IMG/VR virus record: IMGVR_UViG_3300033074_001413
Location: 34,841-98,840 of that record
DNA: 64,000 nt
Reading direction: 5' to 3' (one strand)
DNA from: a virus
Lineage: Duplodnaviria > Caudoviricetes
Shown: positions 1 to 64,000 of the stretch, piece after piece
How positions within the stretch are numbered: the stretch's first letter is position 1
How the letters are laid out: each line of letters begins with the position of its first letter
Translations under genes and position numbers: made by a program
The notes under the pieces: model-generated
What the model saw: only the letters and a program-made list of their open reading frames with translations
Told to the model about the DNA's origin: nothing
The model's database searches: none

Positions 1-183
1 GAGGGGTTTTCCGGGAAGCGACCGCTTGGTAATAGCTCCTGGAAGGCTGATGCTGAAGCGGCGCTAATCCAGGCCGGACTACTCAACGGAAAGTTGGATT
101 CTGAAGGCTACATCGAGGAGTGTGCCGATAGTATGCCAATTTTTGTAGAAGTCATCAGCGCACTCGAGACACCCAAGCCTTAA
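1..183 (+). CDS. Partial conserved phage hypothetical protein (3' end)
   Basis: Frame 1 is open from base 1 (EGFSGKRPLGNSSW...TPKP*). The EGFSGKRPxGNS motif resembles one I recall from phage hypotheticals. Confidence 0.6.
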   Translation, partial: EGFSGKRPLGNSSWKADAEAALIQAGLLNGKLDSEGYIEECADSMPIFVEVISALETPKP

Positions 184-186
184 ACA

Positions 187-215
187 TTGACATCGCACCG
201 GAATTGAGCTACAAT
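187..215 (+). promoter_or_regulatory. Sigma70-type early promoter
   Basis: TTGACA(187-192)-17 bp-TACAAT(210-215). Confidence 0.75.
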
Positions 216-410
216 AGAGTTGGTGATCTGCATTAACTGCAGCAACGACTTTGTTGGAAGGCGCTGCCCTAATTGCGGTGCTCTCCCACCTGAACACGCC
301 AAGAAGAATCCATCTCTTGGCGACATCCTTTACTCGCGTAAATTCGTCAGAAGGTTTTTCACCGACCAGAAGAAGATTCGACTGTCCGGTGACGACAAAC
401 CTTGGAATGA

Positions 411-776
411 ATGGTAACCATGGAAGCTATTTGTGTATTTCACTCTGAGACAGGGACTGAGGGTGGATTCTGGGCCGTCCAGGATCTTCAACATATCCAC
501 CCTCCAACCGATGGACACCCTTATGGCCGTTGGGATTACGAAGGTCTGCATATTCTCAAGGATGGTGACAAGCTAACCATCTATTCCAAGGACCGTGAGG
601 TCATTTGGAATGGTGAGATTAAACTCACAGAGTATCCGGTCTTCACCGAAGAGGCCTGTGGCATGTGGATTCACTCCGACCAGCAAGGAGTGGACCGTGA
701 AACATGGGCCAAATATTTCATGGAAGAGTCGCCGTGTTCGTACTTTCCTGGACCAGAGTCACCCAATGCTGAATGA
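411..776 (+). CDS. Hypothetical phage protein
   Basis: 121-aa ORF with a SETGTEGGFWAVQD motif, in a tightly overlapping operon. Confidence 0.7.
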   Translation: MVTMEAICVFHSETGTEGGFWAVQDLQHIHPPTDGHPYGRWDYEGLHILKDGDKLTIYSKDREVIWNGEIKLTEYPVFTEEACGMWIHSDQQGVDRETWAKYFMEESPCSYFPGPESPNAE

Positions 777-950
777 AGACGTTCTACCTGCTGATTGGGA
801 AGATACTCCCCACAATCGCGACTTATGGAAGCGATATGCTAGCGCCCGCAATATAGCTGAGGGAATTCACGCTAGTGAAAATCATCCCGGCAAGATGAAA
901 GACTGTATAGAGTGCAAGAGCGGGTTTGCACTATTACTGGTAGGTTCACA

Positions 951-1364
951 ATGCGCGTGAATTTCGGAATGATGATCGGCGACGAACAGTGCCGCGTCGG
1001 TTACAAAGAATACCCTGTGGATAATCCGTCAGAGGCTGCTCTGGCTATCGCAACCGACTACCTGGAATTCAAGAAGGTGATGGACTATCACGGACATCCA
1101 ACATTTCTTGAACTCACCGAGAGAGTTGAAGGTTTGCCTGATCTAATAGATGCGCACCTCGATCCGGTATTGGAGACCGTGATGTACCAATATGAGGCAG
1201 GAGTAGTTGATCCCATAACCGGAGAGGTCCGTTGGACAGGAGAAACCATCAAGTCATCTTCAGAGGAAGAGGCGCTTGATGAGTTTACTAGGCAGGGATA
1301 CTATCGGAATTTGCGTGTGAGGCAATCTAATATTCCTGACTCGACTCCAACTATGCTACAATGA
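951..1364 (+). CDS. Hypothetical protein
   Basis: ORF MRVNFG... in the overlapping + strand operon. Confidence 0.6.
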   Translation: MRVNFGMMIGDEQCRVGYKEYPVDNPSEAALAIATDYLEFKKVMDYHGHPTFLELTERVEGLPDLIDAHLDPVLETVMYQYEAGVVDPITGEVRWTGETIKSSSEEEALDEFTRQGYYRNLRVRQSNIPDSTPTMLQ

Positions 1365-1370
1365 GTTAGT

Positions 1371-1634
1371 ATGAGTCTGCAACAATTTGACGACGACTGT
1401 CCTGGGTGCAAGCCAGCGGTGCTGGACCCAAAGACAAACGAAGTGTTGCCAGATGACCATCCAGTCATGGTGGCTATCTTTGCCGTGTGGGAGACCACTA
1501 CCCCGGAAGAGCGTAAGGCATTTCATGACGTGTGCTGTCTTAATTCTCAGCAGCCACACGACATGGCACTGATGCAGGGTCTCGTCCTCCGTATCCAACT
1601 GGCGATTCACAAGGTGCCGGGAGAAGTCCAATGA
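1371..1634 (+). CDS. Hypothetical protein (CxxC)
   Basis: 87-aa ORF with ATGA overlap to the next gene. Confidence 0.6.
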   Translation: MSLQQFDDDCPGCKPAVLDPKTNEVLPDDHPVMVAIFAVWETTTPEERKAFHDVCCLNSQQPHDMALMQGLVLRIQLAIHKVPGEVQ

Positions 1635-1903
1635 TGAAGAAGGTCGCACTGATCAAACTTTCAGTCTGCCCATGTGGGTTTACACTCCTGGCTGACTCCA
1701 TTCCGCTTGGCACGGAGTACACCATTGACACCGAGACAATCGGCAACGAGTTCTCCTACCGTTGTGGTCGGTGTGGAACGATCCATCGTAACATGGCAAG
1801 CGTGCGAACCAGTCAGTCCCTGCACCCGGAACGACCAATGGCACCTCTGCCACTTGAGTTGTTCATGACCACGCCGTCTGGCGCTCTCGAAGTAATCCAG
1901 TGA
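1631..1903 (+). CDS. Small Zn-ribbon-like protein
   Basis: CPCG...CGRC motifs. Confidence 0.55.
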   Translation: MMKKVALIKLSVCPCGFTLLADSIPLGTEYTIDTETIGNEFSYRCGRCGTIHRNMASVRTSQSLHPERPMAPLPLELFMTTPSGALEVIQ

Positions 1904-2203
1904 TCCCACTGCGCATCATCGATTTCGCGTGGACTCCATATGGATATTTGTTCACGCTCACCGAGGACGCCACCACCAACAAAGTTTGGTCCGTTTTGCT
2001 TGATGCGTATCAGGCGTTGTCGCTCCTTCAACAACCCGGCATTCGGGTAGATACGAGTACGAAGATATTCTCGGTTTGGTAGCCAGTCAGATACGGCTGG
2101 CACAGGCTGATGCCAGAGCCAACATGGATGACGCCGAGCTTCTTGGGTATCCCGCCTCCAAAAGATGAAAACAGGTGGTGTCTAATTAAAACTGGAGACC
2201 ACC

Positions 2204-2539
2204 ATGAAGTCATTCAAACAATTCACCACGGAGTCAGTCGAAGTCGTTTTCCTTGGTAAGGAGTCGCTGTCCGATTCTTCACGCGGTCCTAAACCAAGTG
2301 GCCGTTGGGGATGGGAATATCAGTTTACAGTCAATGGTAAGAAGTGTAATGTGCAAATGGGCGACTGGCTAGAGCATGAAAGCTCCGGTGAGATCGAAGC
2401 ACAAATGCCGGATCTAGTTGACTTTGTTGGTCCTGACGCCGAAGAGGGTGTCGCGGTCAAAGTAATGAAGGACATCTTCGTTGATGGTAACGACGACATC
2501 CTTAAGCGCAAAGGCACCCGCAAGACCTTTAATGTCTAG
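2204..2539 (+). CDS. Putative internal head protein (capsid-targeting N-terminus)
   Basis: N-terminus MKSFKQFTTE resembles the T4 CTS MKTYQEFIAE; GGAG RBS. Confidence 0.7.
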   Translation: MKSFKQFTTESVEVVFLGKESLSDSSRGPKPSGRWGWEYQFTVNGKKCNVQMGDWLEHESSGEIEAQMPDLVDFVGPDAEEGVAVKVMKDIFVDGNDDILKRKGTRKTFNV

Positions 2540-2541
2540 CC

Positions 2542-3003
2542 ATGAAATCATTCCGAGTATTCTCAGAAAGTACCGACGCCCATGTTGACTGCGTTCACTC
2601 CGCAGTAGAAAATGAGGCTTTGACATTCCGCGAGAATTTCGGATATGCGGCGCATGGTGAACAGTACGCCGCCGCATGGGAAAACGCCTCATCATACCTT
2701 CAAAACTGTCCTGGTCTGTCAGAAGACGAGTTTCGGCGGATCCTTGAAAGAGAATACCACTTCAAATACGACCCGAATGACTGGGTGTATATGGCATCCA
2801 CTGGGAAGCGTAATGGTGTGGCGCAGTGGTACTGGAGCTATGTTTCAAGTAGTGAATATCTCCAGGCCAAAGCGCAGGGTGATATTGCGATTTGTTCAAG
2901 ATGTGAAACTTGGTGGGCTGACGACAATGACAGCAGCGAGTGCTTTAAGTGCCGGGGTTGGAAAGAGGCGAAGAATCTCTCTAAACACAGGCCAATATTC
3001 TAA
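2542..3003 (+). CDS. Putative internal head protein with C-terminal Zn-finger
   Basis: MKSFRVFSES N-terminus; CSRC...CFKC. Confidence 0.6.
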   Translation: MKSFRVFSESTDAHVDCVHSAVENEALTFRENFGYAAHGEQYAAAWENASSYLQNCPGLSEDEFRRILEREYHFKYDPNDWVYMASTGKRNGVAQWYWSYVSSSEYLQAKAQGDIAICSRCETWWADDNDSSECFKCRGWKEAKNLSKHRPIF

Positions 3004-3431
3004 TGCGCACATTCAGCCAGTTCATTACCGAAGCGCAAGGTGAGGTCCTCTACCACGTCACCCACACCAGCCTCGTTCCTAAGCTGCAGAAAGAAGGCCT
3101 TAAGACTGGGCAAAAAGCCAACTGGGTGAAAGCGGCGTCCGGTAGGAAGTATGGCAAGGGCGAGGTCCACGCGTTCGAAGACAACCACGACGCCATTCGT
3201 TGGGCGGCGCGTATGGACTGGGAAACAAACCGTCAAACTGGTTCAGGGAAGATATCCATACTCACCATCAATCGCGGCACTCATAAGTGGGTTGTTGATA
3301 CCAATGATCCGCTTAGTCAGCTTGGTAGTCGTGGTAAGTGGTTGAAAACCAAAGAGAACGTCAATCCCGCCGATATCACTCATGTCGAACCGCTCACCGT
3401 CGACATGGTCAAGAAGTTGATCCAACAGTAA
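3003..3431 (+). CDS. Putative virion-packaged ADP-ribosyltransferase-fold protein (Tpt1/KptA-like)
   Basis: MRTFSQFITEA leader; LYHVT...LQKEGL...VHAF...ENVNPADI pattern. Confidence 0.6.
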   Translation: MRTFSQFITEAQGEVLYHVTHTSLVPKLQKEGLKTGQKANWVKAASGRKYGKGEVHAFEDNHDAIRWAARMDWETNRQTGSGKISILTINRGTHKWVVDTNDPLSQLGSRGKWLKTKENVNPADITHVEPLTVDMVKKLIQQ

Positions 3432-3439
3432 ATACTAGT

Positions 3440-3847
3440 ATGAAGTCGTTTAGCCAGTTCATCACCGAAGTCACTGCGCATGTCTATCATGGCGGTAATC
3501 TCTCCGCAGATAAGCCGCTGGTCACCTACTGGACGCAGGACCGCGAAATGGCTCTATCCTATGCGGAGATGTCTGCAGATAGATTCGGCGGTGACCACGG
3601 GATAATTGACAAGACCCTCACACTCGTACCTGCACCCTGGTCATTGATTCAAAAGGAAGCGCGTAAGGTCGGTATTGATCCAGAAGATTACACACCCGCA
3701 AGCGTATTCGACGCCGAGATACAAGGTGAAGAATCAGTACGCGATCTGGTCAAGGCACTTAAATCCCTCCATTATACCGGAGCCATTCTGCCCGATATTG
3801 CCTACGGCAAGCAGATTGAAGCTGACGCCTGGATTGAGTTCAACTAA
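3440..3847 (+). CDS. Putative virion-packaged ADP-ribosyltransferase (ART-PolyVal-like)
   Basis: TAAATA-N5-ATG; MKSFSQFITE leader; VYHGG...YWTQDREMALSYA...HYTGAILPD. Confidence 0.6.
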   Translation: MKSFSQFITEVTAHVYHGGNLSADKPLVTYWTQDREMALSYAEMSADRFGGDHGIIDKTLTLVPAPWSLIQKEARKVGIDPEDYTPASVFDAEIQGEESVRDLVKALKSLHYTGAILPDIAYGKQIEADAWIEFN

Positions 3848-3865
3848 CTGTGCTATAATCCAATT

Positions 3866-4051
3866 ATGGATTGTCCAACAGGTAAACGGTCGTACTCGAA
3901 GGGTAAGGCCGAGGCGCAACTCCGTTCACTCACCCGCAAGGATCCAAACTATGCCGGATGTGTCTATCCGTGCGTCACTTGCCAGGGTTGTCACGTCGGC
4001 AGACTCAAGAAGGGTGCACACCGTAACAAGTACAAGGTGGCCGCGCAATGA
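3866..4051 (+). CDS. Small basic Zn-finger phage protein
   Basis: CPTGKRSY...YPCVTCQGCH; TATAAT lies 6 nt upstream of the ATG. Confidence 0.65.
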   Translation: MDCPTGKRSYSKGKAEAQLRSLTRKDPNYAGCVYPCVTCQGCHVGRLKKGAHRNKYKVAAQ

Positions 4052-4314
4052 CGCAAAGGTATATTGTTAGATCAGGCGACCACTACTTGGTTTGGGAGGG
4101 TGTCGGCAATCAGTACGCTCTTACACTTAACCTGTTCCATACGGTCTGCCGCCAGTCGTTTGATAAGCAAGCGGAGGCTCAGCGGTTTATTGACGTAGCC
4201 AAAGTTGCTGGCAGATCGTTCCTGTACAATAAGGAACTCGACAAGGTCGAATCGGTGAAACTTTGCGATATCCCGCTTGAAGTGGTCATGGCTCAGGTCG
4301 ATATCCGGATATAG
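4048..4314 (+). CDS. Hypothetical protein
   Basis: ATGA overlap with the previous gene. Confidence 0.55.
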   Translation: MTQRYIVRSGDHYLVWEGVGNQYALTLNLFHTVCRQSFDKQAEAQRFIDVAKVAGRSFLYNKELDKVESVKLCDIPLEVVMAQVDIRI

Positions 4315-4645
4315 TTGCGGGTTTCACTTCACGTATGCTTTAATATACCTATGGATATTAAAGCCATCGCCAAAGAAATCGCTGCCGCGCTTAGCCGGGA
4401 CAGTGTGATCCCTGATACGGACGGGTATCAGGAAGAGGCGGAGCGCATTGCGCTCGAGGTTCTGCAACGGCATGCCTAACCCGCTGATGCTCGTGGGCGC
4501 GTTCGTGTTCTTCATCCTGCTCGATGACCGCGTGGTGCTCGCCTTGAAGTACCTGCTGAAGGACTGGCGCAATAAACTAACCAATTCGGGCTGCTGTTAA
4601 AACGATATCTTGCAGGTTCACTTCACCCTGTGATAAAATCCTAGT

Positions 4646-4840
4646 ATGGTATTCAATACCGAGGACGAAATCCGCGCTTACTACCAGGGTCGCATGGACG
4701 AAGCCGACCGTTGGGCGTACTGGCAGGGCGGCGCAAAGTGGTGTGGCACCTCTGATCGCCGTGCCTTGCAGGACATCCTCGCCGAGCTTACGCTGCAGAT
4801 GGCGCAGTGCCTGGAGCAGTTCCGGAGGCAACACGCATGA
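4646..4840 (+). CDS. Hypothetical protein
   Basis: Leaderless start after TTGCAG-18-TAAAAT. Confidence 0.6.
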   Translation: MVFNTEDEIRAYYQGRMDEADRWAYWQGGAKWCGTSDRRALQDILAELTLQMAQCLEQFRRQHA

Positions 4841-5040
4841 CAGGCCAGGAACTGTACGAGTGGCTCCAGGCGATCCCGGAAGAGGACCGACGCCGCGCAC
4901 GCTGCACGCTCGAAGTAGCTGCCGAACACGAGGATCTGGTCACGGCCAAGATCTACACGGAGGGTGATGGTAAGCGCATTTACCTAATCAACAAGTGAGC
5001 CGCCGCCATTTGAATTAAGATTAGTAGGCTGTTAAAAGAT

Positions 5041-5334
5041 ATGCCGCTCGACAGGCCATCTGCGACACGCGAGGAATCCATCTCGGATCTACACACCGTC
5101 GTATATCTGCTGCAGGGCATAGCCGACCAAATCGAACTCGAAGCCTCCCCATTACCCGCCGATCCGCACAAATCCGACGACTCCTACTACCGCGTCTGGT
5201 CTGCAGTGACCGACGCACGTGCCGCACTGTCCAGTACCGCACGCAGAATACTCGAACTACCCGAGCGTCCGCGCTTGAAGCTGGTCAAGCGCGAAAAACC
5301 CCAACAACGTAGTGGGGTAAATTGGGGCATTTGA
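5041..5334 (+). CDS. Hypothetical protein
   Basis: 97-aa ORF ending within repeat copy 1. Confidence 0.5.
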   Translation: MPLDRPSATREESISDLHTVVYLLQGIADQIELEASPLPADPHKSDDSYYRVWSAVTDARAALSSTARRILELPERPRLKLVKREKPQQRSGVNWGI

Positions 5335-5360
5335 TATCGCATTTTCCGAAGGGTATGGTA
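5293..5360. repeat. Imperfect ~70-bp direct repeat, copy 1
   Basis: Identical core TAGTGGGGTAAATTGGGGCATTTG at 5310-5333 and 6370-6393, with similar flanks. Confidence 0.9.
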
Positions 5361-6351
5361 TGTCGCGTGATGAACTGATCGCACAACTTCAACAGCTTCC
5401 CGAAGGGGAAGTACAGGTGATCGTCAAGGTGTGGTCGCCGCTTGGCGCTGAGTACGACAGGCGTCCAGGAACCATATGGGTCGGAAGCAACGCCGTGGTG
5501 GTGACGCCGAAATGATCAAAGTACTGATACTCGCTCTGCTGTTCATCCTAATATTGAGCGGAAAGGGCGAAGCTCCGCCAAGCACATGACCATAACCGTC
5601 GAGCAGATGTGGTTGATGGCACGAATCTGCCAAAGCCTGATCATTCCGAAGGCATCGATCCGGCACGCGGATAAAATAGTGATTAGTCGACTGCTCGTAA
5701 AAAGGCTAGTTGAGCTGAGGCGTTGGCACGACGGCGATCAGTATGGCCTTACACAAACCGGGTGGGCAGTGGCCGAGCGACACCGGATGGAAGAATGGCC
5801 AATCAAAGGAACATACCGTGACACCACATGAGGTTTTGACCACGCTTTTGGGCGATCTGAGCGCACCGGACTTGGAGAATATGCTTGGTCGGGCGCGGGC
5901 CTTGAATGCCTCTCTTGAGGCGATCATGCGCAACCGCAACTTCAACGAAGTGACCACGGAGGAGCACGTGGTCAACAGTATGGAGATGGTCGCACGCGTG
6001 GGTGTGGCGATCAACGACGTCAAGAAGAAGCGCGAGCACCCCTATGGCTGAGACACTGGCCGAGGCGCTTAAGGCGGAAGAGGCACAACTGTCTTTGAAG
6101 GTGTTGGGGTTGTCGATCCGTGGGCGAACTCTGACATTTGAGGAGGCGCAAGCGGTGTGTAAACGGGCGGAAGAAATTGCCAAGCAAAGCCAAACAGATT
6201 GAACGTTATCAACGCCAAATAGCGACCGACAAGCGCAGCACCCGGCGCACCGCCAAACGTCGTTTAGCTTATTTTGCCCGCTACAAGCGGATGACGATTG
6301 CGGAGTGTAAGAAGTATCTGCTGCGGATCGGATGGAACTGGCGGGAGTTCT

Positions 6352-6425
6352 GAAAAAATCCCCACGACATAGTGGGGTAAATTGGGGCATTTGTAGATCG
6401 ATTTTCCTTGAGGGTATATCTCGCG
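6352..6425. repeat. Imperfect ~70-bp direct repeat, copy 2
   Basis: Same 24-bp core; CCCCAC...GTGGGG hairpin. Confidence 0.9.
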
Positions 6426-6443
6426 CACGACCCCGCAGAGCAA

Positions 6444-6624
6444 TAGAGACCTCCGACACCCGACAGAACACCCGACACCCGACAGAACACCCGACACCTG
6501 ACAGAACAGTAGAGACCTCCGACCAAGGGCCAAACTAGTTTGTTTACGATCCACAAGTTTGGGGGTTTTGGGGTGGGTTTCGGAAATACCCCCTATGGCC
6601 CACCGGGACCCTTCCGGGACCCTT
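6444..6624. repeat. Iteron-like tandem repeats (candidate origin or terminus region)
   Basis: 3 x 19-bp CCGACACCCGACAGAACAC (6453-6509, third copy imperfect); TAGAGACCTCCGAC x2 (6444, 6510); CCGGGACCCTT x2 (6603-6624). Confidence 0.85.
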
Positions 6625-6654
6625 ACGTAAACCGACCCCGCCGTCTACTTCGCG

Positions 6655-7089
6655 TCACCCCGTGTACTTCACTGGGTCCATCATGTTCCCTGCATCCCAT
6701 GCGATCACTTCATCTATCCCATCGAGTCTGTCTATCACGGCATGCAGAGTTGACAGTGCGGCATCTGCATCAACATCCCTCGACTCACTTTCATCCTTCT
6801 GCGCGGCATGTAGATGTTGCAATGCCTTGGCTAGTTCCTTATCCATCGTGGTTACCAAGGTCGGTTCATTGTCGTCCGGATCCTTGTAGATAAGCATTTC
6901 CCTTTGGTTCTTTGGTATTGTGCCTACCGCTTTCTCAACCCGGCTATGCAAATCCCATAACATCTTGAGCATCTGTTCATAATGCGCCTGATTGTAAGTT
7001 CCCATTCGGGACGGGTGAAACATGATCTTATCATGCAGGGAGTAAAGTGGTTTGGTATCCGCTTCGATAAGATACTGTTTGAATGTCAT
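6655..7089 (-). CDS. Putative internal head protein
   Basis: Start MTFKQYLIEA is CTS-like. Confidence 0.65.
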   Translation of the reverse strand: MTFKQYLIEADTKPLYSLHDKIMFHPSRMGTYNQAHYEQMLKMLWDLHSRVEKAVGTIPKNQREMLIYKDPDDNEPTLVTTMDKELAKALQHLHAAQKDESESRDVDADAALSTLHAVIDRLDGIDEVIAWDAGNMMDPVKYTG

Positions 7090-7114
7090 ACTTGTATAAA
7101 GCGACCTAACCCAC

Positions 7115-7144
7115 TTGACAGATTGGGGTCTCATGTGGTACAAT
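7115..7144 (+). promoter_or_regulatory. Strong sigma70-type promoter driving the large ncRNA
   Basis: TTGACA(7115-7120)-18 bp-TGnTACAAT(7139-7144). Confidence 0.8.
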
Positions 7145-7150
7145 GGGTTT

Positions 7151-7817
7151 GTTCGGATGGGGCTGGTAGGGCGAGCTTAAAGCCAAGGCCAGTCGCCATG
7201 AGACACCCGGTGAACGACGGTCGCGAAAGGCGTGCGGCACCGGGATTGATGGTCTAGTTTAATTTCTGGAAAAACGCAGTAGTGTGAACGTCGGGTTCGG
7301 CGTGCAAGGACTCGGCGGCTATTGCATCCTGGGTTCAAGACCAGGGACCATCAACGTGGGAGAGTGTAGGCCAGTTACCGATGGCTACGAGCCGCCGTAT
7401 GGCTCTGCCCTGGCGCAATGGGTCGGGCGGTAGGCGGCATCGGGACAATCGACGGGTCGTACTCAGCGCGGGCGCGGATTGCACATCTCGGCTACCCGCC
7501 ACTTCGATACCGTCCACTCTCCAAACGCAACGCTGCGGCAGGGCGGTGACCCAAGGTCGCTCCGGTGAAAGTCCGGCGAATCAACGGCACTCGTCACGGT
7601 AGAACGTGCACTCCTGCCGCAGCAACACATAGCACAACGGCAGAACCATTACTCGACGGCACCAGAGCATGGGAGGCTCGCAATGACTCCACCGGGCTAG
7701 AAAACCAACCCAAATTAGACAGAAAAATCGCGCCGGAAAGGACACCCCTGGAGATCAACCTCCGGGGGTGATCCGTTTAGGATAATTCCAGGTTTACCCG
7801 AACCTGTGGTAAACTGG
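7151..7817 (+). ncRNA. Large ornate structured RNA with an embedded tRNA-like domain (possibly GOLLD/ROOL-like or a new class)
   Basis: No convincing ORF. Nested helices at 7206-7212/7238-7244, 7246-7254/7346-7354, 7359-7366/7515-7522, 7532-7542/7613-7623 (11 bp perfect) and 7743-7748/7765-7770; D- and T-loop-like motifs. Confidence 0.75.
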
Positions 7818-7824
7818 TTCATAT

Positions 7825-8136
7825 ATGGATATCGATTTCATAGCAGAAGACACCGACGCCGGGTCGGTTTCCATTACGGCAGTTTCATCCAAGGCCTACG
7901 AGAAGTATCCCATGGGCTTCCGGCTGCTGACCCCTCAACAAGCGCAAAAAGAAGCGTCCGATCTACGCGGCAGCGGCTTTACCATCCTGGATCGGACGAG
8001 CGCAACGTTGGGCGCAACGTGCGCGACGGGACCCTACAAACAAGTCCTATGCCATCGTCCTACTCTGCTCATGGACGAACCGTTTGGGGAGATGCAACCC
8101 GAACCAGTCCGGAATATCTACATCGAGGTCAAATGA
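7825..8136 (+). CDS. Hypothetical protein
   Basis: 103-aa ORF following the ncRNA. Confidence 0.5.
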   Translation: MDIDFIAEDTDAGSVSITAVSSKAYEKYPMGFRLLTPQQAQKEASDLRGSGFTILDRTSATLGATCATGPYKQVLCHRPTLLMDEPFGEMQPEPVRNIYIEVK

Positions 8137-8529
8137 ACTGGAAATACTGGCATTCTCATTTCGGGTGTACTCACCCACCGCTCTGCATTCGCTGCACGTG
8201 GTGCGGCTACCGGGCCAACCCGTTGAAGTACTACCCGATTGCCATCCTGCAGATACTCGCGTTCAAGTGCCTGGACCTCCTGGCCTGGATGGAGAAATGG
8301 GACCAGCGATTCGCCTCCAACCAGCGGTAGATCTACTTCGCCCGCTCGCCCGCGATAGAAGTTGGCGAACGCGTCAACCAAACTTCGCGCATCGAATGGT
8401 CGAGCAGATCTCTGCCGGGACAATACCAAATCTCTCCGCGCAACAGTGCATAATCAGCATCATCCAGGCTGAGTACGGTTTGGAGAAGGCGCAGGAGATT
8501 CAAGCTCTGTTCGACACGCTAAACCATAC

Positions 8530-8559
8530 TTGACACGGCAGGTTCACGTATGGTTTAAT
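8530..8559 (+). promoter_or_regulatory. Early promoter, TGGTTTAATGGTT class
   Basis: TTGACA-18-TTTAAT; the same extended motif occurs at 30852-30881(-) and 58854-58883(-). Confidence 0.75.
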
Positions 8560-8771
8560 GGTTGTAATGCAACCCTTCCAATCAATCGCCGAACTCACGC
8601 GCTGGTTCGCCGCGCTGCCCGTGCAGAGTGAAATGAGCGTTCTGCTCGACTTCCGGGATATCGGCATCGGTCTGCAGCGGCGGGAGATTCAGAACCGCAA
8701 TGGCAACTGGGTGATCGGGTTCGGTTCACTGGGCGTGCTGATCTAGCGGCACGGTCAGGTCACGTTCAGTT

Positions 8772-8821
8772 GCCCCCTGCTAGAGGACAGAATAGAGTAG
8801 ATCTGTCTCTCTAGCAGGGGC
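8772..8821. terminator. Long hairpin between convergent transcription units
   Basis: CCCCTGCTAGAG-GACAGA...TCTGTC-T-CTCTAGCAGGGG inverted repeat. Confidence 0.65.
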
Positions 8822-9141
8822 GCTCCCTTTATGATCTCTACGGAGTTTCTAAGGGGTTATATCAGCCTTCTACCGAACAAATCCTGTATTTCTACTCTTT
8901 GTAAACCGAACTCGTCTCCCCGCTCACAGACGCAGTTTACATCTCCTTTTCCGGTGTTGACTCCATCGCTATCTTCAAAATCCCCGTCAAAGGATGAGCG
9001 GTATCCCCACGTACTTCCACTCGTGCCCCACCGAATAGCCGTCTAAACAGATCCTGGCTGTACGGATCGGCAGAGCAGATCGCCTTTGCATCCAACTCCG
9101 GGAAAGGTTTGCGCACCAGTGGCAGCAAAATGGGCGTATCT

Positions 9142-9924
9142 TTATCGTCTTTCACTCAGTATCTGCTCGACTTCCGCCAATTTCACCGCCGCTTCCAACC
9201 CCTCCAGGTTCGTCCCCTCTACCTTGATATTCCTGTCTACCCACACCGTGTAGGTCCCTTGTTGGATGATAACGGAGGTGTTTGCCCTATCCCACTGCTC
9301 TGCGCTGCTGTTCTGGTTGATTTTGAACCCCGCCTGGATTAGTACATCGCGCCACTCCATCGTTTCCTCGAAGTGGTCTAGGCCCTTGGTCACCACCTTG
9401 CCGTCCACCCAGATGGTATAGGTGAAGAAGTCCTTCGGCTTGGAGATGACCACGGCGACGTTGTCCTTCTCCCACTGCTCGTTCGGCCATGCACTCTTCT
9501 CATGCACGACATGGTAGCCCCTCGCGATGAGCACCTCACGCCAGTTTTTCAGCCCGCTATCCTTCCAGTTTAATGTCTCGACCAAGGTGCCCAGGCGGTA
9601 CTTCCACTCGACTTGAGCGGACTCCTTGCGCCACTTGTAGTCAAGCATCAGCGCCGTCCGACAGTCATCCGGCGTGCGGTAAGATTCCTGACTTCCATCT
9701 GGGTAGGTAATGCATGCCCCATCCCCACTGCTGCACTCTATGAAATATCGGACGCGTGCCACTGGTTCGACAATCACGCGTGCCGAATCGGGGTGGAAGG
9801 CTGGATCGGCTTCTAACACCCTAAGTGGGCGCGGACCTTCCGGGAATTCGAGAAACAGCTCGCCAATTTTGGGAATTCTATAGTCCCCGGTTGGCCTGAC
9901 CTCAACGCCTTCCCACGTTAGCAT
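9142..9924 (-). CDS. Hypothetical protein with an internal duplicated domain
   Basis: WREVLIARGY...EQWEKDN...YTIWVDG is repeated as WRDVLIQAGF...EQWDRAN...YTVWVDR. Confidence 0.65.
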   Translation of the reverse strand: MLTWEGVEVRPTGDYRIPKIGELFLEFPEGPRPLRVLEADPAFHPDSARVIVEPVARVRYFIECSSGDGACITYPDGSQESYRTPDDCRTALMLDYKWRKESAQVEWKYRLGTLVETLNWKDSGLKNWREVLIARGYHVVHEKSAWPNEQWEKDNVAVVISKPKDFFTYTIWVDGKVVTKGLDHFEETMEWRDVLIQAGFKINQNSSAEQWDRANTSVIIQQGTYTVWVDRNIKVEGTNLEGLEAAVKLAEVEQILSERR

Positions 9925-10105
9925 GCCAAGATCCTTTCATGCCGCGCAGAGCGCGTGCAAGCAGCGTCAAATTTCCGTCTAATTACCCAGGATCGATGTA
10001 CGAGCGCGTTGAAGTCAGATCTGCGCCGTTCGATTGGGCGAAGCCATATTGAAAGCGTAAACGTGAGTTGATTACTCCGGATTTTGCGGATCATTTTAAA
10101 GCATC

Positions 10106-10327
10106 CTAATCCTTAATCTTCGGTGCGGCCTTCTTGGGCTTACCCAGTGCCTCCGTCTTGACCGCGCAGTTCACCTTCAGTGTGGGCAGGAAGAAATGCG
10201 TCTCGCCCGCTTCGACCTTGACGTCACCCGTCGACCACTCCATGATGTCCTTGAGACGGATTGAGCGGCGTTTGGCGACGTAGCGCAGTTCATTCAGTAC
10301 GGCGGTTTCAAGCGTGCGCATGCTCAT
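10106..10327 (-). CDS. Hypothetical basic protein
   Basis: 73-aa ORF in a - strand operon. Confidence 0.55.
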   Translation of the reverse strand: MSMRTLETAVLNELRYVAKRRSIRLKDIMEWSTGDVKVEAGETHFFLPTLKVNCAVKTEALGKPKKAAPKIKD

Positions 10328-10546
10328 TGGTTTTCTCCAGTTCCGCGATTCTCCCCTTCAGGGCGGCTATGCACCCGCGCAGCAGTCCACCTGTGACCGA
10401 ATCACCATCGGAATGAAACGCGGTGTCCTTGTAGATCCGCCCAACCATCTGGCCGTTGAGCATGATCCTGCCCTCGCTGCCGTTGCATACCGTGCAGCCA
10501 CAGCGTTCGACTTCACCCTCGATCTCCATCTGACAGTTCACGCAGA

Positions 10547-11011
10547 TCATGCCGATGCCTTTCCTGTCCCACGTAGGTATTGGGTCACCTTGAACGGGAA
10601 TCGTTTGAATATTTCCGGGTATGCTTGGACTGCCATGGCCAGGAGTTCTTCGAAAGTGTAGTCACCCTGCGCCAGGAAGCAGCTATTGGATTTGAAGCGG
10701 GTGTCAACCGTGCGGTCCCAGAATGCCAGGGCTGTCCAGCCGTCCTTCTTGTGCAACAAAGCCCGACCCTGCGTCTCCTGCTGGTCGGGTGGACAGAGCG
10801 TCGAGTCGATGAGGTGCTTCCACGGCTGGACTTCAACTCGACGCGTCTGTCCATTCTCGTAGAGGTAGTGACCTATCCCGCGTAGACACCCGAAATAGAA
10901 GATCGACGGGGTGTTGAAGGCACCACGTTCAGCGTAGTGCTGCGCTACTTCAATGAATGGCTCCGGTACGCCAAGCCGACGTAGTTCTTCCGGGTCGCAC
11001 ACGCGTTTCAT
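10547..11011 (-). CDS. Conserved hypothetical phage protein
   Basis: GWTALAFWDRTVDTRxxSNS motif. Confidence 0.65.
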   Translation of the reverse strand: MKRVCDPEELRRLGVPEPFIEVAQHYAERGAFNTPSIFYFGCLRGIGHYLYENGQTRRVEVQPWKHLIDSTLCPPDQQETQGRALLHKKDGWTALAFWDRTVDTRFKSNSCFLAQGDYTFEELLAMAVQAYPEIFKRFPFKVTQYLRGTGKASA

Positions 11012-11064
11012 ATTAGTTCACCGCGTGGCTGACCTGACCGATGATTGAGACGCCAGAGATGAGT

Positions 11065-11286
11065 TCACTCACTGACCCACCTCGCTTTCGGCTTGGGGTG
11101 GGCCAATTCGTACTCGGTGCGGAAGGCTATTGCGGTTTCCGGGTCGCAGTTGAGGATGGCGGAGTACCTGCCAGATCCCTCGTTCAACCCGGTGCCACCC
11201 TCGGCCAGACGTTGGCGAACCTGGGCGAGAGCATACATCAACTGTGTTTGATCTTCACCTTCGATGGTGATGGTAAACTTCAGCAT
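11065..11286 (-). CDS. Hypothetical protein
   Basis: Leaderless start after TTGCAA-18-TAGAAT. Confidence 0.6.
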   Translation of the reverse strand: MLKFTITIEGEDQTQLMYALAQVRQRLAEGGTGLNEGSGRYSAILNCDPETAIAFRTEYELAHPKPKARWVSE

Positions 11287-11595
11287 AACCCAATTCTACC
11301 ACAGAACTGGGTGAATTTGCAACTATCCTATTTGCCGAACCCGACCTTGAAACCCTTGTTGAACGCCTCGACAAACGGCTTATTGGTGGATGCGGCTAGC
11401 AGCGCGGCGGTGAGCAGCGGAGTGGTGTCTTCCAATTCGCTGGCTAGTTCACTACCCATTTCATGCTGCTCGATATATCCCAGGAATGTTTCCTTCTCAT
11501 CGAGTGGAATGTCATATTCCTTGCACATCTTACCGAATAGTTGACCTTCCTTTTCGAAGATCTGAAGAGCTTTTGTTTGATTCATGCTTGGCATC

Positions 11596-12066
11596 TTAAT
11601 CCCTTTTGAGGTTGAGGAATGATAGGTCGACAACCTCGTGATCTAAAATCTGAACATCCGTAATTTGCAGATCTTCGGATGGGTATAAACTAACTGTTTC
11701 TTTGAACCGTCCTTGCTTCATCCAACCCTTGCCGGGTGCGGTACGGTGCAAGTAGGTGAGATATCTATATCCTTCTTCGCGGGCTTGAGCGATTTCCCGT
11801 TTCAGCACTGTGTTGAACGTTCGTCCACGAACGGCCTGTTTGATAATCTCATCAATGTCTTTAATCTTTCCTGGTTTGGCCTTAACGGTAAGTATTCGTG
11901 GCTCTCCTGGTCTGCCGTACTGAACTCGCGTCCATGGCATTATTGCGTCTTTGTTAGAAGCCAAAAATATAACGTCGCCTTGGAATTTTGAGAACGCATG
12001 TTTAGCGCCGTGATAAAAGACCCACTGATCTTTAATTTCGGCCATCAACTGCTGATAAGTACGCAC
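11596..12066 (-). CDS. Putative virion-packaged ADP-ribosyltransferase-fold protein
   Basis: TAAATA-N5-GTG; MRTYQQLMAE leader; FYHGAKHAFSKF...IFLA...EEGYRYL. Confidence 0.55.
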   Translation of the reverse strand: MRTYQQLMAEIKDQWVFYHGAKHAFSKFQGDVIFLASNKDAIMPWTRVQYGRPGEPRILTVKAKPGKIKDIDEIIKQAVRGRTFNTVLKREIAQAREEGYRYLTYLHRTAPGKGWMKQGRFKETVSLYPSEDLQITDVQILDHEVVDLSFLNLKRD

Positions 12067-12594
12067 ATCTTTATTTAGGGTGATGTTTCAAACAGGCCAG
12101 ACAGTCCACTTCCGCCCAGTCAAATGTGGTGAGCAGTGGCGAGTCAGTGCACATCTTCCAGGCGCGACAGGCACGACCTGCTGGACACAGCGTCCTGAGT
12201 TGGTTGTGACCATTCCACCAACCCATGTGGCGCTTACGTGTAGTTGCGGCCTTCGTCGACTTTGCATTGGCAGATGACACAATGATCCTCCCATGCGTGT
12301 CCACCAGCAATTAACCGGGTCTCCCAGTGTCTCCAGGAGTGAACCAGCACACACCACCATCCAGGCTTCCGGCTAACAGAATGGAAGGTTGTAGCACACG
12401 TCTTCATATATGCCCTTCAATGAAATCGGCCTCTTGTGCCACAGCGCTTCGATGGTGGAAACCAATGAAAAGTAAATCACCATCAGGATGACCAAAACAC
12501 AAGTAAGATAAGTCCAGCCATGGCTAGGACTAATATCGTCAGCGCCGTCGCCAGTGCCAGATTCCACGAGCACTGCATTAGAAAAATTACTTTA

Positions 12595-13740
12595 TCAATG
12601 TGCGACATTAACACGTTTCCACTTCCTACCGACGCGAATGGTGGATTTACCGACGAGTTTTGGTACACCGGATATGCGGCAATCGTCTATCTCAACCGCA
12701 CCAGCCTTGATAAGACGTTGGGCTTCGGTATTTGACGACGCCATGCCAGCCGCGACCATTACACGATCAAGACGGTCCTCCTGGACGGAGACCTCCTCAA
12801 TGTCCGTTGGCTTTTCACCACGCGTGAATTGCTTCTCCCATTCTTCCTGTGCGATGTCCGCTGATTGACGGTCATGGAGCCATTCGACAATCCTCCATGC
12901 CAGTTCGAGCTTACATATCCTTCTATCCAGGTCTGGGCTAGCCGGATTGATGAATACCTCCGGGAACAGTGTCCCCCACCAACGAAACATCAGCGCGTCG
13001 GAAATGCTCATTACCTTGCTGAACATCTCGAACGGTGCTTCATTCAGCGCGATGTGGTTGCCAAGCGACTTGGACATCTTCTGGACGCCGTCAAGCCCCT
13101 CGAGCAACGGGACTGTGGCAATAACCTGAGGCTTGGCTTTGCGTAGGCGCATGTACTCACGCCCGATCATCAGGTTGAATAGCTGGTCGGTGCCGCCAAG
13201 CTCGATGTCCACGCTCTCAATATGCGAGTCGTAGGCTTGCAGAAGTGGGTATACCAGTTCATGCAGGTGGATTGGGGATTGGTCTGCGAACCGCTTCTTG
13301 AAATCGTCGCGTGCCATGATCTGCTGGAGCGTAAAGCTCGACAATAGACGAATCACGTCCGCGAAGGAAAACTTATCGAACCATTTGTTGTTCTCATGGA
13401 CGCAGGTCTTGTCCTTATCCAGGATCTTGTAGACCTGATCCAGGTACGTAAGGGCATTCCGGCTGATGATGACCTCGTCTAAAGCGGGACGTAGGGAGTT
13501 GCGGCCAGTCGGATCACCGATTGCTGCAGTGGCAGTGCCGACGATCATCATCACGGTGTGACCGTGGTCCTGGAACGTACGAAGGGTTTTGAGCAGGACG
13601 GCGTGGCCGAGATGGAGGTCTGGTGCAGTTGGATCGAACCCGGCTTTCACACGCAGTGGCTTTCCACTCGCGATCAACGCGTCGAATTCTTTCTCATCCA
13701 CAACCTGTACGAATCTGTCACGCAGCTCCATGCCATTCAC
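12595..13740 (-). CDS. tyrS: Tyrosyl-tRNA synthetase
   Basis: GFDPTAPDLHLGH (HIGH), IGDPTG, YPLLQAYD, GGTDQ, KMSKS, C-terminal S4-like domain. Confidence 0.97.
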   Translation of the reverse strand: MNGMELRDRFVQVVDEKEFDALIASGKPLRVKAGFDPTAPDLHLGHAVLLKTLRTFQDHGHTVMMIVGTATAAIGDPTGRNSLRPALDEVIISRNALTYLDQVYKILDKDKTCVHENNKWFDKFSFADVIRLLSSFTLQQIMARDDFKKRFADQSPIHLHELVYPLLQAYDSHIESVDIELGGTDQLFNLMIGREYMRLRKAKPQVIATVPLLEGLDGVQKMSKSLGNHIALNEAPFEMFSKVMSISDALMFRWWGTLFPEVFINPASPDLDRRICKLELAWRIVEWLHDRQSADIAQEEWEKQFTRGEKPTDIEEVSVQEDRLDRVMVAAGMASSNTEAQRLIKAGAVEIDDCRISGVPKLVGKSTIRVGRKWKRVNVAH

Positions 13741-14749
13741 GGTCCCTTCTTAGGCGACGTGCTCTCTCTTCATCATCTTCTTCACGACGGGCGAACTCGG
13801 AGATGGGATGATATGGAATACCAGTCCCATATAGTTCCCGACATATCTCCCTTTCGATGTCTTCTGCGGTGCGATTGTACGGCATGGCTAATACCTTCTG
13901 TGCGGCACTGACTGTTCCTTGCGTTTCAGGAAGTACTTCTCGATGAACCTGATCTGATCGGGAGTGAACCCGGCGATGCCAGCTTCTCTGAGCCACTCTT
14001 CGCGTTCCAGTTTGTGCTTTTCACGAAATTCTTCAAGCACCTTATCTCTTCCGAGAGTCTTGCTTCTGACAGCCATTCATAATCTCCCAATACAAATCAA
14101 TCTTGGTTTGCCATCTGTTGACGGTCTATCCGATAGATGGCTCTGGCGATGTGTCCACACCAAATTCTGAAAGCTTTCCGCACCACGGACAGGTCCACTG
14201 ATGCCTGTTTTCTGGAGCGTCTGCTATCGTCCACCACTTCCGGCAATGTGGGCAACGGAAGTGATATAAATGCTCCAGCGAGCGCAGTCCGCGTTGGTTC
14301 ATATTGATACGTAGTCATGACCTACCACGGACCACAGCAGTAATCTTCATTAATTTAGCCAGCGCGTCGGCAGCTTCCTGATCCATACCTTCTTCAATAT
14401 AGGCCTTGGCTAAATCGCGGTACGCCTCACGCAGACCACTAATGGCGGTGACCAGCGCTTCGCGGCACTTAACTATGCTAGTTGGCGGCGTTGGCACCCC
14501 GCGTTTCATTGTTCTTCCCCGATGAACTCTTGAACCCGTTCGTCGGACGGCACAACCCAATTGGTAATTCGGCCAGTCTTGACGTCGATGTCGAGGGTGA
14601 TGGAGCAACGTCGGGGCGTAGCCGCTACGCTGAAGCAGAATACTTCCGTCGTCACCAAACAGAGTGGTAGAGCAGAGGTCACTGCACTTGGCATCAATCC
14701 TCAGGATCATACCATCATTCTACCACAAGGTGAATGAAACGGTCAAGAT

Positions 14750-15091
14750 TCAACGTTTGGCTACGAGCCAGTTGGTGTGGTTGCCTATCCGCTCAAACAA
14801 CCCGGTGCTAAGGTAGTAGTTGACCAATTTATCTTGATTACCACGAGTGGAGTAGGCAAATAATACGAGAGTGAGACCAAGCTTCTTTGACTCCGCTACG
14901 GCCTTGCGGAGGACCTCTAGGCCAGCGCCCTTCTCACCACCATTGGTGAGACGATCAAGGAAAGCGATGTCATCAATGTCGCATTCAAGATCATCGGCGA
15001 GTTCGTCGGCGTAGTCGTAGTAGAAATCGTTGTCAGCCCATTCCTCTGGCTCAAGAAGTTCCGCCGATGCTGCGCCTGATTTGATTTCCAT
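14750..15091 (-). CDS. Putative GNAT-fold acetyltransferase
   Basis: EKGAGLEVL...LVLFA...KLVNYYLSTGLF pattern. Confidence 0.45.
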   Translation of the reverse strand: MEIKSGAASAELLEPEEWADNDFYYDYADELADDLECDIDDIAFLDRLTNGGEKGAGLEVLRKAVAESKKLGLTLVLFAYSTRGNQDKLVNYYLSTGLFERIGNHTNWLVAKR

Positions 15092-15486
15092 TATTCTTTC
15101 GGGAACCCGTAATTCAACTTAACCGGACGACCATGCATTTGGTCATCGACGAACTTTTTGAGGGTCTCCATACCAATGTCAAGATGTTCTTGATCTGCGG
15201 ACTGTGACCACTGTCTGAAGTTAGGGATTCCATTATTGTCGCAATCTTCTTGTGCAGACCACCAACTCCAGTTCTCTTCATCTCCATAATCCTCAATACC
15301 AATCACACCTGGGAACTTCGGATGTTTTGCCCAGTAATATGACTTCTTATGAGCGAGTTCGAAACCCTGACCGAGAAGCCATGTAATGGCTTCTTTACAG
15401 AACGCTCCTGTGTGTTGTGTCCATCTCGGACGGTTCTTTGTCCAGACAGAAGATGCTTCCTTGAGGAATTGATTAAATGGCTTCAT
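15091..15486 (-). CDS. Putative internal head protein
   Basis: MKPFNQFLKEAS CTS-like start. Confidence 0.65.
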   Translation of the reverse strand: MKPFNQFLKEASSVWTKNRPRWTQHTGAFCKEAITWLLGQGFELAHKKSYYWAKHPKFPGVIGIEDYGDEENWSWWSAQEDCDNNGIPNFRQWSQSADQEHLDIGMETLKKFVDDQMHGRPVKLNYGFPKE

Positions 15487-15487
15487 T

Positions 15488-16018
15488 TCAGTTTGCCTTG
15501 TAGAATTGAATACCGAATGCGTCTTCACCCAGTTCGTCGTACTCGTCGCTGATCTTGAAGCCCTTGGGAAGTTTGATCTCTATATCCTGCGGCTTGGCCA
15601 GAAGGAGTGCGACGGTCTTGGCTCCCTTATCCAGGAGATACTCCTTGAACTCTTCGCCGTATGTCAGATCACAGCTATCAGAGAAGTCCGACTTACCCGG
15701 TTCCGGTAGCGCGGTGCCAAACGTGATAACGTCAATTGGGCCGAACATGAAGTCCTCTTCAAGCAGTCCATTACCACGCAGCATCTCGATGTACTCTTTG
15801 TCGTCATCACCACCAGCAAAGGTTCTCAAATACATCTCGTCTGCTTGCTTGCGGTCCTTGGCAAGAATGAGTGTTGCTCCACCACGGCTATCGTAGTGAC
15901 CATAAAGCCACGCGCCGGAAATATGTGTGACTTCCCCCTCCAGCTTAGGAGTGGTGTTAGTACCTTCGCCGAGCAGTAGTTTACCCGCCTCGGTGATTAG
16001 TCCTTTGGTGATTGACAT
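15488..16018 (-). CDS. Putative internal head protein
   Basis: Late CTAAATA promoter upstream; MSITKGLITEA start; acidic. Confidence 0.55.
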   Translation of the reverse strand: MSITKGLITEAGKLLLGEGTNTTPKLEGEVTHISGAWLYGHYDSRGGATLILAKDRKQADEMYLRTFAGGDDDKEYIEMLRGNGLLEEDFMFGPIDVITFGTALPEPGKSDFSDSCDLTYGEEFKEYLLDKGAKTVALLLAKPQDIEIKLPKGFKISDEYDELGEDAFGIQFYKAN

Positions 16019-16190
16019 TCGTCTGGCTCCTGACTAGTATTTAGGGGTTGGACGTCCGTAACCTTGAGGGCTGGTAAAGCGTGGCGAAGCACCATACGAA
16101 CGTCATCGGCGGTAGCATTTTCTGGACTCCGTATGTTGGCTGTAATCACCCAGACCTTAGGGAATTTGTCCATACAATCATTATATCACA

Positions 16191-16436
16191 TCAGGCCCAA
16201 ACCACGCTACTATTCTTGATGAAATAATGAGTTCCACATGGATTGAGTAGTGATGGGCTTAGGCTAACCAGACCGTTCTCTCTGGTCATCGTCCATCCAT
16301 CAGACCCAAGTGGCGTCACTGCTTTAATCCCACACTTACAAGGGCACACATGAATGGCTAATTGGAATCTTTCCGAGATGTACATAACATTGTCGGCCAG
16401 TTTATCCGGCATGAACTCTACGTCTTCTATCGTCAT
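16191..16436 (-). CDS. DUF6527-like protein
   Basis: HVCPCKCG...W...SLSPSL...C.THYFI...V.W. Confidence 0.7.
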   Translation of the reverse strand: MTIEDVEFMPDKLADNVMYISERFQLAIHVCPCKCGIKAVTPLGSDGWTMTRENGLVSLSPSLLNPCGTHYFIKNSSVVWA

Positions 16437-16485
16437 CTTGCCGCCAATGGGCCTCCTTTTCAATAACTAATTAATTCGTAGGCTT

Positions 16486-19400
16486 ATGGCTCTTTCATTC
16501 AATTTTGCTCCATACTTTGACGACTTTGATCCGGCCAAGCATTTCTATCGGGTAATCTTCCGGCCAGCCCAGGGTGTCCAGGTCCGTGAGCTTAACCAAA
16601 TGCAGTCTATCCTGCAGGAGCAGGTGTCTAGATTCGGCGCTTACTTCTTCAAGCATGGCGCAATGGTTATCCCAGGACAGGTTGGGTTTGATGCGAAGTT
16701 GGCCTATGTCCGTCTCAAGAGCATATCACGGCCATTCGATCCACTCATTATTGGTAAACAGGTATTCGGATTGTCAAGTGGTCTGGTTGCAGAAATTCGT
16801 GCGTACACTCCAGCAACAGTGAACGATCCTGATACGATCTATGTCAAGTATCTCAACTCCAACGTAGCTGGAGATCTTACCTTCCAGGTTGGTGAGCAGC
16901 TTCTGTTAATCGATGCCGATACCAGTATCGCCAAAGCCGAAGCCGCCGCAGCGGAACTCGCTGCCGCCACTGTGCAGCTTAGCACTGGAGTTGGGTCAGT
17001 CAGTACTCTTGATCCAATCTGGCACGTAACTAGCCCGTTGGGTGGTGGCTCTCATGCCGCTACGATTATTGACTGGAATCCATACTGGCGCGTACCTAGC
17101 GAAGGATATAACTGGATCTCGGCGAGCGGTGCTACTCAGAGTATGCCGCTTGGTGATTACACCTACAACACCGGGTTCAGCATTGATAACGGTTCGACCA
17201 GCGCAATATTCGAATACACCATCGCAGCGGATGATCTCGTTAAGTCGTTCACACTTACTGGTCCTGGTGGATACGTTGCGACGAAGGACTACTCTGCTCT
17301 AAACCTGCGTGGTGGTCTAGCCGACATGATCGACAACTTACCGGGTGACGGTAGTTATGGACTGACCATCGTTGTCGAAAATCAAGCGAGCGCATACAGT
17401 GGTCTTCAACTAAGCACTGGTCAGGGAGCAGTTGGTAGTCTAGACACTCTCTGGCAGGTGAAGGCACCAAACAGAGCAAGACGTGGTGCTGCCCTGATTA
17501 TCGATCCAATGGCTCACTGGTTCACTCCACCATCTGGTGCGAAGTGGATTGGTAGCGTGGCTGACCAGGATGTTGTCGGTGTCTATGAGTATTCCGCACA
17601 GTTCAATGTCGACACTGGAACCAACTCCAGCACGTTCACCTACTCAATAGGCGCTGATAATCGTGTGAAACAGTTGGTATTGACTGGCCCACAGGGTTTC
17701 AAGTCAACCAAGACTTATTCCGGCCAGCACTTCGGCGATGGGAACCATGGCACGTGGGGTGAGATGGTTGAGGACTCCATCAAGGGTATGCCTGATGGCG
17801 ACTACACCCTGACCGTACAAGTTGAAAATACTGAGACAGTAGTCACCGATCAAACGCCAGTCGATGCCAGCACCGGGACTGGTAGCTGGACCGTATTGAC
17901 TCCTGGCTCCGGGACATTCGTTGCAGCCAACGTTATTACCAAGGATCCACTCTGGATCGACGTGGCTGGTGCTGAATGGGTCGGTGCAAGTTCCAATGCA
18001 GTCACACAGGGTATCTACACGTTCAAGCGCGACGTCACAATCAACGCCAGCGCCAATAATGGTGTGTTCAATTACACCATCGCTGCTGATAATAGCATTA
18101 GAAAGATCACCCTAACTGGTCCTGACGGGTATATCGCCACACGCGACTACACAGAGCAGGATAGATATAGCGAAGCCATTACAGACAGTTTCTATGAGCT
18201 ACCGGGTGATGGTACCTACACAATCACGGTGGATGTAAAGAATCTGCCTGTACCAACTCGCATCCAGACTGAGTCAACAGTAATGTTGAACACCGGGTTT
18301 GGTGTGATCGGATCGAATGATAACCGCTGGACTGTAAAGGTTCCTGGTAGTGGATCATTCGTGCCAGCACACGTGATTGCTCGTGACGCTAGCTGGATGG
18401 TTGAGGGAGTGAACCAGCACTGGATCTCCGCTGGTACATCCAGTGCTGATGCTGTTCCGGCTGGAACGTACACGTTCAAGACCGAGTTCGAATTTGCATC
18501 CGGATCAGACTCCGGAGTCCTGAACTTCACTGTCGCGGCCAACGATGCTATCCGGACAGTAAAGCTGGAAGGTCCAAGCAGCTACTCCAGCACCAAGACA
18601 TATTCAGATCTAAGCAACTACCATAATGGGGAGACCATCGCTGACATATTCGATGATCTTCCTGGAGATGGCAGCTATACTCTCACCATCACGGTAGAGA
18701 ATAATGCTGGACCAGCGGTCCGTGTCAACCTTCCGACCATATCATTGAACAGTGGCTCTGGAATAGTTGGTTCTACTGACACTAAATGGACAGTGAAGCG
18801 TCCATTTAGTGGAACGTGGGACCCGGTATATGCAGTCGGTGGTGGTGCTGGTTGGTTCTCTGCCCCTGCCGGATCGCACTGGGTGTCACCGGATCATGAT
18901 AACAACGCTCTTGCGAAAGGTGTATATGAGTACGCCACTACATTCAATATTACTGGTGGGGCAGACTTAGCCACACTCACACTCGACATTGGTGCTGATA
19001 ATATCCTGAAGGATCTTGTACTAACTGGTCCTGGTGGATATTCAGTTACGCGCACATACGGAACAGACGACCGCACTGTTGCACCACTTCATGAGTCTAT
19101 AACCAACCTTCCTGGAGATGGTACTTACTGGCTGAAGATTAAAGTAGAGAACTATCCGGTTCCACAAAGAGTCCAGACTGAAAGTGCCCAATCCATTGTG
19201 ACCGGACAGGGTGGTGGAACACCTGGGACAGCTGACCGTCGGTGGACTGTTTTGAATCCAGATGCACCATCAGCGATACCAGCACCATTGGCCTCTCACC
19301 CGAACTGGTTTGCTCCAGATGCTGGTACATCCTGGATCGGATATACGGCTGGCGCAAACGCGGCACTACCACTCGATGTCGTCATCCTTTGCGATACCAC

Positions 19401-22400
19401 TGGTAGCATGGGAGCCACCATACAACAGATTAAAACAAACATCGACTCTATCGTCGATGATGTGTTTAATCAGAGTGATAACGCTAAAATCGCTATCGCA
19501 CAATATAGAGACTGGGGCGACTCGTTTGTTTATGCTGTGCCGACCCCTCTATCAGACAATAAGACTGTTATTCACGCGGCGGTCCAGGGGCTTGTTGGTG
19601 GAGAAGGTGCTGATACACCAGAATCTAACCTATACGCACTTAAGCAAGTAGCTGACACTATGAACTGGCGTGCTGGATCGATGCGCCTTATATTCTGGTT
19701 CGGTGACTCTAGCGGCCACAGTCCGTCGCCTGACGCGTCTCAGGCATATGTCCCTGGTACATCTGGCGTCACACCAGTCACGCTAGACGCTGCTGCTAAC
19801 GCCCTAACCGCCAAAGGCATTAAGGTCTATGCCACGAACGTAAATGGGTTAAATGGTGGTGGTGATGGCCTTAACGCAACAGGGCAGGCCCAATTCTTTG
19901 CTACCGCCACTGGCGGCGCTTACTTCAACGCTTTAAGCGGAAGTGAAATCGCCAGTATAATCACCGACACCATTGCTGGATTGGTCCAAAATGGTGGAGC
20001 ACCTGCTGGTGACTATACATTCTCTACCACGTTCTCAATCCGGACTGGTTCCGATTCTGCATCCTTTGTTTATAGCCTGGGATCAGACAACTCCTGTCTA
20101 TCGGTGACAGTAACTGGCCCTAGTGGGTTCCACGCGTCTAGATCACACCTTGGTGATCACTTCTTGGAAGCCCAACGCAATGACGTTCGCAATCAGACCT
20201 TTACTGGTCTGCCTGGAGATGGTGATTACACAATCACTGTCGTAGTCAACAACGCCTATGTGCCAACCGGAAACGCTGTCGGCCTATGGTTCAGCGCGGT
20301 TGTTACTCCTGCGATTGTGAGTGACAATATATCAACACAGACCGGGCTATTGGTAGCCAACGCCACAGTATCACCGAGCAAGTGGAACTATGACATCCCA
20401 TCGTCCATAGGACTTCTGGTCAGCGCCAGCGCAGTACCAAGTATCCTTGATCCGAACCATCCAACGTCAAGTGGTCTAGCAATGTCGGCGGTCTTTGTGC
20501 CACGCGTCATTGACCCACCACCAGGATCTGGATTCATGCTGAAGGGATCGGTAGCTCCTGGTACTCCAACCGGACTCCTGTTGGATAATGCGAGAGTCAT
20601 TCCAAATGTCGCATCGACGTGGACCGTTGATATCAACGACCCACTTGGGTTGACAGTATCTGCTGGTATCGAACAGGGAGTGTACTTCTATAATGGGTTG
20701 TTCGTGAGCGTCGACAAGCAGTTACTGCTGCTCAACAAATACAACAATCTGTTCACTGGTACGGTCGGTCTCAAAGTAGTTGAGAGTATCATTACCGAAG
20801 ATGATGACATCAGCTTGCTTGAGCCAGAGCAAACATCACCGAACTATACCGCTCCTGGAGCACACCGCTACAAGGTGGAGATGTTCCTTGAAGCCCGTGA
20901 CTACGACAACCCAGTAACGTCAGATTTCATTGAGTTGTTGAAGCTGACCGATTCTGCTGTAGTCACCCAGGTGACCAAGACAGATTATGATATCATTCAT
21001 CAGACTCTGGCCCGTAGGACCAAGGACCAGTGGGGCGACTACGCCAAGACACAATTCGGCATAGATGTTCGTGAACATCTTGACACCTCATGGGTGGCTG
21101 CTGGTACTGCGCAAGCAGGTGCCTCGGAGACATTTACTCCACCAGTTCCGGCAAACATCACCCTAGCCTTCTTGTCCTCCAATGTGGATAACTTCTACCA
21201 AGGATTTACCATCCACTTGAAGACTGGAGTGGGCGGCGGTCAGACAAGAACGATCACATCCTACAACGGCGCTAGCAAGATTGCCTACGTCGACAAGAAC
21301 TGGGATGTATACAAGACACCGGACAACACCACAGAATACACCATCAACGACCCAAGCAAATCCAACCGTGGAATATTCTCTCCAGCGGATGGTGGGTCCG
21401 AATCTAAACTGGCAGTCGGTATCGAAGCTGGTAAAGCATATGTGAATGGTTATGAGGTTAATAATCAACACACAACCTACATCCCTATCGATAAAGCCAG
21501 ATCTACAGAGACCCATGAAGGATCAACGTTCGCCGAGTACGGTTCTTATCTATTCGTGAAGAATCTGCATGCAATGCCAGTTCCGTCTCTAACTCAGGGA
21601 CGTGACTATCTGCAGATCTCCATAATGGGAACCAAGGCCACTGGCACCTATTCCGCCAATGACGAAATTGGTACAGCACGCGTACGCGACATTGAATTTG
21701 CCTTCGGTCCTAACCCGAACGACTCCAACGCGGTGTTCCGCATCTATCTGCAAGACATCGCAATGAAGGCCGGATACGACATCGACTTTGCGAGATCGTT
21801 CTTCCTGACCAGCGGAACCAACAATCAGAACGGGTTGAATGCCTGGGGTGATATCGTCACGGTATTCGACATGGCCAACGTTGTTGGTCAAGGATTCGTT
21901 GCTGGTAACGACATCACTGGTCCAAACGGGATTGGTACTGAGGTGGTGGTATTGTGGGATTCCCTTAACGGAGTGGTGTTCACTGAACCGAAATCCGGAA
22001 ACCCGCAGCAGATCACATCGCTTGGTCCGGTAAGTGCTACCGGGTCATCGACGGCCAATATCTCCACCAGAACACAACTGTTCGATGGATCGCTGTTCAT
22101 GAACGTCTGGCCACTAGGTCGGACGGTAGTAAACTCGCTCCATCCGGGTGCTAAACTGACAGCGCAGCCAACTGCCGTCACTAATAACACCCTTCGGTTC
22201 CCATCAAGCGCCTCGAACGCTAACGACTTCTACATCAACAATAATGTGCGCATTATCTCTGGTCCTGGCGTGGGTCAGATGCGCACCATCACTGATTACG
22301 TCGGTTCAACCAGAACGGCCACGTTCGACTCCGCATGGGACGTCGGTAATCTGCCAACCACCTCCAGTATATTCGTATGCATGGAGCCAACCATAGTCAA

Positions 22401-25400
22401 CTATCACGCACGTAAGGTGATACAGGCTACTGGTGTAAACGGCACATTTACTTTCAGTTCCACCGATCCGTTCGTACATCCGTTCAATGCATACGACTTT
22501 ATGGCGGTGTGTATCGCCAAGGGTGGTGGTAGCCCATCATTCAATGTCGGAGAGGTGATTGACCTCGGTCTGTATGCACCGGAATATCCGGTTACCAATC
22601 CGCAGTGGACACAGTTCGCCGTCCAGATTGGTAGCAGTACCGACACACTCCGGTTGGTGGCCACTGTCAACAAGACAGCACAGAACGAGAAGTACAAAGT
22701 ATGGACTCCATATTCGGTAGGTGATACTACCACCTGGATGCCATACACCAGTGGCACGGGCGCTGGTGTGCTAGCCAACGAGATCGGCCTTGAAGTGGCT
22801 GACGTCCGCGACTTCAGAGTGTACCAAGGTGTGAAGACATGGGAGATCCCATTCAACGCTTACACTAACACGTTCACTCCTGGCATGCAGGTAGTTGGTG
22901 TTACCAGTGGTGCACGCGGTCAGGTATTAGACTTTGACACCATCGGTGAGATACTCACTCTCACTTCGGTGAGCGGTACATTCCTTGATGCCGAAACAAT
23001 TGAGTGCATGTCTGATCAGACCATCACCGCTAATACCGATGGTCCGTTCACCGTTGTCTATGCCACGCCTGATCTCAATTCCGATCCGGTCAACTATGTG
23101 GAAGTCACTGACAACTACTCGTTAGACGACGGTCAGAGAGACACACATTATCAACTTGCTAAGATTATTCGGAAGCCTGGATATCCAGTTCCTCCGTCCG
23201 ACACCAATCTACTCATCACCTGGGACTACTTCAAGCATGTTGGTACTGGTGACTTCTTCAGTGTGGATTCCTATCTCGGACAGGTCGCATATCAGGACAT
23301 CCCAGTCTATGAGAACTCACTTGGCCGTTCATACCCACTACGTGACAGTCTGGACTTCCGTCCTACCATCAGTTCGAATGGGTTGAATTTTCATGCTGCT
23401 GGTAGCGTGTGGTCCGACCCATTGCTAGTCGGCGATCAAATCACTTATTCCTCTGTCTACTATCTGGACAGAATTGACAAGATCTTCCTCGCGGAGGACG
23501 GCACGTTCAAAGTTAACCGTGGTACTTCATCGTTGACTCCGGTGCCACCAGAGAACATTCCTAACACAATGCTTCTCTACACGCTGCATCTCGATGCCTA
23601 TACAATGGGACCGAAGGCAGTCAAGGCTAAAATGACCGATAATCGCGGATACACAATGCGCGACATCGGTAAACTCGAAAAGCGCATTGAGAATCTTGAG
23701 TATTACACACAGCTTAATCTGCTCGAGCAGGACACAGCCAAACATCAGGTCAGAGACACTAAAACCGGACTGGATCGCTACAAGAACGGATTCGTGGTTG
23801 ATAATTTCAAGAGCCACGGAACTGGGAATGTGTGGGATGTAGACTACAACTGCGCCGTCGATAATGCGGTTGGTGAACTTCGCCCACAATACTATCAGGA
23901 CAATGTCGGTATCGAATATGTGAGTGATCAGTCGACGGGAGTCATCAGAGTGGGCACCACTCTCCCAGGCGACATCCTGATGCTGCCATACTCGCACGAG
24001 GCAGTGGTCAGTCAGCCACTCAGTACCAGAGTAGAGAATGTTAATCCATTCACCAACTTTGGATGGGGTGGTAGTCTCGAACTAATCCCACCATCTGATG
24101 AATGGCGCGACACCGCTCGTCGTCCAGATGTTCTGGTCAACGACGATAATGCTATGCGCTACATCAACAGACCACTTGGTGTGGTTTGGAATGAGTGGCA
24201 GACTAACTGGACTGGTGAGTGGTCCGACACCAGCGCTCGTACGATTAATTCATCTTCGACTTCGACGCGTAGCTCTGATGACGTCATCACCAATACGACG
24301 AATACGACCACGGAAGTAACGCAAACCCGTGACGTGCAGCAGTCTAGATCTGGGACCCGCACTACAGTTGTTCCACAGACAGTGCGCGTGGATACCGTAG
24401 ACCGTGTTGTGAACGTGGAGACAATTCCGTTCATTAGATCTCGCGTAGTTCAGTTCATCGGCAAGAGGATGAAACCAAAGACGCGTGTCTACCCATACTT
24501 CGATGGTAGATTCGTGGGACAGTGGGTTAGACCAACCCGCGTTCCTGGGTTGACCCCATACATTATCCCATTCGACGAAGCACCAATTCAGGCCGACAAC
24601 AACGCGCTTGGACTAACAAGCGACACGTCGACTCCAAGTGAAACGTTGGCTGCTGGCTCTACCGATATCACCAATATCAACACTGGTGCGCCACTTGTCA
24701 GACCGACTGGTAACCCTGGACCAAGCGGGGAAGCTACGACCAACGCGTCGTCTTCGGATAGAACTACTCCTCCAACAACCACTGGAGCAGACCTTACTTC
24801 CGGTCGCATGGTTCCAAATGATACCATAGACAGGTTGCGAGTGGTGGCTCCTGGTGTATGGAGTCTTCCGGCCACATTCATACAGAACAACATTGATATC
24901 GGCAAGACCCTTGGTGGGGCTGCTCAACCTACGCTTCACCCGTTCACGCCAATGCCATTGGTGGTCCCAACCATCACGGCACGCGACATCAACGTGACGG
25001 CGATCCGTGACGCACATACCGAACTAACTGGTCGGACAGACCGTGAATGGAGTCTGCCAACACCAGCTATGACCGTAGCTGGAACGGCAATCACGCCGAC
25101 AGTGACATTCAGACCATCTCCGGACTGCGTGGTAGTTAAAGTATCTGGCGACAGTCAAGCAATAATGGCAAGCCAGACATTCCCACAACCACTGGTTGTA
25201 CAGGTCAACCGCAGTGGAATTCCAGTGTCTGGTGCTACAGTGCAATGGAAAGTCACTGGGCCAGCAATAGTTTCGGGACTAGGGACACGTGAAGGCGTAG
25301 TAGCGACGGATGCCGTTGGTAGAGCGCAGGTGACTGTTACTGCCAGCGATGCTCCTGGGGCTATAGTGGTCACCGCCGACATCGGCGGAACGCCAATCCA

Positions 25401-28400
25401 GTTCAATCTATCAACCACGTTCAACACTAACCGGGTTACCGGAGCAGTGGCAACTGGTCCAGCCATCATCCCAACCGGAGCGTTTGTTGGAGGTGGTGCA
25501 CCAACTACCGTGGTAATGGGTACAGAGACGACCATTGATGGCGTCAATCCAGCTACGACACTATTCAGAACCAACACTACTGGCGGAGACCGTGGAGTAG
25601 CTCCTATCGCACCGACACCTCCAACGGTGGCAAGTGATCTGTTGTCCATTCAGACCTCTCTACAGAAGATTTTAGAGGCGTATGGGAAGGATCCAACGGC
25701 GTTGCTTGGTGCTGGACACCAAGTGGGCGTTCCATACTACGTCAGTGAGTTAGGCAAGAATTACACAGTGGTAGGATACACTTCAACGTGGCAACCGATT
25801 GTTATTGTCCCACGTTCGGATGCTAGCAAATATGCTACTGATGTATACTCTATCAGTCTATCCACTGGCGCTCTAGCCTATATCGTCAACGACGAAGGAT
25901 ACGCAATATTCAAGCAGCAGCAAAGTGGCACCGCCATGATGATGCCTGGAGTGCAGATCACATGGCTTGGTGGTACAACCGGACGCAACGACACGCTAGT
26001 GCGCATATTCCAGCCAGGGGCGGCTACAACAGTAACAACTGGTGTGGTGGCCACTGCGTCTACGGCACTAACGTCGAATCAACTCAACGATGCCCGCGCC
26101 GTCATCATGGCCAACCCAGGTATTCTACTTCAGATTTCTGGGCTAACCAATGAGGAACAACATGTTAGCTCGGTCACGGAGATCAACAATCTCCTGGTCG
26201 CCAAGCCAGAGGTAGCAAGCGCTGTACTGTCAGGCAGGACTGATACATCCACAAGCAGCATCACGACGTCAGTTCAGAGTGGCTCCGCCAGATTCCAAAT
26301 GCTGGATGACCCAATCAGAATTGATCCGGCCACTTACAGCCTCAGCCAGTCCACTCTGGCTCCAACGGCAACCATTCCGACAGGTACGGCGTTCGGTAAT
26401 GAACCGAAATATGGCGACCCTCTCTACACCAACGGGGTTGGTACAGTAACTGGGGAATTCTGGATTCCTAACACAGATGCTATCCACTTCCGTGTTGGTC
26501 GGAGATTGTTCCGCCTCACCAGTAGCCCGAATAACAACAAGAACGCTGAGACGTGGGCTGACGCCGTGTACTCAGCGCAGGGTACGCTATACACCAATCA
26601 GCGGACAGTAACTAGCATTCGTGAGCCACACTACGTCGTCGAGAACCTGTACGACTCCGCAAGCTATACCGAGACACAAACCGACCTTCGATTCGAGTCA
26701 CAGTCCTGGGATGAACCAGCTCCTCAACCAATCGAGCCTCCAGCACCAGTCGTTATTGACCATAATCCGACTCCTGTGATTACGGAAGCGACCAGGACCA
26801 CGACGGAAGCAACTAGAACTACTACAGAGGTAGCTCCGCCAGCAACCGAGCCAGAGCCTCCGGTGTTTGAGCCACCAATAGAAGAGCCACCTCCACCAGC
26901 GCCAGACCCACCACCTCCAGTGGTGTTGAGTGTGACGACCACAACCACGTCCACGTCAACTTGGTTCGACCCATTAGCTGAGACATTCCTGGTGGACACC
27001 AAGGGTGGGTACTTCCTGTCGAAGATTGACTTGTTCTTCGCGAGTATCGATCCACGCATGCCAGTGACCGTCCAAATCAGAACGACCGTAAACGGGTACC
27101 CAAGCAAGAAGGTTCTACCGTTCGCCGAGAAGACCATGTACCCAGAGACCGGGGCGATCAAGGTGAGCGATGATGGTAGCATTCCGACCACATTCGAGTT
27201 CCCAGTTCCAGTATATCTGGAAGAGAACCAGGAATACGCCTTCGTGGTGATGGCCAACACCAACAACTACCTGCTGCACACAGCAAGAATGGGTGAACGA
27301 GCGTTCACAACTGGTGCGGTTGTCAATCAGCAACCATACGCTGGTGTTATGTTCAAGAGCCAGAATGCCAGTACCTGGAGTGCTGACCAACTCGAAGATA
27401 TAAAGTTCACGATATACAGAGCCAAATTCGATGTATCGTCCCAGGCCACAGTATACTTCCGCAATAAGGATCTCGATACTGTAGTGCTTGGAAACAACCC
27501 ATTCCATACCGCACAAGGTAGCGACATCGTTCGTGTCCTACACAGCGATAATGGAATGGTCCGCAGCAATGACAAAGGAAGCGTCGTTACCATCGGGCAT
27601 GTCCAGGATGCTCCTATCAACGGAATCCCGGCTGCGGCCTTGGTCGGCGACTTCACGGTGGAGTCCGTTGATCTGGACGCCTACACCATCAAGGCCAATC
27701 TAGCGGGAGATTTCGACAAGGCAACCATTAGCAATGGTATATCCGGTCCATCGTTGGTAGAGGTCAGCAGGGAGTTCCAATACAACCTGATGCACCCAAC
27801 GTTCGGTACCATGATTATGCCTGGAACCGGAATAAGCTGGTTCGCACGCACCATTAGCGGTAAGGCAGTTCATAACAATGAGCTGGCCACACAAACACCA
27901 TTCCAGAAGAGTGATTTCGTGGCCATTGTGCCGAACACCAACATTGAGTATAGCGTTCCACAAATGATCGCTACTACCAAGACAGAGACACTGAATGTGG
28001 TTGGCAACAGTCCGTTCGATAGAAGATCACTTCTATTCCGTGCCGTGATGTTCACCACACAGGACAACTTGACACCAATGGTTGACCTGCAGAGAATGAG
28101 CGCAATTGTTGTCCACAACAGGTTGGATGATCCAAACTTCAACAACCAAACGTTACCACTACACGACAAGGGAGTGACATTTACCGCCACCTCCGATGAG
28201 TTCATTGAGTTCGGTGGATATGACCATCTGGAAGTAACCGGAGTAGCAGAGAGCGGTGGAGCTACCAGTATCAATATCGGTAGCCTCGGTGTAGAGATTG
28301 ACGACTACTATGTGAACATGTCGGTGAAGGTGATTGCCGGAAGCGGCCAGGGTGAAGAGAAAATCATCACCGCTTACAGTGCACTAACTCGTGACGCCAC

Positions 28401-29298
28401 AGTCGACAGTGCGTGGCACACCAACCCAGATAGCACATCCCAGTTTGAAATCTGGAGAGGACAGTCCATGCATCTTCGCAAGAAGGTATTGTCCGCAACA
28501 GCGACCCGTGGAGCCAACAGTAGTGTCAACATCGCTGGTCCAGTAACGGCACCGGATGTCTACAAGGGTATGATCGTGAGGATAGTTGGTGGCACTGGTG
28601 CTGGACAGGAGCGCGAGATTATCAGCTACCAAACCGACGGTAGCCACTCCCCAGAAGGGAAGATCACCGTCGACTCACCATGGCTTGTGAATCCGTCCAA
28701 TACCAGCAGCATTATCATTCTAAGCTATGGAACCGATCTCAACTTCGATAATATGCACGCTGGTCGTGGTATCGTCATCAGTGGGGCTAACAACTCAGCC
28801 AACAACCATGACATCGACAATACCGTCCAGATCATCAAGGTGACACGCAACATAATGACTTGCAACACCACGTTCAAGCCCGAAAAAGGTAGTGGTGGCG
28901 TGGTAATCACGGCATACGACAAATATATCAGTGAGGAGGCGTCTGGTGGGTGCTCCGCATCAAGTCGTTACATCACCAAGCGGTTTACTCTGAACCAGTC
29001 GGCTAATTCACTCCGACTGACACTGAGTATATCGAGACCAGTAGGTAGCTTCGTAGATGTCTACTACAAGACACTCTTGATGGACGCCGGAAGCCACTTC
29101 GATGATGTGCCATATACCTATATGGAACTGGAACCTGGAGTGAATATGGAGCCACAGGATGACTTCGTAGACTACAACTTTGTTGCGGACGAAATTGGTG
29201 ACTTTACCACATTCTGCTTCAAGATCGTTATGCGCGGCGGTAATACCAGTAAGGTTCCAAGGATCAGAGACCTTCGCGGAATTGCTCTTGGTACATAA
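16486..29298 (+). CDS. Giant VrlC/DUF4815-like baseplate protein with inserted nested beta-sandwich repeats, vWA and Ig-like (Big_1) domains
   Basis: PYFDDFD...YRVIFRP...QVRELNQMQSILQ N-terminus; YTMRDIGKLEKRIENLEYYT; DPLAETF; C-terminus PRIRDLRGIALGT; vWA MIDAS DTTGSM. Confidence 0.9.
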   Translation: MALSFNFAPYFDDFDPAKHFYRVIFRPAQGVQVRELNQMQSILQEQVSRFGAYFFKHGAMVIPGQVGFDAKLAYVRLKSISRPFDPLIIGKQVFGLSSGLVAEIRAYTPATVNDPDTIYVKYLNSNVAGDLTFQVGEQLLLIDADTSIAKAEAAAAELAAATVQLSTGVGSVSTLDPIWHVTSPLGGGSHAATIIDWNPYWRVPSEGYNWISASGATQSMPLGDYTYNTGFSIDNGSTSAIFEYTIAADDLVKSFTLTGPGGYVATKDYSALNLRGGLADMIDNLPGDGSYGLTIVVENQASAYSGLQLSTGQGAVGSLDTLWQVKAPNRARRGAALIIDPMAHWFTPPSGAKWIGSVADQDVVGVYEYSAQFNVDTGTNSSTFTYSIGADNRVKQLVLTGPQGFKSTKTYSGQHFGDGNHGTWGEMVEDSIKGMPDGDYTLTVQVENTETVVTDQTPVDASTGTGSWTVLTPGSGTFVAANVITKDPLWIDVAGAEWVGASSNAVTQGIYTFKRDVTINASANNGVFNYTIAADNSIRKITLTGPDGYIATRDYTEQDRYSEAITDSFYELPGDGTYTITVDVKNLPVPTRIQTESTVMLNTGFGVIGSNDNRWTVKVPGSGSFVPAHVIARDASWMVEGVNQHWISAGTSSADAVPAGTYTFKTEFEFASGSDSGVLNFTVAANDAIRTVKLEGPSSYSSTKTYSDLSNYHNGETIADIFDDLPGDGSYTLTITVENNAGPAVRVNLPTISLNSGSGIVGSTDTKWTVKRPFSGTWDPVYAVGGGAGWFSAPAGSHWVSPDHDNNALAKGVYEYATTFNITGGADLATLTLDIGADNILKDLVLTGPGGYSVTRTYGTDDRTVAPLHESITNLPGDGTYWLKIKVENYPVPQRVQTESAQSIVTGQGGGTPGTADRRWTVLNPDAPSAIPAPLASHPNWFAPDAGTSWIGYTAGANAALPLDVVILCDTTGSMGATIQQIKTNIDSIVDDVFNQSDNAKIAIAQYRDWGDSFVYAVPTPLSDNKTVIHAAVQGLVGGEGADTPESNLYALKQVADTMNWRAGSMRLIFWFGDSSGHSPSPDASQAYVPGTSGVTPVTLDAAANALTAKGIKVYATNVNGLNGGGDGLNATGQAQFFATATGGAYFNALSGSEIASIITDTIAGLVQNGGAPAGDYTFSTTFSIRTGSDSASFVYSLGSDNSCLSVTVTGPSGFHASRSHLGDHFLEAQRNDVRNQTFTGLPGDGDYTITVVVNNAYVPTGNAVGLWFSAVVTPAIVSDNISTQTGLLVANATVSPSKWNYDIPSSIGLLVSASAVPSILDPNHPTSSGLAMSAVFVPRVIDPPPGSGFMLKGSVAPGTPTGLLLDNARVIPNVASTWTVDINDPLGLTVSAGIEQGVYFYNGLFVSVDKQLLLLNKYNNLFTGTVGLKVVESIITEDDDISLLEPEQTSPNYTAPGAHRYKVEMFLEARDYDNPVTSDFIELLKLTDSAVVTQVTKTDYDIIHQTLARRTKDQWGDYAKTQFGIDVREHLDTSWVAAGTAQAGASETFTPPVPANITLAFLSSNVDNFYQGFTIHLKTGVGGGQTRTITSYNGASKIAYVDKNWDVYKTPDNTTEYTINDPSKSNRGIFSPADGGSESKLAVGIEAGKAYVNGYEVNNQHTTYIPIDKARSTETHEGSTFAEYGSYLFVKNLHAMPVPSLTQGRDYLQISIMGTKATGTYSANDEIGTARVRDIEFAFGPNPNDSNAVFRIYLQDIAMKAGYDIDFARSFFLTSGTNNQNGLNAWGDIVTVFDMANVVGQGFVAGNDITGPNGIGTEVVVLWDSLNGVVFTEPKSGNPQQITSLGPVSATGSSTANISTRTQLFDGSLFMNVWPLGRTVVNSLHPGAKLTAQPTAVTNNTLRFPSSASNANDFYINNNVRIISGPGVGQMRTITDYVGSTRTATFDSAWDVGNLPTTSSIFVCMEPTIVNYHARKVIQATGVNGTFTFSSTDPFVHPFNAYDFMAVCIAKGGGSPSFNVGEVIDLGLYAPEYPVTNPQWTQFAVQIGSSTDTLRLVATVNKTAQNEKYKVWTPYSVGDTTTWMPYTSGTGAGVLANEIGLEVADVRDFRVYQGVKTWEIPFNAYTNTFTPGMQVVGVTSGARGQVLDFDTIGEILTLTSVSGTFLDAETIECMSDQTITANTDGPFTVVYATPDLNSDPVNYVEVTDNYSLDDGQRDTHYQLAKIIRKPGYPVPPSDTNLLITWDYFKHVGTGDFFSVDSYLGQVAYQDIPVYENSLGRSYPLRDSLDFRPTISSNGLNFHAAGSVWSDPLLVGDQITYSSVYYLDRIDKIFLAEDGTFKVNRGTSSLTPVPPENIPNTMLLYTLHLDAYTMGPKAVKAKMTDNRGYTMRDIGKLEKRIENLEYYTQLNLLEQDTAKHQVRDTKTGLDRYKNGFVVDNFKSHGTGNVWDVDYNCAVDNAVGELRPQYYQDNVGIEYVSDQSTGVIRVGTTLPGDILMLPYSHEAVVSQPLSTRVENVNPFTNFGWGGSLELIPPSDEWRDTARRPDVLVNDDNAMRYINRPLGVVWNEWQTNWTGEWSDTSARTINSSSTSTRSSDDVITNTTNTTTEVTQTRDVQQSRSGTRTTVVPQTVRVDTVDRVVNVETIPFIRSRVVQFIGKRMKPKTRVYPYFDGRFVGQWVRPTRVPGLTPYIIPFDEAPIQADNNALGLTSDTSTPSETLAAGSTDITNINTGAPLVRPTGNPGPSGEATTNASSSDRTTPPTTTGADLTSGRMVPNDTIDRLRVVAPGVWSLPATFIQNNIDIGKTLGGAAQPTLHPFTPMPLVVPTITARDINVTAIRDAHTELTGRTDREWSLPTPAMTVAGTAITPTVTFRPSPDCVVVKVSGDSQAIMASQTFPQPLVVQVNRSGIPVSGATVQWKVTGPAIVSGLGTREGVVATDAVGRAQVTVTASDAPGAIVVTADIGGTPIQFNLSTTFNTNRVTGAVATGPAIIPTGAFVGGGAPTTVVMGTETTIDGVNPATTLFRTNTTGGDRGVAPIAPTPPTVASDLLSIQTSLQKILEAYGKDPTALLGAGHQVGVPYYVSELGKNYTVVGYTSTWQPIVIVPRSDASKYATDVYSISLSTGALAYIVNDEGYAIFKQQQSGTAMMMPGVQITWLGGTTGRNDTLVRIFQPGAATTVTTGVVATASTALTSNQLNDARAVIMANPGILLQISGLTNEEQHVSSVTEINNLLVAKPEVASAVLSGRTDTSTSSITTSVQSGSARFQMLDDPIRIDPATYSLSQSTLAPTATIPTGTAFGNEPKYGDPLYTNGVGTVTGEFWIPNTDAIHFRVGRRLFRLTSSPNNNKNAETWADAVYSAQGTLYTNQRTVTSIREPHYVVENLYDSASYTETQTDLRFESQSWDEPAPQPIEPPAPVVIDHNPTPVITEATRTTTEATRTTTEVAPPATEPEPPVFEPPIEEPPPPAPDPPPPVVLSVTTTTTSTSTWFDPLAETFLVDTKGGYFLSKIDLFFASIDPRMPVTVQIRTTVNGYPSKKVLPFAEKTMYPETGAIKVSDDGSIPTTFEFPVPVYLEENQEYAFVVMANTNNYLLHTARMGERAFTTGAVVNQQPYAGVMFKSQNASTWSADQLEDIKFTIYRAKFDVSSQATVYFRNKDLDTVVLGNNPFHTAQGSDIVRVLHSDNGMVRSNDKGSVVTIGHVQDAPINGIPAAALVGDFTVESVDLDAYTIKANLAGDFDKATISNGISGPSLVEVSREFQYNLMHPTFGTMIMPGTGISWFARTISGKAVHNNELATQTPFQKSDFVAIVPNTNIEYSVPQMIATTKTETLNVVGNSPFDRRSLLFRAVMFTTQDNLTPMVDLQRMSAIVVHNRLDDPNFNNQTLPLHDKGVTFTATSDEFIEFGGYDHLEVTGVAESGGATSINIGSLGVEIDDYYVNMSVKVIAGSGQGEEKIITAYSALTRDATVDSAWHTNPDSTSQFEIWRGQSMHLRKKVLSATATRGANSSVNIAGPVTAPDVYKGMIVRIVGGTGAGQEREIISYQTDGSHSPEGKITVDSPWLVNPSNTSSIIILSYGTDLNFDNMHAGRGIVISGANNSANNHDIDNTVQIIKVTRNIMTCNTTFKPEKGSGGVVITAYDKYISEEASGGCSASSRYITKRFTLNQSANSLRLTLSISRPVGSFVDVYYKTLLMDAGSHFDDVPYTYMELEPGVNMEPQDDFVDYNFVADEIGDFTTFCFKIVMRGGNTSKVPRIRDLRGIALGT

Positions 29299-29304
29299 AA
29301 AGAC

Positions 29305-30174
29305 ATGAAAAACTACTCTGACTTCACACTTGCTATCAACGAAGCCACCGAGCTTCCCCAGATTAAATTCGGCGGGAAAAGCTGGATTGTCGACCAGCGT
29401 CTCGGTGAATTTCGGAACGCCAAGAACCCACATGAAGTGGTGAAAATTGGTGAGAACGAATTCAAAAGTACCGCTGAAAGGGATGCCTTCATTACCAAGT
29501 ACTTCCCGAAGCGGTTGACTGGTGACTCTCCTGGCTCATATGTCACTCCGGATGATATATGGCTTGGTGTTCACCTCAACACCGTCTTCGTAGAGCCAAA
29601 GGATCCGAGCGAGCGTGGGAAGATTGAGGCATATGGTGTGAAGGGCCTGAAGAGCACCCGATGGCGCAAGGTGTTCAAGAACGGTTATGAGATGCAACAG
29701 TGGCTCGAGAAAAATGATGCCGAAGTGGAAGGTATCCGGCCAGTCGAGGAGAGCGTGGTTCTTGAGGCGTCGGTGAATAAGCCTGGGTTTGTTGAGCAGA
29801 AGTTGCATGACACGCTTGGTCGTCACGGGTTTACTTTCGCAAAGACATTTCCCGGTGGGAAAGGCAACGCCACCCAAGTTGCCAAGTACACCCACCAAGA
29901 TGGACATGAAGTTCGTCTCGACAACGGCGGTACCCAGAGTTGGACAGCCGTTACTAACATAGGCAAACAAACCCACGGATATGGTCAGGATAAGTTAGCT
30001 GCTCATATCAACAAAGATTTCGGGTACTATCTTGGTGAGATATCTCCTCCTGGATGGAAGGGAACTACAATGGCCATGAAGAAGCATGGCATCAAGAAGC
30101 CATGGGCGCTAGCATGGTCAATGAAGAACAAAGGATATCAATCTCATAAGCGCGATCCGCGTGAGAGCCACTGA
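29305..30174 (+). CDS. Putative multi-domain internal head protein
   Basis: MKNYSDFTLAINEA leader; internal VEES/VLEA sites; C-terminal SPPGWKGT..AMKKH...PWALAWSMKNKGY. Confidence 0.65.
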   Translation: MKNYSDFTLAINEATELPQIKFGGKSWIVDQRLGEFRNAKNPHEVVKIGENEFKSTAERDAFITKYFPKRLTGDSPGSYVTPDDIWLGVHLNTVFVEPKDPSERGKIEAYGVKGLKSTRWRKVFKNGYEMQQWLEKNDAEVEGIRPVEESVVLEASVNKPGFVEQKLHDTLGRHGFTFAKTFPGGKGNATQVAKYTHQDGHEVRLDNGGTQSWTAVTNIGKQTHGYGQDKLAAHINKDFGYYLGEISPPGWKGTTMAMKKHGIKKPWALAWSMKNKGYQSHKRDPRESH

Positions 30175-30637
30175 GATTCGAACATGACAGCACAGGAATA
30201 TCTATCACAAACAATGAAGCGTATCCGGGACGAAATGGTAGCAGATCTTGAAAAGAATTCTGATCGTCCAATCATTAAATTGGAAGATGCGAAGTGTTCT
30301 ATCTGTGGTGAGCCAATAGGAAATCATGACCATTAGTTATGCGTCGAACAATAGCGTTCATAACAACGTGCATTCCACCCCAGTATTGGTCGGCCTTCCA
30401 GGACGGTCAATACTGGGATGACGTTTTGGTGGTTGGGTTGATAGCAGTGGCTCCGCTGGTGTACTTCTTCAGGCGGCTAAAGACTGCGTACCTGAATACT
30501 CGCCACTGTAGCGCAGAACAGCGCGATTAAGGTGTGGAAAACAACAAGCGGCCACTGGGAATGATCGAACGCCCACAAAGCGAAGTAGAAGTTCGATATT
30601 GCACAAAGTCCGTTGACAGTGACCCGCAGCCGCTGCA

Positions 30638-30820
30638 TTACTCCACCTCGGCGCGGTTGCGGTTGGCCTTTTTGAGGGCACGACGGGTGGCACGCTTGGA
30701 GACACGGTTCTTGAAGTAGCCACGCCCGTCGAGGCGACCGACGCTGCTCTTACGGCCTTCGGAACGGATATCCCCGACGTCAGGAGCCTCGGTGAGACGG
30801 ATGTTGGAGTAAGGGCGCAT
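30638..30820 (-). CDS. Small basic early protein
   Basis: Arg/Lys-rich; AGGTGA RBS; behind a TTGACA-18-TTTAAT promoter. Confidence 0.6.
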   Translation of the reverse strand: MRPYSNIRLTEAPDVGDIRSEGRKSSVGRLDGRGYFKNRVSKRATRRALKKANRNRAEVE

Positions 30821-30852
30821 ATGTCACCTGTATATAGGTTGGTTCAGAACCA

Positions 30853-31143
30853 TTAAACCATACAGGCGGGTGCTTTGTCAAATGAAATGTTGCCTTCATT
30901 ATCCCAACGCACAGTAATCGATCTCTTGCGTTGGCGAGATGTGATTTTGACACTGTTCCGGTGGAACACTCCACGGTAGGTGCGGTCCGGGGTGAAGTTC
31001 TTATTCAGCCACTGCCCGACCATCAGTAGCCATTCGCGTCTGTCTGTTGGGGTGTGTAGTGGAATCTTGATAGTGATGCGCTGGCCGTTGATTGTCAACC
31101 GCTCAGCCGGGATGCGTCTTTCGATGACGGAGACGTTCATCAC
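30853..31143 (-). CDS. Hypothetical protein
   Basis: 96-aa ORF in an operon. Confidence 0.5.
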   Translation of the reverse strand: MMNVSVIERRIPAERLTINGQRITIKIPLHTPTDRREWLLMVGQWLNKNFTPDRTYRGVFHRNSVKITSRQRKRSITVRWDNEGNISFDKAPACMV

Positions 31144-31469
31144 TTTATGTCAAAATCTGTCGTCCACTTTGCATCACGAGCCAGTTCTCCCGCTGGCACT
31201 CCGATGATTGGTTCAGTGACTGTCCCATCGGAAAGGCGAAATCGATAGAGTTGTAGACCGTTACAGTTCCAGGTAGCTCCGTTGGTGGACCCGTTCCCAG
31301 AACAGGCGGCGCGTTCCACGAGCATTACTTTGACTTTGAATTGTTGCGGAGCAATTTTGGTTGCTTGGTTGCCCGGTACCTGTGTCTGGGCATAGATAAC
31401 CACGCAAATCAACACACCCAAGACCACAACGGTGCTGAGTAGTTCGATTAGTTTCTTTTCTCGTGACAT
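31140..31469 (-). CDS. Membrane-anchored hypothetical protein
   Basis: N-terminal hydrophobic helix LLSTVVVLGVLICVVIYA. Confidence 0.6.
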   Translation of the reverse strand: MSREKKLIELLSTVVVLGVLICVVIYAQTQVPGNQATKIAPQQFKVKVMLVERAACSGNGSTNGATWNCNGLQLYRFRLSDGTVTEPIIGVPAGELARDAKWTTDFDIK

Positions 31470-31470
31470 G

Positions 31471-31857
31471 TCAGTTGTGGTGGTGGCAAATTCCACCCAT
31501 GTTGCCAGCAGCCCTGGCTTGACGAATGTGCGCCGTGGGCGTTTCCCAGATCGCCTGACCCTGGGCGCTGAGAATCCCAAACACGTTGCAGAATTGAACG
31601 TCGATGGGGTCGGTGTCGTTCAGACCGTGCGTTTCGACGAGGTCCTGGTTCACGACGGCGTGAAACACGTCGCCGTCGATGGATTTCACCTGCACCCAGA
31701 ATCGTTCCCCGGCAGAGGTCTGAGTGTTTTCCAAACCCACCTTCAGGAAACATCCTGGCTTGATACCGGAAGCCAAATGCTGTGGAGGATGGTGCCACTC
31801 TTTTGGAAACTGCCGAGCGCGATCCTCAGAGTTGATCAGTCGCCAATCGGTATTCAT
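31471..31857 (-). CDS. DUF2314-like protein
   Basis: GERFWVQV...GDVFHAVVNQD...L...D.I.V pattern. Confidence 0.55.
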   Translation of the reverse strand: MNTDWRLINSEDRARQFPKEWHHPPQHLASGIKPGCFLKVGLENTQTSAGERFWVQVKSIDGDVFHAVVNQDLVETHGLNDTDPIDVQFCNVFGILSAQGQAIWETPTAHIRQARAAGNMGGICHHHN

Positions 31858-31893
31858 ACCACAATTTAACTATGGCTGAAACCGAACTGTCAA

Positions 31894-32118
31894 CTATTGG
31901 ATTCCACCGTTTTCTTCCTGGGTGTATAGGGCAAACGATTCGGGAGTGCCGATATAAAGCATCTCAACGCCGTTGTCCTGGATCACCCAGTAGTTGGTGA
32001 GATGCATGTCTTCTTCATTTCCCTCAGCGTTGGGGATGACTATTTGACTGAACTGAAGAGCAAGCTCAACAGCTTCCTCCGGACCATCAAGGGTACCTTC
32101 TCTAATAATCTGAAACAT
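31894..32118 (-). CDS. Hypothetical acidic protein
   Basis: TATAAT-N6-ATG leaderless start. Confidence 0.55.
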   Translation of the reverse strand: MFQIIREGTLDGPEEAVELALQFSQIVIPNAEGNEEDMHLTNYWVIQDNGVEMLYIGTPESFALYTQEENGGIQ

Positions 32119-32125
32119 CGATTTA

Positions 32126-32563
32126 TTATACCTTACTGAACCCCGACCAGTCAAACCATGGATGCTTCTTGGCTGGATGGTTCCAGAATTTTGTACCACC
32201 GACAACGACTATTCTCTTCACGCCTAGCTTCTTCAGACCGTCTAACCAGTCGTCCAGAATGGCTGACATTTGTCCCTTACCTACTGTTACTTTGTCATCC
32301 TTGTAGAAATGTTGCATTATGCCAACCAGACCATCATCTCGATACGAAATGTCGAATTGAAGTTCGCCGATTTTGGTGCTCCCACTCATAACATCTGCTG
32401 GTAGTATCACTCTCCCTTGGTCGAGCATGAAACTTGGGCCTTCAGTTCTAACAGAACCCTGCAGTTCATGGTGACGTGATAGGAACTGGTCAGCAAAATG
32501 CTTGGCATTTGCTAAAGCGTCGGTGCTTTCCATGACTATGACGATATCGTTGAACAGTGACAT
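32126..32563 (-). CDS. Putative internal protein, GNAT-like C-terminus
   Basis: MSLFNDIVIVMES leader; GKGQMSAIL...LKKLGVKRIVVVGGTKFW. Confidence 0.45.
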   Translation of the reverse strand: MSLFNDIVIVMESTDALANAKHFADQFLSRHHELQGSVRTEGPSFMLDQGRVILPADVMSGSTKIGELQFDISYRDDGLVGIMQHFYKDDKVTVGKGQMSAILDDWLDGLKKLGVKRIVVVGGTKFWNHPAKKHPWFDWSGFSKV

Positions 32564-32645
32564 ATACTTACTATATAACTTTACGTAGAATTCCCAATGG
32601 GACAAGACTTTATTTTAAGGTAAGCTAAATCAATAAGAGGAACGA

Positions 32646-34441
32646 ATGGCTGTCACAATTACCCAGATTGGTGGATCGGATTTCATCAAAGATTCTAGAA
32701 CGATCATCAATACCAACTTTACCAACCTGAAGAATCTTCACAGGGAGCATCATCTGCATCTCCAGTAGTCATTTCCTATCCAAGCACTGCTGCATTCACT
32801 TGGCAAAATCAGGGGACTGCGACGGTATCTGGTGGAACTGGATCGCCACTCTTATTGACAGCGGCTGCATCGGCTTCTGACTCTCTTAAGATACTGGAGC
32901 AGAACTTTCCGTCTACACCATGGACAATCTACGTTTCTCTCGATATTGGTTTCAACAACTCCAACTATGCATGGGGCGGAATCTGTGTTAGAGACTCGAG
33001 CAACGGAAAGGTGATATCATGGGGTTATTCATTTCAGAACTCTTTCATATTAAGCTATGATAAGTGGACCAACGTCACTACTTATAGCGCACAGACAACA
33101 CTGCTTACCCATAATAATCCGTTTTCCACATTCAAACTGGCGTATGATGGCGTCAACTTTACGTTCTCGGCTAGCTATGATGGAGTGAATTTCATCCAGC
33201 TTCAGCAAATATCCAAGACGGATTTTCTAACCACTCCAGATAAAGTCGGCATATTTGCAAACAGCCGGAATAGCCAACCAGTTTATGTGAATGTATGGAA
33301 CTGGTCAACCACCAACACTGGCAACATCACGCTCTCGCAAGGGAGTATTGGATGTGTTGCAACGAGAACCACATCATTCTCTGTCAATAATACTACCGAT
33401 ACGGCCATAGTGTTTGATAACACTGTGAGAGACGATGCATCGTTCCATTCCGGGGCGACGTATTCGAGGTTAACGGTACCGGAAAGTGGATGGTATTTTA
33501 TAGCGGCTTCCGTTGATTGGGATACTAATAGTTCTGGAAGGAGATTCGTTCACATTAGAGTAGACGGAACAGATTGGCAATTCTCGAATGGTGCTAGCGC
33601 AATGAATGATAATAGGGTACCAGTAAGTGGTTCCGCTTATCTAAGTGCTGGTCAATATATTGAGATTATTGTTTATCAAGATTCTGGAGGTATTCGATCC
33701 ATTGATACCGCTCGTCTATCTGTAGTGCGGATGGGCACTTCACCGGGAGTTCCTACCATTGGTGCGATAGCATCAAAACCATCCACCCCAATCGCAGGAC
33801 AGATATACTATCCGACCGATTCCGTATACAACCTTATTCGATACAACGGGACTAGTTGGGATTACTTCAAGGACGGAAGAAAAGTAACAGTCCCTCCAAC
33901 CAACATTAGTTGGGTCAATCAAAATAGCGCTACATGGTCGACAACATATGACTACGGGAAACTCACCGTGGTTCAAGTCAATGGAACTGGCGGAACTCTG
34001 GCTTATGTAACTGTTCCCGCTGCCCCATACACATTTATAATCAAGTATAGAATTAACCCGGCTGCATACGTCAATTATTTCAATTGTGGAGGTGCGCTCT
34101 ATACCTCTGGTAGTGGGAAAGTAATCTCAATGGGTCCAGCATATGCCAACGGCGTTATGACATATCGCATGGGTAAATGGTCGGACTTCACAACCCTGTC
34201 TTCTAGCACCGATGTCCCAATGTTTGGGCACTTCGGCATGGAGTTCTGTGTTAGACTCCAAGATAACAGCACGAACATTGTAGTGGATTACTCGTCGGAT
34301 AGCGGGCTGAATTGGACCAATATTCTTAGTGAGACTAGGGCTACATTCTTGGGAACACCCACTGGCCTGGGATTCTTCTACCACAAAAATAACGCTACTG
34401 GTAGCGACATTGTCACTATCACGGAGTGGAGTGTGACATAA
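32646..34441 (+). CDS. Tail fibre/appendage-like protein (two ConA-like lectin modules flanking a C1q-like domain), interrupted by a frameshift near 32730
   Basis: Frame-0 start MAVTITQIGGSDFIKDSRTIINTNFTNL stops after 40 aa. The -1 frame is open from 32699 to 34441. C1q-like IVFD...RLTVPESGWYFIAASV...YLSAGQYIEI. Confidence 0.7.
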
Positions 34442-34872
34442 TGAAAAGACAAACGCTAGCATCGCGTGGTAGGGCCGTCATAGTACAACAGGCCCCACCA
34501 CCGAAACCAGCGCCGACTGGTATTAAGATTCAGATCAGGCAGGACGTCCGAAGGGGTTAGTTCAGCTTAGCGGCGGCGTCCCACAAACGCTCCGGGACCG
34601 CTTCTGCAGTGAGGCTGACGACGGAAGTTTTGTCGTAGGTCTCGATGTTGTTGCCAGCGATCATCCGACAGGCTTCTTGAATCAGTTCCTCGGTGACTTC
34701 GAATTCGACTGGGATCTTGGGACCCTCGGCGGTGACGGTGCCATCTTCGGATATCTCATCAAGGGATATGCTGAAGCCCATGATCACTCCAGCCTGTGGG
34801 CATTTACCTAAGCGGATAGCGTGGGCGATTCCTCCCACATAAGCGGAGTGTAGCAAAGCGCGTGCACGGAGT

Positions 34873-35409
34873 TCACTTGCGGCGTCGAGATTTTCCATTA
34901 CCCTCAAATTTTAGCTTGAGACGCTGGTACTCCGCAAGTTCTCTGGCGTTAACCTTGTCGTCGCGAATCTTGCGTATTGATGCGATCCAGGCATCGAACT
35001 TCTCGTCGGTGCAGTCAAGTTCCAGATCCACCGGGACATTGACGTGGAACGACTTGGAGAACTCGTTACCCTCTTCCTCGTCGGTGAAATCAACGCGGAT
35101 GTCCATCCAAAATGTCTTCGGCGGCTTGGGAACGCCGTCGACAAAGTCCATAGCATAGATGCCGCAACTCTGTCGGTGAACTCCGTAACTGGCCCGCGAT
35201 CCGCGCACTTGCCAAGTCTTCGGGAATTCGACTAACACCTGATCCTGGTCGTTGGCGATGTGATGTTCGATCTTCCGCCATAGCTTGCTGTACATATGGA
35301 AATAGGTGTCCACCATTCTCTGAAGTCCAGCAATGTGGCGCATGTGCGCGACGATATTGCCGCCTTCGAGTAGTGCGACTGCCTGTTCCCTCGGATCTGG
35401 TTTAGCCAT
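34873..35409 (-). CDS. Hypothetical protein
   Basis: ORF MAKPDP..., ending EYQRLKLKFE. Confidence 0.55.
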   Translation of the reverse strand: MAKPDPREQAVALLEGGNIVAHMRHIAGLQRMVDTYFHMYSKLWRKIEHHIANDQDQVLVEFPKTWQVRGSRASYGVHRQSCGIYAMDFVDGVPKPPKTFWMDIRVDFTDEEEGNEFSKSFHVNVPVDLELDCTDEKFDAWIASIRKIRDDKVNARELAEYQRLKLKFEGNGKSRRRK

Positions 35410-35507
35410 TACCGAACACCATGTGAGCGCTCCAGCCGACGAGTCCACCAATGAACATACCAATCATGAACAGAATCGTTTCACGGTTGGTTGGTGGCCA
35501 AGCGCCA

Positions 35508-35816
35508 TCACGTATTAAATCTTCGTAGCGCCTCATCCAGACTCTCTCCATCTCGTTTCGATGACAACACAAATTCAATAAACCCCTCGCCACGTTGCGA
35601 GTCTACATATTCCACCAACTCAACAATCGCGTCGATAATTTCATCCAGGCTGATGTCTGTGTCAACTTTGGCCGAACGGATTTTGCGGTGTGCCTCGCGT
35701 ACGGATTGGGGCACACCGCTGAGTAGCTCTAGTCGTCCCGCGATTCCCATACAGGCACCGAAGACAATCAGACATCCTTGCTTGGTGAACTGCTGGAGAT
35801 ATTCGCGTGTGACCAT
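35508..35816 (-). CDS. Hypothetical protein
   Basis: 102-aa ORF. Confidence 0.5.
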   Translation of the reverse strand: MVTREYLQQFTKQGCLIVFGACMGIAGRLELLSGVPQSVREAHRKIRSAKVDTDISLDEIIDAIVELVEYVDSQRGEGFIEFVLSSKRDGESLDEALRRFNT

Positions 35817-35850
35817 GTTACCCTACTTCCGAACGCGACCGTTGCGAGGT

Positions 35851-36270
35851 TTACCTTGCCGTCGCTTTGCGCTTGGCCCAGGCCTTCTTCGAAGCCTTGC
35901 TCATCTTCTGCCGGAAGGCGCGGGACGAGCGGTCGACACGCGGCTTTGCGTTGATCTTCAGCGGGCTGGTGGCTGGTGTGGACGTGGGCGTACCGGACCC
36001 GGTCAGTCGCTTCAGAAATTCCTCGGCGCGTTCGAGAATCTCGGGCGGAATCTCTTCGGTGATCTCGCCGTTGATCGCCAGTTCGTGGTCCTGGGCGACC
36101 ATCCCTTCGAGGTGGGCGATGTCGCGATACAGGTCACGCAGGTTCTGCACCATGGTCGTCACGCGACTCTTGGTGACGGCGAGGCAGCGCAAAATAACAA
36201 GAGCGGCATCGGGAGCCACTCCGGGGGTGGGGGTTGGAACTTTGGCTTTCATGTTTGTGGATGTCTCCAT
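35851..36270 (-). CDS. Putative DNA-binding protein with a basic C-terminal tail
   Basis: Coiled-coil N-terminus; RAFRQKMSKASKKAWAKRK tail. Confidence 0.5.
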   Translation of the reverse strand: METSTNMKAKVPTPTPGVAPDAALVILRCLAVTKSRVTTMVQNLRDLYRDIAHLEGMVAQDHELAINGEITEEIPPEILERAEEFLKRLTGSGTPTSTPATSPLKINAKPRVDRSSRAFRQKMSKASKKAWAKRKATAR

Positions 36271-36316
36271 TCATCCACAATCGTACCATAAGCCAAATCG
36301 AATATGCAAGTATTTT

Positions 36317-36391
36317 TGGAGCCGGGGGCGAGAATCGAACTCGCGATTAGAGGTTTTGCAGACCTTTACCTTACCACTTGGCTACCCCGGC
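36317..36391 (-). tRNA. tRNA-Cys(GCA) copy 2
   Basis: Cloverleaf; anticodon loop CU-GCA-AA; U73; encoded CCA. Confidence 0.92.
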
Positions 36392-36396
36392 TTGTT

Positions 36397-36471
36397 TGGT
36401 GGGCCTGGATGGACTTGAACCATCTTCATGTGATTAAAAGTCACATGCTTCACCATAAAAGCTTCAGGCCC
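36397..36471 (-). tRNA. tRNA-Lys(UUU) copy 2 (atypical A8/U14)
   Basis: UGUGA-CUUUUAA-UCACA; GGUUCAAGUCC; CCA. Confidence 0.88.
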
Positions 36472-36473
36472 TT

Positions 36474-36550
36474 TGGAGCCGGGAGTGGGATTTGAACCCA
36501 CGATTAGCGGATTTGCAGTCCGCCGCCTTACCAGACTTGGCTATCCCGGC
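36474..36550 (-). tRNA. tRNA-Cys(GCA) copy 1
   Basis: GCGGA-CUGCAAA-UCCGC; U73; CCA. Confidence 0.94.
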
Positions 36551-36551
36551 T

Positions 36552-36628
36552 TGGTGGCCCCAGAGGGATTCGAACCCTCGACTCTCTGGTTAAAAGCCAG
36601 ATACTCTAAACCGCTGAGTTATGGGGCT
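36552..36628 (-). tRNA. tRNA-Lys(UUU) copy 1
   Basis: UCUGG-CUUUUAA-CCAGA; CCA; apparent A1:C72 mismatch. Confidence 0.92.
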
Positions 36629-36635
36629 AGAAACT

Positions 36636-36711
36636 TGGTGGGCCTGGAAGGACTTGAACCTTCAACTCCCTGCTTAAGAGGCAGGTACTCTGACCATTGA
36701 GTTACAGACCC
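36636..36711 (-). tRNA. tRNA-Lys(CUU)
   Basis: CCUGC-CUCUUAA-GCAGG; CCA. Confidence 0.94.
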
Positions 36712-36719
36712 TTGAATTT

Positions 36720-36804
36720 GCCAGACTGACTGAACGGAGATAGGAGGTGCCAGCCGTCTGGCTAGCGTTTGGTGGGACAACAGCGCTTGAGCTTGGTGAG
36801 CATC
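36720..36804 (-). ncRNA. Putative small RNA in the tRNA-operon leader with an anti-Shine-Dalgarno loop
   Basis: Follows TTGACA plus TAAATA promoter elements; hairpin GCCAGAC-GGCUG[GCACCUCCUAUCUCCGUU]CAGUC-A-GUCUGGC. Confidence 0.5.
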
Positions 36805-37237
36805 ATCAGTATTTAGTACACCACAGATTGCGACACGTGTCAAGTATCAACTTTCGACACGTGACTTAGTGTTCCGTTGAGCTTGCCACAGCATATAGAG
36901 TGCTGGCCATTCTGAATCACTTTCCTTGGCTCTGTACATCTCCCGTTTCTCGAGGACTTGAAGTCGAACAAAGTCGGGAGCATCAGGATGCGGATAGCTG
37001 ACTAACCAGAAGACGGATAGGACAAGACATCTCCTTCCATCATCAATACGTTCTTCAACATGGTATCCATCCACTCTTTCCTCAAGAACTGGTGGGTGAT
37101 CAGAGTTGACGAACGCACACGTCACGTATGAAATTTGGTTATCATCCGCCATATGGTTTTCCAGAAGTTGACCCACTTGTCCCGTATAGCCACGGCGCGT
37201 GGCTCACCGCGCTCGACGCGTTGAAAGAAGTCTGTCA

Positions 37238-37465
37238 TCAAGAATGCGAACGGCATAACAGTTTGCTGACCTCCAGAATCTTACGAGACGATACTAACTT
37301 GGCACGTGAATCTTCCACAGCAGACCGCAGATAGAGCGGAATGTCGTAATGCGGATGATCACCACCATCGAACCAACAGCGTTTAATTCCGACCTCAGCG
37401 GCAAAGGTATGAAGCTCCTGAAGAGTATCCGCTACCAAGTGCCGCTGTGTGTCGTAGTAGATCAG
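37238..37465 (-). CDS. DUF4031 family protein
   Basis: HLVADTLQELHTFAAEVGIKRCWF...HPHYDI (start codon uncertain). Confidence 0.8.
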   Translation of the reverse strand: MIYYDTQRHLVADTLQELHTFAAEVGIKRCWFDGGDHPHYDIPLYLRSAVEDSRAKLVSSRKILEVSKLLCRSHS

Positions 37466-37731
37466 ATTTCCTCTTCCGGTAGACGCTGGAAGTTCTCGGT
37501 GTGCCACGCGTAGTGCACCTTCCCGTCCTGGGTGACCACAGCAACGTGCCCAGGCATGCGCTCGACTTCGCCTAGCACAAGGACCGTATCACCGTCGTGG
37601 AATGGGAGTGGCTTGCCTGTTTTGGCCGCATGGGATTCGCGTTCGGGACAGTCGAAGTCTACTACCTTAGCAAGGTAGAGTTGATACCGCCGCGAATCCC
37701 TGACACGCTTTTTGGCGATGCGCCTTTTCAT
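37462..37731 (-). CDS. Hypothetical protein
   Basis: LGEVERMPGHVAVV...GKVH..WHTENF. Confidence 0.6.
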   Translation of the reverse strand: MKRRIAKKRVRDSRRYQLYLAKVVDFDCPERESHAAKTGKPLPFHDGDTVLVLGEVERMPGHVAVVTQDGKVHYAWHTENFQRLPEEEI

Positions 37732-38021
37732 CTACGCGCAACCGCTCTGGACATCGATGCCACGCGCTGGCGGGGGGCGGCGTCACCGGGACCACCGGGA
37801 TCGTTCTTCACCTTCTCCGGGACCACGATGCCCTTTTTCTTAGGGACTTCTTCAATCTGATGCTCGTCGAAGTACTCGGCCTGGACTGTCTTACCTTCGA
37901 ACATCTCCTGTGGTTGCAAGCCAACGCGAGCGCAGCTATAGAGGAACACCGTGCGCGATACGGCTACGCCAGTGAACCCCGTGATTTTGTCTTTGTAGAC
38001 CTTACCAAGGGTGATTTCCAT
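37728..38021 (-). CDS. Conserved phage hypothetical protein
   Basis: LG..YKDKITGFTGV...C....LQP...YFDE motif; leaderless start. Confidence 0.7.
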   Translation of the reverse strand: MEITLGKVYKDKITGFTGVAVSRTVFLYSCARVGLQPQEMFEGKTVQAEYFDEHQIEEVPKKKGIVVPEKVKNDPGGPGDAAPRQRVASMSRAVARR

Positions 38022-38272
38022 AATCTAATCATACCTCAACCACGGGCGCTCCGTCAAGTGACTGTCCACACTCTGGACAAACGTCAATGCTAGCATCCGA
38101 TGGAGGAGGTGGTAGCAAACAGTACATGCAGTGAACGCCATTACCACAGGCGCATAATGAGAAGCTCTTACAGTTGGACTGCACAGTGCAATAACCGTGC
38201 GAGATGCATTTTTCGTCTTCCATAAAAGATCAAGGGGCCATCTTTCGATGACCCCTTTATTATACCACAATC

Positions 38273-39382
38273 TTAGAAAGGCGTTACAGGGATGAACTGG
38301 AAGTCCTTGTCGAACCTCAGAGCGAACCCCGATAATGCCTTGAATGGCATTACAGCGCGTATCATACCAGTTCTGTTCTTGATAGCTGGATCGTTGATAA
38401 CGAACGCCGTCTGTCCCTTGGCTGGTAGAGTAATCGTAGTGGTGCTAAGCAGAACGCCGCCATCATCATAGTAAGTGATTGTGACAGGCTCCGGGTAGTT
38501 GAGAGAGTTGAGTAGTGCCAAACCAGTCACTCTACCATTGGTGTTATCATAGGCAAGGTTGATGGTGTCGGTTGTTACCGCGTTGGCTGGTAACGCTGCT
38601 TCATGAGCAGCCGCATCAGTGGTCTCGTAGATAATCGTCACACCAACTGGCTGATTCAGAATTGGCTTGATCTCAGCCGACCCAACGAGGGTGTCCTTGT
38701 TGAGTACATCTTCAATAACCAACGTCACCGTACCATATCCATTAACAATTTCACTAATATTGGCACTATAACGACCATCACGCAACCGGAAGGCCGTTGG
38801 TAACCCATTCGATCCATAGAACTTAATGTCTAGGACACTCGGGGTGTTGTTCGGGTTGGTAAACTGTAGTAGTGTTCGCCAGCCATATCCGGATGCAATA
38901 TGCGGCACCACTCTGGTGTCTGCAGACGGGAACTGATACTGCCTATCATCAATAACCGATAGGCTCAGGTTGGTGCTTAGGGCCGTGTTAGTAAGTGTAT
39001 CTTGAACGACAATAGGGATGGACATCGTTCCGATTTGCAACGTATCAATGTTCACACCGACAAACACATTGACGGACTCACCCGGCTGCAGGAATCCATA
39101 CAGGCTTGTTTGCCCGAAGGACACATTGTTAGCAGAGAAGGTGAACGGATTGTAGTTTTGATAGTTGACCGGAGTGTAGATTCTGTATGCCCGCGCTCCT
39201 GTCGTTCCTGGTGGTAATGCTACTACGACTGGGGTTGTAAGCCATACATTACCGCCTGGGTACTTGCTAACCACGCCGTTGAACTGCAGAGGGGAAACCG
39301 TGAACGGGTAAGCAGGTACGGACTGAGCAAATGAACAGACAGCAAATAGGACAAATAACGCGAATAGAATGTATTTCTTCAT
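38273..39382 (-). CDS. Secreted beta-rich protein with a signal peptide
   Basis: MKKYILFALFVLFAVCSFA-Q signal; PHIASGYGWRT and YDNTNGRVTGLALLN motifs; late CTAAATA promoter upstream. Confidence 0.7.
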   Translation of the reverse strand: MKKYILFALFVLFAVCSFAQSVPAYPFTVSPLQFNGVVSKYPGGNVWLTTPVVVALPPGTTGARAYRIYTPVNYQNYNPFTFSANNVSFGQTSLYGFLQPGESVNVFVGVNIDTLQIGTMSIPIVVQDTLTNTALSTNLSLSVIDDRQYQFPSADTRVVPHIASGYGWRTLLQFTNPNNTPSVLDIKFYGSNGLPTAFRLRDGRYSANISEIVNGYGTVTLVIEDVLNKDTLVGSAEIKPILNQPVGVTIIYETTDAAAHEAALPANAVTTDTINLAYDNTNGRVTGLALLNSLNYPEPVTITYYDDGGVLLSTTTITLPAKGQTAFVINDPAIKNRTGMIRAVMPFKALSGFALRFDKDFQFIPVTPF

Positions 39383-40034
39383 ATAACCTCAGAGGGTGGA
39401 TTATCCCAGGTTTTCTGGGTCTGACATATTTAGGTCTGCAAAATCCTTGCAAACAATATGGGGAACTTTATGAAGCCGCGCCACCGGGATCATCGATCTC
39501 ATGGTCGGCGACGTAGCGATATCGATTTTTGATTATACAGATGGATTTCTCGAACTGGTCGTGCAAACTCCCACCAGTTACGCCTAATTCATGAAGCTTG
39601 TCCATGACATCTGATAGGGATTCGTAAATGGTCATAGTATATAGTCGTCGGGAGGGTGGAGCTTGCAGGATGAATGACCATGATAATTTCCCTTCTCATC
39701 ATGGCACATTGCATGGTCTTGCTCGAACTGAGTGGAACATTCCTTATGCCATACCCCGATTCCTTTCTTAGGATGATATCGTTCGATATGTGGTTGCGCG
39801 TATTGAACCTCTTTGTCACATACGGGGCATACCGAAATCACATAGTCCGGAGGGGTGTTGGGATCGGGCTTGCCAAGGATGCTACGAACGTAGGCCTTGT
39901 CAATATAGTCATGACATTCTTTGGAACATACTCGAGCAGTGGCTCCGCTATGGACCCATCCAGAGCCAAATGTAGCTCTATACGGCTTACCACAGCCGTT
40001 GCAGAATATCATCTGTTGCTCGAAGTATGGCATA

Positions 40035-40817
40035 TCAAGTACACAGCTTCTGTATTGCACCAATTACAGCGTTCAAATCGGTGTGGTAGAAACCAGCCGA
40101 GTTGATACAGTTCACTTCAATCACCTTATGGTCTGTGGTCCCTGCTGGTAGTGCAATGTCAAGTACGAATGCTTCTGCTGGTTGCCACTTGTCAACCATG
40201 CGTTGGGCAAATACCCACGAGTCCGCACCATCCTCTACCCGACGTTGATCGGATAACCCCCACTGACGGTAACGAGACCCAGAGATTACTTTACCATTCA
40301 CAATGAAGAAGCGCCACTCCATGGCAATGTCCTTTACGTCAGACATACCAACTAACGTTTCAGGTCGTATTCGTGAGTACCCGTCAGATACTCGCTGAAC
40401 AGCTTCCTTCCAGTTCTCAATTTCTTCGTTGTGAACTACAGTTCCATCAAATCGCTTCTTGTCGTCCACTGGCCGAATGAATTTGGTGCCTTCGAATGTC
40501 GGAATCTTGCAGAACTCATAGAATTCAACATCACCGTTCAGCATATTCTCCCGGCCATATGCCTCGGTCCATATGCGTTGATCGTGATTATCGTTCAAGA
40601 ACGTGCCTGGATTCCAACCCTTCTTCTTGGCGACACCGTCCATACTGACAGAACCCCATGCCATCACTCTACCGGGTGGGTTGACATCCGGTATAATCTC
40701 GTAAGCGAATGGGATCACTTTGACGACGGTAAACTCAGCATTGTGGTCGCGCAGAGCTTGGATGAAAGAGTCATACCCCGCCTCATCGCGGATGTTTTCT
40801 TGCACGACCCAGTACAT
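40035..40817 (-). CDS. ATP-grasp protein (R2K/DUF4343-like)
   Basis: FIRPVDDKKRFDG...EWRFFIVNGKVI...FVLDIA...VIEVNCINSAGFY. Confidence 0.85.
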   Translation of the reverse strand: MYWVVQENIRDEAGYDSFIQALRDHNAEFTVVKVIPFAYEIIPDVNPPGRVMAWGSVSMDGVAKKKGWNPGTFLNDNHDQRIWTEAYGRENMLNGDVEFYEFCKIPTFEGTKFIRPVDDKKRFDGTVVHNEEIENWKEAVQRVSDGYSRIRPETLVGMSDVKDIAMEWRFFIVNGKVISGSRYRQWGLSDQRRVEDGADSWVFAQRMVDKWQPAEAFVLDIALPAGTTDHKVIEVNCINSAGFYHTDLNAVIGAIQKLCT

Positions 40818-41086
40818 TACTTGTAGAATCCTTGTACTTCAAGTACTTGACCGCAATGGCACCGGAAATACGTCACGTGTCTTTCGGGGGAGTAGCCAAT
40901 CCTGGTGACATCAGTATGGGTGAATTGAGTGCACTTACTCGTTGTGTTGGGTGTTTCTTTCATATTCGGCTTTGGTTATTTCTTCTAATATGCAGCCGGG
41001 TTCCTCCACCAGCACGTCTTTCACTCCGCGACTGGTGCAGTAGCCAATTACTTTCTTGGTATGCTTACCTATGATCGCATAATACT

Positions 41087-41722
41087 TCATGAGATCTTTC
41101 TATTGACGCAGAACTCCAGAATGTTAGGGGGAGTGCCCATCTTATGAAGGCGAATCAGTTCAGCCTCCATCTCCGGTGTGTGACGTGAACGGGACCGAAG
41201 ATAAAGCACGTCAGAAGCACACTCCTTGGAGATGTCCATTTTCTTGGAGAGTTCTTCTGCCGCATTCATGAATCGTTCCATCAGGACCTCCATGAACGCA
41301 TTGACGGTGTCCCATCCTTCTTCCGTGGTGTCGCCATCGACACTGACTACAACGACGCCATTATCGGCGGTGACGTTGATGTCCGGTGGACGATGAGTGT
41401 CTGCTTCTTCTTGAGACATTTTCACGCCACGGAGTAGCTCCAGTACACGCTGTGCACCACATTCATCGAAGCCCTGCCCGTGTCCATTATTGAGCAGTAT
41501 GGCCGTGCCAGCCATGGCCTTGAGATACTGGTTCATCGGGAGGTTATCGGTATAGCAGTTGCCATCACCGATGATGTACCAATCTCCAAGAAGTCCTTCG
41601 TCAGTCGATCTATCGCCGAAGATCTCCTGAACCAGCTTGGAGGCATCCTCTTCACTGTTGACTGGAACCATATAAGGTTCATCGGAAACTGGTACGACAA
41701 CGTAGTAACTCATCGACACCAT
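41087..41722 (-). CDS. Hypothetical acidic protein
   Basis: 211-aa ORF. Confidence 0.55.
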   Translation of the reverse strand: MVSMSYYVVVPVSDEPYMVPVNSEEDASKLVQEIFGDRSTDEGLLGDWYIIGDGNCYTDNLPMNQYLKAMAGTAILLNNGHGQGFDECGAQRVLELLRGVKMSQEEADTHRPPDINVTADNGVVVVSVDGDTTEEGWDTVNAFMEVLMERFMNAAEELSKKMDISKECASDVLYLRSRSRHTPEMEAELIRLHKMGTPPNILEFCVNRKIS

Positions 41723-41759
41723 TATACCTTCAAATAAAGCGTTGAAGCAAATAGTAAAC

Positions 41760-42281
41760 TTAGTCGCCAGCTTGACAGGATACTACGACGTCTTTCATCA
41801 TTGCGTCGGCGTCGGTATACTGGGCATACACGCTCTGCATGTCCAGATCGTAGTCGAATTCATCGAAGTCGGTATCCGCCATTTGGCCACGGATCGCCGC
41901 CACCAGCTTTTCGGAGAATTCCGGCGAAAGGGTGCTTACCCTCAGAGCCACAACGGTATTGGTGGTGCCCTCGACCAGAACAATGGTCAAGAGGATGTGC
42001 TCACCGCTGTTGTATACTGGCTCGCTGGCATCCCGCGCCGCTTTCCAGTGGAACGGTGCGTCTCCCTGCAGAGAGTCACCGAATTTATAGATCAGGAAGA
42101 TGATGTTCTCAGCCTCCAACAACCCAAAGGTGGCCGTCCCATGCTGGACAGCGTTGATCTCCTCGGGGGATAAGCCGTCGAGTGTCAAGGCGAGCATGTG
42201 ATGGTTCCCGCGCACGTTGTATTCAGCGCCGTTTGGGGGAATTTGATCCCAAAACTGTTTACCGATCTCAATCACCATCAT
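41760..42281 (-). CDS. Hypothetical protein
   Basis: Start re-assigned to 42281 (TTGCAG...TTCACC...GTTAAT-N6-ATG), which removes the overlap with the tail tube gene. Confidence 0.6.
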   Translation of the reverse strand: MMVIEIGKQFWDQIPPNGAEYNVRGNHHMLALTLDGLSPEEINAVQHGTATFGLLEAENIIFLIYKFGDSLQGDAPFHWKAARDASEPVYNSGEHILLTIVLVEGTTNTVVALRVSTLSPEFSEKLVAAIRGQMADTDFDEFDYDLDMQSVYAQYTDADAMMKDVVVSCQAGD

Positions 42282-42336
42282 AATTCCATTAACATTATTG
42301 AAGGTGAAATCTGCAATAGGCCACCTAAATACGGTT

Positions 42337-42966
42337 ATGCCATTCAACATCGATGGGTTTCGTTCCGCTTTGAAGGAAGACGTCGTAAAAGCCCATAACT
42401 TTGAAGTTATTATGCCATTTCCATTGTGGGCCAGGATGTCATTGAGTGGTGTTGGCGTTCCTGTTTCCGGCATAGGCACTGTAACTACACCGCTCATATC
42501 TCCTGTAGATGACTTTCAGTTCTTTTGTAAGTCCACGGTACTCCCTCCACACGATATTGGGGTGGTTGAAGTACCCTATTGGGGTGGTCGTAAGATTCAG
42601 TTGGCTGGTGACAGATCCGGTAATGAATGGAGCATCACTGTCATAAGTGATGCTCGATACCGCTACCGAGCCATATTTGAGAGATGGCAAGCCGGGATCG
42701 TAACTCACAAATCGAACTTACGTAAGTCCGCTGCTGATACCAGCAGTTACTTTTCCTATGCTAGTGGGTACATGGTGGACGCCCAGGTGATCCACTACGG
42801 TCAGAAGAAGGATGAAACGCTTCGGATATATAAACTAATCGGAGTATGGCCTCTTCAAGTGTCTAATGTTGATGTCTCCTGGGACACCACGGACGCCTAT
42901 GAGGAGTATCAGGTCACATTCCGGTTCCAATGGATGGAAATTGTTAGGGACAATGAATTATCATAA
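42337..42966 (+). CDS. gp19: T4 gp19-like tail tube protein (or tube-fold paralog)
   Basis: FFCKSTVLP..IGVVEVPYWGGRKIQLAGDR...W.ITV..D...FERW...EEYQVTF; TAAATA-N5-ATG. Confidence 0.8.
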   Translation: MPFNIDGFRSALKEDVVKAHNFEVIMPFPLWARMSLSGVGVPVSGIGTVTTPLISPVDDFQFFCKSTVLPPHDIGVVEVPYWGGRKIQLAGDRSGNEWSITVISDARYRYRAIFERWQAGIVTHKSNLRKSAADTSSYFSYASGYMVDAQVIHYGQKKDETLRIYKLIGVWPLQVSNVDVSWDTTDAYEEYQVTFRFQWMEIVRDNELS

Positions 42967-43026
42967 GAATCACTATTTATATGGTGTGACGACCCCAAAA
43001 GCCTCCCCTAAATATAAGAGAACACT

Positions 43027-46000
43027 ATGCCAGCAATAGACTTTAACGTCGCGCCGTACAACGATGACTGGAGCGCATCGAAGAAATTCTACAGGATTCT
43101 CTTCCGTCCAGAAGCACCAGTTCAAGCTAGAGAGCTAACCCAACTCCAGACCATTCTTCAAAACCAGATATCCAGATTTGGTGACCATATATTCAAGCAT
43201 GGTTCTGTGGTAACTGGTGGGGCGGTTTCGACGAACTTCTTCGCTGGCTATGTCCGTCTGAAACCATCTTTCGGTGAACTAGATGGCAATCCAGTTCCAA
43301 TCAATATTGCCCTTTTCACCGACAAGATTATCGAGAGTGATGTCAACGGCATTGAAGCCCAAGTGTTGTATGTGGTTGATGTGACTACCAACGACCCTCC
43401 AACGCTCTATGTATCATACCTGAACAGCGGTCGCGATGGCAAAGTAAAGACGTTCCAACCGGGTGAGCAGCTTCGCATCAAAGGGACCCAAAACTATCTG
43501 ATGCAGGTCGATGACACCAACCCAACCGGGTTGGCCGCACTTGGTCATATCAACTCTGGTGTCTACTATATTCGCGGTATTTTCGCAAACGTAGACAAGC
43601 AGACCATTATCCTCAACAAGTACAACAACATATTCAATGGTCGCATGGGTCTAAAGATTGTGGAGTCTATTGTAGCTCCAGAGGAAGACCTATCACTACT
43701 TGATAACGCTCAAGGGTTCTACAACTACGCAGCGGCTGGCGCTCACCGCTATAAGATTGACTTGGTGCTCGAGTCCAGATCGCTGGATATTACAGATGAC
43801 ACCAACTTCGTTGAGCTATATCGTTACAAAGAGAGTGTAGTACAACGTAAGGTAGATAAGACAGTCTACAACGTCCTGGCTGACGAACTAGCCCGCAGAA
43901 CCTATGACGAGTCTGGCGATTACACCGTGCGCCCGTTCGGGATTGATGTGCGTGAACACCTCGACACCTCGTTTGTGGCATCCGGAACAGCACAATCTGG
44001 AACGGCGTTGATTCTTAATCCACCGAATCCAGAAGTTCCGGCAACCATCGTCCTTGCATTATCAGCGTCCGCAACTGACGATGACTACAACGGGATGCAG
44101 GTATACATCGCTGACGGTAAAGGTGCTGGTCAGAAACGTAACATCACCACATACGTTGGGGCTACTAGAACCGCTAGCGTGGATACTGATTGGGATCAGT
44201 ACAAGACTCCAGATAGCACATCCACCTTCGTAGTTATCGACCCAACTAAGATCAACCGTGGAATATACCCACCACCAACTGGTAACGAGGCAAAGCTGGC
44301 CGTTGGTATCGAGCCTGGAAAGGCATACGTCAACGGGTATGAGATCGAGACCCAAGCCACCAAGTACGTCGATGTTGACAAGGCACGAGACTCCTCATTA
44401 GCGAATAACTCCATTGTCAACACGGCACTCGGCAACTACTTTCTCGTTAAGAATATTAGTAATGTCGCATTGCCAGCACAGAACTCCGTCAATCGCAACT
44501 ACCTGCAGATAGCAATTTCGAGGAATAGACCAACAGTCGCGGATGCTAGTCCACTTGCCGCCGAAATAATGGGCTATGCACGTGTCAGATCCATTGAGTT
44601 CCATCAAGGCATTGGACCAGCAGATCCAATGGCCGTCTTCAAGATGTATGTCTTCGACGTGCAGATGAACTCAAACGAAGACATTAACCTAGCGCGTCAC
44701 TTCTTCCTATTCAACACATCCGACAATAGTAATGGCGGCAGTGCAGTGGCTTGCTATGGAGATATTTGTACATCTTTCCAAGTGAGAAATGTGGTTGGTG
44801 CCGGGTTAGTGCCAGCAGCCGTTATCAGCGGTCCTAACTCTATTGGTACGGAGAAAGTGGTATCCTATAGCCCTCAGGCTGGCATACTGCTCACCGAACC
44901 AATTGCCGGGACTGGTCAGCCTATTACAGGGACCGGACAGGGTTCCGTTAGCTCGACGACGTTCCAAATCATCTCCCGCAGAGAACTGAACGAGCCAGAG
45001 AAGAATCTCCTGGTATACCCACTCAACCAGACGGTTGTCAAGACTCTGAAGCCAAGTGGAGTAGCGGACACATCCTACACCGTTCGTAGGGTTCTTGAAG
45101 TACAAGCCAACGGTAGCGCCGAATTCATTTTCAGCTCACCGGACGCGCCATTCATGCCGTACAATCAGTACGATTATCTGGCAATCATCACCGATAGTGG
45201 TTCAATCACGCCTGGAACATGGACTGAAGGAACGGTCCTTGACCTGTCAGTATTCGACGTGACTTTCCCGGCCAGCAATCCGCCTAACAGCACGCTGATG
45301 ATTAAGTACCCGAGCACCCCAATATTCAACGGGAAGATCAAGCTGGTATGCACGGTACACAAACCATTGGTTGTGGAAAAGAAGAAGCAGCTGAATAAGT
45401 ATTTGGCGAATGCCGCGAACACCTTTAAGACATTCACAACTCCGACCCCTATTCTCCAGCTTGACGTGTGCGACGTTCTGAACGCCCGCGTGCTGATGGG
45501 AACTCAGGAAAACGTCGACCCAGTTTTGGACATTCCAACCACCTGGACAGATGTTACCAACAGATACACCTTGGATGATGGTCAGAGAGACAACCATTAC
45601 GCTCTAGCCAAGCTCACCCTACGGGCTGGTCAGCCATCTCCTCCAAACAACATCTCCGTGCGCGTCTACTACGACTATTTTGTGCACAGTGGAACTGGCG
45701 ACTACTTCTCCGTTGACTCCTACAAGGGGCAGGTCAACTACGCCGATATCCCAGTCTACACCAGCTCGACTGGTAAGAAATACCCGCTGCGTGATTGTCT
45801 TGACTTCCGTCCACGCATGGACAACACTGGCATCAACTTCGTAAAGACCGGAGCCAGCTTCTCCGATTTGGTTAAGCCAAATGATGTGGTGATTTGCGAC
45901 TATGAATACTACCTCGACAGAATCGACAAGATATTCATTGATCGGAATGGTGAATTCCATGTAATCAGAGGCAACCCATCCTTAACTCCGGTACCACCGG

Positions 46001-49000
46001 AGAACCCGAAAGACGGGATGCTCCTCTATACATTGGCTATTGAAGCATACACCATCAACACCAAGGCCGTCAAGACCCGCATGACGGAGAACAAACGGTA
46101 CACAATGCGCGACATCGGTAAGCTCGAAAAGCGTATTGAGAACCTTGAGTACTACACGTCACTTAACCTCCTTGAAAAAGACACAGCCGATATGAAGGTG
46201 ACCGACACCACTACCGGGCTGGATCGCTTCAAGAACGGGTTTATTGTAGACAACTTCAAGAACCATAACATCGGGAACGTATATGACTCTGACTACCATT
46301 GCAGCATCGACCCAGTAATTGGTGAGATGCGGCCAGAGTTCATCCAGGACAACATCAACCTTGAGTTTGTGCCACAGCCAATCTCATCCGGGTACAAGCT
46401 AGTCGGTCCGAACAACGACGTGATCATTCTCCAGTATACGGAGAAGGAGTGGGTGAAGCAACCATACTCTACCAGAATTGAGAACGTTAATCCGTTCGCT
46501 ATTTTCGGATGGGCCGGAACGGTGACTCTCGATCCACCGACCGATACCTGGAGAGATACTACCCGCGCACCAGACATTCTGGTGAACGATGACAGCGCCT
46601 ACAATGCCTACATCGCTGCACATGGTACATCTAGTGTGGTATGGAATGACTGGCAGACCACCTGGACTGGTGAGACAATCGAGACAGTCGAGCAACTCAA
46701 CAATGCCTGGACTGGTGTGTTCGAAGTGCAACGTGGTACCGAAATTCCAGGCACCAGAACTGGTCCGTTTGTCCCTGGATTTGGTGTTCGTGCACAAATT
46801 CAAATTGATGAGAGAGTAACCCAGACACGCAATGGCGTGACATCGCGCACCGGAACTCGCACGACGGTTGTTCCAAACACCGTACGTACTGAGACCACTG
46901 ACAGAGTCATCAGCGTTCAAACAGTTCCATTCATCCGCAACCGTATAGTCAAGTTCATTGGTAAAAGGATGAAGCCTAACACGAGGGTGTATCCATTCTT
47001 CGATAGTGTGGCTATATCCAAGTTCATCCGTCCAACGAGAGAAGCAGGGATGACTGATGCCACATTCCCGCTACCACAGTTCGATTCGACATACCTTCCG
47101 GTGTGGAACGACCCACTGTACACCAATGGCATTGGCACTGTCACTGGTGACTTCGATATTCCGAACAGAGACGATATCCGGTTCCGCGTTGGTACCAGGA
47201 TATTCCGTCTAACAAGCGACCCACTCAATGGACAGAACCCAGAGACATGGGGTGACGCCACCTATACCGCAGCCGGGTTGATTGAAACGCGTCAGGCGAC
47301 CATTACATCAATTAGGGAGCCACGCTTCGTTACGGAGAATATCTCCGAATCGCAGTCTATCCATGAGACCAACGTATTCACACGGTCTACGATTATTGAA
47401 GGATGGGTGGACCCACTTGCAGAAACATTCCTGTGCGACATGAAGGGTGGTATGTTCCTGACCAGAGTAGACCTATACTTTGCGTCGAAGGACGACAACA
47501 TTCCAGTCACTCTTCAGATCCGTAACGTTGAGAATGGTTATCCTGGGAAGAGAGTACTCCCATTCGGCGAAGCCACCCTCTACCCACAGACTATTGGCGA
47601 GGGCCAGATCTACACATCTGATGATGGGTCTGCGGCCACCACATTCCACTTCCCTGCTCCGGTATACCTGGAAGAGAAGCAGGAATATTGCTTGGTCGTA
47701 ATGGCCAACTCCACAAAGTATCTCGTCCATACAGCAAGAATGGGTGAAACGGCTTTCGGCAGCACCAATGTGGTCAGCCAACAGCCATACGCTGGCGTCA
47801 TGTTCAAGAGCCAAAATGCTAGTACATGGACCGCCGAACAGCTTGAAGATATCAAATTCACTCTCTACCGCGCCAGCTTCGATCCGCTGGTTCAGGCTAA
47901 TGTCTACTTCCAGAACGAGGACAAGAGCACCTATGGTAGCCTAGCCCTTGGTGGTGCTGATAACAGTCCGGAAGCGTTTATCACTCTATCCGGAACTGCT
48001 AGCACCGTAGATGACTACTACAAGGGCCAGTTTGTAAGGATCCATTCCACTGCTGCCGCCAACCAAGAGAGGGAAATTCTCTCATACAACGGCACCACCA
48101 AGGTGGCTACTGTTACCCCGGCGTGGACGGTTGTTCCTGGTGTGGATACGTTCTACTCTGTTGGTCCGAGATCGCTAACCCAAACATGGACGATATTAGA
48201 CGACGCTCCGTTCCAGACAGTAGAAGGGAGCAATGTTGTAAGAGTATTCCATGGCACACACGGTATGCCTAAGGGTCTATCCAAGAACAGCGTGGTAATC
48301 ATTGGTAATGTTCTGGAAGGATCCTATAATGGTATTCCGCATACCGATCTAATGGGTCAATTCGTAATTGATAATGTCGAGCTAGACGCCTATACCATCG
48401 AGACATCTACTAGCGCCACGGCATCAGGTAAGACTGGTCCATCTGGGGTGTTTGCCACGCAGAACAGGCAATACGACGTTTTATATCCTATCGCCAGCCA
48501 GATGGTGGTCGCTGGCACAGCAGTTGACTGGCAGTTCAAAACCACATCAGGTAAATCGCCACACAACAATGCCCAAGCCTCACAAAACCCATACGATAAG
48601 GACCAGACGTTCGCGCCAGTCACAGTCAACCAGAACGTGTACTTCAAGACACCACGTGTGATTGCGAGCACCATTAACGAAACTCAGAACATTGCTGGTG
48701 CCTCAACGTTCGACAAGAAATCAGCCATATTCCAGGCTACAATGTCCACAACGGCTGAGCACCTCTCTCCAATGATCGATTCCAAAAGGCTTGGATTAAT
48801 ATGTGTGAACAACCGAATTGACGATCCTAACTTCACTAACATCACCTTAGCCAGCCTTGACCAGGGTGTGGTAGTCAACACCGGGTTGACTCCATATACC
48901 ATGGCTATCGATGCGGCCACTGGTTGCCTGTCATGGGAAGATGCAAATGATCGCGACCTAAGCGTATTCAAGCCGGGTCACTATATCACGGTCATCGGTG

Positions 49001-49737
49001 ATGCGCAGAACTTGAAAGATTTCTCGCATCCGATCATGGTCAAGAAGGCATTGGTAGACAAGCTGTACTTGGACGTCACCACAGTCGAATTGACTGGAAC
49101 TGGAACTGGGGCGATTGTGTACCCAGTAGTATCCAATGGAGCCATTACCGCTTATACAGTGGAAGCTGGTGGCGCAGGGTACACCGCTCCAACAAGAGTG
49201 GTGCTTCATGGCCCTGGTCGCGGAGCGACAGCAGAAGTTACATTGGTCGGTGATGCCGTCAGCGCAGTGAATGTGATCGACGGTGGATCTGGATATGTTT
49301 CCTTGGTCTCTAAGACTGGGGTTTCTACCATTCAGCTCACCCAGTATGACAGGTTCGTTGATGAACTTTCGCCGGAAGGATGCAGCTCTAAGGCAAGGTA
49401 CATCACACGCAGATTCACTTTGAAAGATGCCGCTAACAGCCTTCAGTTGAATCTAACAGTGAACAGACCGATTGGCAGCTACATCGATGTCTATTACAGG
49501 ATATTAAAGGCCGATACTAATGATCCATTTGATGACCAACCGTACATACTGATGGAATTAGATACTAGCAATAACACTGGTGAATCGGTCAACAGTGAAG
49601 ACTATCGAGAGTATCAATACGCGGCCAACCAAATTGGCAACTTTATTGCATTCTCGTTCAAGATCGTCATGCGTGGTGGAAATTCGGCACAGGTACCGAG
49701 AATCAGAGACCTGAGAGGTATTGCACTTGGAACTTAA
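43027..49737 (+). CDS. VrlC/DUF4815-like baseplate protein (shorter paralog)
   Basis: PYNDDW...FYRILFRP...QARELTQLQTILQ; LARRTYDESGDY; YTMRDIGKLEKRIENLEYYT; colinear with 16486-29298. Confidence 0.92.
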   Translation: MPAIDFNVAPYNDDWSASKKFYRILFRPEAPVQARELTQLQTILQNQISRFGDHIFKHGSVVTGGAVSTNFFAGYVRLKPSFGELDGNPVPINIALFTDKIIESDVNGIEAQVLYVVDVTTNDPPTLYVSYLNSGRDGKVKTFQPGEQLRIKGTQNYLMQVDDTNPTGLAALGHINSGVYYIRGIFANVDKQTIILNKYNNIFNGRMGLKIVESIVAPEEDLSLLDNAQGFYNYAAAGAHRYKIDLVLESRSLDITDDTNFVELYRYKESVVQRKVDKTVYNVLADELARRTYDESGDYTVRPFGIDVREHLDTSFVASGTAQSGTALILNPPNPEVPATIVLALSASATDDDYNGMQVYIADGKGAGQKRNITTYVGATRTASVDTDWDQYKTPDSTSTFVVIDPTKINRGIYPPPTGNEAKLAVGIEPGKAYVNGYEIETQATKYVDVDKARDSSLANNSIVNTALGNYFLVKNISNVALPAQNSVNRNYLQIAISRNRPTVADASPLAAEIMGYARVRSIEFHQGIGPADPMAVFKMYVFDVQMNSNEDINLARHFFLFNTSDNSNGGSAVACYGDICTSFQVRNVVGAGLVPAAVISGPNSIGTEKVVSYSPQAGILLTEPIAGTGQPITGTGQGSVSSTTFQIISRRELNEPEKNLLVYPLNQTVVKTLKPSGVADTSYTVRRVLEVQANGSAEFIFSSPDAPFMPYNQYDYLAIITDSGSITPGTWTEGTVLDLSVFDVTFPASNPPNSTLMIKYPSTPIFNGKIKLVCTVHKPLVVEKKKQLNKYLANAANTFKTFTTPTPILQLDVCDVLNARVLMGTQENVDPVLDIPTTWTDVTNRYTLDDGQRDNHYALAKLTLRAGQPSPPNNISVRVYYDYFVHSGTGDYFSVDSYKGQVNYADIPVYTSSTGKKYPLRDCLDFRPRMDNTGINFVKTGASFSDLVKPNDVVICDYEYYLDRIDKIFIDRNGEFHVIRGNPSLTPVPPENPKDGMLLYTLAIEAYTINTKAVKTRMTENKRYTMRDIGKLEKRIENLEYYTSLNLLEKDTADMKVTDTTTGLDRFKNGFIVDNFKNHNIGNVYDSDYHCSIDPVIGEMRPEFIQDNINLEFVPQPISSGYKLVGPNNDVIILQYTEKEWVKQPYSTRIENVNPFAIFGWAGTVTLDPPTDTWRDTTRAPDILVNDDSAYNAYIAAHGTSSVVWNDWQTTWTGETIETVEQLNNAWTGVFEVQRGTEIPGTRTGPFVPGFGVRAQIQIDERVTQTRNGVTSRTGTRTTVVPNTVRTETTDRVISVQTVPFIRNRIVKFIGKRMKPNTRVYPFFDSVAISKFIRPTREAGMTDATFPLPQFDSTYLPVWNDPLYTNGIGTVTGDFDIPNRDDIRFRVGTRIFRLTSDPLNGQNPETWGDATYTAAGLIETRQATITSIREPRFVTENISESQSIHETNVFTRSTIIEGWVDPLAETFLCDMKGGMFLTRVDLYFASKDDNIPVTLQIRNVENGYPGKRVLPFGEATLYPQTIGEGQIYTSDDGSAATTFHFPAPVYLEEKQEYCLVVMANSTKYLVHTARMGETAFGSTNVVSQQPYAGVMFKSQNASTWTAEQLEDIKFTLYRASFDPLVQANVYFQNEDKSTYGSLALGGADNSPEAFITLSGTASTVDDYYKGQFVRIHSTAAANQEREILSYNGTTKVATVTPAWTVVPGVDTFYSVGPRSLTQTWTILDDAPFQTVEGSNVVRVFHGTHGMPKGLSKNSVVIIGNVLEGSYNGIPHTDLMGQFVIDNVELDAYTIETSTSATASGKTGPSGVFATQNRQYDVLYPIASQMVVAGTAVDWQFKTTSGKSPHNNAQASQNPYDKDQTFAPVTVNQNVYFKTPRVIASTINETQNIAGASTFDKKSAIFQATMSTTAEHLSPMIDSKRLGLICVNNRIDDPNFTNITLASLDQGVVVNTGLTPYTMAIDAATGCLSWEDANDRDLSVFKPGHYITVIGDAQNLKDFSHPIMVKKALVDKLYLDVTTVELTGTGTGAIVYPVVSNGAITAYTVEAGGAGYTAPTRVVLHGPGRGATAEVTLVGDAVSAVNVIDGGSGYVSLVSKTGVSTIQLTQYDRFVDELSPEGCSSKARYITRRFTLKDAANSLQLNLTVNRPIGSYIDVYYRILKADTNDPFDDQPYILMELDTSNNTGESVNSEDYREYQYAANQIGNFIAFSFKIVMRGGNSAQVPRIRDLRGIALGT

Positions 49738-49920
49738 ACAAGAAGACAGAGACAGACTGTGTGCGGAAGCACAACTGTGGACCGAAGAAATGAACGGCAA
49801 CTATGGGTGTTCACTTTATGTGGACCCATTGGGATGTGTTAGAACGTCCGTTGCTCCAGTAGATGATGACCCATACACAGAGATTGCAGAGATAGATGAT
49901 ACTCAATTAGGAGAACCAGT

Positions 49921-50397
49921 ATGCCATTAATCAAGGTTGAATGTAACCATCCCAGTCCAGATAACAACATAGTCGTTGCCGATAATAGGCCATCCGACGA
50001 AGCTATTCGGTTTGCAGCAGTGGATCTCGCCGCAGAGATTGAAGCCAAAGCAGCTAGCCATATTATTGCCTTCGTGAACGTAAGCGGTATGACCAAGAAT
50101 AAGGCCAAAGAACGCATCAACGAGTTCATCGATACCCTCCCATTTGAATCGATAGACTCTGCTGTGCCATTTGTTGGTGAGGGTAGTGACCGTTTGGAAG
50201 TCGTTCCAGGCCGACCAACCATACAAGAAATCCTCGCCACCGCTGAGAAAATCGTAGATTTCGTCTATGGAGAATATGAATGCGAGTGCCTGTGTGATTG
50301 TGAAGCGTGTCTAGATGACGAAAGTCTCGAAGACGAACTGGAACCAGAAGAAGCCGTTGAAGTGGCTCCTGACGCGGAAGAACATGGCAATTCCTGA
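49921..50397 (+). CDS. Hypothetical acidic protein
   Basis: AGGAG RBS; acidic, Cys-rich tail. Confidence 0.55.
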   Translation: MPLIKVECNHPSPDNNIVVADNRPSDEAIRFAAVDLAAEIEAKAASHIIAFVNVSGMTKNKAKERINEFIDTLPFESIDSAVPFVGEGSDRLEVVPGRPTIQEILATAEKIVDFVYGEYECECLCDCEACLDDESLEDELEPEEAVEVAPDAEEHGNS

Positions 50398-50626
50398 TTT
50401 TGTCCCAATCAAGGACCATGAGGGTTTGGTCCGTGACACCCGCTCTATGGCTGTCATTAACACGGACTCAGAAGGGCTGGCCAAGGCCAAGCTACAGAAG
50501 CAGCTAGCCCTTCAACGCATGGCTCAAGAAAGGGCCAAAGAGACTGAGTTAAATAATCTAAAGAAAGATGTAGCTCAGATTAAAGATACGCTACAGCTAA
50601 TATTAGCGAAGCTAAGCGAGAAATAA
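50384..50626 (+). CDS. Conserved small virion-region protein
   Basis: DHEGLVRDTRSMAVINTD plus coiled coil, as I recall downstream of VrlC in T4-like phages. Confidence 0.7.
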   Translation: MAIPDFVPIKDHEGLVRDTRSMAVINTDSEGLAKAKLQKQLALQRMAQERAKETELNNLKKDVAQIKDTLQLILAKLSEK

Positions 50627-50630
50627 CACT

Positions 50631-50918
50631 ATGCCGATTCCTTTAGTAACATTGCAAAACACGTTTGACCAGTGGAGACAAGCCACCAACAGCCTGATCA
50701 CACAGGTGAACTCGCTTGGCTCGTCTGCGGCTGTGCTTAGTGTTGGTAGCCCATCCACCAACCAGATTCTGGTTTACGATGGGACATTCTTCAAGAACGT
50801 GACAATGCATGGGGACGCCACCATTGACTCAAGTGGAGCGGTATCAGTGTCCGGTGGTGCCGGATCTGGTTCTCCAGCACGATCCTACTTTCTGAGCAGT
50901 ATGAAGTCGATATTTTAG
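50631..50918 (+). CDS. Small fibre/baseplate-associated protein
   Basis: NTFDQWRQATN N-terminal motif. Confidence 0.6.
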   Translation: MPIPLVTLQNTFDQWRQATNSLITQVNSLGSSAAVLSVGSPSTNQILVYDGTFFKNVTMHGDATIDSSGAVSVSGGAGSGSPARSYFLSSMKSIF

Positions 50919-50926
50919 GAGATAAC

Positions 50927-51241
50927 ATGCCAACAGGTAAACTTGCCGCAGTGGACATCCCGACACCTAACACTGACACGCTACTCTATACCGTTCCTTC
51001 TTCCAAGAAGTCTGTTCTTTCACTATGCCTGACGAACAGAGGGTTAGCGAACGCGGCGATCAGAATTGCGTTGACGACGGGGTCCAACGTAACGGACGCG
51101 GATTACATCGCATTTGATGCGGTGGTCTATCCGAAAGAATCACACGAACGTAATGGTATCGTATTGACAGATGGGCAACGCATTTACGTGCGTACTGATA
51201 CAGCCACTGTCAACGCGGTAGCATGGGGATATGAAGAATAA
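50927..51241 (+). CDS. Small virion structural protein
   Basis: LYTVP...LTN...G.EE beta-rich family. Confidence 0.6.
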   Translation: MPTGKLAAVDIPTPNTDTLLYTVPSSKKSVLSLCLTNRGLANAAIRIALTTGSNVTDADYIAFDAVVYPKESHERNGIVLTDGQRIYVRTDTATVNAVAWGYEE

Positions 51242-51387
51242 TGTGCTGTGAATGGTGTCATACTGAAACCTCTGTTGACACCGCCATCTCGATCTGGATT
51301 GGTGACGAATCTTTCCAGGGCGAGAGGCTAGGGTTCTTTTGTAATGATGACTGTCTTGACAAATGGTGGAATGACTCGGAATAATAT

Positions 51388-51732
51388 ATGGCACGAAACA
51401 TCGACCTATACATTGATCAGGGAGCGTACTTCAACCAGAAGATTGTGGTGAAGAATCAGCTTGGTGCTGTCGTGAATCTGGCCGGATATAATGTCCAGGC
51501 CCAGATGTCCAAGTCGTATTTCACAATCAAGGCTAAGGAGATTACCCTTAACGCGCTTATATCAAATGCCGCCACCGGAGAGGTCATTTTGGAGTTGAGC
51601 GTCGATGAGACTAACAACATACGCGCTGGTCGCTATGTGTACGAGTTGGAAATAATCGATGCAGACGGGAATATCACAAGGGTAGCGGATGGAATAGTCA
51701 CGGTCAATCCAAGGGCTGGTAAGGTGAGATAA
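51388..51732 (+). CDS. Virion structural protein (BppU N-terminal-like)
   Basis: LYIDQGAYF...NLAGY...GRYVYELEI...G.VTV.P. Confidence 0.7.
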   Translation: MARNIDLYIDQGAYFNQKIVVKNQLGAVVNLAGYNVQAQMSKSYFTIKAKEITLNALISNAATGEVILELSVDETNNIRAGRYVYELEIIDADGNITRVADGIVTVNPRAGKVR

Positions 51733-52472
51733 TGCCTCCAACTAATAGGGAACAATTCAAAGATTACGTCCTGCGCCGCCTGGGGTGGCCAGTTATTGAA
51801 ATCAACGTCGATGAAGACCAGATGGAAGACCGTATCGATGATGCCGTTCAGTATTTCCGTGATTATCATTTCGATGGCGTTGAGAAGCTATTCATGCCGC
51901 ACCAACTCACAGCGGCTGACATCGCTAACAAGTGGATTCCAATTCCAGATCCTGTTATCAGCATTGTGAATGTTGTTCCTGTCCAGGAAACACACCAAGC
52001 TATGAATATGTTTGACCTCAGATATCAGATGAGGTTATTTGACTTATTCACTTTCACGTCGACTAGTATCATCCACTACGACCTGCTGCAGAAGCACCTT
52101 GCATTGCTTAATTTCGAATTCAACGCGGACCCGCGCATCCAATTCAATAGGCATCAGGGACGGCTGCATGTGAACTGGAATTGGGACCAGGATGTGCGCG
52201 AAGGAGACTTCATCATAGTGGAGTGCTTCCGCGTTCTCGATCCAAATGACTGGCCCAAGGTATGGAACGATAGATGGTTGAAAGAATACGCCACAGCGCT
52301 TATTAAGCGGCAGTGGGGTATGAACCTAATGAAGTATCAGGGCGTAGCTCTCCCCGGCAACGTTACGTTGAATGGAGAGGCGATCTATACACAGGCCAAT
52401 GATGAAATTCAGAGAATTGAGCAGGAAGTATCACTCAAATATGAGCTTCCTGTGGACTTCTTCATGGGATAG
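51732..52472 (+). CDS. gp13: Neck protein, T4 gp13-like
   Basis: YVLRRLGWPVIEINVDEDQ.EDRIDDA.QYF...HFDG; WLKEYATALIKRQWG.NL.KY.G..LPG.V.LNG. Confidence 0.95.
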   Translation: MPPTNREQFKDYVLRRLGWPVIEINVDEDQMEDRIDDAVQYFRDYHFDGVEKLFMPHQLTAADIANKWIPIPDPVISIVNVVPVQETHQAMNMFDLRYQMRLFDLFTFTSTSIIHYDLLQKHLALLNFEFNADPRIQFNRHQGRLHVNWNWDQDVREGDFIIVECFRVLDPNDWPKVWNDRWLKEYATALIKRQWGMNLMKYQGVALPGNVTLNGEAIYTQANDEIQRIEQEVSLKYELPVDFFMG

Positions 52473-52570
52473 TTGACATAGATAGTCAAGCTGCTGTATT
52501 AGATCAGCCCGCATCGTTTCAAACTGTCTTTTAGTCGACTCAAGTATTTCGATAGCTAGTTCGATTGCCA

Positions 52571-53239
52571 TTAGAATTTCACCCACTCTCCAAGACTTGT
52601 AAAGATATCTATCAGATCCTTCTTATGCTTGTGGTATACAGAGTTAAGAAGAGACAGAAAATCTTCACGAGCGTGATTCAAATGTCTCTGGAACTCCGGG
52701 TTATCGAGGAACTTGTTTAAGTGCTCCCCGCTACCCCAATCATAGATTGATTGAACGGCTTCTTTTGGCTTGTCATGGAACATCCAGAAAACAGAATACA
52801 GATTGGGTGACACCTCAAAGGTTTTGGAACCGACTTTAAGGCGACCATTAGCACCATCTTTATCTCCAAGCTTTTCGACTAGCTTTCGAAAACTGCTATA
52901 GCTGGCATGTGTCAATAGTCGTATGACGAGCGCCTCTCTAGCTGCTTGAATTGTCTTCTGAATGTTTTGGAGAGTAGATAGATGTTCCTTGGCATACTCC
53001 TGCAGCACTGGTTTAAGAAGATCCAATACCAGCAGGTCCCCACCATGTCCATCAAACGCTGTAAGGCGATGGGCCACATATGCGGCGTCACCATCTAACT
53101 CGTTTAAGAAATCAGTGGGAATAAGAATGGACTCCGACGTCATGAAGTCATCAATAATGTCGCTCTGCGTCACTGACTCAGGGCCAGCGTACCGCGCAAA
53201 GTCACCGAAACTGAGGACTCCCTTATGCTTTTTGTCCAT
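52571..53239 (-). CDS. Putative late/internal head protein
   Basis: TAAATA immediately upstream; VLSFGDF N-terminal motif. Confidence 0.5.
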   Translation of the reverse strand: MDKKHKGVLSFGDFARYAGPESVTQSDIIDDFMTSESILIPTDFLNELDGDAAYVAHRLTAFDGHGGDLLVLDLLKPVLQEYAKEHLSTLQNIQKTIQAAREALVIRLLTHASYSSFRKLVEKLGDKDGANGRLKVGSKTFEVSPNLYSVFWMFHDKPKEAVQSIYDWGSGEHLNKFLDNPEFQRHLNHAREDFLSLLNSVYHKHKKDLIDIFTSLGEWVKF

Positions 53240-54080
53240 TAAGCAATATTTAGGCGTGAAGACGTCTAAACTATTGCATACCGTCGCAGATCAAGCAGAT
53301 CTTGCCGGGGTTGACATCCTGCCAATGTTCGATTGCACACTGGCATTTGTATGATCCCGGTGGAGGGGGTGGCGGGAAGTGGACGGTGACCTGTTCGACC
53401 ACCATTGGAGCGATATTGCCGTCAGATGGAACACCGACGACAAGCTGGCAATCTGCATCTAGGCCAAGTCTGGAGATGATTTCCTTGGCTGTGATGTTCA
53501 TTGGTGGGCGCTGCTGCGGCATTACTCCGCCTTTAGATTGCCGTAGTTGCCGAGAAGTGCAGCGATGACTTTGGGATCGCCGGATGTGCACACAATCATG
53601 TCCGGAGATTCTGGTTCGCCTTGCTCTTCCTGCACATCTGGCTTGAACACCAAGACACATTCTACTCCAGAATTCTTGGCGCGTTGTACGGTCTCGATCA
53701 TTTCCTTATACAGTTCGGTGTCCACCATGGTTTCTCCCTACGAGGCGATATACAGAATTCTTGCTACAGAGATGCCAAAATGGAATATGTGTGAGTCGAT
53801 AAAGGCGAAACAGTTGATAATCGAGCCACACTCTCCACATTAGTTCCTCTTCTTGGTGCCAAGTGTGAACACGAAGCAGACGCCGTGCCACACCAGACCG
53901 CAGTTATACCCAAACCCCTTCCCGTCCACGAGGTTCATGATGAATGGGATAACTCCGAATAGGAGAAACAGGATTGGGATGATCCAGGCCAGGAACTTGT
54001 ACATCAGAAGTCCAAACGATAATTCGACCATACCTGAATTATAGATTGGAGTGAAGGAAGCTGTCAACTGAGGATCTGAG

Positions 54081-54167
54081 TGGTAGCCACGGTGGGACTT
54101 GAACCCACACTCCCCGGAGGAAAACGGATTTTAAGTCCGTTGCGTCTGCCAATTCCGCCACGCGGCC
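54081..54167 (-). tRNA. tRNA-Leu(UAA)
   Basis: GGCGGAAUUGGCAGACGC; ACGGA-CUUAAAA-UCCGU; long variable arm; CCA. Confidence 0.95.
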
Positions 54168-54170
54168 ATA

Positions 54171-54287
54171 AGCTCGTACCTACGGATCAGCACGGCCATT
54201 CTGGAGGGTGGTCCAGAATCTAACCGGGACGAACGTCGAGTGGCTTTCCAAGCAGCGCAAAGTCTGCTCAGTCCGCTCATACGAGCT
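54171..54287 (-). ncRNA. Putative 117-nt multibranch small RNA 5' of tRNA-Leu
   Basis: Terminal stem AGCUCGUA/UACGAGCU; internal hairpins; starts 5 nt after TAAATA. Confidence 0.55.
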
Positions 54288-54318
54288 ATTCCTATTTAAG
54301 CTCACTCAGATGACGCTG

Positions 54319-54699
54319 TCAAGCAAGAATTCGCTCGCGCCGTTGGTCGGGCGTACCGAACTGACGCTTCAACCCTTCCTTCTGGAGATATCGGAATAGG
54401 TTCTCGGCGGCTTCCTTTTCGGTGGTGTGACATGTGCAACCCAGGCAGATTTCGCTGCCAGTTGGTGTCGCACCAAACCACGCCTCTCCGCCACCACAGG
54501 TGCACGATGTCGCACGCTTGGTCAGTTGCGGCTTGAGCGCAAAGTGAAATTCGGTGTAGCCGCCACCACTGCTGCTGGCGTACTGTACGAACGAACTACC
54601 ATGCAGAGGAAACTTGGCGGCTTCCATGTCAGGAATCGGAGGGATGGTCAGTTCCATCGACCCATCGTCTCCAATGGTGATGTAGCACTGGATAGTCAT
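54319..54699 (-). CDS. Hypothetical Cys-containing protein
   Basis: 126-aa ORF, CTCG...CLGC. Confidence 0.5.
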   Translation of the reverse strand: MTIQCYITIGDDGSMELTIPPIPDMEAAKFPLHGSSFVQYASSSGGGYTEFHFALKPQLTKRATSCTCGGGEAWFGATPTGSEICLGCTCHTTEKEAAENLFRYLQKEGLKRQFGTPDQRRERILA

Positions 54700-55706
54700 G
54701 CGTTTGCCCGTACGTGTTGAGAGGATCTCCCACAGGTGCGGATCTTGGTGAGGGTTTCCTGGTCGACAGGACGGTTGAACTCCTGTGTGGACACGATGGC
54801 CTTCTTGCTGAAGTTCAAGTGGATCGGCGGGTCGAAAATGACGGTGGTCCCTCCGTCATGCGACATCTCGACGACGTACACAACATGTTCCGAAGGGGAA
54901 CTGGCGCGGCGGGAGAAATACCCGGTGAACGATTTGATCTGGTGGACGATTCCGTGTGTGTCGGCAGCGGATAGCGCCCGGTTGAGGGTAACAAGCTCTC
55001 TGTTGTTTTGAGGCATGGTTACGGATCTCCTTGGTGAATTTACTACAACACCAGTAAAGCACACCTAAGGTGAAACCCGCAAGTGCCCTATTGAATTGGG
55101 CCTGACGGAACTTCTACCAGGAACGGGTCCGTGATTTGATCGGTGTACATGATTTCAACGGATTTGATGGTCGGGTTTCCATCTTCATTGAAACCAAGTT
55201 CGTAGACCCATTTCAATCCGAGTTGACTGCCGCGCACACCAAGATCCTGAAGATCACTGTAGTTATGCAGTGGCGGCTTCGGTATCGTCATCATTGTGTT
55301 GGCCAGTGCGCGACCAACAGCACTTTGGATTGATTGGTCAGGTTCCTGATTGATTTCGCATTCGAAATACTGACCATTCATCCCAATAAGCGTTTTCATT
55401 GAAACCCCTCTCCAATGTGACCATCACAAATAAGACGTCCACACAACTCACATTCAGCTGGAGGTGGTTGTGGATAAAGGCGGTTTAGTATCTCCTCGAA
55501 CTGCGAGAAACCGACACCACAACCCTGTTTGAATGCATCGATAGTTGCATACACAGCCAGCCTGAGCTTGTCCTTCGGAACGCCCGCCTTTGCTATTGGC
55601 TCCAGCATTTCTTCAAGGATTTCAGCCCGTGATGGTGAGTTATTTGGCATCCAATCAAAGTAAGCCACATCTTGACTCAACTTGTCAATTATGCTATAAT
55701 CGTGCT

Positions 55707-56060
55707 ATGGATGACGCACAAAGTGTGAAACCTGATCAGCGTACCACCAACGCGGTCCGACAGGTCCTGATGAACGAGCTTGGTTTGACCCGCGAGTCCG
55801 TTCGTGAAGAAGTGACCAAAATCGTGGAGGGCGCTGTCGAGAAGTTTTTCAACGACAGTAGATTTGAGAAATTCCTCCAACAGCGGGTGGATGCGGCGCT
55901 TCGCACGTACCACTACGGGTCGTCGGAGCTGCAGACACTTATCACTACTCTCGTCGGCAAAGCCGTGCAGGAGCAGGTGATGGCTGACATCAAAGAAAGA
56001 ATCCTCACCCATGTCCAAGTCGAAGTCAAAGCCCAATTCGGCAACCAGCCCCAATCTTAA
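55707..56060 (+). CDS. Hypothetical helical protein
   Basis: TATAAT-N6-ATG start. Confidence 0.6.
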   Translation: MDDAQSVKPDQRTTNAVRQVLMNELGLTRESVREEVTKIVEGAVEKFFNDSRFEKFLQQRVDAALRTYHYGSSELQTLITTLVGKAVQEQVMADIKERILTHVQVEVKAQFGNQPQS

Positions 56061-56242
56061 CATCGGCCTGGATTTGGTCTACGTCTGTGAATTGTACGCC
56101 AAGAAGGTCGATGCCAGAGGATTCAAGAAGGATCCGGTAGCCGCAACAGTCAACTACTGGCGCAGCATCGGCAACTATCCAGAGATGGCCCGCCTGTATT
56201 TGAGAGCCAAACAGCAACAGGCAGCATTCGCGGAGTTGATGG

Positions 56243-56566
56243 ATGACATCATCTGACGCCGAGAACATTGCGGCTAAGCAGTCGTTCTTCAACAACTGGT
56301 GCACGGCCACGGAACAACATTTCAATGCTCCATGGTCCGGTGTCAGACCGTCTGCTGAATATACCAACTTCCGCTGCAAACTGTGTGGTAAACGCATCCA
56401 GGTTGGAGAGGTGTTCATGGCACTTTACACCAACGATATGCTTGGGTGTGGTGGTAATCCACTCGTGTGCAATCTTCATACCAATTACAGTCTCGAGCAG
56501 TTACGGCAACGCTGGCGTGAGATCTGCGAAGAGGCTAAGCAACGGTTCTGGTGGCTCTGGGATTAG
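56243..56566 (+). CDS. Hypothetical Zn-binding protein
   Basis: FRCKLCG...GNPLVC. Confidence 0.55.
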   Translation: MTSSDAENIAAKQSFFNNWCTATEQHFNAPWSGVRPSAEYTNFRCKLCGKRIQVGEVFMALYTNDMLGCGGNPLVCNLHTNYSLEQLRQRWREICEEAKQRFWWLWD

Positions 56567-56601
56567 TTGACAGGTCTGTTTAGCTCGTGGTAGTATGAGG
56601 T

Positions 56602-56793
56602 ATGACCAACATTACTCACGACAGCATCGCCGAACGCGCCTACAAGATCTGGGAGCGGAATGGTTGCCCAGAAGGTACTCAGGATCAGGATTGGCTTCAG
56701 GCGGCAGAAGAGCTTGCCAGCGAAGCCATGGACGCGGCGGAAGCTGCTGCCAATTCCGACCCTGATACCCTCACCATGACCGCCACCAGCTAG
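56602..56793 (+). CDS. DUF2934 family protein
   Basis: IAERAYKIWERNGCPEG...DWLQAAEEL. Confidence 0.85.
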   Translation: MTNITHDSIAERAYKIWERNGCPEGTQDQDWLQAAEELASEAMDAAEAAANSDPDTLTMTATS

Positions 56794-57132
56794 AGAACGG
56801 GCTTTCGGTTGATTTTAGCTTCCATGGCGTCGGACATCGGCTTCCACGGATTGCTAGTCCCACCAGCCCCAACCATCCCGGTGCGGTAGACCTTCTGAAG
56901 GTGGCCGCACCGTTCGCATTTTCGTGCCCCTTTTTGGATTCCTTCAGTCCAGAATAGGATGTCCAGACCATCACGCCGAATGACGTCCTTTTCGTGCGGT
57001 TCCAGCCACTTATGAAGGCCACAGAAGCATAACAGCCTGAGTAGCCACGACAGTTCAACACTCCAAGCGTTCATAATCCAAAAAGACCATAGGGCAAGCT
57101 GAACCATCAAGCTTGCCCTAGTACAGTGGGAA

Positions 57133-58845
57133 TTACGCGGCGAAGCGGCGGCGACGAGCGGGCGGCACCGGGACGATCACGTCGACCAGCGTGTCCTTGC
57201 TGCGGGTGGCGGCGACGTAGCACAGGTTGTTCTCCTGCTCAACCTGCCAGTCCTGGCGAGCATACGGGGAGGGGTTCCAGCGGTTGCGACCATACCAGAA
57301 CACCCGCTCCCACTCGCGACCCTTGGACTTGTGGATGGTGGTGAGGGTGAGCGTGGGGATCTCCTCGCCATCCTTGCTGAACATGCCGTCGATCTTGCGG
57401 CGGAGGTCTTCGAGCACCGCAGTCGGGGGCAGGTTGTCGATGATGGCCAGGATCGCATCGACCGTGTCGGCGATCTGCTCAGCCTTCTGCTCCTTGCCTT
57501 TCGCCTGGGCCTTCTGGATCTCGCGGTCCTTGTAGTCGATCAGCTTCGCTTCGAGCGCCGGGATATTCTTCACGGACTTCCAGCGATTGACGAGCTTCAG
57601 GAGGCTACCAGCGATGTCGCGGCCTTCGATATGGGAGGCGATACCTTTGCGGAGCAGGGCGAAGAAGAGGTCGATCAGCGGAGCGTTGTTGCGGCAGAGC
57701 ACCGCATCGCTCGGGTTGAGGTTCTGGCCGAACAGGGCGGAGGAGTCGATGGAGGTGACCGTACCCATCTTGGCGGTAGGAGCAGCCTGGATGTGGCTGA
57801 CCCACTGCTGCGCGAAGGCCACGACAGCTTGAGGGCAGCGGAAGCTGACGGTGAGCGGCAGTTCCTTGCAGTTGAACGCCTTGATGATGTTGTCGACCGA
57901 CTTGCTGTCAGCGCCAGTGAACCCGAAGATCGCCTGATGCCGATCACCCACCGCGATCAGCCGACCACCAGCCTTCAGGAGCTTCTTGGCCAGCGCAAGG
58001 CGCGTGGGGTTGATATCCTGGCACTCGTCCACGAGCACCCAGTCATACTGCCACACGTGCAGGTTGAGGCGGAGGGTGGCGTAGATCATGTCCTCGTAGT
58101 CCAGGATCTCGGGGAGGATCACGATGCCATAGTTGATGGCGTACACGGTCCAGTTGCAGCCGTCCTTCACGAGCTGGTCGACGTCGGAGGGGAGATCGCC
58201 GTCCTCGTTCGCGAATTCGTCGCGGAGGTCGAACCGCTCCACCAGATTCATCCACGCTTCCTGCCGTCCGAACGAGAACTCGGGGAGGACGCCAGCACCC
58301 CACTGCCGTGCCAGATCATAGGCCTTCTGCACGAAGCCGCGCAGGTGGATCGGCACGCCGATGACGCCGTTTTCCTTGCTGGTGTCGCGATGACCATTGG
58401 CGCTGATGCGGCAACCGAAGGGGCATTCGTCCAGGATGCGGTTGATCTTCTCGGTCGGCTTCGGCTTGGAGGCATCGCGAGATGCGCCACGCGACTCCAT
58501 CCACTTCACGAGCGGACGGCGACCGAAGCGGTGAGTGGTCCCCATATGGATGCGGGCTTTGCACTCGGCGGCGATGGCGTTGACCTTCTCCTCGATCTCG
58601 TCGGCGATGCGCTTGGAGTAGGCGCAGAACGCGACGTAACCGGACATGAGTTTCAGCGCCTCGATCAGGGTGGTGGTCTTGCCGCTACCCGCCACAGCCT
58701 GGATGAGTGCGTTGCCGTTGCCCGTGATGATCCAGTCGAAGATGGCCTGTTGCATCGGCGACGGGACGAAGGGCTTCTTCTTCGTGAAGTCGATAATCAC
58801 GGCGCTCTGGCCGTTGTCCGTTCCGTTGGTTTCGGTGGCTACCAT
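57133..58845 (-). CDS. UvrD/Rep-like superfamily 1 helicase
   Basis: AVAGSGKTT; VDECQD; VGDRHQAIFGF.GA; SFRCP; TIHKSKGREW; YVAATR. Confidence 0.93.
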   Translation of the reverse strand: MVATETNGTDNGQSAVIIDFTKKKPFVPSPMQQAIFDWIITGNGNALIQAVAGSGKTTTLIEALKLMSGYVAFCAYSKRIADEIEEKVNAIAAECKARIHMGTTHRFGRRPLVKWMESRGASRDASKPKPTEKINRILDECPFGCRISANGHRDTSKENGVIGVPIHLRGFVQKAYDLARQWGAGVLPEFSFGRQEAWMNLVERFDLRDEFANEDGDLPSDVDQLVKDGCNWTVYAINYGIVILPEILDYEDMIYATLRLNLHVWQYDWVLVDECQDINPTRLALAKKLLKAGGRLIAVGDRHQAIFGFTGADSKSVDNIIKAFNCKELPLTVSFRCPQAVVAFAQQWVSHIQAAPTAKMGTVTSIDSSALFGQNLNPSDAVLCRNNAPLIDLFFALLRKGIASHIEGRDIAGSLLKLVNRWKSVKNIPALEAKLIDYKDREIQKAQAKGKEQKAEQIADTVDAILAIIDNLPPTAVLEDLRRKIDGMFSKDGEEIPTLTLTTIHKSKGREWERVFWYGRNRWNPSPYARQDWQVEQENNLCYVAATRSKDTLVDVIVPVPPARRRRFAA

Positions 58846-59174
58846 ACACAACCATTAAACCACATGAACCGACCCCCTGTCAAGGGGTATATCCCCGTTT
58901 TAAAGGGGTTTTGGGATGGTTTCCGGGGGTGGCTGAGGGGGTATTTCGGGGGTTTGGACCCCCATGGTGGCTCTCCGGATCATTTCCTTAACATCCGTCC
59001 AGAGGATACCATGGTCTGGCCGCATGGCATCCCAGGAAGCGGATATAATCTCGAATAGCTCGGCACCTGTAGCCCCTTTGACCACAAGGGCGTCAAGGGA
59101 CCTTTGGAGTCGGTCTCTTTTGGTGTCTGGCCGCATGTCCCATTAAGGATTACAACTGGTTAACCATGCAAGTG

Positions 59175-59774
59175 TCAGTCGTCGTAGTCGCGCTCGGGAC
59201 CGCCGTCGTACCAGTGATTCTGCTGGCAATATGCGAGAGCATCGGCCAAGCTCTTGAATGTCTGCCGATCATGCCGACCGTTCATCAGCACGACCTTCTT
59301 CGGGCTGAACACTGCCAGCGACCAACCACCATCCGCGTGGAGGTTGTGGTCAAACAACTCGATATGCTTGGCCTTGTCCTTGTGGCGTTTGATATTCGGG
59401 AGCAACAGTTCGAGAGATGCAAGTTGTTTGCGTGTGCGTTCTGTGTCGTTGTAACGCAGAGCAACACGCACAGCCGTTTGACCAGTCTCCGGATAGTAGC
59501 CGGAAGAACCCAACAGCAGAACACCGAGTTGCCGCTCGCGCTCCTTGTGGAGAGGCATTGAACGGGGGTTTCCATCCAGAATCAAGTTGAAATCGATGGC
59601 GACCTTGGACCGACGAACCTTCTCGGCGTCAATCTTCTCCAGAGTTTTGGTGAGCCGGGTGCAGACACCAGTGAGTTTCTGCTGGATGGGGCGCAGCTCT
59701 TCTAGCAGGGAAGTCCGCTGCTGTTGAAGCTTGTCTGCGCGTTGCTCGAGCGCTTCCAATTCAGCCGTCTTCAT
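59175..59774 (-). CDS. Hypothetical protein with an N-terminal coiled coil
   Basis: 199-aa ORF. Confidence 0.6.
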   Translation of the reverse strand: MKTAELEALEQRADKLQQQRTSLLEELRPIQQKLTGVCTRLTKTLEKIDAEKVRRSKVAIDFNLILDGNPRSMPLHKERERQLGVLLLGSSGYYPETGQTAVRVALRYNDTERTRKQLASLELLLPNIKRHKDKAKHIELFDHNLHADGGWSLAVFSPKKVVLMNGRHDRQTFKSLADALAYCQQNHWYDGGPERDYDD

Positions 59775-60072
59775 ATACAGTGCGAGTCTCCATTTAGCTG
59801 CCGCAGCAGCGCTGTCATATCCGTGTCGGCCTGGGCCAGCCCAAGCAAATATTCAGATGTCGTTCCGCACACGACGTCCGTACTCAGCTTCTGCATCCGA
59901 AACACCACTGCACCCCAGTTGTCCCACAGAACATTGATGCAATGGTTGTAGATCATGGTGTCGTGGATAACGACTCCACCTCTTACTTCTTCGCGCTGAC
60001 CACCGTGTAGCACCAGCCCATCGAGAATCTGTCTGCCGTGCTCGTTAACGGCGTGAATCCAGCCGCGCCACA

Positions 60073-60507
60073 TTAGACTTCTTTCACCTCGATTGTCGGC
60101 ATCTGCAGTTCGGCTTCGTCGTCGAACTGGAGGTGAGTAGCGAAGTACTCCATCAACGCTTCCTGGACCATTGGGGAGGTCACGTTGATGTTGGTCTTCA
60201 TGGAGATGGTCACCTGCAGGTCGCGAACACGTGCATTCAGGGCAAACTCACTGATGTACTCGGAGATCTCAACCTGGGCGTTGAGGCGATCAAGGAATGC
60301 AAGCCCCTCCGCCTCAGTATCGAAGTAGACCCACAGACACGCGGATTCCGGATCGGCCACACCCGCCGTCATCACACCACGTTCCACCAGAAGTTCGGCG
60401 ATGGCTACGTTAGAGCTGAAACCGAAATACGCACGCAGGTCATCACGGAAGTACCACTGGCTGTCGTCAGAGGTTGGCTCACCCAAACTACCTCGTTCGT
60501 ATTTCAT
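60073..60507 (-). CDS. Hypothetical protein
   Basis: Leaderless start after TTGACA-18-TTTACT; DPES..L.VYF. Confidence 0.6.
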   Translation of the reverse strand: MKYERGSLGEPTSDDSQWYFRDDLRAYFGFSSNVAIAELLVERGVMTAGVADPESACLWVYFDTEAEGLAFLDRLNAQVEISEYISEFALNARVRDLQVTISMKTNINVTSPMVQEALMEYFATHLQFDDEAELQMPTIEVKEV

Positions 60508-60865
60508 AGTACGAGTAAATCATAGCCTTGGTGAAATTGTCAAGTGATCCGGTTTGATTTCAGATCACTTCCTCTTTCTGCAAGACATCCGTTCGCTCGT
60601 ATATCCTTAAAATGGTTTCGCCGGGACCGCGATAATGACCATCATGTTCGCAGCCGTAGCTACACAGGCCAGTATCACCGATGATGCAGTTGCATTTGAT
60701 GCAGATCTTAAATTTGACTTGGTACGTGTTTGACGAACCTATTTCTGGCATGAACAAACGATCTCCCTTGTAATGTACATAGGTGGGCTGAAAAACGTCT
60801 CGGAACCCGGTACCGGGACTTGGATTACAGCTACGCCCGTACCATTACAGTAGGGACAAATTCGT

Positions 60866-61798
60866 TCATACAGCTTCTTCAGCCATTTCATAGGGGTACA
60901 TCTCCGGATGACATCTGCGGCAGTATATCTCTTCCATAGAAGAGCGCACAATCCGACATTCAGAGCAGATTTCACACCGCAGTTTTGGGGTCCAAACAGT
61001 TGGTACCACAGACTTGGGTACTTCGTCCCACTCTCTGCCGTCAACTGTTCGGCCAGCGTTTTTCACGCCAAGCCTAACAAGCTGATCTCCGTTGTGTGGC
61101 CCATACTCTCCCCACTGCTTGAAGTGAAATGGCACTCCAGCCTCGACACACGCATCGCGTAGCTTGCGTACCCAGACCACCTCTGTGCGACGGATGGCGG
61201 CATTGGCGCATCCACTCTCTCCACCAACAATAACCCACCCACGACCACCGAGATCAAGGAACTCCTTCGGGAGAGTCACCTCGTTCATTAGTGGCTCGAG
61301 AGAAATACCGTAGATGACGGCTGGAGCTTCCATCAGCGCCTTGATACGCCAGAGATAATCGGAGTTCTCCACCGTAGTCATCAGCCACGCATTATGCCGT
61401 GGTCTCTTCAGCCAACTCGCTGGTAGGAGCTTGATATACTCCTGTGGACGTTTGGAGAGCAGCAACCAATCGAGCCAGTCGGTCTGCTCAATTAGCCTGT
61501 ACAAGCGTTGACGCGGTTCATCTAATATAGGAAGCCGCTCCATGATGTCGCACATAGAGCCAGTGAAGCAACGACGCCTGATGCCATTGCGTTCGGCTAA
61601 CCTGTTCCATTTGAGTGGTTCGTTCCAGTGCTTATCGCCGAAGAAACGGCGTGGTGCGTCCTTACCCCAGAGATTCATCTGCATTCTGTGGGCGAACGTT
61701 TCGGCGTAGCAGTTATCGCATGCTGGAGACACATTCGTGCAACCCCACCATGGGTTGAACGTATCATCTGTCCAGTGTATTCCGGAGTTGAAGCCCAT
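60866..61798 (-). CDS. Phage gp37/gp68 (DUF5131) radical-SAM-like protein
   Basis: IHWTDDTFNPWWGC.NVSPACDNCYA; S.EPL; WVIVGGESG; PFHFKQWG. Confidence 0.92.
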   Translation of the reverse strand: MGFNSGIHWTDDTFNPWWGCTNVSPACDNCYAETFAHRMQMNLWGKDAPRRFFGDKHWNEPLKWNRLAERNGIRRRCFTGSMCDIMERLPILDEPRQRLYRLIEQTDWLDWLLLSKRPQEYIKLLPASWLKRPRHNAWLMTTVENSDYLWRIKALMEAPAVIYGISLEPLMNEVTLPKEFLDLGGRGWVIVGGESGCANAAIRRTEVVWVRKLRDACVEAGVPFHFKQWGEYGPHNGDQLVRLGVKNAGRTVDGREWDEVPKSVVPTVWTPKLRCEICSECRIVRSSMEEIYCRRCHPEMYPYEMAEEAV

Positions 61799-61821
61799 AA
61801 GAATATAGGTTAAGAAGGGAG

Positions 61822-61898
61822 TGGAGCTGGCGGCGGGATTTGAACCCGCGACCTCCTGCATACCAAGCAGACGCTCTAGCCAACTGAGCTACACCAGC
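61822..61898 (-). tRNA. tRNA-Thr(GGU)
   Basis: GCUGGUGUAGCUCAGUUGG...UU-GGU-AU...GGUUCAAAUCC; CCA. Confidence 0.93.
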
Positions 61899-61899
61899 G

Positions 61900-62298
61900 T
61901 TACCATACAAGACTACCCAACTCAACACAACCTTTCTTCTGCCCATTTCTGGTTGGCGTAGTCCTCAAATAAATAGACGTCTTACCATCAAACAACTTGG
62001 CCGGAATCCAAATTAGTTGATTCACGCTTGGAACATATCCGACAACAGCATCAACCTCTTCAGAACTATAGCTTCGCCTCGATGCAGTACGCCCATTACC
62101 AGTAGTCAACTTCACTTTGACTACGCCGTTAGCGGCAACTCCACAGTATTTCAATTGAACCCTATGGAGGCCCTTCCAATCTAGCAAACAGTCGTATCGT
62201 TGCCCTTCGGTTAAAGGAACTGCAACCACAGCCCCAATTTCACAAGCCTTCTGTTGAACTTTTGCTAGAACAAACGCGGCTTTCTGTCTACTATTCAC
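61900..62298 (-). CDS. Group-I-intron-type PD-(D/E)XK endonuclease (I-Ssp6803I-like), free-standing
   Basis: VAVP..E.QRYDCL...RVQLK...Y...EVDA..Y......IP...I.LR.....NGQKKG. Confidence 0.75.
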   Translation of the reverse strand: MNSRQKAAFVLAKVQQKACEIGAVVAVPLTEGQRYDCLLDWKGLHRVQLKYCGVAANGVVKVKLTTGNGRTASRRSYSSEEVDAVVGYVPSVNQLIWIPAKLFDGKTSIYLRTTPTRNGQKKGCVELGSLVW

Positions 62299-62702
62299 GT
62301 GTGAATGTGTATTGCACCCTTGTGCATACCACCACTTATTTTACCTAACTTCAGGGCTTTTTGCAATATCTGAAGCCATGTCCCAGACGCATGGGGATCG
62401 ACGACAGCGACATTCTTCTCTTCATCGTCGCTTCTCCATACCTGTGTAATTAGATAGTTCACCGCATCTAGGAGACTGACGGCGAAAGCCTCTAATTCTT
62501 CATTATCAAACTTGGAGGTTCTTACGTCCGTGGTGACTATCCACTGGTGGAGGTGTCTGTTAGACTCCGTATAGTCCTTGAGAACGGCAGTCACAGTGGC
62601 GGACTGCACACCAATCGGAATGTCCACCGTAGATACCTGTATGCTGCCGCGCCAATCCCATGTGACGGCGGATTCGCGCAACAACCTCCGTAGTCTTTCC
62701 AT
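62295..62702 (-). CDS. Putative internal head protein
   Basis: MERLRRLLRES leader after TATATA-N6. Confidence 0.45.
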   Translation of the reverse strand: MERLRRLLRESAVTWDWRGSIQVSTVDIPIGVQSATVTAVLKDYTESNRHLHQWIVTTDVRTSKFDNEELEAFAVSLLDAVNYLITQVWRSDDEEKNVAVVDPHASGTWLQILQKALKLGKISGGMHKGAIHIHT

Positions 62703-62762
62703 ATCAAGTATATAGTAAAAGGGAATCTAAAGAGGCAACCTAAATACTATGAGAGTACTCCA

Positions 62763-63938
62763 TTGGCTACTGTAAACCATTATTTCAACAATTACGGTTC
62801 TAAGATAGAACAACGCCTGATGGAAGATCTGGTGATCGAATCCATCAAGATGTATGGAGTAGCTGTCCATTATATCCCGCGTACGTTCGTGAAACTGGAT
62901 CGGTTGTTCGGCGAAGATGTTCTCAGTCAGTTCGACAAAACATACCCAATTGAGATGTATTTCGACTCAGTTAGTGGGTTTGAGGGTGATCGAAATTTCC
63001 TCTCGAAATTCGGACTGGAAATACGCAAGCAGGCTAATTTTGTGGTAGCCAAACGTAGGTTCACCCAGGTTGTGAAATACGACGGCGCATGGTCAATACC
63101 TAGAAATGCTCAGGATGATGACCCGGTACGCCCGATGGAAGGTGACCTGATCTACTTCCCAATTACGAATGACTTATGGGAAATCAGGTTCGTAGACCAC
63201 GAGTCCGTGTTCTATCAACTTGGCAACTTCTACATCTGGCGGCTAACGGTGGAGAAATTCGTCAACTCTAGTGAGACCATCAACACCGGGGTTCCTGAAA
63301 TTGACGAGCTTGGTACCAGACATGCTAACCTCGCCAATGACGTGCGTGGACCAGCTGCAGAATTTGAGCCAATATTCATCAACTGCGGCGGCGTCGGATT
63401 CACTGGTGGTGACAGCACAGTCTGGACCCAGGACGCTGGTTACTCTGGTGGAGTAGCTCAATCTACAACAGAGTCCATCCTTGGTACCAGTGATCAGCAA
63501 TTATACCAAACAGCCCATACTGGCTCCTCACCATTCAGTTATGAATTTGCCGTTCCTGATGGACTCTATAACGTTACATTGAAGTTTGCTGAAATCAACA
63601 ACTTCTCCGTTGGTGAGAGATCGTTTGCCGTTGACATCAACGGGTCTAAGCGCCTACGCAAACTTGACATAGTAAAGCGCGCTCGTGGAGCGTACAAAGC
63701 GGTTGATTTCGTGTATCCAACGGCTGTCACTAGTGGGGTGTTTGGTGAGTCCGGAACTATCAAGATCACGTTCATTCCGGTAGTTGGCAACGCTATTATA
63801 AACGGAATAGTAATATCCAGACAGGAAGAGATGGAAATTAACGATCCATCAGCTGACAATCTATACATCCAAGCGGAGTCCAATAAAATCCTTGACTTCA
63901 GCGAGGACAACCCCTTCTGCGAAGGAGGTAATCCATAA
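62763..63938 (+). CDS. gp14: Neck protein, T4 gp14-like, with an inserted malectin domain
   Basis: EQRLMEDLVIESIKMYG...YIPR...LSKFGLEI...RPMEGDLIYFP...FYQLG; C-terminus DFSEDNPF; malectin at ~63375-63820. Confidence 0.92.
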   Translation: MATVNHYFNNYGSKIEQRLMEDLVIESIKMYGVAVHYIPRTFVKLDRLFGEDVLSQFDKTYPIEMYFDSVSGFEGDRNFLSKFGLEIRKQANFVVAKRRFTQVVKYDGAWSIPRNAQDDDPVRPMEGDLIYFPITNDLWEIRFVDHESVFYQLGNFYIWRLTVEKFVNSSETINTGVPEIDELGTRHANLANDVRGPAAEFEPIFINCGGVGFTGGDSTVWTQDAGYSGGVAQSTTESILGTSDQQLYQTAHTGSSPFSYEFAVPDGLYNVTLKFAEINNFSVGERSFAVDINGSKRLRKLDIVKRARGAYKAVDFVYPTAVTSGVFGESGTIKITFIPVVGNAIINGIVISRQEEMEINDPSADNLYIQAESNKILDFSEDNPFCEGGNP

Positions 63939-64000
63939 TGCTAGGTCACTCTCCATTCTACTATGGCTCCGTTCGCAAAGCGCTGGTAGCGTTCGGCACT
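63938..64000 (+). CDS. gp15: Tail terminator / sheath stabiliser, T4 gp15-like (partial)
   Basis: MLGHSPFYYGSVRKALVAFGT directly after gp14. Confidence 0.8.
   Translation, partial: MLGHSPFYYGSVRKALVAFGT

Follow-up and report, generated by a model that had tools for sequence, protein, structure and literature searches.

A gene-free stretch of some 670 nt, lying behind a strong promoter in the genome of an uncultured giant phage from wastewater, raises the question whether it is transcribed into a large structured RNA and, if so, whether such an RNA belongs to a described family. The sequence analysed, hereafter the window, is 64,000 nt long and corresponds to bases 34841-98840 of a 98,840-bp IMG/VR viral contig, estimated to be 55% complete; positions refer to the window unless the contig is indicated. 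The original prediction, which proposed a structured phage RNA at positions 7151-7817, is confirmed as an observation and partly supported as an interpretation. It appears fairly probable, although well short of certain, that a stand-alone gene occupies the segment from 7151 to about 7775 and specifies a stable non-coding RNA with several domains, some 625 nt in length, which falls into no described family.

The source phage and the surroundings of the locus

The phage encodes two giant structural proteins (4270 and 2236 aa), a tyrosyl-tRNA synthetase (TyrRS; 12595-13740, minus strand) and a class II nucleotidyltransferase of the CCA-adding type (contig positions 4486-5679). Eight tRNA genes are found in the contig, all with an encoded CCA, including the seven out of seven checked within the window. 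The nearest relative retrieved is phage G001 (405,631 bp), which carries 44 tRNAs and a permuted tmRNA and has about 45 proteins in common with the phage, at 30-60% identity; a neck/baseplate-type protein places both among the T4-like phages.

The genes neighboring the RNA region are all ORFans, and gene context is therefore uninformative on the function of the RNA. A search for relatives of the proteins encoded at 6655-7089 and 7825-8136 found none, two loci which had seemed to contain them being discarded as spurious. For the protein encoded by the minus-strand gene 9142-9924, no relatives were found in IMG/VR, and those found elsewhere have just a 50-aa domain in common with it. A second structured RNA, considered at 8534-9141, was also rejected: the low energy of this segment is due to one palindromic terminator, and a leaderless 62-aa ORF is located at its start.

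Promoter, coding potential and borders

The consensus promoter described upstream of the locus is indeed present (Table 1). It is part of a family represented in the contig by 32 matches to TTGAC-N16-19-TAnnnT; in 14 of them, a start codon follows within 4-9 nt and opens a leaderless ORF of 59-549 aa, and several members share an extended TGTGGTA motif. The promoter at the locus ranks among the best matches of the family, yet the best ORF to follow it has 7 aa. The longest ORF starting with ATG, GTG or TTG inside 7151-7817 encodes 73 arginine-rich aa, and an open pseudo-frame of 104 aa, queried as a protein, retrieved no relatives. A gene hidden in another genetic code was discarded as well, with stops occurring in all frames and no suppressor tRNA reported by ARAGORN. 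The region contains no plausible gene, as originally stated, and is GC-rich (G+C of 0.60-0.64, vs about 0.54 nearby); the contig has 16 gaps free of ORFs, and the one in which the region lies has the highest G+C (0.59).

The RNA region is placed between a divergent promoter pair and the promoter of the next gene, and its 3' border had to be revised. The RNA had been drawn through 7817, but its 3' end is probably located at the hairpin 7740-7774, which resembles the palindromic hairpin 8775-8822, found between the plus-strand ORF 8558-8746 and the minus-strand gene 9142-9924, in having a long GC-rich stem and a short U run. The hairpin 7740-7774 fails a simple U-tract terminator rule, and no canonical U-tract terminator is found on the plus strand. 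The following hairpin, 7788-7817, overlaps the element TGTGGTAAACT and is for this reason more likely to be a DNA promoter than RNA: TGTGGTAAACT is located 9 nt before the ATG at 7825, and both its TGTGGTA motif and its -10-to-start spacing are those of the leaderless promoter family. The hairpin is thus probably the promoter of the next gene and not part of the RNA. With the RNA probably ending at 7740-7774, the pairing suggested between the 5' GUUCGG and the loop of the last hairpin becomes unlikely, that hairpin being probably outside the RNA.

Table 1. Features of the RNA region and sequences matching it, with positions in the window
Feature	Position	Strand	Evidence
Sigma-70-type promoter, TTGACA-18-(TGTGG)TACAAT	7115-7144	+	11/12 matches plus upstream TG; predicted start near 7151
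5' module, two hairpins (7157-7199; 7206-7244)	7151-7245	+	MFE -41.9 kcal/mol; z -2.97; 0/200 shuffles as good; mean pair probability 0.89
tRNA-like module	7246-7354	+	z -4.59 (cut at 7246-7356); 0/200 shuffles; pair probability 0.94
Multibranch domain closed by GGAGAGUG/CACUCUCC	7355-7527	+	MFE -78.1 kcal/mol; z -2.69; 1/200 shuffles; pair probability 0.92
Three-way domain, 11/12-bp closing helix 7532-7543/7612-7623	7528-7627	+	z -3.22 for 7532-7623
Unstructured A/C-rich linker or tail	7624-7742	+	z +0.80; 163/200 shuffles fold as well; AT skew +0.33
14-bp GC-rich hairpin, probable terminator or 3'-end stabiliser	7740-7774	+	pair probability 1.00
Boundary outside the RNA: extended -10 element TGTGGTAAACT (7805-7815) and ATG 7825 of the leaderless next gene	7805-7827	+	
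Run X3 (two contigs), RNA library	7165-7535 and 7575-7735 (371 and 161 nt)		100% identity
Run X4, RNA library	7170-7644 (475 nt)		100% identity
Run X7, activated-sludge RNA library of a different study	7304-7459		8 substitutions; about 94% identical
Run X6, wastewater, library type unrecorded (probably DNA)	7313-7659		10 substitutions; 27 gap letters; about 90% identical

Predicted fold of the RNA

The sequence contains all the helices named in the original prediction, and the ViennaRNA folds reproduce them. Each module was compared with 200 dinucleotide shuffles, and the z-scores in Table 1 refer to borders which were picked after the fold had been seen. Five modules each beat at least 199 of the 200 shuffles, with pair probabilities of 0.79-1.00. 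The 5' module includes the helix 7206-7212/7238-7244. The multibranch domain is predicted to be closed by the helix GGAGAGTG/CACTCTCC (7359-7366/7515-7522) and to carry three arms (7369-7386, 7388-7442 and 7451-7514), with inner GCCGCC/GGCGGC, GACGG/CCGTC and GCGGG/CCCGC helices. In the three-way domain, the segments 7532-7542 and 7613-7623 form an inverted repeat (I4) of 11 bp, 100% complementary, and a CCGG-TGAAAGT-CCGG hairpin is located at 7562-7576. The statement that the region folds almost end to end is valid for the modules covering 7151-7623 and for the hairpin 7740-7774, but not for the A/C-rich segment between them. A 3' segment cut at 7736-7820 scores z -4.16.

G.U pairs account for 19 of the 163 predicted pairs, on the basis of which the fold is assigned to the plus strand; over the whole stretch, the z-score is -3.67 for the plus strand vs -2.19 for the minus strand. 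As a reference, 200-nt windows were scanned blindly along the plus strand of the first 46 kb or so of the 98.8-kb contig, with 12 shuffles per window: 7% of them reach z<=-3, and within the RNA region just the window 7161-7360 stands out. Folding energy is therefore not decisive by itself, and the predicted thermodynamics supports a structured RNA without proving it.

Two 9-nt loops are complementary over 6 nt (GUGCAA, 7302-7307, and UUGCAC, 7479-7484); by a rough count, such a match has a chance probability of about 0.2 among about ten loops, and it is taken as a lead only.

The tRNA-like module

The module with the lowest z-score in Table 1 is predicted to form 34 pairs, six of them G.U. It is composed of a 9-bp acceptor-like stem, directly stacked on a 5-bp T-stem with the loop GUUCAAGA, of a D region reduced to a weak 3-bp hairpin with UGG and, replacing the anticodon arm, of an arm of 18 bp, five of them G.U, capped by the 9-nt loop GGCGUGCAA. 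The coaxial acceptor/T stack would thus measure 14 bp vs the canonical 12 bp, and the T-loop 8 nt. The module has no encoded CCA, unlike the real tRNAs of the phage, whose genes are at least 29 kb away in the contig, and its 9-nt loop on an 18-bp stem contrasts with the 7-nt anticodon loop expected for the tRNA family (RF00005). Neither ARAGORN nor the Rfam tRNA and tmRNA models call it; a tmRNA or an intron-bearing tRNA was also discarded, relaxed ARAGORN thresholds giving only noise. Positions 7313-7354 are identical in both related sequences, X6 and X7, described in the following section.

Presence in RNA libraries and pattern of conservation

A word index revealed the RNA stretch in eight public runs from five studies; of the sampled words, 40-66% are present in three metatranscriptome libraries, all from one study. 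Contigs from four runs are reported in Table 1. Those of X3 and X4, three in number, are entirely contained in 7165-7735. Such contigs carry no information on strand, ends or level, and RNA libraries can hold DNA: all they document is that the sequence occurs in RNA libraries and continues across the tRNA-like module at either border. To this extent, the postulated RNA is present in such libraries. The flanks (5500-7107 and 7778-9500) are covered by no contig from the four runs, and this uncovered part proves nothing. At most, a start near 7151 is weakly suggested by the positions, 7165 and 7170, at which one contig of X3 and that of X4, both libraries of the same study, begin.

The two diverged sequences, X7 and X6, differ from the phage in a markedly uneven manner. 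Blocks of 56-89 nt are without change, namely 7304-7392 in X7 and 7313-7388, 7390-7445 and 7484-7548 in X6; next to them, hairpins are about 20% different, with clustered substitutions and indels of 1-4 nt. Seven of the eight changes of X7 fall within 7393-7424, clustered at the tip of the 7388-7442 arm, while the block 7425-7445 of the multibranch domain is unchanged. In X6, changes are found within 7549-7605, with deletions of 1, 2, 3 and 4 nt; the segment 7561-7605 is about 21 nt shorter, and 7606-7659 is without listed difference. Indels of 1, 2 and 4 nt break every reading frame, which marks the conservation as non-coding. Unchanged blocks beside diverged, indel-bearing hairpins are not how coding sequence evolves; the relatives display an RNA-type mosaic rather than the codon-type conservation which, by the original prediction, would count against the RNA. 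The CCGG-flanked hairpin at 7562-7576, which had been likened to a T-loop, is present in the phage, but it is substituted and cut by deletions in the relative about 90% identical, and is accordingly regarded as a peripheral element.

Covariation was tallied from these two short relatives, using difference tables only, and the tally includes one clean compensatory pair and several broken ones. The compensatory change is A7549G with U7557C, by which an A-U pair becomes G-C and is kept. In addition, a mismatch is replaced by a pair through U7406A with C7424U, and a G.U by a G-C through U7423C; in X7, the helix 7402-7428 carries five changes but still has 8 of its 9 pairs. Predicted pairs are broken by C7393G, by C7408A with G7422A, by G7389A and by G7555A. 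Some indels are not listed, so that pairing registers in the relatives are uncertain. The fold is accordingly given as a predicted one, and not as 'ornate' in the strict sense of a structure that covariation has demonstrated.

Searches for known families and for homologues

When the window was compared with Rfam 15, only the seven tRNAs matched at the gathering score. For positions 7050-7900, a search at E<=10 produced four chance-level matches, none of them to GOLLD, ROOL, OLE, RNase P, tmRNA or group I/II introns, the families against which a check had been proposed; in particular, the covariance models of GOLLD (RF01998) and ROOL (RF03087) gave no match at either the gathering score or E<=10. 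Similarly, ARAGORN makes no call in the RNA region at normal thresholds. As a control, the same tools, Rfam and ARAGORN, do recover the genuine permuted tmRNA of G001. Bacterial RNase P RNA (RF00010/RF00011) was discarded, since no model matches and the segment resembling its CR-I motif, 7563-7575, is altered and deletion-cut in X6; group I and group II introns were also discarded, as no model matches and the region is not within a gene.

Homologues of the RNA were found neither by blastn against 50,697 phage records nor by exact scans with the conserved blocks in IMG/VR, JGI metagenomes and GTDB genomes. One match from IMG/VR turned out to be a bare 19-mer with dissimilar flanks, and was attributed to chance. 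Loci collected from IMG/VR and JGI by using TyrRS as an anchor contain no copy detectable by nhmmer. The whole G001 genome and 36 further T4-like phage records, scanned by DNA search and with R1, a covariance model of the tRNA-like module, also contain no detectable copy; this empty result shows little, and would point to a narrow distribution. R1 matches neither the rnaC locus of T4 nor any relative searched, and a single match to it (E 0.99) was rejected because it falls within a bacterial coding region.

Alternative explanations

Among the competing explanations, all of them less than likely, the first is that the locus produces a polycistronic precursor, in which the tRNA-like module would be the cut signal for RNase P and the 3' trimming enzymes, and three pieces would act separately, the 5' one about 97 nt long, the mimic 106 nt and the 3' one about 420 nt; tRNA punctuation and the t-elements of plant mitochondria are parallels. 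The minimal feature recognised by RNase P is an acceptor/T-arm minihelix, and this is present in the module, which is, in addition, placed exactly between independently folding domains. A CCA-adding-type enzyme is encoded by the phage, and a tRNA-like stable RNA, species 1 RNA, is known from the tRNA cluster of T4. Uncut molecules do exist, however, since the contigs 7165-7535 and 7170-7644 cross both borders of the module, and the long coaxial stack and 8-nt T-loop deviate from the canonical substrate. Altogether, a precursor of this kind appears unlikely.

It is decidedly unlikely that the sequence acts as a long structured 5' leader, regulating the genes from 7825 on. In its favour, the next ORFs are on the same strand, and the plus strand lacks a canonical U-tract terminator; but the next gene is preceded by an extended -10 of its own, TGTGGTAAACT, in the usual leaderless layout, a hairpin of the terminator type used by the phage precedes it at 7740-7774, and a 670-nt leader would be exceptional in a phage whose genes are typically leaderless.

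Little credence is given to a primer transcript of a replication origin, comparable to ColE1 RNA II or to the T4 origin transcripts. The notion derives from the repeats found 500-700 bp upstream of the RNA, which resemble an iteron array: a 19-bp unit repeated 2.9 times (6453-6508, 97% matches) and, in the same zone extending to 6624, a 22-mer and an 11-bp unit, each present twice. The GC skew changes sign across the RNA region, and the shared proteins mark the phage as T4-like. Against this, the repeats are all upstream, with a divergent gene between them and the RNA, the RNA ends in a hairpin and has an A/C-rich, not G-rich, 3' part, and priming would not call for a tRNA mimic joined to a conserved multi-junction core.

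Just as little credence is given to a non-functional spacer or a decayed gene following the promoter, folding only through its GC-richness. Comparable z-scores are indeed reached elsewhere in the genome, covariation is unproven and the searches found no distant homologues; but blocks of 56-89 nt are unchanged in the relatives, beside hairpins about 20% different and rich in indels. The region is, moreover, present in RNA libraries of two studies, it has the highest G+C among the ORF-free gaps, and its pseudo-ORF has no protein relatives.

Finally, GGUGAAAGUCCGG and ACAGAAAAAUCG resemble the CR-I and CR-V motifs, respectively, of RNase P RNA, a likeness treated as a lead only. A very divergent RNase P RNA, tmRNA or group I/II intron, missed by the covariance models, is nevertheless hardly credible: beyond this likeness, it could appeal to the resemblance of the module to the tRNA-like domain of tmRNA and to the permuted tmRNA of G001, but no such model matches at E<=10, the CR-I-like hairpin, substituted and deletion-cut in X6, is unfit for a catalytic core, the module is closed on itself, with no tag frame, G3.U70 or CCA, and the region is outside any gene, unlike an intron.

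A model for a probable stand-alone RNA

The stand-alone non-coding RNA is therefore retained as the best explanation, and from the features reported we infer its exact ends, any processing, its partner and its function as follows. The host RNA polymerase would start at the strong sigma-70-type promoter and stop at the GC-rich hairpin. The transcript would be organised, in order, as two 5' hairpins, an anticodon-less tRNA mimic, two multi-junction domains and an A/C-rich tail; the mimic would consist of an acceptor/T-arm minihelix and a long closed arm, the junction domains would be conserved with variable tips, and the tail would be single-stranded. The mimic may engage RNase P, 3' trimming enzymes, the CCA-adding-type enzyme of the phage and T-loop binders, and this engagement may mature, stabilise or tether the RNA. 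The real activity would be carried by the conserved junction core (7355-7623) together with the open tail, and may consist in binding a protein or RNA partner or in self-assembly similar to that of GOLLD and ROOL.

A bolder and only tentative proposal is that this RNA is the first representative of a new class of large RNAs in phages, in which the mimic is matured by the phage CCA-adding enzyme, is perhaps charged by the phage TyrRS, and either tethers the core and tail to the tRNA and translation machinery of the host or nucleates an RNA-only assembly comparable to the nanocages of GOLLD and ROOL.

Few products of microbial genomes are as poorly understood as the large structured RNAs of phages, such as GOLLD and ROOL, and every additional family offers a point of comparison. 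The present locus has features on which testable hypotheses can be built: a clean promoter-to-hairpin unit, evidence of presence in environmental RNA and a mimic with neither anticodon nor CCA, occurring in a phage that itself encodes a CCA-adding-type enzyme, a TyrRS and tRNAs. Should these enzymes accept the mimic as a substrate, the 'translation toolkits' of giant phages would be tied to the biology of non-coding RNAs; otherwise, the RNA would still offer a compact candidate for structural work.

Comparison with known systems

YrlA, the Y RNA partner of Ro60/Rsr found in bacteria and phages, is a modular non-coding RNA with a tRNA mimic recognised by tRNA enzymes. Its topology is opposite to that of the module described here, the ends of YrlA being at the place of the anticodon stem; no genes for TROVE/Ro60 or RtcB were found in the contig, 55% complete, and Rfam detects no YrlA match.

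The tRNA-like domain of tmRNA shares with the module an acceptor stem, a T-arm and a long helix in place of the anticodon arm; the D-loop analogue with G and no real D stem, UUUCUGGAAAAAC in the module, also corresponds to the tmRNA consensus. In the module, however, the long helix ends in a loop and does not continue into a tag-coding region. G3.U70, an encoded CCA and a credible tag frame are all absent from it, the Rfam tmRNA models, RF04321 among others, remain silent, and the contig, at its estimated 55% completeness, contains no SmpB gene.

The species 1 RNA of T4 (rnaC, AF158101 70908-71046) is a stable RNA with a T-arm, GGGUUCGAAUCCC, adjoining its paired 5' and 3' ends and, like the module, has long hairpins where the anticodon region would be. 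It is, however, a free RNA of 139 nt within a tRNA cluster, whereas the mimic makes up one module within a transcript about 625 nt long. Homology with rnaC is not supported, since it is missed by the covariance model of the module.

The closest parallel is with GOLLD and ROOL, which are large (0.6-0.8 kb), multi-domain, phage-encoded and tRNA-associated non-coding RNAs; both have a disordered linker and kissing loops, and the GOLLD linker sometimes contains a tRNA (10.1101/2024.12.08.627333). The phage RNA described here differs from them in its location, at least 29 kb from tRNA genes, and in that the embedded element is a mimic and not a real tRNA. In line with them, it embeds a tRNA-like module and includes an unstructured linker, and two of its loops, each of 9 nt, are complementary over 6 nt. 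Its kind is already known, that of large structured phage RNAs tied to tRNA biology, while its sequence and architecture match no described family; it is probably a large phage non-coding RNA of the GOLLD/ROOL kind, and a new one.

Repeated and complementary elements within the RNA

The word YCGGUGA (direct-repeat family D3) opens three hairpins of the RNA, which look as if they had been assembled from one recurring building block. In the terminator-type hairpin, the 3' strand GGGGGUGAUCC (window 7764-7774) is complementary over 11 bp, including one G.U pair, to GGAUCACCUCC, the near-universal 3' tail of 16S rRNA. No start codon follows GGGGGUGAUCC; the match could be due to chance, or could correspond to a masked anti-SD-binding site.

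Other elements of the contig

The features are reported below, with positions relative to the window, the whole contig (G000), the nearest retrievable relative (G001, a 405-kb phage) or loci of these two (L126 and L017, respectively).

Location of the features described in this section
Feature	Location	Strand	Remarks
YCGGUGA-starting hairpins	window 7207-7223, 7543-7559, 7562-7578		direct-repeat family D3
Iteron-like array	window 6436-6624		19-bp tandem, duplicated 22-mer, 11-bp tandem
TTGACA promoter with extended -10, leaderless 62-aa ORF (8558-8746), palindromic hairpin (8775-8822)	window 8531-8822
260-aa protein, N-terminal ~50 aa	window 9760-9924	minus	TGEYRxPxxGELFLExPxGxRPLRVLE
tRNA cluster	window 36317-36711		only Lys and Cys, alternating order
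Second 'orphan' promoter, TTGACC-18-TGTGGTATTCT	G000 27240-27269 (window -7600 to -7571)
Class II nucleotidyltransferase	G000 4486-5679 (window -30354 to -29161; L126:1447-2640)
Permuted (two-piece) tmRNA	G001 (IMGVR_UViG_3300050821_002957) 183192-183533; L017:5023-5242		RF04321, 93.5 bits

The iteron-like array, bordered on both sides by convergent genes, could be an origin or a site for protein binding. It contains 2.9 copies of a 19-bp unit (6453-6508, 97% matches), flanked by the duplicated 22-mer (6436 and 6502), and two copies of an 11-bp unit (6603-6624). The palindromic hairpin behind the 62-aa ORF, 48 nt long and near-perfect, is probably a bidirectional terminator, and among the 200-nt windows of the scanned part of the contig its region ranks in the top two for stability. 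The conserved segment of the 260-aa protein is a small domain, also found in four otherwise unrelated metagenomic proteins (62-415 aa). No ORF lies behind the second orphan promoter, which opens a 466-bp ORF-free gap, with the next leaderless promoter ~190 nt downstream, and may drive a small RNA.

Translation-related genes

The tRNA cluster is composed of Lys UUU (two copies), Lys CUU and Cys GCA (two copies), all with encoded CCA; the redundant tRNA-Lys genes may serve to counter anticodon nucleases of the host. The nucleotidyltransferase, preceded by a leaderless promoter (TTGACA-18-TGTGGTAAAAT), is closest to CCA tRNA nucleotidyltransferase, although its score of 245 bits falls short of the equivalog cut-off (290). 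Its homologue in G001 is 39% identical. The TyrRS enzymes of the two phages share 57% identity. G001 also carries 44 tRNAs, tRNA-Tyr among them, and a permuted tmRNA, whose tag is ANAPAFAFAAAA.

Follow-up and report, generated by a model that had tools for sequence, protein, structure and literature searches.

A single open reading frame (positions 16486–29298; 4,270 aa) in the window, the 64,000-nucleotide stretch of viral DNA analyzed here, encodes a VrlC/DUF4815 virion protein, P0001, that carries a large insertion. This insertion, in a baseplate protein of the VrlC type, is probably a recursive (Russian-doll) array of domains built into a loop at the protein surface, a reading drawn from the sequence. 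It is the best reading because of the motif counts, the lack of a last strand in repeats 1 to 5 (R1–R5), the presence of a vWA domain within repeat 6 (R6) and the mirrored spacings of repeats and strands. All features described below lie on the plus strand.

According to this model, the chain would leave the host domain and build six homologous jelly-roll bodies in succession, each starting in the loop before the last strand of the previous domain, and would form a complete vWA domain inside the sixth. On its way back, the chain would lay down the last strands of repeats 6, 5, 4, 3, 2, and 1 in turn, if strands and repeats pair as we propose, and would rejoin the host domain within a few residues of its exit point. 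The six domains would then form a stalk with two chain passes, very roughly 20–25 nm long if it is extended, as it may be, with an integrin-beta-like vWA at its tip.

P0001 matches Pfam DUF4815 (PF16075; 180.2 bits for a cutoff of 30, E 7e-53) and phrog_358 (1,417 bits) and is 34–40% identical to the VrlC proteins of cyanophages and pelagiphages, the cyanophage member being labeled "virion structural protein". The VrlC homolog of Listeria phage A511 was located in the baseplate by immunolocalization (PMC4621102), and in Synechococcus phage ACG-2014b, the genome from which this adjacency comes rather than from the window, the homolog lies directly after the gp8 baseplate wedge. By homology to VrlC, P0001 is a putative baseplate protein, which supports the assignment made in the sequence-only reading.

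The window also contains an insertion-free DUF4815 paralog (43027–49737; 2,236 aa), which served as the reference for the insertion boundaries. The N-termini of the two proteins align as far as residue ~147 of P0001 and ~157 of the paralog, and BLASTP aligns residues 1381–1887 of P0001 to 161–676 of the paralog. Because this alignment covers both flanks, residues 148–1379 of P0001 (~1,230 aa) can be said to stand in for ~5 aa of one paralog loop, in agreement with the insertion of about 1200 aa noticed earlier. An Ala/Glu-rich lead-in, as read from the residues beyond the end of the paralog alignment, joins the host domain to repeat 1 (residues 148–162, 16927–16971), and the DUF4815 domain is re-entered at residues 1380–1400 (20623–20685), where BLASTP matches 1381 onward to paralog 161 onward. 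The host domain is the same on either side of the insertion, and in the paralog only ~5 residues separate the two flanks, so the chain must come back to its start. No homolog carrying the insertion or another number of repeats was found in any collection searched. None of the VrlC homologs examined has the insertion of P0001, the corresponding loop of the ACG-2014b homolog being just ~10 residues longer than that of the paralog, and the jelly-roll repeat of P0001 was not found among 50,697 phage records.

The six repeats lie at the starts reported from the sequence, are 31–42% identical in pairwise comparisons, and all terminate in VEN, VKN, or VNN, as had been claimed. The body of R1 (residues 163–299, 16972–17382), a jelly roll without its last strand, was delimited by a profile match (163–305) and its VEN end. 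Alignment, profile, and repeat end delimited R2 (residues 307–448, 17404–17829), R3 (459–586, 17860–18243), R4 (600–739, 18283–18702), and R5 (753–889, 18742–19152; AlphaFold2 (AF2) pLDDT 81–95). R6 consists of a first part up to the vWA insertion point (R6a, residues 903–958, 19192–19359; profile positions 5–57 and alignment) and a second part with a VNN end (R6b, residues 1166–1256, 19981–20253; profile positions 56–143, AF2 pLDDT 62–83). A profile of R1–R5 recovers all six repeats, R6 in two pieces (908–959 and 1170–1261).

On the evidence of the models, the repeats are of a galactose-binding-like jelly-roll fold and belong to an unnamed family. The R5 model aligns with GH2 N-terminal (sugar-binding) domains and with CBMs, including CBM61, at middling VIA Z scores of 8–9.6 (121–134 residues, rmsd 2.8–3.4), and faint Pfam matches of relatives to Glyco_hydro_2_N2 and BetaGal_ABD2 back the jelly-roll fold. 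Searching with the R1–R5 profile returned 579 representatives at E ≤ 1e-3 (best E 1e-33), with a clean 32-row alignment. The family otherwise occurs in bacterial surface proteins (PEP-CTERM, T9SS-sorted, dockerin-bearing, and giant adhesin-like), where, unlike in P0001, the domains are single or in tandem and always complete; no cluster of orphan strands was found among the other 149 family proteins.

A canonical last strand, "(P)TGLxVxGxV", follows 5–13 residues after VxN in each of the 54 full-length instances of the family that were examined, and the family consensus agrees. R1–R5 have no such contiguous strand: their VxN leads through a Pro-rich linker of 7–13 residues into the "xLSTGxG" first strand of the next domain. 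R6 does have one at the normal distance, namely s1 (AVGLWFSAVV, residues 1264–1273, 20275–20304), whose G1266 is 10 residues past N1256, inside the canonical spacing. Five further strands follow, each flanked by prolines on both sides: s2 (QTGLLVANATV, residues 1285–1295, 20338–20370), s3 (SIGLLVSASAV, 1307–1317, 20404–20436), s4 (SSGLAMSAVFV, 1328–1338, 20467–20499), s5 (GSGFMLKGSV, 1347–1356, 20524–20553), and s6 (PTGLLLDNARV, 1361–1371, 20566–20598). These were recognized by motif, s5 having the top position-specific scoring matrix (PSSM) score in the whole protein, and are proposed to close repeats 5, 4, 3, 2, and 1, respectively. The six short strands announced after R6 are thus all present at their places (20275–20598), but s1 is the contiguous strand of R6 itself, so that not six but five strands are orphans, equal in number to the five strand-less repeats.

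It is extremely unlikely that these strand motifs are a coincidental similarity in a low-complexity linker, without a structural role. The pattern G[LF][LWAMIVT][LFVM]x2-5V has six matches in the 4,270 aa, which are s1–s6 and all fall within one 108-residue stretch, while 1,000 shuffles gave at most two in any 110-aa window, a figure that is descriptive only because the pattern was written after the six strands were seen. The number of strands also equals that of the repeats. With a PSSM derived from the canonical strands, s1–s6 rank 1, 2, 6, 13, 15, and 21 among 4,260 positions; these scores carry no significance for single strands, as they are inside the range of shuffled sequences (the null maximum averages 8.7 bits, where s2, s4, and s6 score 2–5), which is the point in favor of coincidence. 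Only one of the six strands keeps the conserved Gly of the canonical "xGxV"; the other five have Ser, Asn, or Ala instead.

The order of the strands was compared with that of the repeats through their spacings. The outgoing distances from VxN to the next STG are 13, 16, 18, 18, and 18 residues, and the return GL-to-GL distances, taken in reverse order, are 14, 19, 21, 22, and 21. In the antiparallel (nested) order, the differences range from +1 to +4 (r = 0.99), whereas in the parallel order they range from +8 to −4. With five pairs only, 6 of the 120 permutations do equally well (p ~0.05). The inner sequence falls wholly within a gap of the outer domain both in the case of the vWA in R6 and in that of the complete array in the loop of the host domain.

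A tandem array with a tether would be a less probable, though arguable, explanation. R1–R5 would then be autonomous, slightly reduced jelly rolls, with the forward linker filling the last-strand slot or the sheet one strand shorter, and residues 1274–1379 would be a Pro-rich extended tether that runs back to the host loop and in which the motifs persist as relics without specific docking. AF2 was run on residues 753–1300 and, with an unbiased alignment, on residues 740–1306. In both runs, the R5 body folded confidently without the distal strand (pLDDT ~80–95), as a tether would allow. The first run put the forward linker at the last-strand position, at a pLDDT of ~30 and pushed there by the alignment, and in three forward linkers (RIQTES, RVNLP, and RVQTES) the residues alternate in a way that would suit a strand. 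However, the GL signature that all 54 canonical strands carry is missing from the forward linkers, which score low with the PSSM (the exception being a weak match at 304 that overlaps the first strand of R2), and in the unbiased run the forward linker was disordered (pLDDT 27–41). A tether would also leave five surplus family-specific strands, their regular spacing of 14–22 residues, and their mirror-order match without a reason.

The pairing of return strands with repeats, which the sequence-only reading expected to see in such models, did not emerge from the two runs: s1 was modeled as a strand (pLDDT ~50), but neither run placed s2 on R5 (pLDDT ~40 in the first and ~25 in the second, which formed no strand there). 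This counts weakly against nesting because the alignment had no depth for R6a or for the strands and because a core modeled from a family alignment scores well even minus one strand. For the nested stalk as a whole, the contiguous-strand family, the five orphans, the antiparallel spacing, and the vWA in R6 are in its favor, and the unplaced s2 is against it.

Donor-strand exchange occurs in chaperone-usher pili, and incomplete domains with surplus strands would fit pairing between subunits equally well. The orphan strands might then complete the jelly rolls of a neighboring subunit; the baseplate contains VrlC-type proteins in abundance (PMC4621102), so neighboring copies should be within reach. 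Alternatively, the six strands might pack as a small beta module of their own. We regard both variants as unlikely: an intramolecular antiparallel return predicts the mirrored spacing, which neither a swap nor a separate module needs, and the anchoring of both ends of the insertion in one loop favors a return path that follows the outgoing array. With lengths of 10–11 residues and Pro-rich linkers of 4–11 residues between them, the six strands would, moreover, probably make a poor globular sheet.

The nested architecture, which the sequence-only reading did not know from phage virions, is not without precedent. The RpoC2 SI3 of the cyanobacterial RNA polymerase beta' subunit contains eight small beta-domains of one family in a six-level nest, likewise inserted recursively into one another, with the chain leaving and returning through a single loop of the large host protein (PMC13114784). 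In integrin beta, the MIDAS-bearing betaI/vWA domain is inserted in the hybrid beta-sandwich, with two chain passes, and the hybrid domain itself lies within the PSI-to-EGF1 chain (PMC12383024). The insertion of P0001 would be a variant of this recursive nesting. It differs from SI3 in that the SI3 domains are of the hybrid-motif/SBHM type and not galactose-binding-like jelly rolls, in its host (a virion protein instead of the polymerase trigger loop), and in having a vWA, where SI3 has no adhesion domain at its tip. The nesting of SI3 is also known from cryo-EM and AlphaFold models, while the proposed nesting of P0001 is deduced from sequence logic only.

If the nesting is true, the insertion would be among the deepest recursive domain insertions known, the host, six jelly rolls, and vWA making seven insertion events, with a fold different from that of the RNA polymerase SI3 and an integrin-like metal-binding module at the tip. 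It would then show how a phage can extend a single loop into a rigid arm that is anchored at two points and reaches for receptors, and it would follow as a rule that bodies and return strands are gained and lost in pairs.

The vWA domain (residues 959–1165, 19360–19980) is a solid innermost level of nesting. It matches Pfam VWA (PF00092) over residues 964–1122 (31.9 bits, cutoff 23.8) and VWA_4 (PF25106; 27.4 bits, cutoff 27), is 36–42% identical to bacterial surface vWA proteins, and splits the profile match of R6, bearing out the claim of a MIDAS-containing vWA inside this repeat. The MIDAS is made of D970-T-T972-G-S974, T1044 in DTPE, and D1074 in WFGD. In an alignment of 14 sequences, its D, T, S, and D never vary and the Asp of the second loop hardly ever does, the third position being Thr and not Ser throughout this vWA subfamily. 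The domain is modeled at a pLDDT of 80–96 and aligns to integrin betaI domains over ~200 residues (VIA Z 20–21, rmsd 2.6–3.0).

Through a divalent cation, this MIDAS could capture a ligand exposed at the surface of the host cell, which would make the insertion a candidate for a cation-dependent adhesin that an uncultured T4-like phage carries on its baseplate; the only detected relatives of its jelly-roll and vWA modules are in bacterial surface proteins. Because the two passes of the chain terminate in the same loop and the returning strand would shut each domain, ligand capture by the vWA could put tension on the return strands, or unzip them, and send a signal to the baseplate, like the swing-out of the integrin hybrid domain. 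Such a mechanical signaling device, or else strands swapped between neighboring subunits to lock the baseplate ring, is a doubtful proposition and quite improbable.

The acidic pair that follows "SM" forms the ADMIDAS of integrin beta. In P0001, "SM" is followed by "GA", with no acidic pair of this type, and the MIDAS reads DxTGS instead of DxSxS. R6 with its vWA shares the vWA-in-beta-sandwich layout of the integrin beta headpiece, although integrin beta has just one or two levels of nesting and the sandwich of P0001, a jelly roll, belongs to a different family. The best Foldseek matches of the R6a-vWA-R6b-s1 AF2 model are integrin beta headpieces (E 9e-14). VIA aligned 257–280 residues to integrin beta, spanning model positions 169–550 and both halves of the sandwich (for 9p6s_B, Z 20.5, rmsd 5.0, model 172–537); the rmsd of 5–8 Å to the headpieces means that the domains are oriented differently, and the pLDDT of R6a in the model is low. 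Further vWA domains, those of the alphaM I domain and TFIIH p44, come close to this (Z ~19.7), so these scores do not mark the vWA of P0001 as specifically integrin-type. Several of its bacterial relatives carry precomputed Pfam Integrin_beta matches.

The protein P0001, a 4,270-aa ORF on the + strand of the window (16486-29298), matches Pfam DUF4815 (E 7e-53) and phrog_358 and is encoded in a linear virus record of 98.8 kb with an estimated completeness of about 55%. Its 2,236-aa paralog (43027-49737) is 34-40% identical to 'VrlC' or 'virion structural' proteins by tblastn, with matches in T4-like cyanophages, Pelagibacter and Methylophilales myophages, and pf16-like phages. VrlC is abundant in virions, and its homolog in Listeria phage A511 was placed in the baseplate by immunolocalisation (PMC4621102). 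Synechococcus phage ACG-2014b encodes a 2,645-aa VrlC homolog (4454-13923 of locus L113) directly downstream of the gp8 baseplate wedge. Given these two homologs, one located in the baseplate and the other encoded next to gp8, it is reasonable to regard P0001 as a probable baseplate protein.

By BLASTP, residues 1381-1887 of P0001 align with residues 161-676 of the paralog, and the N-terminal alignment reaches about residue 147. Residues 148-1379 thus stand in place of about five residues of a single loop, and the equivalent loop of the ACG-2014b homolog lacks the insertion. As the whole insertion occupies one loop, the chain must return to its exit point.

The insertion contains six repeats, R1 to R6, with pairwise identities of 31-42%, whose starts had been placed exactly by the sequence-only reading (residues 163, 307, 459, 600, 753, and 903). 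R6 is interrupted by a vWA domain after 'WIGYTAGAN' and continues from about residue 1166. No Pfam model covers the repeat domain, and a PDB search with the sequence profile of the repeats gave nothing significant. Searched against 1.84 billion representatives, the R1-R5 profile gave 579 matches (E<=1e-3) to bacterial secreted or surface proteins; the family includes small PEP-CTERM, T9SS-sorted, dockerin-bearing, and giant multi-domain adhesin-like proteins. The AF2 model of R5 (pLDDT 81-95) resembles the N-terminal sugar-binding domains of GH2 enzymes and CBMs (VIA structural alignment, Z 8-9.6, 121-134 residues, rmsd about 3 A). Together with faint Pfam matches in relatives of the repeats (Glyco_hydro_2_N2, BetaGal_ABD2), this model identifies the predicted fold as a galactose-binding-like jelly roll.

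We collected every full-length instance in 149 other family proteins (n=54, hereafter canonical). A (P)TGLxVxGxV strand follows the 'VxN' strand by 5-13 residues in all 54. In R1-R5, VEN or VKN is followed by a Pro-rich linker of 7-13 residues and then by the first strand ('xLSTGxG') of the next repeat. R6 keeps its last strand, s1, at the normal distance (10 residues, from N1256 to G1266). After it come five further copies of the last strand, s2 to s6, which stand alone, measure 10-11 residues each, and are bracketed by prolines (glycines G1287, 1309, 1330, 1349, and 1363). As R1-R5 lack the last strand and five extra copies follow R6, the insertion holds five incomplete domains and then exactly five orphan last strands. 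No cluster of orphan strands was found in the 149 other family proteins. Scored with a PSSM derived from the last strands of the canonical instances, the six strands between them took ranks 1, 2, 6, 13, 15, and 21 of 4,260 positions, single scores not being significant alone. A simple strand motif, defined post hoc, matched P0001 six times, all six within the s1-s6 region, and at most two matches per 110-residue window were obtained in 1,000 shuffled versions of the protein.

The spacing of the strands was also compared. From VxN to the next STG glycine, the distances are 13, 16, 18, 18, and 18 residues for junctions 1-2 to 5-6, and successive return-strand glycines are separated by 21, 22, 21, 19, and 14 residues. 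Paired in reverse order, as nesting would have it, the two series differ by +1, +3, +3, +4, and +3 (r = 0.99), against +8 to -4 in parallel order. Of the 120 permutations, 6 equal the match of the nested order, and the test is a small one. Such mirror spacing is what an antiparallel out-and-back chain would predict, and it is independent of the motif argument.

Taken together, the counting, the motif, the spacing, and the topology make a Russian-doll arrangement, in which each repeat is inserted before the last strand of the previous one, clearly the best reading, and we consider it probably correct. The topological argument is that both ends of the insertion lie in one loop and that a path past six domains has to be covered on the way back by 107 residues. 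The main rival, in which reduced domains stand in tandem and are followed by a passive tether, is unlikely: it gives no account of five surplus strands that are specific to the family and leaves the mirror spacing unexplained. Less likely still, the strands could be exchanged between subunits or form a small sheet of their own.

The pairing of strands was examined by structure prediction. When the bodies of R3, R4, and R5, each with a 32-row alignment, were combined with residues 1276-1342, the complex prediction, run without controls, gave ipSAE values of 0.26 and 0.28 (mark, 0.32), which weigh neither for nor against the pairing. An AF2 run on residues 753-1300 returned a confident R5, a poor vWA and first part of R6, and s2 at a pLDDT of about 40; its alignment contained whole canonical proteins, which place their own last strands on the R5-R6 linker and so bias against nesting. 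For residues 740-1306, the rows were trimmed to domain bodies and four trimmed vWA rows were added (above about four, MAFFT shifted the jelly-roll sequences onto the vWA columns). R5, the vWA, and the second part of R6 were then good to fair, the vWA being greatly improved, s1 formed a strand (pLDDT about 50), the R5-R6 forward linker was disordered, and s2 was left unplaced (pLDDT about 25). Neither part of R6 nor the return strands had alignment depth in this run, and both AF2 runs are weak tests, since homologs that could be aligned are lacking for the first part of R6 and for the return strands. In both AF2 models, the first segment of R5 ('SLNSGSG') lay outside any sheet, which would fit a missing partner strand. 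Confident modelling of a body that lacks the last strand is no sign that the strand is dispensable.

At the tip, the vWA domain spans residues 959-1165 (Pfam VWA 964-1122) and is 36-42% identical to vWA domains of bacterial surface proteins, many with PEP-CTERM or DUF11 repeats and some with precomputed Integrin_beta Pfam matches. More than 500 metagenome stretches (loci L033-L112) encode vWA domains 32-43% identical to that of the phage and sharing its DTTGSM and WFGDxxGH motifs; soil, wetland, and freshwater are the main sources of these relatives. The elements of the metal site (MIDAS), namely D970-x-T972-G-S974, T1044 ('DTPE'), and D1074 ('WFGD'), are conserved across the subfamily. With the four trimmed vWA rows, the domain was modelled at a pLDDT of 80-96 and aligned with integrin betaI domains (VIA, Z 20-21, rmsd 2.6-3.0, about 200 residues), other vWA domains being nearly level (Z about 19.7). 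The best Foldseek matches of the whole model were all integrin beta headpieces (E 9e-14), and several VIA alignments of 257-280 residues span both halves of R6 (model about 170-540). As these matches run through both halves, the predicted 'sandwich - vWA - sandwich' unit resembles the integrin beta hybrid/betaI arrangement. The bacterial vWA relatives have no jelly roll, and the unit was therefore not found ready-made.

Both principles have precedents. Cyanobacterial RpoC2 SI3 consists of one domain family recursively inserted into itself, with eight domains and six levels (PMC13114784), and the integrin beta hybrid/betaI arrangement places a vWA within a sandwich (PMC12383024). P0001 would share recursive single-family insertion with the former, from which it differs by its jelly-roll fold and its phage baseplate-type host, and the vWA-in-sandwich with the latter. 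In the light of these precedents the nest would be a variant of a known principle. If nested, the arm comprises seven insertion events in a single chain and adds a jelly-roll fold, a phage baseplate-type host, and a vWA tip to the known cases.

No relative of the insertion was recovered. Among near-length proteins of the protein collections, only P0001 itself was found, and no shorter protein there combined the second part of R6 with the strands. IMG/VR searches with P0001 and with the repeat profile and a tblastn of 50,697 phage genomes found no insertion relative, the ESM Atlas gave no usable match, and within the virus record the repeats were confined to the P0001 gene. The best non-self match of the R1-R5 profile among the representatives was a bacterial T9SS protein. 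The only detected relatives of both arm modules, jelly roll and vWA, are bacterial surface proteins.

Linkers R3-R4 (LPVPTRIQTEST, 18244-18282) and R5-R6 (YPVPQRVQTESA, 19153-19191) are clearly alike, whereas linker R4-R5 differs, which hints that the array may have grown by duplication of a two-repeat unit. Within a nest, two return strands would have to be copied too.

Just past the insertion, a host strand (DPLGLTVSAG, residues 1385-1394, window 20638-20667) is similar to the last-strand motif of the jelly roll and takes third place in the PSSM ranking; its counterpart in the paralog is NPTGLAALGH (about 164-173). It is no evidence of an eighth layer, since hhalign found no relation between the family and the paralog N-terminal domain (probability 0.3%).

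A second large expansion of P0001 (residues 2697-3481, window 24574-26928) measures 785 aa against about 99 in the paralog and is bounded by BLAST blocks 2201-2696/837-1349 and 3482-3665/1449-1635 (P0001/paralog). It includes one segment that looks Ig-like and a stretch of low complexity rich in Pro, Thr, and Glu, and had no Pfam match. Elsewhere in the window, a 381-aa ORF on the - strand (12595-13740) matches phrog_9270, annotated as tyrosyl-tRNA synthetase, over nearly its full length (E 8e-75); phages with an aminoacyl-tRNA synthetase-like gene are uncommon.
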